A stretch of DNA of 32,000 bases from an archaeon GW2011_AR10 (lineage in GTDB: Archaea > Iainarchaeota > Iainarchaeia > Iainarchaeales > GW2011-AR10): NCBI GenBank assembly GCA_000830275.1, contig CP010424.1, positions 510,001-542,000 on the forward strand. The letters are read 5' to 3'. Positions 1-32,000 of this stretch are shown in pieces (within the stretch, counting starts at the first letter, position 1; every line of letters begins with the position of its first letter). The translations under genes were made by a program, and so were the position numbers. The notes below the pieces were generated by a model. The model had not been told where the DNA came from. It ran no database searches and worked only from the letters and a program-made list of their open reading frames with translations.

Positions 1-204
1 GTGAGAGGAAATCTCGTGGCCGTTGGAATGCATTAACTCAACCTGCCTTGGAAATTCCTCAACCACTTTCCCGCAGACATTAAATGCAGCCATTATTTTT
101 CTTTTTCTAAGCTCTCCAAGCACTCTTTCAATGCACTCCTTGTTATCAGTTTTCTGGCTTACCAAATCAGCTTCCACGTCAAAAAACACAATAGTTTTTT
201 TCAT
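1..204 (-). CDS. Polysaccharide deacetylase (NodB/CE4-like), N-terminal fragment running off the window edge
   Basis: Not in the ORF track because it is open at the edge. The ATG at 204..202 lies 10 nt downstream of the stop of the 215..2311 gene. Hand translation: MKKTIVFFDVEADLVSQKTDNKECIERVLGELRKRKIMAAFNVCGKVVEEFPRQVELMHSNGHEISSH. FFDVE and GHEISSH resemble CE4 motifs 1 and 2. Confidence 0.45.
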   Translation of the reverse strand, partial: MKKTIVFFDVEADLVSQKTDNKECIERVLGELRKRKIMAAFNVCGKVVEEFPRQVELMHSNGHEISSH

Positions 205-214
205 TGAAAAACAC

Positions 215-2311
215 TCATTCAGGTTCAATTAAAACTTCTGTCAGTTCATTTTTTAATTTAAGGGCAATTCCGGGCCACAAAAACTCTTTCTTAAGCCTCT
301 CTTTTCCTCTTGCAACCAAAGATGCAGCAAGCTTCTGGTCATTTTTTATTGCAGTTAATTTCCTCGCAAGATCACTTGGTTTTCCTTCCTTGAAAACCAA
401 GCCAGCATCGCCGATTATTTCAGGAATCGCACCGCTACTTGAGCCAATTACCGGCACTTCAACAGCCATTCCCCCGAGAAGGATTCTGCCGAATTGTTCC
501 TTCCAAACACTGGTTGACTCTGAGGGCAGAACAACAACATCCATGCAGTTCAGGTATTTGGACACTTCCTCCAGAGAAGCATTGGTTACAACAATTCTGT
601 CACGAATTTTTTTCTTTTCAGCGTAATCCAAGAAATCTTTTTCGAATGGTCCTTTTCCAACAACCAAAATGTTGAACTCAAAATCAAGTGTTGATGCAGC
701 ATCAACCAAGGTGAGCAGGCCTTTTTCCTTTGTGAGCCTTCCGCCGAAACCGATTGTGAAATGCCTTAAACCCAAAGATTTTTTGAAATCTGGGCTGCGC
801 TTTTTCGAGTAAAGGCTGTTGTCAATGCCAAGGTAAAGCAAAGAGGCTTTTTTTATGAACCCTTTTTTTCTCAGGATTTTTTCGCACTCCGTATTGAGAA
901 TGAACGCAGAGCTAGCGCGAGAAAACACAAGCCTTTCAATCAGCCTGAAAATGAGCCACCTGCGCTTTTCAACCAAGTTTTCGTTAGTGTGAAAAACAAG
1001 CTTTGCACCAGAAAGCAATGAAACGACAAACGCCTGCAGCGCAACCATGCTTCCCGGCTCCTCTTGCAGGAAAATAATATCAGGCTTTGAATGCGTGATA
1101 TTTAGTAAAAAAGGCTTCGAGTAAAAGTGCAGGTGCATGTGGTTGGTGAAAACAGTGTTTCCCAAAACCATTTTTGCTTCGTTTCTTTCCCTCAAGTTGA
1201 TTTCCTCTGTTTTTTCTGCTGAAGCAGTGTGCCAACGCGTTGGCACAATAACCGAAACATCCCAATCAGGGAATTTGGCAAGTTCAATGAACAGTATTCT
1301 GTTCAAGGGGTCATAGGCTGAATGACTAATGCATAAAACCCTTTTTTTTCTGGAGCCTATTTCAATAATTTTGCGGTCACGGTTTTTTGCCGCAAGAGTT
1401 GAAGGCAGGAAAACAAGGTTCCATAAAAGCGCCTTCAGCACGATTGGAACATTCAGCAGAACATTGTCAGAGTAACGGAGCCTGTCAAAGTAGTTAAGGC
1501 TCCTGTCCACCTTTTTGAAAGGGTTAAGGGCATTGTTGATAACGCTAAGGGCAAGCCTTGCCGTGCGAATCACGCCAAAGTTTTTTATCGAGCAGCGAAT
1601 ATTGTTTCTTATTTGCAGGTAAGATGCCTTTCTCTTCCACGCCTTGTTCTCTGTAATTCCTGAACCCTGGTGGAAGTTTGAAATGTTTGTCTGCACGAGT
1701 TTGAAGCCAGCACGCCTTGCACGAGTTTCAAAATCTAATTCCTCATCGTAGAGAAAGTAAACAGGGTCAAAGAGGCCGGCTTTTTCAAAAACTTCCCTTT
1801 TAACGAAAAGGCCGCTGCCTGAAAGGATGCCTTCTTCCAGCACATTAAAGCGAAGAGGCCTGTTCTGCCTCAAAACTTTTTTGAACTGTTCAATGCTGCC
1901 CTTCACTATTGCTCCATGCGGATTAAAATCTTTGTCTGCAAGAGGATTAAGGTCACAGCCCACCAAGCCGATTTTGTCATCCCCGGCAAAAACCCGCAGA
2001 GCTTTTTCAATCCACTGCTTTTCCACCATGCTGTCATTGTTCAAAAGCGCAATGAAATCAGCCCCCTGGAGAAGGGCTCTTTTTATTCCGACGTTTACCC
2101 CGCCGCTAAAGCCCAGGTTTTCATTGTTCTCAATGACCTCAACCTGCCTGAATTTTTTTGCAAACTCTAAGCTGTTATCAGTGCTGCCATTGTCAACCAG
2201 CAGAACCCTGAAATTTTCGTAAGTGCCCTCAAGCACGTTGGGAATACAGTACTTCAAGTGCTTCAAGCCGTTGAAGTTCAGCACAATAACATACACCAGT
2301 GAGCTGCCCAT
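215..2311 (-). CDS. Fused two-domain glycosyltransferase: N-terminal GT2 (GT-A fold), C-terminal GT4/GT1-type (GT-B fold)
   Basis: The N-terminal part has VYVIVLNFNG...VLLVDNGSTDNS and a DxD-like region typical of GT2. The C-terminal part has GGRLTKEKG...EQFGRILLGGMAVEVPVIGSSSGAIPEII, typical of the GT4 E-x7-E region. The track ORF starts at TTG 2326. I prefer the ATG at 2311 (MGSSLVYV). Confidence 0.75.
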   Translation of the reverse strand: MGSSLVYVIVLNFNGLKHLKYCIPNVLEGTYENFRVLLVDNGSTDNSLEFAKKFRQVEVIENNENLGFSGGVNVGIKRALLQGADFIALLNNDSMVEKQWIEKALRVFAGDDKIGLVGCDLNPLADKDFNPHGAIVKGSIEQFKKVLRQNRPLRFNVLEEGILSGSGLFVKREVFEKAGLFDPVYFLYDEELDFETRARRAGFKLVQTNISNFHQGSGITENKAWKRKASYLQIRNNIRCSIKNFGVIRTARLALSVINNALNPFKKVDRSLNYFDRLRYSDNVLLNVPIVLKALLWNLVFLPSTLAAKNRDRKIIEIGSRKKRVLCISHSAYDPLNRILFIELAKFPDWDVSVIVPTRWHTASAEKTEEINLRERNEAKMVLGNTVFTNHMHLHFYSKPFLLNITHSKPDIIFLQEEPGSMVALQAFVVSLLSGAKLVFHTNENLVEKRRWLIFRLIERLVFSRASSAFILNTECEKILRKKGFIKKASLLYLGIDNSLYSKKRSPDFKKSLGLRHFTIGFGGRLTKEKGLLTLVDAASTLDFEFNILVVGKGPFEKDFLDYAEKKKIRDRIVVTNASLEEVSKYLNCMDVVVLPSESTSVWKEQFGRILLGGMAVEVPVIGSSSGAIPEIIGDAGLVFKEGKPSDLARKLTAIKNDQKLAASLVARGKERLKKEFLWPGIALKLKNELTEVLIEPE

Positions 2312-2371
2312 TTTTTCACAAAACAAGTTACAGATAAAAAAACCAAATAATGCCTTAATAATATTTTTCCA

Positions 2372-2390
2372 AAAACAAGTTATTTAAAAG
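2372..2390 (+). promoter_or_regulatory. Putative TATA-like box (TTATTTAAAAG) preceded by the AAAACAAGTTA repeat copy, upstream of the C-methyltransferase gene
   Basis: An A/T-rich box at 2380..2390 lies about 40 nt upstream of ATG 2429, with a GGGAG ribosome-binding motif at 2420..2424. It sits in a divergent intergenic region. Confidence 0.3.
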
Positions 2391-2428
2391 TACCTGTGCC
2401 CTTAATTTTTGAAAAAGCCGGGAGAAAA

Positions 2429-3682
2429 ATGCATACAAGAAGCGACTGCAGGATATGCCATAGTACAAACATCGAAAAATACCTTGATTTTGGGGAAATG
2501 CCTTTGGCAGGCGGGTTTTTAACGAAAGAACAATTAAAAGAAGAACAGCTTTTCCCGCTGAACGTTTACTACTGCAAAAACTGCACTGCTTCAGAAGTAT
2601 TGGACATTGTTCCAAGGGAAATTCTGTTCAAGCAATACTTTTACATGTCCTCGGCAACAAAAACTCTTTCAGAGCATTTTGAAAGGTTTGCCAAAGAAAT
2701 CAAGGAAAAATACCTTAAAAACAAAAAAGGGCTTGTGCTTGAAATCGGCTCAAATGATGGAATACTTTTGAAGCCGCTGATGGATTTGGGAGTGAACGCT
2801 CTTGGCGTTGACCCTGCGTTAAATGTTGTAAGGATAGCGGAAGAAAAAGGCTGCAGGGTAGTGAAGGAATTCTTTACCCCGGAGGTTGCAGAGAAAATCT
2901 CCAAAAAGGAGGGACAAGCAGAAATAATAACTGCAAGCAATGTTTTCGCGCACGTTGATGACATGGACGAATTAATGAAGGCAATTAAAATAATGCTAGC
3001 AGAGGAAGGCACATTCGTAATTGAAGTGCACTACGTTCTTGACTTGGTTAAGAAAATGCAGTATGACACGATTTACCACGAGCACTTCAGCTATTACACA
3101 GTGAAATCCCTTCAAAGGCTGTTTGAAAGATACGGAATGGAAATTTTCAAGGTTGAACGGATTCCAATCCACGCTGGCTCCATCAGGGTTTTCTCAAGGA
3201 ACAAAAGGAAAGGAAACAAAGCTATTGAAAGGCAAGTTAAAGCGTTGCTGGAGGAAGAGAAAAAAGCAGGGTTGCATTCATTCAATGCATATGTTGAGTT
3301 TGCAGAAAAAGTGAAGAAGCAGAAAAACCAGCTGAACTCAATTCTTTCAAAGCTGAAAAAGGAAGGCAAAAAAATAGTTGGTTATGGTGCAGCAGGCAGG
3401 GGCAACACTCTGCTGAATTACTGCAAAATAGGCAGGGAAACTCTTGATTATGTGGTTGATGCATCTCCATTGAGGCAGAACAAGTTCATTCCAGGCATGC
3501 ATATTCCGATTGTTGCGCCGGAAAAAATGAGGGAAAGCCCGCCAGATTACGCGCTGCTGCTTGCTTGGAGCTACTTCAATGAGGTAATGAAAAAAGAGCA
3601 GGAATTCCTGAAAAAAGGCGGCAAGTTTGTAATTCCTTTGCCTAGGCCCCGCATCATTGGCGTGAAGGACTTGCAAGCTTGA
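2429..3682 (+). CDS. SAM-dependent NDP-hexose C-methyltransferase (TylC3/EvaC-like: Zn-ribbon, class I MT and C-terminal C-methyltransferase domains)
   Basis: Four-Cys Zn ribbon CRICHS...CKNC, SAM motif I VLEIGSNDG, and C-terminal GYGAAGRGNTLLNYC. The track ORF begins at GTG 2396. The ATG at 2429 with an upstream GGGAG is more likely. Confidence 0.75.
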   Translation: MHTRSDCRICHSTNIEKYLDFGEMPLAGGFLTKEQLKEEQLFPLNVYYCKNCTASEVLDIVPREILFKQYFYMSSATKTLSEHFERFAKEIKEKYLKNKKGLVLEIGSNDGILLKPLMDLGVNALGVDPALNVVRIAEEKGCRVVKEFFTPEVAEKISKKEGQAEIITASNVFAHVDDMDELMKAIKIMLAEEGTFVIEVHYVLDLVKKMQYDTIYHEHFSYYTVKSLQRLFERYGMEIFKVERIPIHAGSIRVFSRNKRKGNKAIERQVKALLEEEKKAGLHSFNAYVEFAEKVKKQKNQLNSILSKLKKEGKKIVGYGAAGRGNTLLNYCKIGRETLDYVVDASPLRQNKFIPGMHIPIVAPEKMRESPPDYALLLAWSYFNEVMKKEQEFLKKGGKFVIPLPRPRIIGVKDLQA

Positions 3683-4595
3683 AATTAGACAAGTAGTTCT
3701 GCTCTCCCAGCTTCCTGAATTTTGCCAGGTCTTCATCCATTGAAGGGAGCTTTACTTTGAACTCTTTTTCAAATTTTTGAATTGTTAAGCTGCCGTCTCT
3801 TGGCCTCTTTGCCTTGAAAATGCCCTTGTCATAGAATTCCTTCAAAGTGCTTTTTCCAATAAGGCTTTTGTCAAAGCCGTAAAGTTCTGCAACCCTTGAA
3901 GCAAGCTCAAACTTGCTTAATGAACCGTGAGCGGAAATGTTGTAAATTCCCTGCTTTGGGGAATTAACCAGCAGCTCCAAGTTTTCTGCCAAGGAATTTG
4001 CAAGAATTATGTTCATGTACTGGTCAGTGAGAGCGGAAATTTTTTGCCCCCTAGAAAGAGCATCGTAAATCCATGAAACCGAGTTTTTGCGTTCAGGCAC
4101 AATGTTCCAGCCGAAAATGCAGGTTCTCACGATATTGTATTCCGGCTTCACTGCAAGAACTGCTTCATCCCCCTCAATTTTTGTGCAAGAGTAGACGCCT
4201 GCGGCTTTTGGAGTGTCTTCCTCAGAGTAATTGCCGCGCTCACCGTCAAAAACATAGTTGGTTGAAATGTGAATGAGTTTTGAGCCGTTGTCTTTCGCTG
4301 CAATTGCAGTGTTCCTCGCAGTTTCAACGTTGACCTTTTCTGCAAGCAAAGGCTTTTCCTCGCACAGCTCGAGGTTTGTCAATGCAACAGTATTTATGAT
4401 TGCATCCGGGTTTACCTTCTGAACAAATTTCTGTGCCTGCCTTTCATTGCTTAAGTCAACCTTCCAGCCATTGCACCCCTTTATCTTAACGCCGTGGTCG
4501 TGGAAGGAAAAAAAAGTTTCAAAGTTTTCTGAAAAATGAACGCAGCAAGCGCCTCCAAGCAAACCAGAACCGCCTGCAACAAGAATGCGCTTCAC
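3654..4595 (-). CDS. RmlD-like NAD(P)H-dependent NDP-4-keto-6-deoxyhexose reductase (SDR, substrate-binding-domain type)
   Basis: KRILVAGGSGLLGG Rossmann motif, YSCTKIEGD (YxxxK), and an RmlD-like length. The GTG start at 4595 lies 4 nt after the stop of the upstream gene and is preceded by GGAAGTGA. The track start at 4652 would overlap the upstream gene by 53 nt. Confidence 0.65.
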   Translation of the reverse strand: MKRILVAGGSGLLGGACCVHFSENFETFFSFHDHGVKIKGCNGWKVDLSNERQAQKFVQKVNPDAIINTVALTNLELCEEKPLLAEKVNVETARNTAIAAKDNGSKLIHISTNYVFDGERGNYSEEDTPKAAGVYSCTKIEGDEAVLAVKPEYNIVRTCIFGWNIVPERKNSVSWIYDALSRGQKISALTDQYMNIILANSLAENLELLVNSPKQGIYNISAHGSLSKFELASRVAELYGFDKSLIGKSTLKEFYDKGIFKAKRPRDGSLTIQKFEKEFKVKLPSMDEDLAKFRKLGEQNYLSNFKLASPSRQ

Positions 4596-4599
4596 TGAA

Positions 4600-5850
4600 T
4601 CACTTCCCGTGCCCTGACATGAAACCCTCAAATTTTTCCACAACGTAATCAATCATTTCATCGGTCATGCCTGGATGGCATCCAACGTAAAATGACTGCG
4701 AGTGAAAAAAATCCGTAACAGGAAGCGAAGATGACCTAATCTTAAACCCAGCGTAAGCAGGCTGCTTGAGCACGTTGCCGCCAAGCAGAAGCCTTGTTTC
4801 AATTCTTGCATTCCTCAAAAAGTCAATCAGTTCTGTCCTGCTGAAGGGCGCATTCTCCTTAATTGTTATTGGCACCGAAAACCAAGCTGCTTTAGCACCC
4901 TTTTCCTCTGTTGGAAACTCAAGAAAATCAGAGAATTTTTTCAATCCTTTGACAATCTTTGAAAAGTTTTGCCTGCGCTTTTCAACAAAGCCTGGGAGCT
5001 TTTTCAGCTGCTGCAAACCCATTGCTGCCTGCAATTCAATAATTCTCATTTTGTATCCAATGCTGGTGTACAGCGTTCTTTTGGATGGGTCCTTGAACGC
5101 GTTCTCGTCAAGCCCGCAGGTTTTAAGAGAATAAATCAGGGGATATAGTTTTTCATTGTTTAATGTAATGCTGCCGCCCTCTCCCATCGTGAAAGCGTGC
5201 GCTGCGTAAAATGAAAAGCACCCCGCGTCGCCGAAACTTCCAACCCTTTTACCGTTAAAGCTTGCTCCGTGAGCGTCACAGCAGTCCTCCACAAGAAAAA
5301 GGTTGTGTTCTTTTGCAATTCTGGTTAACTCATCCATCCTGCAAGGGTTTCCGAGGTGATGCAGCACAAGCAGCGCCCTTGTTTTCCTAGTAATCATTTC
5401 TTCAACAGTTTTTGGGTTCATGTTATAGGAGTGCCTTTCAACATCAACAAGCACCGGGTTAAGGCTGTTTAAGATGACGGAATTAAGCGATGTGGGAAAA
5501 GTAAGGGCAGAGGTAATGACTTCATCTCCTTCCTTTAAGTTGTTTTCAATGCGCGGGCTTTTTAGCGCTGCAAAAGCAAGGAGGAGTGCGCTTGAACCGG
5601 AATTGGTTACAATTGAATCCCTGCAGCCAACGTATTTCGCGAATTCCTGCTCGAATTTTCTAGTAAGCTTGCCTTCTGCAAGCCAGCCTGTGAAAAGGCT
5701 GTCAACGACTGCGTTTATTTCTTCAGCGCCAAACAAGGGGGCTGCATAATTAACCGTGGTTTTTCCGGGAACAAACTTTTCTGCTGGCAACTTTTTTTTG
5801 GCAATCCGTTCAATCAAAGAGTGAAGCTCACCAATTTCTGGTTCAGTCAT
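4600..5850 (-). CDS. PMP-dependent NDP-4-keto-6-deoxyhexose 3-dehydratase (E1/RfbH/DdhC or ColD type) of the DegT/DnrJ/EryC1 fold
   Basis: DegT-family motifs NSGSSALLL, EDCCDAHG and FSFYAAHAFTMGEGG. The position of the Schiff-base Lys is His (codon 5199..5197). ATG 5850 overlaps the upstream stop (ATGA) and follows GAAGGTGA. Confidence 0.7.
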   Translation of the reverse strand: MTEPEIGELHSLIERIAKKKLPAEKFVPGKTTVNYAAPLFGAEEINAVVDSLFTGWLAEGKLTRKFEQEFAKYVGCRDSIVTNSGSSALLLAFAALKSPRIENNLKEGDEVITSALTFPTSLNSVILNSLNPVLVDVERHSYNMNPKTVEEMITRKTRALLVLHHLGNPCRMDELTRIAKEHNLFLVEDCCDAHGASFNGKRVGSFGDAGCFSFYAAHAFTMGEGGSITLNNEKLYPLIYSLKTCGLDENAFKDPSKRTLYTSIGYKMRIIELQAAMGLQQLKKLPGFVEKRRQNFSKIVKGLKKFSDFLEFPTEEKGAKAAWFSVPITIKENAPFSRTELIDFLRNARIETRLLLGGNVLKQPAYAGFKIRSSSLPVTDFFHSQSFYVGCHPGMTDEMIDYVVEKFEGFMSGHGK

Positions 5851-6794
5851 TTTTTCACCTTCTGCTGTTTCAGCCACTGCTCTGTTTTGGCTAGGCCTTC
5901 CTCCAGCTTGGTTTTAGGCTTCCAGCCTAGAACCTTTTTTGCCTTGCTGTAATCGCAGACAAGCTTGTTTATTTCTGCCTGAGGGTGATGGTGCTTTACG
6001 TGCCTAACCCTGCTTTTGTCCTTGACAATCAGGAAAGCCAAATCATTGATGGAAATGTCTTTGCCTGTTCCTGCATTGAGTACTTGGCCAACAGCTTTTT
6101 CACTGAAAGCGGCCTCAACAATGAATTCAGCGCAGTCCTCGACAAAAAGCAAATCCCTTGTCTGGTTTCCTGAGCCAAAAATTTCAATGGTTTCGCCGTT
6201 CAGCTTTCTTTGCACAAAAATGCTTACAACCCCGCCCTCCATGTTGCTTTTCTGGAAAGGCCCAAAAGTATTAAATGGCCGCAAAATCACAACAGGCAAG
6301 CCAAATGAATGGAAGTATGCTTCAGCCATTGCTTCAGCTGCAATCTTGGAAGCAGCGTAAGGGGAAAGGGCCTTGAACTCATGCTTTTCACTAATTGGAG
6401 TGCCGCTTGAGAGATCGTAAACCATGCACGTGCCGATAACAACAACTTTGCAGTTGGTTTTGCGAGCTGCCTCAAGGACATTGAAAGTTCCAAGAATGTT
6501 TGAGTCAAAAGATTTTTGCGGAAAATCAATGCTTTCCTGGACATTAATTTGCGCAGCAGCGTGAATGCATACATCAAATTTGTTTTTGTAAAACAATTCG
6601 TTTACTGCTTTGCTGTCCTCAACTCCTGCAACAACCAAACCCCTGAAATCATCATTTTGCAAAAATTCCGCAATGTTTTCCTCTGAACCGTTTGAGAAGT
6701 CATCAATAACCCACACCCTGTGTTTTCCATCCAAAAGCTTTTTCACAACCCACCGGCCTATGAATCCTGCGCCGCCTGTAACAAGCACATTCAT
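5847..6794 (-). CDS. Extended-SDR NAD-dependent nucleotide-sugar epimerase/reductase
   Basis: NVLVTGGAGFIGRW, YAASKIAAE, ILRPFNTFGP. The ATG at 6794 lies 5 nt after the upstream stop and is preceded by GGAAGTGATT. There is no clear D-E dehydratase dyad (GTCMVYD). Confidence 0.7.
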   Translation of the reverse strand: MNVLVTGGAGFIGRWVVKKLLDGKHRVWVIDDFSNGSEENIAEFLQNDDFRGLVVAGVEDSKAVNELFYKNKFDVCIHAAAQINVQESIDFPQKSFDSNILGTFNVLEAARKTNCKVVVIGTCMVYDLSSGTPISEKHEFKALSPYAASKIAAEAMAEAYFHSFGLPVVILRPFNTFGPFQKSNMEGGVVSIFVQRKLNGETIEIFGSGNQTRDLLFVEDCAEFIVEAAFSEKAVGQVLNAGTGKDISINDLAFLIVKDKSRVRHVKHHHPQAEINKLVCDYSKAKKVLGWKPKTKLEEGLAKTEQWLKQQKVKK

Positions 6795-6799
6795 ATTAA

Positions 6800-7759
6800 T
6801 CACTTCCTGAAAGTTTTGTACCACTCAATTGTTTTCTTAAGGCCTTCCTCGAGGCTGAATTTTGGCTGCCAGCCCAGCTTATCCTTAATTTTGGAGTAAT
6901 CAGCCTGCAATGCAGCCAAGTCCCCTTTCCTTCCCTCAGCAAACTCAACCCTTGAACTGCTGCCAGTAAGCCCGATTATTTTTTCTGCCAGGCCCTTTAT
7001 TTTGATTTGTTTGCCTGAACCAATGTTGAAAGTTTCCCCTTTGAGTTTTCCGCGCGTTAAAACAAGGCTCTCATAGGCTCTTACCGCGTCCTTAACATAC
7101 TGGAAATCCCTTGTCTGCTCTCCACTGCCAGTTATCCTTAATGGTTCGTTGCTTAAGGCCCTTTCAATGAATGCAGGAATTACGGCTGAATAAGCTGAAA
7201 CGTTCTGGTTTGGGCCAAACGTGTTGAAGTTCCTTATCACGTTAACAGGATAAGAGTACCACTCGAACAGGCTCATGCAGTGCTTTTCCGCGGCAAGCTT
7301 GGTTACAGCGTAAATGCTCCTCGGCCTCATTGGGTGCAGTTCATCCATCGGCGTTCTAACAGGGTTACCGTAAACCTCAGGAGAAGAAGCATAAATCAAA
7401 AAAGGCTGGGAGGAAGAGGAAAAAAGGTTATGAACAAACTCAAAGGTTTTCCTTTCATTGTTTTCAAAGTACTTTTCCGGCTTCACCATTGACTCGTCAA
7501 TTGAAACAAAGGCAGCGAAGTGGATTACTGCATCAACATTTAATTCATCAATTGCCTTTGCGTTGAGTTCCGCGAAATCCTTCTTAAGCAGCGAAAACTT
7601 TTTTTCAGGGTCACTAAGCATTCCCATTGGCTTTGCTGACTTGAATTTCCTGGAAAAATCGTCAACTCCAACAATGCCCTCAATTTTTTTGTTATCTACA
7701 AGCTGCTGGCAGGCATGGATGCCGTAAAGGCCTGCTGCACCAGTAACAAGAACCCTAAT
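6800..7759 (-). CDS. Extended-SDR nucleotide-sugar epimerase/dehydratase whose Rossmann motif lies upstream of the first ATG (probable ATT start)
   Basis: The track ORF (6800..7627) starts at MGMLSD and lacks GxxGxxG. The same frame stays open 44 more codons upstream (IRVLVTGAAGLYGIHACQQLVDNKKIEGIVGVDDFSRKFKSAKP) to an in-frame TGA at 7762..7760. GAGGTG lies 6 nt upstream of ATT 7759..7757. The downstream part has SSPEVYG, YAVTKLAAE and NFNTFGP. Confidence 0.6.
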   Translation of the reverse strand: MRVLVTGAAGLYGIHACQQLVDNKKIEGIVGVDDFSRKFKSAKPMGMLSDPEKKFSLLKKDFAELNAKAIDELNVDAVIHFAAFVSIDESMVKPEKYFENNERKTFEFVHNLFSSSSQPFLIYASSPEVYGNPVRTPMDELHPMRPRSIYAVTKLAAEKHCMSLFEWYSYPVNVIRNFNTFGPNQNVSAYSAVIPAFIERALSNEPLRITGSGEQTRDFQYVKDAVRAYESLVLTRGKLKGETFNIGSGKQIKIKGLAEKIIGLTGSSSRVEFAEGRKGDLAALQADYSKIKDKLGWQPKFSLEEGLKKTIEWYKTFRK

Positions 7760-7817
7760 TCAAACCACCTCTAAAAGAAAACCAGAAACAATACTGATTT
7801 CTTAAAAGGAAAAGCAT

Positions 7818-8750
7818 TTAAAGCTCCTCCCTTGAAAACATGAACCCAATCAAAGCAGTAAGGTAGGTGAGCAGAAGCGCATTTACGATTGAGAACGCAA
7901 CAACTACGGATGCAGAAACGCTGAACAGCGCAAACAACGAAATCAGTGCAGCCTCGTTTGTCCCCAAACCGTTAATGGTTATTGGAATCAATGAAATCAC
8001 TGAAGCAATAGCCACAAACCCAATCACATGAAGCGGCGGAACATTAATCGAGAAAGCCAGCGCAATCACGTAGGACTGCAGGAACACAAGAAGCCATGAA
8101 ACAACTGAAAGAAACCAAGCCTGCAGCAGAACAGGCTTTGATGGAAGGGAATCATAAAATTTGTTGAAAAAATCCCTGCTTTGCTCCTTTAGTTTTTCAG
8201 GCACCAGAACATAGAAGACGTGCCTCAAAACAGTTCTTGCCCTGTGCTTTTCCAGCATGAACCAAAAAGCAGAAAGCAAAAAAACAAAAATTAAGAATAT
8301 TGAATAGTATAAATCCACGAAATATTCCAACAAGAGAACAGAACCCATGAAAGCGAATGTAAGAACCGAAAACAAGTCAAGTATTCTGTCGAGAAGCACG
8401 GAGCTGGTGCAGAATGCAAGTGGTTTTCCTGTTTTTTTCTGCAGCAAACTGATGCGGTAAAAGCTGCCGAGCTTTCCAGGAGTTATTGCTCCGTAAAAGA
8501 GGCCTACAAAGTACGCTTTCAGCAGGAACACAAAACTGGTTTTCTGTTTCTGGTTGTCAAGGATTAATTTCCACTTGACAGTCTGCACTATTGCGATGAA
8601 CGGAATGAAGGCAAGGGAAAACAAAAGCATTAGTGCATTTGCCTGCAGCGCTGCTGAAACAATGCTGTCAAGGCCAACGCTTAACAGAATGAATGCAAAA
8701 ATGAACAATCCAATGAAAGGGGCAACTGATTTAAGGCTTAAGCGGCTCAT
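7818..8750 (-). CDS. Polytopic membrane protein, UPF0104 / LPG-synthase-TM (flippase-like) family
   Basis: About 8 hydrophobic segments. VKWKLIL...GAITPGKLGSFYRISLL...LLDRILDLFSV matches the RW...PGrlGE...eR..D pattern of UPF0104. The ATG at 8750 lies 1 nt after the upstream TAA. The track start at 8828 is inside the upstream gene. Confidence 0.55.
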   Translation of the reverse strand: MSRLSLKSVAPFIGLFIFAFILLSVGLDSIVSAALQANALMLLFSLAFIPFIAIVQTVKWKLILDNQKQKTSFVFLLKAYFVGLFYGAITPGKLGSFYRISLLQKKTGKPLAFCTSSVLLDRILDLFSVLTFAFMGSVLLLEYFVDLYYSIFLIFVFLLSAFWFMLEKHRARTVLRHVFYVLVPEKLKEQSRDFFNKFYDSLPSKPVLLQAWFLSVVSWLLVFLQSYVIALAFSINVPPLHVIGFVAIASVISLIPITINGLGTNEAALISLFALFSVSASVVVAFSIVNALLLTYLTALIGFMFSREEL

Positions 8751-8751
8751 T

Positions 8752-10017
8752 TTATCTTCCAATTCCCTTAAAGCGGATTCCTGCTGCAGAAATTGCATCC
8801 TTATCAAGGGCATTCCTCGCGTCAACAACGGCTTTTACATTGTTTTTTTTCAGGAATTCTGCTGAAATGGTTTTTACAAAAAGATTGTGGGCAGTCAAAA
8901 GCACCACGCAGTCAGCTTCCTTCACTGCTTCTTCCAGTGATGAGCAGTTGCTTTTGCTTTTCACGAAAGGGTCAAAGGTTTTCACAACAGCCCTTTTTTC
9001 CTTGAGCAGTTCAACAACCTTTAAGGCCGGGCTCTCGCGAGTGTCATCTACATCTGCTTTGTAGGCAATGCCCAAGCAAGCAATTTTTTTTCCTTCAAGG
9101 TTTCCTGTTAAAAATTCAGCAAGCCCAACCACAAAAGCAGGCATTGAGTCATTGATTTTTCTCGCCAGAGGCAGGAACTCGTGCTGGAACCCCTTGGACT
9201 TTGCCCTTTCAATCAGATAGTATGGGTCAATGGCTATGCAGTGGCCTCCTACGCCTGGGCCAGGCCAAAATGGCATGAAGCCAAACGGTTTTGTTGAAGC
9301 GCCCCTGATGACGTCCGCAACATCAATCCCCATTTTGTCAAACGATTTCGCTAATTCGTTCACAAAAGCAATGTTAACATCCCTGAAACTGTTTTCTGTT
9401 AACTTGACAGCTTCAGCTTCCTTGACGGAATTCATTTCAAAGACTTCTGCTTTAAGGACATTGCCATAAAAATTTTTTGCTTTCTTTGTTCCTTCCTTGC
9501 TCATTCCTCCAAGCACTCTTGGAATGTTCTCAATGCCCCACTTTCTGCTGCCTGGATCTATTCTTTCAGGGCAGTGAACCAAGAAAAAATCTTTTTCCGG
9601 CTTAAGCCCGGATTCTTGCAGAATTGGAAGAACTACTTCTTCTGTTGTGCCAGGAAAAATTGTTGATTCAACAATTATTAACTGCCCTTTCTTCAGGTTT
9701 CTTGCAATGCTGCTGCACGCAGACTTTAACGCGTAAAGGTCAGGATGGTGCTTTTCATCAACAGGGGTTGGCACGCACACAACAATAACACTAGCCTTGC
9801 TGATAACTTTCTCGTCAGTTGTCGCGGAAATCTTTCCCTTAAGTTTCCTAACCTGCCTTTCAAGTTCCGCATCAGCAATGTGGGAAATGCCAGCATTTAT
9901 TTTTTCCACTGTTTTCTTGTTCACGTCAAAGCCGAAAGTGGTTAACCCTTTTCTCGCGCAAAGGCACGCAAGCGGCAAGCCAACATAGCCCAAGCCAATG
10001 ATTGCCACTGAATCCAT
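8752..10017 (-). CDS. Nucleotide-sugar 6-dehydrogenase (UDP-N-acetylhexosamine dehydrogenase type, WecC/WbpA/TviB-like)
   Basis: N-terminal IIGLGYVGLPLA, catalytic GGHCIAIDPYYL, and C-terminal GIAYKADVDDTRESPA. There is no intein at the catalytic Cys. Confidence 0.8.
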   Translation of the reverse strand: MDSVAIIGLGYVGLPLACLCARKGLTTFGFDVNKKTVEKINAGISHIADAELERQVRKLKGKISATTDEKVISKASVIVVCVPTPVDEKHHPDLYALKSACSSIARNLKKGQLIIVESTIFPGTTEEVVLPILQESGLKPEKDFFLVHCPERIDPGSRKWGIENIPRVLGGMSKEGTKKAKNFYGNVLKAEVFEMNSVKEAEAVKLTENSFRDVNIAFVNELAKSFDKMGIDVADVIRGASTKPFGFMPFWPGPGVGGHCIAIDPYYLIERAKSKGFQHEFLPLARKINDSMPAFVVGLAEFLTGNLEGKKIACLGIAYKADVDDTRESPALKVVELLKEKRAVVKTFDPFVKSKSNCSSLEEAVKEADCVVLLTAHNLFVKTISAEFLKKNNVKAVVDARNALDKDAISAAGIRFKGIGR

Positions 10018-10071
10018 GATTTTTCCCTTAAAAAACTCCCTAAAAGAATTAATATTAAGGTATTGGTACGC

Positions 10072-11604
10072 TTATCCGCTTGCCACCCTGAAAACCCTTG
10101 TTTTGCCGGAAGAACCCTCAAAAATGAGTTGGAATTCTGCAGCATTTTTTTCCACTGTTTCCTTGAATGGGGAATCAAACGGAGCAAGCAAAATGAAGTC
10201 AACTCCAAAGCGCGAAATTTTTTGATTCAACTCTTCAAGGGAGCTTTCTTCCAGCTGCACTGTTTTCCTGCCTGAAAGCAGGAAAGCTCTGAAAGACTCG
10301 TTTGTTAAAACCACGCTTTCACCTGCACTGTTTTCCTTTAGCCAGTTTGCTGCTTCCACAAATTCTTTGTATTCTGGGGAAAGCTGCCGCTCGTGGATTG
10401 AGGAAAGGTAAAACGCATCAGAAGCAAGGCTTGCAACAATTCCTGTTACTAACACTATGTAAATGAATTCCTTCCGCGCCATTGCCTCAATTGGAAGAAG
10501 CATTAACCCGCGCACAAAAAACATCAAAAGGAATGGAAGCACTGGAAGAAGGAACCTGTCAACAGCTGAAGTGTCAGCGTAAGGCCAGAACAACAGCACG
10601 AGAAAGTAAAGGGCAATGTAAAGGTGAATTAAGTTGAAACTTCTTGCCCAGCTAGAAAAATATCCAAGCAAGAAAATCAAGCCAATCGCTGCCGCAACTG
10701 CAAGCAAAAAAATGTTTTGCTGCGAGAAAAAGAATGCGATGTCAAGCAGCGGAAAAACTGCCTGCGGAATTGAAACAAAAGCATAGTAAGAAAAATTTGA
10801 AACTGCTCGTTGGCCCAGTTCAAAAATAGAAGCATTTCCAAGTTGCGGGTTGTCAAGGTCTTTCAGCAAAAACTGGGAAAAGTAGGAACCCTGAATAGAG
10901 CTCGTTTCAGAGGAAACACTTGAAATGTAATATGCCCAAAAAATAACAAAACTCAACAAAATTAATAACAAAATTAATGATTTTTTAAATTCTTTTTTTC
11001 CAAAAAAAACCCCTGCTGCTGCTGCACCAAGCGCAGCTCCAATTGTTTTAGTGAAAAAGGCAACAACAACCAATACTGTTCCAGCAACAAAGTTGTATCT
11101 GGGGAAAGGTTCTTTGCGCAAATAGCTTAAGAGGAGGTAGATTGCTGAAATGGAAACAAACAAATAAAATGTTTCGGTTAATGCGCGGTGCGAGTACCAC
11201 AGCAAAAGCAGGTTGAATGCAAGCGCAGCAGAAATTAAGAATGACATGCGTTCCTCAAAGAATTTCAAGAAAATAAGGTACGAAATGAAAACCGAGAAAA
11301 CCGCAAACAGCACTGAAAGGAATTTGACTGCAACAAAATTCTGCCCAAACAGCAGGAAAACAGCTGAAATTATGGCAGGATACGCTGGAGGATAATATGC
11401 AAACGACGGGTTTCCAGGAAAAGAAACATCAGCGTAGCCTTTTCCTTCCGCTAAAGCTTTTCCTGCGACAAGGTATTGGGCTGCATCCCCGCCGTCAACT
11501 GAATCATTCAGTGCAACAGAGTAAAGCACTAATGCTGTCACTAAGAGAATGAAAAGCTCTTTTCTTTCCGCAACAAACTTTTTTGTGCCCTGCCAGTCAA
11601 GCAT
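10072..11604 (-). CDS. GT-C fold membrane glycosyltransferase (ArnT/PMT, GT39-like)
   Basis: 510 aa with more than 10 hydrophobic segments. An acidic first-loop motif (DSVDGGDAAQYLVAGKALAEGKGY) and a soluble C-terminal domain are both typical of polyprenyl-phosphate-sugar-dependent transferases. Confidence 0.5.
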   Translation of the reverse strand: MLDWQGTKKFVAERKELFILLVTALVLYSVALNDSVDGGDAAQYLVAGKALAEGKGYADVSFPGNPSFAYYPPAYPAIISAVFLLFGQNFVAVKFLSVLFAVFSVFISYLIFLKFFEERMSFLISAALAFNLLLLWYSHRALTETFYLFVSISAIYLLLSYLRKEPFPRYNFVAGTVLVVVAFFTKTIGAALGAAAAGVFFGKKEFKKSLILLLILLSFVIFWAYYISSVSSETSSIQGSYFSQFLLKDLDNPQLGNASIFELGQRAVSNFSYYAFVSIPQAVFPLLDIAFFFSQQNIFLLAVAAAIGLIFLLGYFSSWARSFNLIHLYIALYFLVLLFWPYADTSAVDRFLLPVLPFLLMFFVRGLMLLPIEAMARKEFIYIVLVTGIVASLASDAFYLSSIHERQLSPEYKEFVEAANWLKENSAGESVVLTNESFRAFLLSGRKTVQLEESSLEELNQKISRFGVDFILLAPFDSPFKETVEKNAAEFQLIFEGSSGKTRVFRVASG

Positions 11605-11717
11605 AGTTCAACCTTTTGGTACAGTTCTCGAAGGCCAGAAACTGATGTTCACAAACCTTATTATTAATTGCCTTGAATAATTTTTTAAAACACAATGAGC
11701 AGGAAGTTAGTGAGTGA

Positions 11718-12398
11718 ATGAAGCAGGATAGCCTTTCAGTAATAATCCCTTGCCTTAATGAAGAGGAAATAATCAGCGACTGCATTAAGGCAATTCCGAA
11801 AATGCCTTGGACAACAGAAATAATTGTTGTTGATGACGGCTCAACAGATAAAACGGTTGAAGTGGTAAAAGAGCTGAATAGAAAGGACGTTAGAATTGTA
11901 AGCTATAAACCCAACAGGGGCAAGGGCTATGCGTTCAGGCAGGGAATGAAAGCAGCAAAAGGCGATGTTGTTGTAATACAGGACGCTGACATGAACCCAA
12001 AAGAACTTCCCGAAATTGTAAAGCCCATTTTTGAGGACAAAGCGGATTTTGTCAACGGTACAAGGCTGGTGTATGAGATGGAAAAAGGCGCAATGAAGCC
12101 GCTGCACGTTCCCGGCAACAAGGCATTTGCATTAATTGTTTCCATGTTCATAGGGCAGAAGCTTACTGACACTCTGTGTGGTTACAAGGCGTTCAAGCGG
12201 AAAGTGCTTTCAGGGCAGCTAAAGGATGACTCCTGGCCTGACTTCGAACTTCTGTTGAAAGCGAAGAGAAACCATATGAGGATTGTGGAAGTGCCAATCC
12301 ACTACAATGCAAGAAAAGGCGGGGAATCAAAAATGAAAACATTCAGCCATGGCTGGAGCATGCTCTCAAAGCTCATTAAAGCAGTTTTGTTTGATTAA
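11718..12398 (+). CDS. GT2 polyprenyl-phosphate sugar synthase-like glycosyltransferase (DPM1/GtrB/ArnC type)
   Basis: LSVIIPCLNEEE, VVDDGSTDKT, NRGKG, IQDADM, GYKAFKR. Small (226 aa) soluble GT-A. Confidence 0.75.
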   Translation: MKQDSLSVIIPCLNEEEIISDCIKAIPKMPWTTEIIVVDDGSTDKTVEVVKELNRKDVRIVSYKPNRGKGYAFRQGMKAAKGDVVVIQDADMNPKELPEIVKPIFEDKADFVNGTRLVYEMEKGAMKPLHVPGNKAFALIVSMFIGQKLTDTLCGYKAFKRKVLSGQLKDDSWPDFELLLKAKRNHMRIVEVPIHYNARKGGESKMKTFSHGWSMLSKLIKAVLFD

Positions 12399-12407
12399 GT
12401 GAATGCA

Positions 12408-13097
12408 ATGAAGGTAAGCATAATTGTGCCGGTGTTCAACGAGGAGAAGACAATCGCGGCTGTGATTTCAAAGCTGAAAGGCGTTGAACTGAAAAAACTT
12501 GGCCTGGAAAAAGAAATTATTGCAGTGAATGATGCAAGCACTGATGAAACCAGAAAAATTCTTTCAGAAATTCCCGGAATAAAAGTTTTAAACCATTCAA
12601 AGAACAGGGGAAAGGGAGCTGCAATTAAAACAGGAATTGCAAATTCTGACGGAGAAATAATTCTGATTCAGGACGCCGACATGGAGTATAACCCGAAATA
12701 CATTCCTCCATTATTGAAGCCGATTTTGGAAGGAGAAACAGAAGTATCGTATGGTTCAAGGTTCATTAAGGGAATTCGCGGGAACATTCTTCTCACGCAC
12801 GAATTAGGGAACAGGTTCCTTTCTTTTTTAACATCAGTTCTTTTCGGGCAGAAAATCACTGACATGGAAACCGGCTACAAGGCGTTCAAGCGGAGCGCGC
12901 TGAGCGGAATTTCCCTTAAGGCAAACAGGTTTGACTTTGAACCAGAGATAACTGCAAAGCTGCTGAAAAAAGGCTTCCGAATCAGGGAAATCCCGATAAT
13001 TTTTTATGCACGCAGTTTCAAGGAAGGAAAAAAAATAACTTGGAGAGACGGCATAACAGCAATGCTTGTATTATTCAAGTACAGACTAAGTGATTAG
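12408..13097 (+). CDS. GT2 polyprenyl-phosphate sugar synthase-like glycosyltransferase, tandem paralog of the preceding gene
   Basis: VSIIVPVFNEEK, NDASTDET, NRGKG, IQDADM, GYKAFKR. ATG at 12408 (track start is GTG 12399). Confidence 0.75.
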   Translation: MKVSIIVPVFNEEKTIAAVISKLKGVELKKLGLEKEIIAVNDASTDETRKILSEIPGIKVLNHSKNRGKGAAIKTGIANSDGEIILIQDADMEYNPKYIPPLLKPILEGETEVSYGSRFIKGIRGNILLTHELGNRFLSFLTSVLFGQKITDMETGYKAFKRSALSGISLKANRFDFEPEITAKLLKKGFRIREIPIIFYARSFKEGKKITWRDGITAMLVLFKYRLSD

Positions 13098-13098
13098 A

Positions 13099-14703
13099 AT
13101 GGACTTATCTGTTCTGAAAAAAAAGAAGTTGCTTTTTCTTGCAATTGTTTTCATTGCCGGCATAATTCTTAGGCTCGCTTTTTTCAGTTCAACCGACATG
13201 ACATGGGATGAGGCATTCCACGTAATCCAGGCATTCAGAATTGCCTCAGTTTTCATTATTCAGCCGGTTCTACTAACAGTTTTACTTTTAGCAGCGATTG
13301 CCGTAATTTATTTTGCGCTAATCAGGAGGTCACTGAAAATTGTTCTGCTTGGAGCAATAGCTGCTGTTCTGGCAAAATTCGCTTTTGATATCCCGGTTGC
13401 TTTTCATCCAAGGCACCCGCCACTGTTCAATTTTGTCACATCCGCCGTGATTTTTCTCACAAACATTTCCCCGGACGTTGCCGGAAAAATCGTTTCCACT
13501 GTTTCACTGCTTGCATTGGCTGTTGTATCATATTTTTTCGGGAAAAAGTTTTTCAGTGAAAAGTTCGGCTTAATTCTTTCAGCTTTCCTGATTCTGTCAC
13601 CGCTCTCCATTTTCTATTCTTCAACAGCTTTCTTGAACCCGATGGCAGTCTCACTTGCATTCACTTCATTAATGCTATTCTTTTATGGCTTGCAAAACAC
13701 TAAAATGCTGCCACTAAGCGGGCTGCTGTTTTCTGCGGCAATTGCAACAAACTACACTGTGCTGGTGTTACTGCCAATATTCGCAGTATTGCTTTTCCTG
13801 GACAGGAAAAAACTGGTGAAAAAGGAAAATCTTGAAAATGCAGGAATATTTGTTGTTTTAGTTCTGGCAACCCTCATAATTTTTCTTCCATCAATTATCA
13901 GCAGCGCCACAGGCTATCAGGCAGACTGGCAGGAAGGCCAGAACAAGGTTTTTGTTGAGGACATTGCCCATTACTCTGCAAGCATTGCCGGCAGGCTTGG
14001 CGGAATCCCGCTGCAACCAAGAGCGACTTTTTTCCTTGAAACGCTTTCAATTTTCTTTTCCCCAGCAATTTTCCTGCTTTTCCTGCTGGGGGCGCTTTAT
14101 GCTTTCAGGGAAAAAAATTTTATTGTGAAAGTTATGGCAGTAGTTTTCTTGCTTTACCTCGCATACTTCTCCATGCAGCTCGGAATACAATTTTTAAGGT
14201 ATGCACTGATAATGGAGTTTCCTCTGCTGTTTGTGAGCGCATTCGGTTTAAGCAATATGAAAAACAAAACCGCAATGAAACTCGTATTCGGGCTGTTTGC
14301 CGCATTTTTCCTGCTGCAGAGCATTGTGCTATTGGTAGAGCACTCTTTTACCGGCTTGTCTAAAACTGTTTATGCTTTGCCTGATGATTCAAAAATTTAC
14401 ACTAGTTTTATTGACCCAGTGAAATACTACTCGCTGGATTATGTAAGCGACTCCTCTTACAGCAACAAATTCCTGAGCAGATTTTTAACAGGAATTCCAA
14501 AAGAGCAGAGAATCTTTTATTCAGGCGAAGCTGGATTGAGTGAAATTGAAGGAATAGATTATGCGATTCTAACAAAACCTTTTTTCGAACAGCAGGGAGA
14601 GGAAAATCTGGCCCCATTAAAAAAATGCAAAGAAATAACAGAGGGAAAATACACTTTGTTCTGGGTTTACGGAAAAGACTGCAGCGTGTTCAGCAATGAT
14701 TGA
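13099..14703 (+). CDS. GT-C fold membrane glycosyltransferase (ArnT/GT39-like)
   Basis: About 534 aa with many TM segments. First-loop motif SSTDMTWDEAFHV. ATG 13099 lies 1 nt after the upstream TAG, so it is translationally coupled to the two GT2 genes. Confidence 0.5.
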   Translation: MDLSVLKKKKLLFLAIVFIAGIILRLAFFSSTDMTWDEAFHVIQAFRIASVFIIQPVLLTVLLLAAIAVIYFALIRRSLKIVLLGAIAAVLAKFAFDIPVAFHPRHPPLFNFVTSAVIFLTNISPDVAGKIVSTVSLLALAVVSYFFGKKFFSEKFGLILSAFLILSPLSIFYSSTAFLNPMAVSLAFTSLMLFFYGLQNTKMLPLSGLLFSAAIATNYTVLVLLPIFAVLLFLDRKKLVKKENLENAGIFVVLVLATLIIFLPSIISSATGYQADWQEGQNKVFVEDIAHYSASIAGRLGGIPLQPRATFFLETLSIFFSPAIFLLFLLGALYAFREKNFIVKVMAVVFLLYLAYFSMQLGIQFLRYALIMEFPLLFVSAFGLSNMKNKTAMKLVFGLFAAFFLLQSIVLLVEHSFTGLSKTVYALPDDSKIYTSFIDPVKYYSLDYVSDSSYSNKFLSRFLTGIPKEQRIFYSGEAGLSEIEGIDYAILTKPFFEQQGEENLAPLKKCKEITEGKYTLFWVYGKDCSVFSND

Positions 14704-17083
14704 AAAAAAAGAGAACCTGAAAATAATTGCACTGTTTTTTTTGCTGGCGGTTCTGTTCTTCAGCCAGATGCTTCTAAATCCCGGAAGCATTCTTTTTTCT
14801 GAGGACTCTGACATGATTCTCCAGAAAGTTGCAAGACATGATTTGGCGTTCAATTCGTTAAAAGAAACAGGGGGCTTTGCTTTATGGAATCATTACATTT
14901 TCAGCGGAGTTCCATTGCAAGCGGACTTCCAGCCAGGCCTTTTTTATCCGCTGAATTTCTTTTTCCTTTTCCTTGACGCAGGACACGCGTTCAGCCTGCT
15001 ATTCGTCCTGCATGTTTTCTTTGCTGCTGTTTTCATGTTCTTTTTCCTGAAAAAGATTGGAGTTGAGCACTTCCCTTCAGTAATCGGCGCAACGACTTAC
15101 GGGTTCAGTGGGTTAATTGCAGCGCGCATTTGGGCAGGGCACTATCCGATGCTAGTAATAATTTCTCTGCTGCCGCTAATGCTCTACTTTGCAAGGGAAA
15201 TTGCTGAAAGCAGGAAGCCTTCAAGCGCTCTTTTGCTTGGTGCAGCAATTGCCTCGGCTTTCCTAGTGCAGCAAATACAGGTTTTCCTTTACTCCATGAT
15301 GCTTGTTGCAGCATACTTCGTTTTCAGCGTAATGACCTCTAAGCAGGGAAACAGGAAAACTGCTTTTGCATTGTTTATTGCAGCGCTAATCATTTCAGCT
15401 GGCATTGCAGCAGTGCAGATTCTTCCATCCTACGAAATGTTCACACAGTCAACCAGAAGTGGTGGCCTTAGCTTCATTTCAGCATCTGAAGGAAGCCTGC
15501 CAATGTTGAACATTCCTGTTAGCTTTCTGATTCCAGAGCTGACCGGCACACCAAGAAACAGCACTTTTTTCGGCGGAATTCTTGGCTCGGACAACTTTTG
15601 GGAGAGAAACGCTTACACTGGAGTTCTGCCGCTGCTGCTTGCAATTGTTGCTTTCTTTATTTCAAGAAATAAGGAAGTGCGGTTTTTTACAGCAACAGCT
15701 GTTCTTGTTTTCGTTTTCAGTTTAGGCGACCAAACCCCTCTTTACTGGCTGCTCTACAATTTTGTCCCATTCTTCAGCGTTTTCAGGCTGCCAAGCGGGG
15801 CGCTTTTCCTCGCGGTTTTCAGCATTTCAGTCATGGCAGCAATTGGCGCGCAAGGAATTTTCAGGCCGTTGACTGAAAAAGAAAAAAAAGTTGTTGCAGC
15901 AGTTTCAAAAATTTCTTTTGCACTTTTTGTTTTTGCGGCAATTGTTTTTTTGCTTGCGGTTTTGTTTAATCAAGAAATTCTGCGGCAGGCAGCGTCTGTT
16001 GCCAATTCCCCGGAAAAGGTTCCGGAGAAAATTTGGGCAGCACAGCAGGCAGTGCTTCATTTCGGGGTTTTTGGGCTTCTTTCGTTTGTGGTTTTAAGGC
16101 AGGCCGCCTTAAGGCAGGAACAAAAAAAACTGAAGGCGCTGGTGTTTGCAGTAATAGCAGCTGACCTCTTCATTTTTGGCTTGCCTTATATAACAACAGA
16201 ACAGCCACAAAAAATTTTTCAGGAAAGCAAGGTTGTTGAATTCATCAAATCTGATTCGTCTTTGTTCAGGGTTCTGGACATCAGCGCTGAACGGAAGGCA
16301 GAGCCAGAAAATGCTTTGTCTGATTATTTGACCATCAGCAATGGCATTGAAAAGGTTGACGGTTATGCCCCAACAATACTGCAGCGCTACGCTGCCTTCA
16401 CTAACGCAGTAATGGTGCCTGCAGGTGAAGCCGAAAAAAGCGAGCAACTGATTTTGCTGAAAATTGCGAACACGGAGTTTGATTCGTTAAAGTACGGGAA
16501 ACTGCTTGACCTGCTCAACGCAAAATACATTGCAGCAAAACAGCATAACAAACCTTCTACTGAAACAGCAGGCTATGAGCTGGTATTTGTGGACGGAGAA
16601 AACTTTTTGTACGAAAATAAGGATGTATTGCCTAGGGCATTTGTTGTAGGCGAGTCAGAAATTGTTGAAGGCAAAGAACTGCTGAAAGAACTGCAGGAGG
16701 AAAGTTTTAACCCGCGAGAAAAGGTCCTGATTGAAGAGGGCAAAGAAATCAGTGGAGGAAACGAATTCAAGGAAACAAGAATTGTTTCCTATGAGCCTAA
16801 CAGGGTTGTTGTGGAAGCAGAGCCTGAAAAGCAGGCTTACCTTGTACTGCTGGACACCTATTATAATGGATGGAAAGCTTTTGACAACGGAAACGAAAAA
16901 GAGGTGCTGAGAGCAAACTATATTTTTAGAGCGGTCCTGCTTGATCCCGGCAAGCATTCAGTTGAATTTGTTTTCAAGCCAGAGCTTTACGAGTCAGGAA
17001 AAACAATCAGCCTTTTTTTCCTTGCAATTCTAGTGCTCGGAACTGCTTTCTTATACCTGAAGCCTGAGCTTAACAAGGTCTAA
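14696..17083 (+). CDS. YfhO-family large membrane glycosyltransferase-like protein (GT-C)
   Basis: 795 aa. The N-terminal polytopic region has LWNHYIFSGVPLQADFQPGLFYPLNFFF. The C-terminal part has YLVLLDTYYNGWKAFDNGNEKEVLRANYIFRAVLLDPGKHSVEFVFKP and a final TM, typical of YfhO. The start overlaps the upstream stop by 8 nt. Confidence 0.65.
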   Translation: MIEKKENLKIIALFFLLAVLFFSQMLLNPGSILFSEDSDMILQKVARHDLAFNSLKETGGFALWNHYIFSGVPLQADFQPGLFYPLNFFFLFLDAGHAFSLLFVLHVFFAAVFMFFFLKKIGVEHFPSVIGATTYGFSGLIAARIWAGHYPMLVIISLLPLMLYFAREIAESRKPSSALLLGAAIASAFLVQQIQVFLYSMMLVAAYFVFSVMTSKQGNRKTAFALFIAALIISAGIAAVQILPSYEMFTQSTRSGGLSFISASEGSLPMLNIPVSFLIPELTGTPRNSTFFGGILGSDNFWERNAYTGVLPLLLAIVAFFISRNKEVRFFTATAVLVFVFSLGDQTPLYWLLYNFVPFFSVFRLPSGALFLAVFSISVMAAIGAQGIFRPLTEKEKKVVAAVSKISFALFVFAAIVFLLAVLFNQEILRQAASVANSPEKVPEKIWAAQQAVLHFGVFGLLSFVVLRQAALRQEQKKLKALVFAVIAADLFIFGLPYITTEQPQKIFQESKVVEFIKSDSSLFRVLDISAERKAEPENALSDYLTISNGIEKVDGYAPTILQRYAAFTNAVMVPAGEAEKSEQLILLKIANTEFDSLKYGKLLDLLNAKYIAAKQHNKPSTETAGYELVFVDGENFLYENKDVLPRAFVVGESEIVEGKELLKELQEESFNPREKVLIEEGKEISGGNEFKETRIVSYEPNRVVVEAEPEKQAYLVLLDTYYNGWKAFDNGNEKEVLRANYIFRAVLLDPGKHSVEFVFKPELYESGKTISLFFLAILVLGTAFLYLKPELNKV

Positions 17084-17740
17084 CAGCTCTGTGAGAATCA
17101 CTTTCGGCATCCTAGAAACAGGGAAAACCTCGCTTGGAGCAGGAAAATGCTGCACTGGAACCTCTTTAACCTTAAACCCTTTCCTGAATGCCCTTATTGC
17201 AAGCTCTGCATTGCTTGCATAGGTAAGGGTCCCAACATCCTGAGAAACCTGTTGCACGAGCTTTTTCCGCATTACCCTGAAACCGCAGTTTGAATCCTTA
17301 AGCCATAACCCAAACATTGCCCCAATCAAAAAGTTGTTGAACCTCGAAATAAAGAAACGGTAGAATGGCTTTCTGTTCTCCTTGAAGCCAATAACAATGT
17401 CAGCATTTTCAAGTTCAATGTAGAGTTTCCAGAAGTCTTTTGGGGAGTGCTCTCCATCAGAATCAGAGAAGAAAATTACGTCGTTTTTTGGGAGTTTTAA
17501 CGCGTCCTTTACTGCTTTCGTGTAGCCTTTCCTTTTTTTTCCTGACACAAGCCTTATTGGATACTTTTTTGAGAGTTCAGCAAGCGCTTCTTTGGTGCCA
17601 TCAGTGCTGCCATCCTCCGCTACAATGAACTCAGAGCCAGGAAGCTTTTCAATTACCTCCTTGCAATAAGAATCAATTATTTTAGGGATTACTTTTGCCT
17701 GGTTGTAGACGGGCATTACTATTGAAATTTTTTCCTTCAA
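17051..17740 (-). CDS. GT2 polyprenyl-phosphate sugar synthase-like glycosyltransferase
   Basis: ISIVMPVYNQ, VAEDGSTDGT, FSDSDGEH, NCGFRVM. TTG 17740 overlaps the upstream TGA (TTGA) and follows GGAGAGGA. The track start is TTG 17779. Confidence 0.7.
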   Translation of the reverse strand: MKEKISIVMPVYNQAKVIPKIIDSYCKEVIEKLPGSEFIVAEDGSTDGTKEALAELSKKYPIRLVSGKKRKGYTKAVKDALKLPKNDVIFFSDSDGEHSPKDFWKLYIELENADIVIGFKENRKPFYRFFISRFNNFLIGAMFGLWLKDSNCGFRVMRKKLVQQVSQDVGTLTYASNAELAIRAFRKGFKVKEVPVQHFPAPSEVFPVSRMPKVILTELLDLVKLRLQV

Positions 17741-19038
17741 GCAATCCTCTCCGACAAATCCTTTGCGTGCCTGATGCAAGCATCACTGTTAATGTACTGG
17801 AATTCGGCGAACCTGCCGCACAACGGAATTCCAAGTTCTTTTTCAAAGTAACCCCTTATTGCCGCAATGTTTTTCTCGTAATCCAAATCATATACAACGT
17901 AAGCGAACTTGGTTCTGAAAGCCTTAGAGTATATGACATCGCTTTTGTCGATTAGCTGCTGTTTGTCTAGGTATTCCACTACATGCTCAACTAGTTTCTT
18001 GTCCGGTGCCTTGGATACTTCGTCTCCTTCATTGAATGTTATTTCAGCTCCAACAGAAAACAGCCCTTCAGGAGCAGTCATTGGGGAATAGTTTTTTGGG
18101 AAAATAACCCTGTGCCCTTTAAAGGCTGAATCAGGAATGTAAAGCCAGTGCTTGTCTGTTACTTTCCCTTTTTTCATGCCAATGAAAATTGTTACAAGGG
18201 AATTGTACTTTAAAGCAGAAATTGCTTTTGAGATTTTTTCAGGAATTTCTGGAATGGCTTTCTGTAAACCATAAATCGGGAGAGTTGAAACAATTTTGTC
18301 GAACTCTTTTTCCTGCACTCCGTTTGAAACAACCCATTTTCCTTTCCTTTTTTCAACTGATTTAACCTCAAAGTTTTTTGTAACTTTTCCCCTGATTTTT
18401 TCTTCAAGCGCATCAGTTATTGCTTGAAAGCCGCCATTGCGGGGGTAATAGAAGAAAAGCTGGTGCGTATAGCCCTCTGTTTCAATTCCGAGAGAAGCCT
18501 TTATGATGTCTTCTGCAGGAGGCTTTGGAATTCTTGGGTAAACCCAGAAGGTTGCCATCTTTGATGGAGGAAAATTCCAGATTTTTTTGTTGTATGGAAG
18601 CAAGTATTTCTCGGTTATGCCCTTGCCGAACGTTAAATACATCCATTCCTCAAAATTTTTTGGCTCCCTTTTCTCCGCTGAAAACGTTTTGACGAATTCA
18701 TTAAGGCATTCAAAGTTGTCCTCTAAAGGCAAATCGCTTAAGCCGTTCTCAAACGGATACTTTACAAACCTGCCCTTGAACAGCACTTTCGCGTTGCGCT
18801 TGTTCTTAACCTTGTTTTCTCCAAGCAGATCCAGCACGAAATCAAGTATTTCCTTGTCCTTTGAAAAAATTATGTGCGGGCCGTGAGTGTCAAAAGTGAA
18901 TCCCTGCTCTGAAAAAGAACGGCAGAGGCCGCCTGCAACGCTGTCTTTTTCAAGAACCTCAAAACCAATTCCTTTTTTCTGCAGGAAGTAGCCAAGAGCC
19001 AGACCGGTTACGCCTCCTCCAAGAATCCCGATTTTCAA
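17737..19038 (-). CDS. FAD-dependent oxidoreductase, UDP-galactopyranose mutase / amine-oxidase-like
   Basis: N-terminal dinucleotide fold MKIGILGGGVTGLALGYFL..EVLEKDSVAGGLCRS, then YYPRNGGFQAITDAL and C-terminal GRFAEFQYINSDACIRHA, similar to the Glf GR..Y.nMD motif. Confidence 0.5.
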   Translation of the reverse strand: MKIGILGGGVTGLALGYFLQKKGIGFEVLEKDSVAGGLCRSFSEQGFTFDTHGPHIIFSKDKEILDFVLDLLGENKVKNKRNAKVLFKGRFVKYPFENGLSDLPLEDNFECLNEFVKTFSAEKREPKNFEEWMYLTFGKGITEKYLLPYNKKIWNFPPSKMATFWVYPRIPKPPAEDIIKASLGIETEGYTHQLFFYYPRNGGFQAITDALEEKIRGKVTKNFEVKSVEKRKGKWVVSNGVQEKEFDKIVSTLPIYGLQKAIPEIPEKISKAISALKYNSLVTIFIGMKKGKVTDKHWLYIPDSAFKGHRVIFPKNYSPMTAPEGLFSVGAEITFNEGDEVSKAPDKKLVEHVVEYLDKQQLIDKSDVIYSKAFRTKFAYVVYDLDYEKNIAAIRGYFEKELGIPLCGRFAEFQYINSDACIRHAKDLSERIA

Positions 19039-19047
19039 TCAAAACAC

Positions 19048-19653
19048 CTAAGGGAAAAATTTGTTTTTTTTGCCAAGCGAAAGCATTACAAGCGAGCAGA
19101 GCAAGTGCTCTAACAGCAAATGAATTGACTCAACTTTTGCGTAGTTGCCTGAGTTAACCAGCACAAAACTGTCAGCAAGCTTTAATGCTTTCCCGCCATT
19201 AAAGCCGAGTAGCGCGGCAACCCTGCATTTCTTTTTTTTCGCAACCTCAAGCGCCCTCAAAATGTTCGGAGAGTTGCCTGAACCGCTAATGGCAATTACA
19301 AGGTCCTCTTCCTGCGCTAAACCCATTAACTGCTGCGAGAACACATGCTCAAAACCAAGGTCATTGGCCAATGCAGCCATTAAAGGAATGTTGTCGTTCA
19401 GGCACACAACCCTAAAGCGCTTTTCTGCATCACTGCTGAGGTCAACAACAGTGTTTTTGGAGAGGTCAGCTGCAAAATGCGAGGCAGTTGAAGCGCTGCC
19501 GCCGTTGCCGAAAACAAAAACAGTTCCATGTTTCCTGAAAACTGAAACAATTTCTTCTGCCACTTTCAAAATTTGCCGGCTGTCAAGGCCCTCAATTAAC
19601 AGCCCGGTTTCATTCAAGTACTGCTTAATGAATTCATTGTTTTCTTTCGTCAA
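19048..19653 (-). CDS. gmhA: D-sedoheptulose-7-phosphate isomerase (SIS domain)
   Basis: VFVFGNGGSASTASHFAADL and ISGSGNSPNIL are characteristic GmhA motifs. 201 aa. Confidence 0.8.
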   Translation of the reverse strand: MTKENNEFIKQYLNETGLLIEGLDSRQILKVAEEIVSVFRKHGTVFVFGNGGSASTASHFAADLSKNTVVDLSSDAEKRFRVVCLNDNIPLMAALANDLGFEHVFSQQLMGLAQEEDLVIAISGSGNSPNILRALEVAKKKKCRVAALLGFNGGKALKLADSFVLVNSGNYAKVESIHLLLEHLLCSLVMLSLGKKNKFFP

Positions 19654-20620
19654 GAATTATCCTGCTCCCTTCGCTTTCAAACCCAAACTTGAGTTCCTTA
19701 AGATTTAATGTGCCCCTCACTTTTTCTTGGTTTTCTTTTGGTACGAACAGCAGCAGGAAGCCGCCGCCGCCGGCTCCAAGAATTTTTCCGCCTGAAGCCC
19801 CGGCATTCAAGGCAGTTCCATAAAACTTTTCAATTCCTTCATTTGAAATTCCGCTTGCAAGGGTTTTTTTAAGTTTCCAATTCTCATGCAATAGCTCCCC
19901 GACTTTTTCAACAGAATTTTTTTGAAGTGAATTCCGCATTTCAACTGCCAATGCTTTCATCCTTGAAAGTGCTTCAAACTTTTCCCTGCTTAACTCAACG
20001 TTTTTCTTCTGCTCTGAAAGAATTTCGCTTGCTTTCCTTGTCTGGCCAGTGAAAAAAAGCAAAAGGTTTTCCTGAAGCTTTCGCTGCGTGGAACCGCTTA
20101 ATTTAATCGGAGTCACCTTAACGCTTTCATCCGAATTGAATTCAATGAAGCGCAAACCGCCGAAAGCGGCAATGAACTGGTCCTGCTTTCCGATTGGTTC
20201 CCTAACAACACCGATTTCGATTTTGCAGGCATCCTCTGCTAGCTCTTTGGCTGTTTTTCTATTTCCGCGAAAAAAATGCAGCGCGTTCAGCAGCCCAACA
20301 GTAAGCGAGGAGCTTGAGCCAAGGCCAGTGCCCCTGCTTGGAACATCCGCAATTGTTGTTATTTCGACGCCGTTTTTTACACCGCACAAGCGCATTGACT
20401 CCCTTACAAGTTCATGCTTTAATTCGTCAAGCGAGTCCACTATTTCTGTCCTAGAATAAGCAACCCTTATCTTGTCCTCAAAGCTTTTGTTGAGCGTTAC
20501 ATACATGAACTTGTCAATTGCAGCGCTTACAACTGCGCCGGACTCGCGCTTATAGAAAACATCAATGTCGGTTCCTCCGCCTACAAAACTTATCCTGAAA
20601 GGGGTCTTCGAAATAATCAT
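19634..20620 (-). CDS. hddA: GHMP kinase, D-glycero-alpha-D-manno-heptose-7-phosphate kinase-like
   Basis: MIISKTPFRISFVGGGTDIDVFY, the GHMP motif SRGTGLGSSSSLTVGLLNAL, and C-terminal GGKILGAGGGGFLL. Confidence 0.7.
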   Translation of the reverse strand: MIISKTPFRISFVGGGTDIDVFYKRESGAVVSAAIDKFMYVTLNKSFEDKIRVAYSRTEIVDSLDELKHELVRESMRLCGVKNGVEITTIADVPSRGTGLGSSSSLTVGLLNALHFFRGNRKTAKELAEDACKIEIGVVREPIGKQDQFIAAFGGLRFIEFNSDESVKVTPIKLSGSTQRKLQENLLLFFTGQTRKASEILSEQKKNVELSREKFEALSRMKALAVEMRNSLQKNSVEKVGELLHENWKLKKTLASGISNEGIEKFYGTALNAGASGGKILGAGGGGFLLLFVPKENQEKVRGTLNLKELKFGFESEGSRIILDERKQ

Positions 20621-20758
20621 TTTATCGCCTCAAATTAACAAATCTTGCCAAAAAAACATTATTAAAGTACTGCTTCCCAACTATTGGCTGCTGGTTCAGC
20701 TCCCGACTTTTTTTCTGAATGATAACTTTATAATTGACTTTGGGCTATTATTTAATGT

Positions 20759-20974
20759 ATGCGCAGAAAAGCCTATGATTTTGTTGTTTTGATTGAGCAG
20801 GCGTCTGATGGCATGTTTATTGCGAAAGTCCCAGATATTCAGGGCTGTTATACTCAAGGAAAGACAATTTCTCAGGTGTTGGATAGAATTAAAGAGGCTA
20901 TTCAGATTTGTTTGGAAGCTGAAGAATTTGAGTCTCCAAAGACAACGTTTGTTGCTCCTGTTAGGATAAAATGA
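20759..20974 (+). CDS. hicB: HicB-family (UPF0150) antitoxin-like protein with no adjacent HicA
   Basis: YDFVVLIEQASDGMFIAKVPDIQGCYTQGKTISQVLDRIKEAIQICLE matches the HicB N-terminal fold signature. 71 aa. Confidence 0.65.
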   Translation: MRRKAYDFVVLIEQASDGMFIAKVPDIQGCYTQGKTISQVLDRIKEAIQICLEAEEFESPKTTFVAPVRIK

Positions 20975-21048
20975 ATATTTTGGTTTTTTGAAGATTTATT
21001 TTTGCCCATATTCATTTCACCGTTGTAGTGTTAAAAACTCTTTTACTG

Positions 21049-21312
21049 TTAAAAGAATTTTTTGTACCATTTTTCGTATTCTTTGTGGTCTCCGATAAAA
21101 TAAAATTTGACTATTTTTTCATTTTCAAAAATCCTGTAAATTATTCGATTCTGCCCTACTTCACCAACAAAGAAACTCGCTCCTTTTTGCAAGTGCCTTT
21201 TCTGCGGATATTCCAATATTTTTTTTATTTTCTTTGTTGTCCTTTCTTTCATTTCGTTTGATAACCTGTCAAAATAATCTGGCCAATCTTCATCATATAT
21301 TTCAGAGTACAT
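21049..21312 (-). CDS. relE: RelE/ParE-superfamily toxin (archaeal RelE-like)
   Basis: 87 aa. VGEVGQNRIIYRIFENEKIVKFYFIGDHKEYEKW resembles the RelE core (vGdyRiiY...gdHkeY). It starts 6 nt after the stop of the upstream small gene. Confidence 0.65.
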   Translation of the reverse strand: MYSEIYDEDWPDYFDRLSNEMKERTTKKIKKILEYPQKRHLQKGASFFVGEVGQNRIIYRIFENEKIVKFYFIGDHKEYEKWYKKFF

Positions 21313-21318
21313 GAAATA

Positions 21319-21567
21319 TTACTTCAGGTATTTGGCATATTTGCCGAGAGCTTGTTCAGAATTAAGGGTTTTTCTTTTTCCAAGTCTTGCCTGCCTGTCT
21401 AAAAAGTCAAGTTTTCTATTTACAAGCTCAATTTCATTGGTTTCTGCTTGTTCTAAAAACTTGTCTGCTATTTGGGCTTTCTTTTTCAGAAAACTATACT
21501 CTTCTTTTGAAATAATAACTGTGTCTTGTTTTTGCACTTTTTTCACCAAATTAATATAGCCCTTCAA
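21319..21567 (-). CDS. Putative cognate antitoxin of the RelE-like toxin (Phd/YefM-like N-terminus)
   Basis: 82 aa, located immediately upstream of the toxin. DTVIISKEEYSFLKKK resembles the YefM vlmS.eeYesL segment. A/T-rich promoter-like sequence lies directly upstream. Confidence 0.5.
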   Translation of the reverse strand: MKGYINLVKKVQKQDTVIISKEEYSFLKKKAQIADKFLEQAETNEIELVNRKLDFLDRQARLGKRKTLNSEQALGKYAKYLK

Positions 21568-21668
21568 TTATTAAATACTTTTTGTTATACAGTAATCCCG
21601 CCTCCTGGCACTGTTCCACGAGTGCAAATCCTGCTGATTTTATAGAGTATTTATCGGTTTTGCCTGCC

Positions 21669-22358
21669 TTACTTTATAACCTTGGCCAAAGCCTTGAGTT
21701 TTTCTTTCGAGCCCATGTCATAAAATCTCTGTTCGGTGGGAAACGCGAACAAGGCATGGTTCCTTGCAAGCACAGGGAAAACCTCTTCCTCTAAAGAAAA
21801 CTCTTTTTTTTTCGGAAAATAACTAAAGGAATCCTTTTGCAGCACTTGAATGCCTGCATCAACTGCATTCATCGAAGAGCTTCCGGCCTTGTTGTAAGCC
21901 AAAACCTTGTTGCCTTCAACCTGAAGGTTGCTTGCAGCAATTTCCTCAAAACCAATGTAAGCAACAATAACATTTGATTCAATTGAGCGGTAAAATTGAA
22001 TTAGTTCGCGGAAATTTATTGGAAGGAACGTGTCACCGTTAACCAGCAGAAACTCTTCACCAAGTTTTTGCTCTGCATTAAGCAGTGCGCCACCTGTTCC
22101 CAACAATTTTTCCTCAACAGAGTAAGCAATATTAACGCCGAATTTTTTTCCATTCCCAAAATGCGACTCAATTTTTTCGTGGAGGTATGAGCTAAGAAAA
22201 AGAAACTCTGAGAAACCCTGCTTTTTCAGGAACAAAACAAGGTGCTCTAGGAAAGGTTTGCCATTAAGCTCCACCATTGGCTTCGGCACTTTCTCGGTTA
22301 AAGGCCTAAGCCTTGTTCCAAGGCCGCCGCACAAAACCACTGCCTGCATTGCACTCAT
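21669..22358 (-). CDS. hddC: Sugar-1-phosphate nucleotidyltransferase, D-glycero-alpha-D-manno-heptose-1-phosphate guanylyltransferase-like
   Basis: VVLCGGLGTRLRPLTEKVPKPMVELNGKPFLEHL, LGTGGAL, VNGDTF. About 229 aa, as for HddC. The ATG overlaps the upstream stop (ATGA). Confidence 0.6.
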   Translation of the reverse strand: MSAMQAVVLCGGLGTRLRPLTEKVPKPMVELNGKPFLEHLVLFLKKQGFSEFLFLSSYLHEKIESHFGNGKKFGVNIAYSVEEKLLGTGGALLNAEQKLGEEFLLVNGDTFLPINFRELIQFYRSIESNVIVAYIGFEEIAASNLQVEGNKVLAYNKAGSSSMNAVDAGIQVLQKDSFSYFPKKKEFSLEEEVFPVLARNHALFAFPTEQRFYDMGSKEKLKALAKVIK

Positions 22359-23353
22359 TTGAAATCCAGCTCCTTCAGCAGCTCAACAACAGTTCTTTCA
22401 ACAGCCTGCCTGGAGGAAAGCCTTGCATTCCACCCGAGCTTTCCAAGCTGGCTTGCATCAAGGTTCATGAAGGTAACATCGCCTGGCCAGCCGCGCTCAG
22501 TGCCAGTGTACTTTATTTTTGTTTTGCTTAAGCCGGCTTTTTTGAGCACGATTTCAGCAATTTCTTTCACCGAAATGTTGTCTTTGCTTGCAATGTTAAA
22601 CAGGTTCACTTGTTCACGAGAGCTTTCAACTGCAAAAAGCATTGCATCAATCAGCTCATCAGCATAAACATATGATTTTTTTTGTTTGCCATTGCCTAAG
22701 ACAAGAAGCTCATCCCTGTTCTTTTTCAGTTTTTCAATGAAGTCAAATATTACTCCGTGCGTTGCTCTCCTGCCAACAATGTTTGCAAAGCGAAAAATCC
22801 AGCTCCTCCAACCAAAGTTGTGAGCATACGCGGTAATCAATGCCTCAGAAGCAAGCTTGCTTGCAGCGTAAAAAGAAATAGGCTGCATTGGGCCATAGTT
22901 TTCAGGCGTTGGAAAAACTGTCGGTTCACCGTAAACAGCGCTGGTGGAAGAAAACGCAATTTGTTTTACGTTGTTCAAGCGCATTGCCTCAAGCACGTTA
23001 AAAGAGGCAATTGTTCCCTGCTTTAAATCAAGTTCTGGATTTCCCATTCCTGCAAGAATGTCAGGGTTTGCCGAAAGGTGCCAGACAAAGTCATGGCCTT
23101 TCATTTCCTGTTGCAGTCTGCTGAAGTCAAGAAGGTCAGCTTTTACAAAAGAAAAATTTTTTTTTCCATCGCATTTTTCAAGGAACTCTTTCCTTCCAGA
23201 GGAAAGGTTGTCATAAACAGTAACGCTGTTCCCTTCAAGCAGCCTTTCAACCAAATGGCCCCCAATAAAACCAGCGCCGCCGGTTACAAAAAATTTTTTG
23301 GCGGAAGCCGGTTTTTGATAAAAATTTTTCCCAAAAATTTTTTTATTCTTCAT
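22355..23353 (-). CDS. Extended-SDR NAD-dependent nucleotide-sugar epimerase/dehydratase
   Basis: FFVTGGAGFIGGHLVERLL, SSTSAVYGEP, YAASKLASE. ATGA overlap with the upstream UXS gene. Confidence 0.7.
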   Translation of the reverse strand: MKNKKIFGKNFYQKPASAKKFFVTGGAGFIGGHLVERLLEGNSVTVYDNLSSGRKEFLEKCDGKKNFSFVKADLLDFSRLQQEMKGHDFVWHLSANPDILAGMGNPELDLKQGTIASFNVLEAMRLNNVKQIAFSSTSAVYGEPTVFPTPENYGPMQPISFYAASKLASEALITAYAHNFGWRSWIFRFANIVGRRATHGVIFDFIEKLKKNRDELLVLGNGKQKKSYVYADELIDAMLFAVESSREQVNLFNIASKDNISVKEIAEIVLKKAGLSKTKIKYTGTERGWPGDVTFMNLDASQLGKLGWNARLSSRQAVERTVVELLKELDFK

Positions 23354-24288
23354 TTCGCTTCCCTGAAAAAATCAATTGTTTTCTTCAGCCCCAAGTCAAA
23401 TGAAACAGTTGGCTTCCAGCCAAGCTCTTTTACCGCTATAGCAATGTCAGGCTTTCTTCGCTGCGGGTCATCTTTCGGCAATGTCTTGAAAACAATTTCA
23501 GAGCTGCTACCTGTCATCGCAATAATTTTTTTTGCCAAATCAATTACCTTTAGTTCTGTCGGGTTACCGAGGTTTACAGGCATGCTGTAAGTGGATTCCA
23601 TCAACTTCACTAAACCTTTAACCAAGTCATCAACGTAGCAGAAGCTTCTTGTCTGCTGCCCTTTCCCGTAAACTGTCAAAGGCTTTCCGTCAAGGGCTTG
23701 GCTGACAAAATTTGGGATAACCCTTCCGTCATCTGCCTGCATTCTTGGCCCGAAAGTGTTAAAGATGCGGGCAATTCTTACAGGCACTGAAAAGCGCTTT
23801 GAATAGTTCACTGCAAGCGCTTCACCGAAACGCTTTGCCTCGTCATAACAGGAGCGCGGCCCCACAGAGTTAACGTTGCCGTAATAGGATTCTTTTTGCG
23901 GGTGCTCTAAGGGGTCACCGTAAACCTCGCTAGTGGAAGCAAACAAATATTTTGCCTTGCTTGCCCTTGCAAAATCAAGAGTGTTTTTAACTCCAAAAGA
24001 GCCAGCGTAAAGTGTTTCCAAAGGATGCTCGTAGTAGTCTTTCGGTGAAGCGTAAGAGGCAAGGTTATAGAACTGTCCTGCACTGGCTTTTATTTCCAGC
24101 TGCCCGACAATGTCATGCTCAATTAATTCAAAGTTTTTGTTGTAGAGCAAATGCTCAACATTTTTTTTCGAGCCGCTTGAAAGGTTGTCAACGCATACAA
24201 CATTGTTCCCTTGTTTTAGCAGGAACTCGCACAGGTGGCTGCCAATAAACCCTGACCCGCCGGCAACAATAATGCGCTTATTTTCCAT
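23350..24288 (-). CDS. uxs: UDP-glucuronate decarboxylase (UDP-xylose synthase)
   Basis: RIIVAGGSGFIGSHLCEFLL..VVCVDNLSSGSKKN, STSEVYGDPLEHPQKE, YDEAKRFGEAL, RIARIFNTFGPRM..DGRVIPNFVSQAL.GKPLTVYG.GQQTRSFCYVDDLV. ATG 24288 preferred (track start 24321). Confidence 0.8.
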   Translation of the reverse strand: MENKRIIVAGGSGFIGSHLCEFLLKQGNNVVCVDNLSSGSKKNVEHLLYNKNFELIEHDIVGQLEIKASAGQFYNLASYASPKDYYEHPLETLYAGSFGVKNTLDFARASKAKYLFASTSEVYGDPLEHPQKESYYGNVNSVGPRSCYDEAKRFGEALAVNYSKRFSVPVRIARIFNTFGPRMQADDGRVIPNFVSQALDGKPLTVYGKGQQTRSFCYVDDLVKGLVKLMESTYSMPVNLGNPTELKVIDLAKKIIAMTGSSSEIVFKTLPKDDPQRRKPDIAIAVKELGWKPTVSFDLGLKKTIDFFREAK

Positions 24289-25018
24289 TGAATTCCTCTC
24301 TTGCTTTGCCCAATTCCTCAAAGCTCCCTATGTCATACCATTTCTCCTGAAAAACAAACCCAAACATTTGTTTTTTATTTGAAAGGTACTTCACAAAATC
24401 CCCAGAATTATCCGGCTTGTTGCCTGCTTTCAGGTATTTCTCAAGCTCCTCCAAGTCCTCTGCCTTAAAAATATAGCAGGCTGTTGCTGCAAGGCTTGTT
24501 TTTGGCTCTTTTGGTTTTTCCTCAAAGCCAACCAGCTTTTCGGATTCACCCAATTCAACCACCCCGAATTTTCCGGCAATTGCAGCCTTGTCATGGACAT
24601 CCCTTACTGCAACCACCGAAGAATTTTTTTCCTTAAAGAATTCCACGAAACCTTTCAGGCTATACTCAAAAAGGTTGTCCCCGCCAATTACAAGCAAGTT
24701 GTCATGGATTTTTTCCTCTTTGACAGTGAATAAGATATCGCCAACTGCTCCAAGCCTGTCCTCCTCGCTGCTGGTTGCATCATTTATTACGGTTATTGGA
24801 GTTTTTCCCTCAGCTTCCTCCGCCCACTGCTCGAACTCCAAGGCAAACTTGTTGTTCGTTACAATAAAGATTTCTTCAACTTCCTGCACTTCCCGGATTT
24901 TCTCGACTATGTAATCCAGTATTTTTTTTCCCTTGACCTCTAGCAATGCCTTCGGCTTGTTTTTGGTTAAAGGGTAAAGCCTTGTAGCGTAACCGCCACA
25001 CAACACCAATGCCTTCAT
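24278..25018 (-). CDS. Sugar-1-phosphate nucleotidyltransferase (glucose-1-phosphate uridylyl/thymidylyltransferase-like)
   Basis: MKALVLCGGYATRLYPLTKNKPKALLEV, GGDNLF, EKPKEP, WYDIGS. ATG at 25018 preceded by GAAGGGA. The track start is TTG 25033. Confidence 0.7.
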   Translation of the reverse strand: MKALVLCGGYATRLYPLTKNKPKALLEVKGKKILDYIVEKIREVQEVEEIFIVTNNKFALEFEQWAEEAEGKTPITVINDATSSEEDRLGAVGDILFTVKEEKIHDNLLVIGGDNLFEYSLKGFVEFFKEKNSSVVAVRDVHDKAAIAGKFGVVELGESEKLVGFEEKPKEPKTSLAATACYIFKAEDLEELEKYLKAGNKPDNSGDFVKYLSNKKQMFGFVFQEKWYDIGSFEELGKAREEFNGK

Positions 25019-25059
25019 CTCATGTCCCTTCAAAATTTTTCAGCGCAAACCACAAAAAA

Positions 25060-27735
25060 TTATTTCCTTCCCACACAAATGTAAGTGAAACCATTTGCAT
25101 TCATCTCTTTTGGGTCAAAAACGTTCCTTCCGTCAATTACAAGCGGAACACTCATTGCCTTTTTCAGTTTCTTCAAATCAATTTTTTTGAACTCACTCCA
25201 TTCGGTTAACACAAGCAAGGCATCGGCTCCCCTGGCAGTTTCATAAACGTTATCGTTAAAGCTTATCCCGGGCAACAGTTTTGCAGCATTCTTTTCAGCA
25301 ACAGGATCAAACGCAGTGATTTTTGCGCCCTCTTTCTGGAGCGCGGAAATTATGTCAAGGCTTGGCGCTTCACGCATGTCGTCAGTGTTGGGTTTGAATG
25401 CAAGGCCGAAAACAGCAATTTTTTTGTCCTTCACATTCCATAAAGCGCCCTCAACCTTTTTCACAAACCTTTTCCTCTGCTCTTTGTTGATTTCCTGCAC
25501 TTCCTTCAAGAGCTTAAAATCATAGCCATTTTTTGCCGAAATTTTTATGAACGCGTCAACATCTTTCGGGAAACAGTTGTGAACAATTAACCCATGACTG
25601 GTAACAAACAAATGTGGTTTACCTACTTCCATTGAATACACCATCTCTGCAGATTTTTCTTTTTTTATTTGCTTGATTTTTACTGCCGCAAAACCATTAT
25701 ATTTTTTGAAACCCATCTGTGAAATACTTTTCTTGGATTTAGCTATTTTTGACAAAATCTTTGTATTTGTATTGGAATCAAAAAAACATAGTTTTTTTAC
25801 CTGATTAATGCCAGAAACCCGCAAAATATGAGCTGGAACTTTGGATTTTTTCATTAATTGCTGCTTGTATGAAGGCACAATGCCAAAAGATTGAAGCAAA
25901 ACAATTACTCCTTGGGAAAGCTCAGGACTTGCTGTGCCAAACTCAATGGTAATTGATTCTGCATTTTTATGAAAATATGGGTATGCATCCCCCCTGAAAA
26001 TACCTTTAATCAGGTTTATTTTTCCTTTTTTTGAGGAAAAAAATGCTTCACTAGGAATTCTTGCATCATAAGATCCTTTACCCAAGCCCAACACATTATC
26101 CAAAAAGAAAGCAAAAATTTTTGAGCTGATAATAATTGAAAGTGTGTGGTTTTTCTCACGCTTACTCAACGAATACTTTATATTCAAGGACTCGAGTATG
26201 CCGCAAACATCTTCAATGTATTCTTTTTCTTTTAAATTGAAATGGAACTGTACTCTTGCTCTTATTCCGCGAAGCCCTCTTTCATAATGAATGCACCCTT
26301 CGGAAAGATAATAACCTACAAGGCGCCAAAAATCTTCACTTAAAAAAATTTTGGCTGGACAATAAGTTGTGTTGCCTTTGCTTGTAAACAATAGCAACCC
26401 CTCATGATTAAACAAAACGCCACTCTTTTCAATTTCTTTAATCATTTCAAACGGAAAACAGTTGTGTCTAAAAAAATCCCCTGTTTCCCCTGAAGAAAAA
26501 TGTTTTCTGAAAACAGGCCAAAGCTTCTTTTTAAAATCTGAAAGCTTTTTGTCTTTTAACCTTACTTTTATTCTTGTTCTAAAATCAATGCCCTCAAGTC
26601 TTTCAACCAAATCGATTTCATTCAATGGTTTTTCTGGAAGTGAAAGCAAAACTGGAAGTGAGTCTCCTTCATTAATCTCAGAAGCAAGCTTTGTGGTAAG
26701 CGAGCCATTTTCAACTACTGCCATCGGATGATCAGCAGTAACACGAATTCTTTTTCCCATGGAAGTTCTAAAAGTTATCATTTCGCCTTTAAAGAGTCTT
26801 TTTGACATTGCCCTTACAGGTATTACCGTGGAAGCTTCACCATTAAATCCAAGTGCCACAATGCTTTGACTAGAATAATTGTTTTCAAAAGAGTTTTCAA
26901 AGCTTGAAAGATTCAAAGAAGGGTTTCCAGCCATAATATACTCAGCCCCATCCAAGCAGCTCCCGCCATAACCAATCCCTGCTTTTAGGAACTGCCTTCC
27001 AATCCTTTTATCAAGGCCCATGCCCAATGCAACCTGTTCAATGTCAGCTCCTGCCAGCTCGCAGACGTTTGCAACCGCATTGATGAACGAAATTTTTGTT
27101 GCGAGAAAAGAGTTTGAAGCGTGCTTGATTATTTCAGCTGAACGGATGTCAGTGAAAACAATTTCTGATTTTAACGGAGCATACAGTTTCTGCATTACTT
27201 TGCGGGCCTTCTCCGAGTTAGTGCCGATAACAATCCTGTCTGGTTCCATGAAGTCCTTTATTGCTGAGCCCTCGCGCAAAAACTCTGGGTTGCTTACCAC
27301 ATCAAAGAGTTCGCGCCTTGCACCACTCTGCTCAATTGTTGCTGCAACCTTTTCGCCTGTTTCAACAGGCACAGTGCTTTTCTCTACAACAACAGTGTAC
27401 TTGTCAATTGCTTTCGCAATCTGCCTTGCAACCTCTTCCACAAAACTCAAGTCTGCCTCGCCGTTCGGCCTTGGCGGAGTTCCAACTGCAATGAACACAA
27501 TCTCTGCGCCCTTCACTGCATTTTCCAAATCAGTTGAAAAAAAAAGCCTTCCGGCTTTAAAGTTTTTTTTCACCAGTTCCTCCAGGCCGGGCTCGAAAAT
27601 AGGCACTTCAAGGCGGTTAAGCATACTGATTTTTTCTTTTACCTTGTCGACGCACACCACTTTGTTGCCCATTTCAGCAAAGCAAGTTCCTGTTGTTAAG
27701 CCGACATAGCCTGAGCCGATTACTGCAATGTTCAT
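25060..27735 (-). CDS. ugd: UDP-glucose 6-dehydrogenase precursor containing a 461-aa intein (the exteins give about 430 aa)
   Basis: N-extein MNIAVIGSGYVGLTTG...NPEFLREGSAI...KAGIGYGGS. C-extein CFPKDVDAF...GLAFKPNTDDMREAPS...DGRN. ATG at 27735. The 21 extra track codons (FVFLPCFWLF) look non-coding. Confidence 0.9.
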   Translation of the reverse strand: MNIAVIGSGYVGLTTGTCFAEMGNKVVCVDKVKEKISMLNRLEVPIFEPGLEELVKKNFKAGRLFFSTDLENAVKGAEIVFIAVGTPPRPNGEADLSFVEEVARQIAKAIDKYTVVVEKSTVPVETGEKVAATIEQSGARRELFDVVSNPEFLREGSAIKDFMEPDRIVIGTNSEKARKVMQKLYAPLKSEIVFTDIRSAEIIKHASNSFLATKISFINAVANVCELAGADIEQVALGMGLDKRIGRQFLKAGIGYGGSCLDGAEYIMAGNPSLNLSSFENSFENNYSSQSIVALGFNGEASTVIPVRAMSKRLFKGEMITFRTSMGKRIRVTADHPMAVVENGSLTTKLASEINEGDSLPVLLSLPEKPLNEIDLVERLEGIDFRTRIKVRLKDKKLSDFKKKLWPVFRKHFSSGETGDFFRHNCFPFEMIKEIEKSGVLFNHEGLLLFTSKGNTTYCPAKIFLSEDFWRLVGYYLSEGCIHYERGLRGIRARVQFHFNLKEKEYIEDVCGILESLNIKYSLSKREKNHTLSIIISSKIFAFFLDNVLGLGKGSYDARIPSEAFFSSKKGKINLIKGIFRGDAYPYFHKNAESITIEFGTASPELSQGVIVLLQSFGIVPSYKQQLMKKSKVPAHILRVSGINQVKKLCFFDSNTNTKILSKIAKSKKSISQMGFKKYNGFAAVKIKQIKKEKSAEMVYSMEVGKPHLFVTSHGLIVHNCFPKDVDAFIKISAKNGYDFKLLKEVQEINKEQRKRFVKKVEGALWNVKDKKIAVFGLAFKPNTDDMREAPSLDIISALQKEGAKITAFDPVAEKNAAKLLPGISFNDNVYETARGADALLVLTEWSEFKKIDLKKLKKAMSVPLVIDGRNVFDPKEMNANGFTYICVGRK
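25576..26958 (-). mobile_element. Intein with a LAGLIDADG homing-endonuclease domain, inserted between GYGGS and CFPKD of UGDH
   Basis: Cys1 (CLDGAEY), block B VTADHP, LAGLIDADG motifs LVGYYLSEGC and LIKGIFRGDAY, terminal GLIVHN followed by +1 Cys. 1383 nt in frame. Visibly more AT-rich than the exteins. Confidence 0.85.
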
Positions 27736-27871
27736 AGAATTACCATTAAACAACCAAAAACAAGGCAAAAAAACGAAGGTTTCTAACGTTCCTTGCAACT
27801 AATATTTGATTTAATTAATATTTTAAAGGAAATTGGTTCAATCGCCGAAGCGAAAAAAACCGTTTTCAGCC

Positions 27872-28123
27872 CTATTTGGGCCTGCGTCTATTTGCCTTAG
27901 TGTTGTGAATCTTTGACCAAGTGGTTGCTTTCTTTGCCTTTCCCACTATTTTTTCGAGTGGTTCGGCAGCAGTCACCAATGCAGCACCTATCTTGGCTTT
28001 CCTGCTGAGTTGTTTGGAATAACGTTTCAACTCCAATACAGAGAAATTCAGCCACAGTAAAATATGTTGCCTGGGTTTAAATATTTGTTTGCCCGTTAGC
28101 ATAAGGTTGTTGAATGCCTTCAT
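27872..28123 (-). CDS. Hypothetical small basic protein (83 aa), coding status uncertain
   Basis: Open frame with a Lys/Arg-rich C-terminus (KANRRRPK). No recognisable motif. Divergent from the 51-aa ORF across a palindromic A/T box. Confidence 0.3.
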   Translation of the reverse strand: MKAFNNLMLTGKQIFKPRQHILLWLNFSVLELKRYSKQLSRKAKIGAALVTAAEPLEKIVGKAKKATTWSKIHNTKANRRRPK

Positions 28124-28176
28124 TTTAGGCCAATAAAAGCCATAATAAACAATATTACTTATACATAAAAACGATG

Positions 28177-28190
28177 CTATTATATAATAG
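28177..28190. promoter_or_regulatory. Perfect 14-nt palindrome CTATTATATAATAG (TATA-like) in a divergent intergenic region
   Basis: The sequence is self-complementary as read. It lies 54 nt upstream of the minus-strand ORF start (28123) and 57 nt upstream of the plus-strand ATG at 28247. Confidence 0.35.
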
Positions 28191-28246
28191 AATCAACTTT
28201 ACTTTAAAAAAATGTCCATAGTAAAATTTAATTAAAGGTGTACCCA

Positions 28247-28402
28247 ATGGCGAAACCTATTAGAGCAACTCCGACACTAGTTGGTAAAGAAGCACTAGTT
28301 TTTCTAGAAAAAATGAAACAGAGAGAAAGAATCTCTCCATCAAAGGCAGACATACAACTAATTAAAATAATTGACAGGCATTCTAAACTATTTCGTATTT
28401 AG
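28247..28402 (+). CDS. Unlisted 51-aa ORF with a strong ribosome-binding site (hypothetical)
   Basis: AAGGTG lies 7 nt upstream of the ATG. Hand translation: MAKPIRATPTLVGKEALVFLEKMKQRERISPSKADIQLIKIIDRHSKLFRI. Its 3-prime end overlaps the convergent GNAT gene by 20 nt. It is below the 60-aa track cutoff. Confidence 0.35.
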   Translation: MAKPIRATPTLVGKEALVFLEKMKQRERISPSKADIQLIKIIDRHSKLFRI

Positions 28403-28973
28403 CTTTTCTTCTTTCATTTATAATGGGCTTTAGATCCTTATACATTGGAATATAACTTGGATTTGGTTTTCTTTCTTTTAATATTTCAAAACCATTTTTT
28501 CTATAAAAATGAATTGGTTTATCTTTTTCATCTAAGTCTTGTAAGTTTTTTGCTTCTAAAGTTATAAAGCGGCACCCTGATACATCATTCATTTTCAATG
28601 CAATTTTCATTACAAAAGCAGTCATAAGAGTTCCAATACCCCTTCTTGTAAAATCTTTATGAACTGCCATTCTACAAATTTTTAACGCAGGTAATTTTCT
28701 ATAAGAAATACCTATCTTTTTCATTTCCTCCTTTTTCTTCCCATGAAGGCCAATTGAATCATTGCATAAAGTCACATAACCAAGTAAAATTTTAGACTCT
28801 TTTGAGATCCAAAGATGAGTAAAGTTAACGGCTTCGTCTTGTTGTCTTAGGGCATCATCTTTTACAAAATCCTCTAAATCAGGAATTAAACACGAGAAAA
28901 GATCAACAATATCAGTAAAAATTGGGCTTAGAGGAACTATTTCTATATCATCTACCGGATAACTATTTGTCAC
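28383..28973 (-). CDS. GNAT-family N-acetyltransferase with a TacT/AtaT-like layout
   Basis: Acetyl-CoA motif A MAVHKDFTRRGIGTLM, C-terminal HFYRKNGFEIL, and an N-terminal FSC..PDLEDFVKDDALRQQ segment. The gene is about 25-30% GC by hand count, against about 40-50% in neighbouring loci. Confidence 0.7.
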   Translation of the reverse strand: MTNSYPVDDIEIVPLSPIFTDIVDLFSCLIPDLEDFVKDDALRQQDEAVNFTHLWISKESKILLGYVTLCNDSIGLHGKKKEEMKKIGISYRKLPALKICRMAVHKDFTRRGIGTLMTAFVMKIALKMNDVSGCRFITLEAKNLQDLDEKDKPIHFYRKNGFEILKERKPNPSYIPMYKDLKPIINERRKAKYEIV

Positions 28974-29120
28974 ATTAAACCACTACTATTTATTATGTAA
29001 TCTTTCAATTTAATATTAATATTCAATCAAAACAGGTTTATAAATCTCAAAGCAGTTTTTTATTAGGTGCTTTTGTGAGGATTGGCAGCATGGGCAGCAG
29101 CTTTGATTTTTGAATAAAGG

Positions 29121-29132
29121 TTTAATTTTAAA
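29121..29132 (+). promoter_or_regulatory. TATA-like box TTTAATTTTAAA upstream of the 202-aa ORF
   Basis: Centred about 30 nt upstream of ATG 29157, with no obvious SD. This is consistent with a leaderless or short-leader archaeal transcript. Confidence 0.3.
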
Positions 29133-29156
29133 TGCCAAAAATGATTAGTTGAGAGC

Positions 29157-29765
29157 ATGCATAGGCAAGTTAAAACCCTAAAAAGTTTAGAGGCAGAGGT
29201 TAGGTGGGTTCAGGAAAACGTTAAATTGGTTAGGCAAAATCTGGAAGAAATTCAAAAGTATTTCGGGGGCAGAACTTATGATGAAATTCTTAGAAGAGGG
29301 ACAAATTATCTTACCTTCTGCCCGGATTTGACTTTCTGTTTAATTAAAAGGTTAAGGCTGAATGGTTTTAATCCAACCCTGGTTGTGCAGGAGCATGGCT
29401 TTTTCAAAATCCCTGCTTTCCATGCGGCAATTGAAGTTCCAACCAGCGAGGGCATTTACACAGTAAATTTCACTGGCACAAGAACAGCACAAATTTACAA
29501 AGGAAAATTCAACGACAAATTAAGTTTTAGGCTGCCAACCTTGGCTGTTACAAAAATAAAAGTTACTCCAAAACTCGGGAAAAGCAGAACATTTTTCAAT
29601 ATCCTCGGATTGGGTAGCTGGCGGGAAATCGATAAAAGACTTAAATTCGTTAAGCCCGAACATTTAGAAAGAATCTCAAAAGCACTTGATAGAAAAAGCG
29701 ACCCGAGAAAACTAGAGGAAAAATTAACAAAGAAACCAGAAATTAAGCGCTTGAGAATGCGCTGA
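29157..29765 (+). CDS. Hypothetical protein, 202 aa, with a basic C-terminal tail
   Basis: Long ORF with ordinary amino-acid composition and no motif I can name with confidence. A weak Cys...His arrangement (LTFCPDLTFCLIKRLRLNGFNP...FHAAIEV) recalls transglutaminase-like cysteine peptidase cores. Confidence 0.5.
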   Translation: MHRQVKTLKSLEAEVRWVQENVKLVRQNLEEIQKYFGGRTYDEILRRGTNYLTFCPDLTFCLIKRLRLNGFNPTLVVQEHGFFKIPAFHAAIEVPTSEGIYTVNFTGTRTAQIYKGKFNDKLSFRLPTLAVTKIKVTPKLGKSRTFFNILGLGSWREIDKRLKFVKPEHLERISKALDRKSDPRKLEEKLTKKPEIKRLRMR

Positions 29766-29864
29766 AACGAAGTAGAGCAAATGATAAAATAAAACAAGAA
29801 ATCACTAATAGTAATTGAAGCCACCCTTATGGAAATAATGCAAATAACTTACAATTCCGCAACG

Positions 29865-29874
29865 CTTTTATAAT
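29865..29874 (+). promoter_or_regulatory. TATA-like box CTTTTATAAT upstream of the lipoprotein gene
   Basis: Lies 21-30 nt upstream of the GTG start at 29895, the spacing typical of leaderless archaeal mRNAs. Confidence 0.3.
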
Positions 29875-29894
29875 CAAAGAACGTTGTCATTACT

Positions 29895-31106
29895 GTGAAA
29901 ACAATCGCTCCAATTGCTCTTTTGGCTTTGCTTTTATTGGTTTTTGGCTGCACGCAGCCGCAAACTGAAATCGTAAGAATGGGCGAAGCTTTCACTGTAA
30001 AGGAAGGTTTTGCCTACAACGTGGAAGGCAATGACTTAACCATTAGAGTTGTTTCGTTTAATGATTCGCGCTGCCCTGAAGGGGTTCAGTGCGTTTGGGC
30101 TGGAGAGCTTGGAGTAACACTGACAGTCAGTTCCGGGACCAATGCTCCGGACACAATTGGTTACAAGGAATCGCAAATCATTTTAGGGGAGACAACAAAT
30201 CCTAGTGTGATTGTATTTAATCGGTACAGCTTTGAGTTAATTTCCATTGATTTTGAAGCAAAGGAAGCGCAAATAAAAGTCACGGAATGGAACCAAAGAG
30301 AGCCGAATGAAAAGGAATGGTTTTCAATTGAGCCAATTCAGTGCCAAGGGAACTTATGGGATGAATGGGATGCAAAAGAATTGAATAAGAGAAAATGGGA
30401 GGGTGAGGAAGAGCTTATTACTGTCTGGCTTGAGATCGTGAACGGAGTAAGGGTTTACGATTACGCTTCAAAGCAGGTTTACGAGATTGTGTGCTTGGCC
30501 TGCTCGTGCCCGCGCGGCGACAGGATAGCTGTATTGGTTAACAGCAGCAATTCAGCAAAAATGCTGGAGCTTGGCTGGGAAAAAATGGATAGCATCGCAT
30601 GCACTGAGGAAGCAAAGCTCTGCCCTGATGGAAGCGCTGTTGGAAGGGAAGCGCCTTTCTGTGATTTTGCTCCCTGCCCTGGAGGAATTGAACCAGAGCA
30701 ACCGCCTGAGGAAGAATTCTTCATCCAAAAAACAAATGTGCCTGGATTCACGATTGACCCATCTGTACTTACAACAACAATTTATTTGGACGGGCAGGTT
30801 ATGATTGAGGAGGAACAAAGTTTTCCTGTCGGCGGCGATACACCTGTTTCAGTTGAATTGCGCCAAATCAGCACTGAAAGCGTTGCTGAACTAAAGCAAG
30901 TGATAAATGGAACGAATTTCTTTGAATTAACGGAAGAAGATGCAAGGCAGTGCGTTGCTGATGCTCCCACAATTACGCTTGAAATAAACCTTGAGGAAAA
31001 CTCTAACTCTGTTTACGGCATTGGCTCTGAATGCGAGCAGGAAAAACTTGTAGCCGCATACGAAATTCTCAGCGCAATTGATGAATTGCAGTTTTTAACT
31101 GAGTGA
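29895..31106 (+). CDS. Secreted lipoprotein-like protein with conserved Cys motifs
   Basis: Signal peptide plus lipobox MKTIAPIALLALLLLVFGC. DSRCPEGVQCVWAGELGV module. CTEEAKLCPDGSAVGREAPFCDFAPCP module. Acidic C-terminal domain. Confidence 0.65.
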   Translation: MKTIAPIALLALLLLVFGCTQPQTEIVRMGEAFTVKEGFAYNVEGNDLTIRVVSFNDSRCPEGVQCVWAGELGVTLTVSSGTNAPDTIGYKESQIILGETTNPSVIVFNRYSFELISIDFEAKEAQIKVTEWNQREPNEKEWFSIEPIQCQGNLWDEWDAKELNKRKWEGEEELITVWLEIVNGVRVYDYASKQVYEIVCLACSCPRGDRIAVLVNSSNSAKMLELGWEKMDSIACTEEAKLCPDGSAVGREAPFCDFAPCPGGIEPEQPPEEEFFIQKTNVPGFTIDPSVLTTTIYLDGQVMIEEEQSFPVGGDTPVSVELRQISTESVAELKQVINGTNFFELTEEDARQCVADAPTITLEINLEENSNSVYGIGSECEQEKLVAAYEILSAIDELQFLTE

Positions 31107-31164
31107 TTCTTTAGAAGCTATAGCAGGCGACATTAATTTTTGAACATTTATTGTAGCCTGATAG

Positions 31165-31209
31165 ATAGCAAATGACCTTATTTGTTCAACTATTTTTGTC
31201 ATTTGCTAT
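31165..31209. terminator. Perfect 12-bp inverted repeat (ATAGCAAATGAC / GTCATTTGCTAT) with a 21-nt T-rich loop, between convergent genes
   Basis: Arms at 31165..31176 and 31198..31209 read directly from the sequence. It lies between the lipoprotein stop (31106) and the vapC stop (31230). Confidence 0.4.
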
Positions 31210-31229
31210 AACTGTTGAAGCCAGTCCTT

Positions 31230-31625
31230 CTAGATGATTTCTTTTTTTATGTTCGTGAATCTTTGAAAATGTTTGTCTTTTGTGAGCACAGTGAGATCGT
31301 TTTCCCCAGCGGTTGCAGCTATTATGCAGTCTATCAGGCCAACTTGGCGACCGCTCTTTTTAATGCCCTTATTGGCTTCGAACCACATCTTGCCAGCTGT
31401 GAATTCACCTGCACGGGAACTATTGAGAATTCCACTGCAGGAGGTTTCCACTCTTGGAAGTATCTGCGCTGCAGCAAAGTTGTTTGAGTGGCACCATTTG
31501 CTCATCTCCACTATTGTTACTGCACATGCATAGCGGTCTTTGCCTGCAATTTTTTTCATTGCGTTTTTTCCGCTTTCCGTTTCCCGAAAAATATCTATCC
31601 ATACGGATGTGTCAACCAAGTACAT
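31230..31625 (-). CDS. vapC: PIN-domain ribonuclease toxin VapC
   Basis: MYLVDTSVWIDIF, VEMSKW, GLIDCIIAATA, LTKDKHF (PIN acidic residues). ATG 31625 lies 1 nt after the vapB stop. The track start at 31652 overlaps vapB. Confidence 0.8.
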   Translation of the reverse strand: MYLVDTSVWIDIFRETESGKNAMKKIAGKDRYACAVTIVEMSKWCHSNNFAAAQILPRVETSCSGILNSSRAGEFTAGKMWFEANKGIKKSGRQVGLIDCIIAATAGENDLTVLTKDKHFQRFTNIKKEII

Positions 31626-31626
31626 T

Positions 31627-31842
31627 TCAGAAAACCCTGTCTTTTTCCTCACGCTTAAATGGCTTTGCTCCCTTGGCTATGCCGAATAGTTCTGATAGAG
31701 CCCTTTCATTGTCCTGCCTTATGACGCTTATTTTCAATGTTTGGTTGAATTTCAGTTTGTTTTCTTTCAAATCCTTCTTTTTGATGGCAATTGCTGCAGA
31801 ATTGCCAAGCCTTACCACTTTGCCTTCAATCATATCAATCAC
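31627..31842 (-). CDS. vapB: AbrB/SpoVT-type antitoxin VapB
   Basis: 71 aa. GKVVRLGNSAAIAIKKKDLKE is the swapped-hairpin AbrB-like motif. It lies immediately upstream of vapC. Confidence 0.7.
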   Translation of the reverse strand: MIDMIEGKVVRLGNSAAIAIKKKDLKENKLKFNQTLKISVIRQDNERALSELFGIAKGAKPFKREEKDRVF

Positions 31843-31849
31843 CTATGTA

Positions 31850-31875
31850 ATAACTTGTTATAACTATTTTTAATA
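31850..31875 (-). promoter_or_regulatory. Putative vapBC promoter/operator: TATA-like TTAAAAATAG plus inverted repeat ATAAC-TT-GTTAT
   Basis: On the minus strand the order is TTAAAAATAG (31875..31866), then ATAACAAGTTAT (31861..31850), then AGGTGA, then ATG 31842. Confidence 0.3.
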
Positions 31876-31961
31876 TGTTTTGTGTCCTGCAAGACAGTTA
31901 GCTGCTGAGGAAGTTATGCGGATTTGTAAGGTTTTTATAGTGGTTTTATGTATTTTTTTCT

Positions 31962-32000
31962 ATGGTAAAGCAAGCATTCATTCTCGCAGGCGGTAAAGGG
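31962..32000 (+). CDS. Start of a sugar-phosphate nucleotidyltransferase-like gene (13 codons only)
   Basis: ATG at 31962. MVKQAFILAGGKG matches the N-terminal LAGGxGTRL signature. Truncated by the window edge. Confidence 0.3.
   Translation, partial: MVKQAFILAGGKG

Follow-up and report, generated by a model that had tools for sequence, protein, structure and literature searches.

Genes of the cassette

The window, a 32,000-nucleotide stretch of DNA from a tiny uncultured groundwater DPANN archaeon (Candidatus Diapherotrites / Iainarchaeia), contains a four-gene, translationally coupled nucleotide-deoxysugar cassette on the minus strand. In the direction of transcription, it encodes an extended SDR with ambiguous Pfam, NCBIfam and PDB matches, the candidate first enzyme (SDR1, 6800..7759); a second SDR (SDR2, 5847..6794); a 416-aa homologue of the E1/RfbH-lineage PMP-dependent sugar 3-dehydratases (4600..5850; Pfam DegT_DnrJ_EryC1, 333.9 bits), referred to below as the DegT-fold enzyme; and an RmlD-like NDP-4-ketohexose reductase (3654..4595; Pfam RmlD_sub_bind, 162.8 bits). 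SDR1 and SDR2 are separated by 5 nt, the SDR2 stop and DegT start overlap as ATGA, and 4 nt lie between the DegT gene and the GTG start of the reductase at 4595, in agreement with the coupling proposed in the initial annotation. A C-methyltransferase gene of the TylC3/TcaB9/MtmC family, NDP-4-ketohexose type by Pfam and PDB matches (2429..3682, plus strand), faces the cassette, as had also been proposed; it is convergent with the reductase gene, and their 3' ends share 29 bp (3654-3682).

The remaining neighbors on the minus strand are a GT2+GT1 fusion glycosyltransferase (215..2311; Pfam Glycos_transf_2 and Glycos_transf_1), a flippase-like LPG_synthase_TM protein adjoining the cassette (7818-8813) and, close by, an NDP-sugar dehydrogenase (8752-10017); the latter two keep their synteny with the cassette in each of the three Iainarchaeia loci. 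GmhA/HddA/HddC-like heptose-activation genes lie at 19-22 kb of the window, which also holds two nucleotidyltransferases. None of the genes next to the cassette encodes a nucleotidyltransferase, no N-acyltransferase is part of it, and no nonulosonate synthase was found in the window. Among the window's sizeable ORFs there is no E3-type protein (Fer2/FAD_binding_6/NAD_binding_1), consistent with the earlier reading.

SDR2 is an orthologue of Pal (PDB 6bwl, 4.3e-112, 53% identity), with the motif GTCMVYD...YAASK. In pseudaminic acid biosynthesis in Bacillus, where two enzymes share the 4,6-dehydration of UDP-GlcNAc, Pal carries out the second half. SDR2 precedes the DegT gene as Pal precedes PseC, and in nonulosonate loci of Bacillus, Priestia and Halorussus a DegT gene immediately follows the homologues of SDR2 (51-55% identity). 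This likeness in sequence and position suggests that the substrate of the cassette may be a UDP-HexNAc-derived 4-keto-6-deoxy sugar and renders questionable the CDP- or GDP-hexose originally considered. SDR2 is not a CDP-glucose 4,6-dehydratase: the [ST]DK motif is absent, and the TIGR02622 scores (SDR2, 99 bits; SDR1, 52 bits) are below the cut-off of 278.

SDR1 (motif SSPEVYG...YAVTK) does not belong to the Pen/PseB type, which leaves the Pen/Pal analogy only half complete. Its gene is present as first called, with an amended start: no ATG, GTG or TTG occurs ahead of the Rossmann motif, so that either ATT 7759 is the start codon or SDR1 is truncated. This ATT is found in six independent assemblies and aligns with the ATG of the 319-aa SDR1 orthologues in the sister loci L007 and L008. 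Lacking a canonical start codon, SDR1 could be non-functional. At the other end of the cassette, the RmlD-like reductase scores 163.5 bits against TIGR01214, below the cut-off of 224, and matches PDB 2ggs at 1e-31; its position is kept in L007, L008, L011 and L024.

Catalytic histidine and deleted loop of the DegT-fold enzyme

The DegT-fold enzyme carries the motif FSFYAAHAFTMGEGG, which contains the His proposed to replace the Schiff-base Lys (codon 5197..5199, minus strand). HMMER alignment places this residue opposite His220 of Yersinia E1 (PDB 3bcx) and opposite the engineered Lys220 of the E1 H220K mutant (3bb8). The designation His227 holds when residues are counted from an upstream GTG at 5877; counted from the ATG at 5850, the residue is His218. 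His occupies the catalytic column in all 120 of the closest database homologues and is thus due neither to chance nor to a sequencing error. Membership in the His-type, PMP-dependent sugar 3-dehydratase group, as first suggested, is supported by the matches to E1 (3bcx, E=4.6e-95) and ColD (2gms, E=3.6e-50), by an NCBIfam RfbH score of 412.5 bits, just under the equivalog cut-off of 423, and by an AlphaFold model (pLDDT 87.9) that Foldseek superimposes on E1 with a TM of 0.91 and on ColD with a TM of 0.81. The confidence of the model is low at residues 216-222, around the catalytic His, and at residues 255-266, around the loop remnant. Within the group, the better E-value and TM to E1 than to ColD place the enzyme in the E1/RfbH lineage and not in that of ColD, as does a neighbor-joining tree computed without the loop columns, in which its clade falls within archaeal sequences whose loop has 61 residues and 4-5 Cys, far away from ColD.

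The loop bearing the Fe-S cysteines is deleted. In 109 of the 120 close homologues, 57-61 residues that include 3-6 Cys separate GEGG from GYK; the window protein has 38 residues there, with 1 Cys, so that about 23 residues of the Cys-rich loop are missing, including the CxCxxC...C cysteines of its relatives; the HMMER match to E1 breaks here, leaving E1 residues 251-279 unmatched. What remains of the cluster-binding loop is G246-K257, GLDENAFKDPSK (5080..5115, minus strand), and the only cysteines left are those of the EDCC motif and one in the loop. Agnihotri and co-workers in 2004 reportedly numbered the cluster ligands of E1 as C193, C251, C253 and C261; three of the four fall in the deleted segment. 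Among the close homologues, the deletion is common only to P0001 (98% identity) and P0002 (60%), and the Cys loop was lost independently elsewhere in the E1 lineage (P0016/24/26/28, P0078, P0106). The Cys-less state of the window protein arose by deletion inside this lineage.

Deletion of the [2Fe-2S] loop makes an E3-type electron route implausible for the DegT-fold enzyme. E1 and SpnQ require a four-Cys [2Fe-2S] motif and a reductase, while ColD has neither and uses hydrolysis and glutamate (reviewed in PMC8987622). By analogy, ColD-like chemistry is our best guess for the Cys-less enzyme. The self-sufficiency previously proposed from the missing E3 gene is strengthened by the loop deletion; the absence of E3 alone is uninformative, since the L008 enzyme keeps its Cys loop and yet has no E3 nearby. 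An E1 scaffold need not sustain ColD-like turnover, as wild-type E1 shows no transaminase turnover under SpnQ-type conditions (PMC8987622). Cys-less His-type enzymes sit directly before an RmlD-like reductase in the window, L007 and L024, which argues for retained function and a 4-keto product.

The C-methyltransferase and the predicted products

The C-methyltransferase matches D-mycarose 3-C-methyltransferase (4rv9, E=1e-94) and TcaB9 (3e-84) over its full length, along with Pfam Methyltransf_13 (65.7 bits), Methyltransf_23 (87.7 bits) and Methyltransf_14 (199.9 bits); these matches support its assignment as a genuine sugar C-methyltransferase. L007 and L008 contain the SDR1-SDR2-E1-like-RmlD-like cassette without it. 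Compared with L008, gene order in L001 shows an insertion that comprises exactly the methyltransferase, one glycosyltransferase and a second RmlD-like reductase; this reductase sits just past the left end of the window. The three closest methyltransferase homologues examined neighbor SDRs, RmlC and glycosyltransferases, with no DegT gene nearby. The methyltransferase is thus a later, lineage-specific add-on that arrived with the GT2+GT1 fusion and the second reductase, and two separate products are at least as likely as the single branched dideoxy sugar initially predicted. That sugar is still plausible.

On balance, we lean towards a pathway in which the cassette yields a 3,6-dideoxy sugar via a Cys-less, ColD-like E1 relative, to which the methyltransferase was added later. 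SDR1 and the Pal-type SDR2 would convert a nucleotide sugar, most likely UDP-HexNAc by analogy with Pen/Pal, to an NDP-4-keto-6-deoxy sugar, on which the His-type enzyme would build a PMP ketimine at C4 and eliminate the C3 hydroxyl. Without the [2Fe-2S] loop, no electrons would be taken up from an E3 or ferredoxin partner; the reaction would most likely finish as in ColD, with hydrolysis of the enamine to a 3-deoxy-4-keto sugar and ammonia and regeneration of PMP from glutamate. Reduction at C4 by the RmlD-like enzyme would then give the 3,6-dideoxy sugar; starting from a HexNAc, this would be a 2-acetamido-2,3,6-trideoxyhexose. The C-methyltransferase most likely draws on the same pool of 4-keto intermediates: action on the 3-hydroxy intermediate would lead to a separate 6-deoxy-3-C-methyl sugar, and action on the 3-deoxy intermediate to a branched dideoxy sugar.

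The first of these outcomes, two parallel branches from a shared 4-keto-6-deoxy intermediate, has a substantial chance of being correct, if short of even. The E1-like enzyme and RmlD-like reductase 1 would produce a 3,6-dideoxy sugar without a branch. The C-methyltransferase and RmlD-like reductase 2 would make a 6-deoxy-3-C-methyl sugar similar to virenose, evalose or cereose, and the GT2+GT1 fusion would install this second sugar. The make-up of the insertion relative to L008 favors such a branch, and the closest methyltransferase homologues occur in a module of this kind (SDRs with or without RmlC). Likewise, S. meliloti and S. fredii NGR234 loci combine a Glc-1-P cytidylyltransferase homologue with a C-methyltransferase and no DegT-like gene, the S. 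meliloti genes being annotated as ddhA-ddhB-C-methyltransferase (PMC4053727). However, gene context alone does not separate this reading from a hybrid pathway, which also occurs, as judged from bacterial operons with a His-type DegT. In that case both enzymes would act on one molecule to form a C-methyl-branched 3,6-dideoxy sugar, e.g. a 3,6-dideoxy-3-C-methylhexose, which we regard as somewhat less likely still. The methyltransferase does adjoin the cassette, without a dedicated 4,6-dehydratase or nucleotidyltransferase next to it, and in an alphaproteobacterial plasmid operon described below a C-methyltransferase and a DegT enzyme evidently form one unit, making a combined pathway possible. 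The TylC3/TcaB9 mechanism needs an acidic C3-H, which a 3-deoxy-4-keto sugar still has. Against this stand the sister cassettes lacking the methyltransferase, the DegT-free surroundings of its homologues, and the two RmlD-like reductases and extra glycosyltransferase, which fit two products; the plasmid proteins are only 31-32% (DegT) and 40% (methyltransferase) identical, analogues and not orthologues. Among the titles and abstracts examined from a full-text literature search, none deals with a 3,6-dideoxy-3-C-methyl sugar; where the sugar is named, it is a 2,6-dideoxy sugar of a macrolide or else an arabinitol that bears no relation to it.

Two further readings concern the DegT-fold enzyme itself. 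That it is no dehydratase, being instead a C4 aminotransferase or a decaying, inactive relic, appears improbable. His-type SpnQ transaminates without a reductase when supplied with glutamate and PLP (PMC8987622), the NCBI name is DegT family aminotransferase, and SDR1 upstream lacks a canonical start codon. C4 amination would, however, leave the coupled 4-ketoreductase directly 3' without a substrate, and the cassette has no N-acyltransferase; the protein is intact, shares 60% identity with P0002 and retains every family-invariant residue, its identical sequence was recovered in 22 contigs, and Cys-less forms recur in conserved operons. We consider it equally improbable that the enzyme follows classical E1 chemistry, with electrons from a partner encoded elsewhere in the genome, and uses either a CDP-hexose or a GDP-heptose furnished by the heptose-activation-like genes. 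The top sequence and fold matches are to the CDP-specific E1, activation genes and two nucleotidyltransferases do lie in the window, and Cys-loop sister enzymes also lack a nearby E3, so that remote partners are normal in the clade; but three of the four ligands are gone with the loop, and the upstream enzyme is a Pal orthologue rather than a CDP-glucose 4,6-dehydratase.

Comparison with known systems

The closest solved relative of the DegT-fold enzyme (39% identity) is E1 (DdhC/AscC/RfbH), the CDP-6-deoxy-L-threo-D-glycero-4-hexulose 3-dehydrase of Yersinia and Salmonella. The two share the fold, the replacement of Lys by His, the motifs EDCCDA and SGSSA, and a ketoreductase as the next step. 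Unlike E1, the window protein lacks the segment of about 30 residues (E1 251-279) bearing the [2Fe-2S] Cys ligands and falls just under the RfbH cut-off, the window has no E3, and the genes upstream encode enzymes other than CDP-glucose synthase and 4,6-dehydratase. ColD (WbdK, GDP-4-keto-6-deoxy-D-mannose 3-dehydratase) is also His-type, has neither Fe-S cluster nor reductase partner and provides the mechanism proposed here; the window enzyme differs from it in clade, at about 30% identity and a distant position in the tree. SpnQ of the spinosyn forosamine pathway, another 3-dehydratase of the E1 lineage, likewise has no E3 gene dedicated to it; it keeps the Fe-S motif absent here and uses general ferredoxin/flavodoxin reductases (PMC8987622).

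The gene order recalls the Pen-Pal-Pam (PseC) arrangement for CMP-pseudaminic acid in B. thuringiensis, in which a first SDR and a Pal-type SDR (53%) are followed by a DegT-fold enzyme. It differs in that SDR1 is not of the Pen/PseB type, the DegT enzyme is His- and not Lys-type, and an RmlD-like reductase replaces PseH/G/I, with no nonulosonate synthase in the window. The methyltransferase aligns in full with the C-3 methyltransferases TylC3, TcaB9, KijD1 and MtmC (about 37-40% identity) and has the Zn-ribbon cysteines, SAM motif and Y-x-E-H catalytic stretch (YHEHF) of the TylC3 family, in which the members known so far use dTDP sugars in antibiotic biosynthesis, with CDP-linked relatives in Bacillus and Sinorhizobium.

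An rfbF-rfbG-DegT(His, Cys-less)-C-methyltransferase-reductase operon, for which we know of no published biochemistry, is found on plasmids of Roseibium/Labrenzia, Leisingera and Sinorhizobium mexicanum. Unlike the archaeal locus, this operon consists of five co-directional genes, has its own CDP-glucose genes and encodes proteins only 31-40% identical to those described here. Like the archaeal locus, it combines a Cys-less, His-type DegT enzyme with a TylC3-type methyltransferase and a reductase.

Organization of the cassette and its surroundings

The cassette consists of four genes on the minus strand, which in transcription order encode SDR1 (6800–7759), SDR2 (5847–6794), the DegT-fold enzyme (4600–5850) and an RmlD-like reductase (3654–4595). 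The reductase scores 162.8 bits with Pfam PF04321 and 163.5 bits with TIGR01214 against a cut-off of 224. The four genes are tightly coupled: SDR2 and the DegT-fold gene overlap in an ATGA, and at the remaining two junctions the genes are 4 and 5 nt apart. No nucleotidyltransferase adjoins the cassette. The C-methyltransferase gene (2429–3682, plus strand) is convergent with the RmlD-like gene, the two sharing 29 bp at their 3' ends (3654–3682). This is a very tight insertion junction, and terminators cannot fit between the two genes.

The window derives from a groundwater metagenome, and 22 contigs, most of them obtained from Rifle-type aquifer samples, encode the identical DegT-fold protein. 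A protein of Candidatus Diapherotrites (DPANN archaea) with 98% identity is named "DegT/DnrJ/EryC1/StrS family aminotransferase" in NCBI, while the relatives of that protein that carry the Cys loop are named RfbH. Gene context was sampled on a small scale, by a contig scan with very strict peptide patterns that yielded seven loci, the contigs then being inspected singly. Two sister Iainarchaeia loci, L007 and L008, share the order NDP-sugar dehydrogenase, flippase-like protein, SDR1, SDR2, E1-like enzyme and RmlD-like reductase; the E1-like enzyme is Cys-less in L007 and has a 5-Cys loop in L008. L008 (2616–4001 and 6546–7904) also carries a second E1-like paralogue upstream of SDR1, with 4 loop Cys and 44% identity to the window protein, and a nearby B12-binding radical SAM gene is a possible alternative route to C-methylation.

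SDR1 contains the motif SSPEVYG...YAVTK and has its best matches among Pal, GalE, UXS and RmlB types, with no chain of Pen, the partner of Pal in two-enzyme 4,6-dehydration (PseB-type, Polysacc_synt_2, TDK motif), among its top PDB matches. Its assignment as an ArnA/UXS-type decarboxylase acting with the syntenic NDP-sugar dehydrogenase was set aside, the score to the ArnA/UXS-type model being 51 bits; the UXS-like SDR in the window is a different gene (23350–24321). The start of SDR1 is unusual in that the Rossmann motif VTGAAGLYG is intact and no ATG, GTG or TTG lies ahead of it (7757–7759, minus strand, context to 7775). An in-frame TGA is followed immediately by ATT at 7759, which lies 5 nt past a Shine-Dalgarno-like GAGGTGG and aligns to the ATG of the L008 orthologue. 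All gene callers cut the protein to 275 aa. A sequencing error was rejected because six independent assemblies agree on this ATT. The gene is either translated from the ATT or crippled.

A gene of the UDP-glucose/GDP-mannose dehydrogenase family (25060–27798, minus strand) is split by an intein that carries a LAGLIDADG homing endonuclease domain, recognized by Pfam Intein_splicing and LAGLIDADG_3 within a 912-aa ORF. GmhA-like (SIS), HddA-like (GHMP kinase) and HddC-like (nucleotidyltransferase) genes at 19048–22358 (minus strand), all scoring below equivalog cut-offs, suggest a putative NDP-heptose or similar pathway; no GmhB-type phosphatase was seen with them. This set is divided by an AT-rich insert encoding a HicB-like antitoxin (20759–20974, plus strand) and a weak ParE/RelE-like toxin (21049–21312, minus strand). 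A flavin amine-oxidase-fold protein encoded among glycosyltransferases (17737–19038, minus strand) shows a weak likeness to UDP-galactopyranose mutase (TIGR00031, 50 bits) and possibly acts as a mutase or oxidase of sugar nucleotides.

The His-type enzyme and its cluster-binding loop

The initial annotation had read the product of 4600–5850 as a dehydratase in which His replaces the Schiff-base Lys, and alignment with E1 (RfbH/DdhC/AscC) bears out the His. The protein has the DegT/DnrJ/EryC1 (fold-type I aminotransferase) fold (Pfam PF01041, 333.9 bits) and contains the motif FSFYAAHAFTMGEGG without any Lys. The His is encoded by codon 5199–5197 and, counted from the ATG at 5850, is His218; HMMER pairs it with His220 in the Yersinia E1 structure 3bcx and, in 3bb8, with the Lys introduced by the H220K mutation, and all 120 of the closest homologues carry His in this column. 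No catalytic Lys was found elsewhere in the loop, and the neighbouring methyltransferase showed no affinity with non-sugar methyltransferases. Structure prediction, which the initial annotation had proposed as a check on the His, is in agreement at the level of the fold, Foldseek giving the AlphaFold model (pLDDT 87.9) a TM of 0.91 to E1 (3bcx) and 0.81 to ColD, but the model is uncertain near the catalytic His and the loop remnant.

The enzyme belongs to the E1/RfbH lineage, outside the ColD sequence clade. Its match to E1 has an E-value of 4.6e-95 versus 3.6e-50 for ColD, which is ~30% identical to it and groups with "RAHGW"-type loops of ~47 residues, far from the window clade. Fold and His together place it as a predicted PMP-dependent NDP-sugar 3-dehydratase of the E1/ColD/SpnQ group. 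The RfbH equivalog NCBIfam NF011936 matches in two stretches split at the loop; owing to the loop deletion, the score of 412.5 bits falls just below the cut-off of 423 and the dehydratase call is lost by automatic annotation.

E1 residues 251–279, which bear the Cys-rich loop, have no counterpart in the window protein, and the HMMER match to E1 falls into two pieces around them. From GEGG to GY(K/N) the window protein has 38 residues with one Cys; the same stretch has 61 residues with the pattern KTCGRACxCxxC...C in the nearest relatives and 57 residues with DCWCxPGxDNTC in canonical E1-type sequences, the relatives' loops overall having 57–61 residues and 3–6 Cys. The four-Cys [2Fe-2S] binding motif was looked for and is absent from the window enzyme. 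Its 38-residue form is shared only with the homologues P0001 (98% identity) and P0002 (60% identity). In a rough neighbour-joining tree, built with the loop columns left out and carrying no support values, the window clade nests among archaeal sequences with 4–5 loop cysteines and ColD is distant. Since a loop-less clade nests among archaeal sequences with the Cys loop, we infer that the cluster-binding loop was lost through deletion inside an Fe-S-type lineage.

Cys-less His-type DegT proteins are common as a class. By hmmalign-based counts, at most one loop Cys is present in 11 of the 120 closest homologues and in 61 of 135 His-type representatives of 50%-identity clusters, numbers which suggest that the Fe-S loop was lost repeatedly; the losses in P0016/24/26/28, P0078 and P0106 look independent.

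E1 and SpnQ require an external reductase as well as the four-Cys [2Fe-2S] motif, whereas ColD has neither and finishes by enamine hydrolysis and glutamate re-amination of PLP (PMC8987622). Because the loop has been lost and ColD works without motif or reductase (PMC8987622), the best reading of the window enzyme is that it would carry out ColD-like chemistry within an E1 scaffold. The initial annotation had based a similar argument on the lack of an E3 (AscD/DdhD) reductase. Indeed, no E3-type protein (Fer2/FAD_binding_6/NAD_binding_1) is encoded within the window, but as an argument about mechanism this absence is weak on its own, since the L008 enzyme retains its loop and yet has no E3 nearby. 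Cys-less enzymes remain in operons with an RmlD-like reductase immediately downstream in the window, in L007 and in a further compared locus, L024, which argues for retained function and for a 4-keto product.

Substrate, C-methylation and the number of sugars

SDR2 shares 53% identity with Bacillus thuringiensis Pal (PDB 6bwl; 4.3e-112), and homologues 51–55% identical to it are found on 60 plasmids. On all three plasmids inspected, from B. thuringiensis, Priestia and the haloarchaeon Halorussus, the homologue belongs to a nonulosonic acid locus, where it stands between or beside a Lys-type DegT aminotransferase and a Pen/PseB-type SDR. In the window, as in Bacillus, Priestia and Halorussus, the Pal-type SDR lies directly upstream of a DegT-fold gene. 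The gene order of the archaeal cassette therefore parallels Pen-Pal-PseC, but its first SDR differs, a His-type dehydratase occupies the aminotransferase position, and a 4-ketoreductase is present instead of the later pseudaminic acid enzymes. Pal orthology and the mirrored gene order point to a UDP-HexNAc-derived 4-keto-6-deoxy sugar as the probable substrate, from which the product would be a 2-acetamido-2,3,6-trideoxyhexose. They disfavour the CDP- or GDP-linked 3,6-dideoxyhexose suggested initially.

The prediction of a TylC3-type sugar C-methyltransferase is supported. The product of 2429–3682 has the three sugar C-methyltransferase domains PF08421, PF13489 and PF08484 (Zn-binding N-domain, class I SAM and C-terminal domain), each above cut-off, and aligns over its full length with D-mycarose 3-C-methyltransferase 4rv9 (1e-94), 5t64 and TcaB9 (3ndi among those aligned). 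Its CRIC...CKNC (the four Zn cysteines), VLEIGSNDG (SAM glycine motif) and YHEHF line up with their counterparts in MtmC and KijD1; YHEHF corresponds to the Tyr/Glu/His stretch that is catalytic in TcaB9. Architecture and residues mark a TylC3/TcaB9-type enzyme, which would methylate C3 of an NDP-4-keto sugar or, possibly, C5 (NovU type).

The methyltransferase is an add-on relative to the cassette. Compared with L008, the window lineage, as seen in the longer stretch L001, has three added genes: the methyltransferase, a GT2+GT1 fusion (215–2311) and a second RmlD-like reductase (L001 17606–18508, just past the window's left end; Pfam RmlD_sub_bind, 190.9 bits). These additions fit a self-contained module in which C-methyltransferase, reductase and transferase would use the 4-keto intermediate of the cassette for a second sugar, and we regard two separate sugars as a plausible outcome, at somewhat less than an even chance. 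That 3-deoxygenation and C-methylation instead meet on the same molecule, giving one hybrid sugar, is rather unlikely. The methyltransferase is missing from both sister loci, and its closest homologues (~54% identity; the named sources include DPANN archaea) adjoin SDRs, an RmlC-type epimerase, glycosyltransferases and AglB, with no DegT gene nearby in any of the three inspected. In favour of the hybrid sugar, a co-directional plasmid operon joins rfbF, rfbG, DegT, C-methyltransferase and NAD(P) reductase genes. The remaining probability falls to other arrangements.

This operon occurs on plasmids of Roseibium algicola (Roseibium/Labrenzia; L019 5590–11187) and, in the same order, of Leisingera sp. 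S132 (L020 5703–11214) and Sinorhizobium mexicanum (L023 5782–11269). Its DegT protein is His-type (SFYGSHVI), is without the Cys-rich loop and is annotated only as "aminotransferase". The operon looks like a CDP-linked pathway for a deoxy, C-methyl sugar in culturable bacteria and, because it unites both genes, a pathway combining 3-deoxygenation with C-methylation is evidently present in bacteria. We know of no characterization of this operon. Other methyltransferase matches were rejected as support for a combined pathway: the Streptomyces match belongs to a classical 2,3-dehydratase/mycarose-type cluster, and the matching plasmid loci of S. meliloti BL225C and S. fredii NGR234 contain no DegT gene.

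Proposed pathway and comparison with known systems

The data presented here can be joined in a single model, which we consider distinctly improbable as a whole. Deletion of the Fe-S loop in the E1 lineage would have produced a reductase-independent 3-dehydratase acting on Pal-made UDP-4-keto-6-deoxy-HexNAc. Its product would be C-methylated by the TylC3-type neighbour to give a 2-acetamido-2,3,6-trideoxy-3-C-methylhexose (or 3,6-dideoxy-3-C-methylhexose) on the DPANN surface, and a parallel version of the pathway would operate in marine and rhizobial alphaproteobacteria. In the titles and abstracts returned by a full-text literature search for "dideoxy-3-C-methyl", no 3,6-dideoxy-3-C-methyl sugar was found. 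To our knowledge, this class of sugar has not been reported from nature, and next to nothing is known of DPANN surface glycan chemistry.

The practical limits are an uncultured source organism and chemistry that we infer throughout, at every step of the pathway. If the Cys-less enzyme is active, a simple loop deletion would suffice to do without the E1/E3 radical electron relay, and the E1 and ColD types of 3-deoxygenation would be states that can interconvert and not separate inventions. An active enzyme would also offer a cofactor-light, reductase-free 3-deoxygenase for chemoenzymatic deoxysugar synthesis, possibly accepting UDP-HexNAc, and would supply a first concrete prediction of DPANN archaeal surface glycan chemistry. 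Each part of the system is of a known kind: the dehydratase is of the E1/ColD type, the methyltransferase of the TylC3 type, the SDR of the Pal type and the reductase of the RmlD type. The novelty lies in an E1-lineage enzyme without its Fe-S loop, the pairing of this enzyme with a Pal-type SDR, and its position beside a C-methyltransferase in an archaeon.
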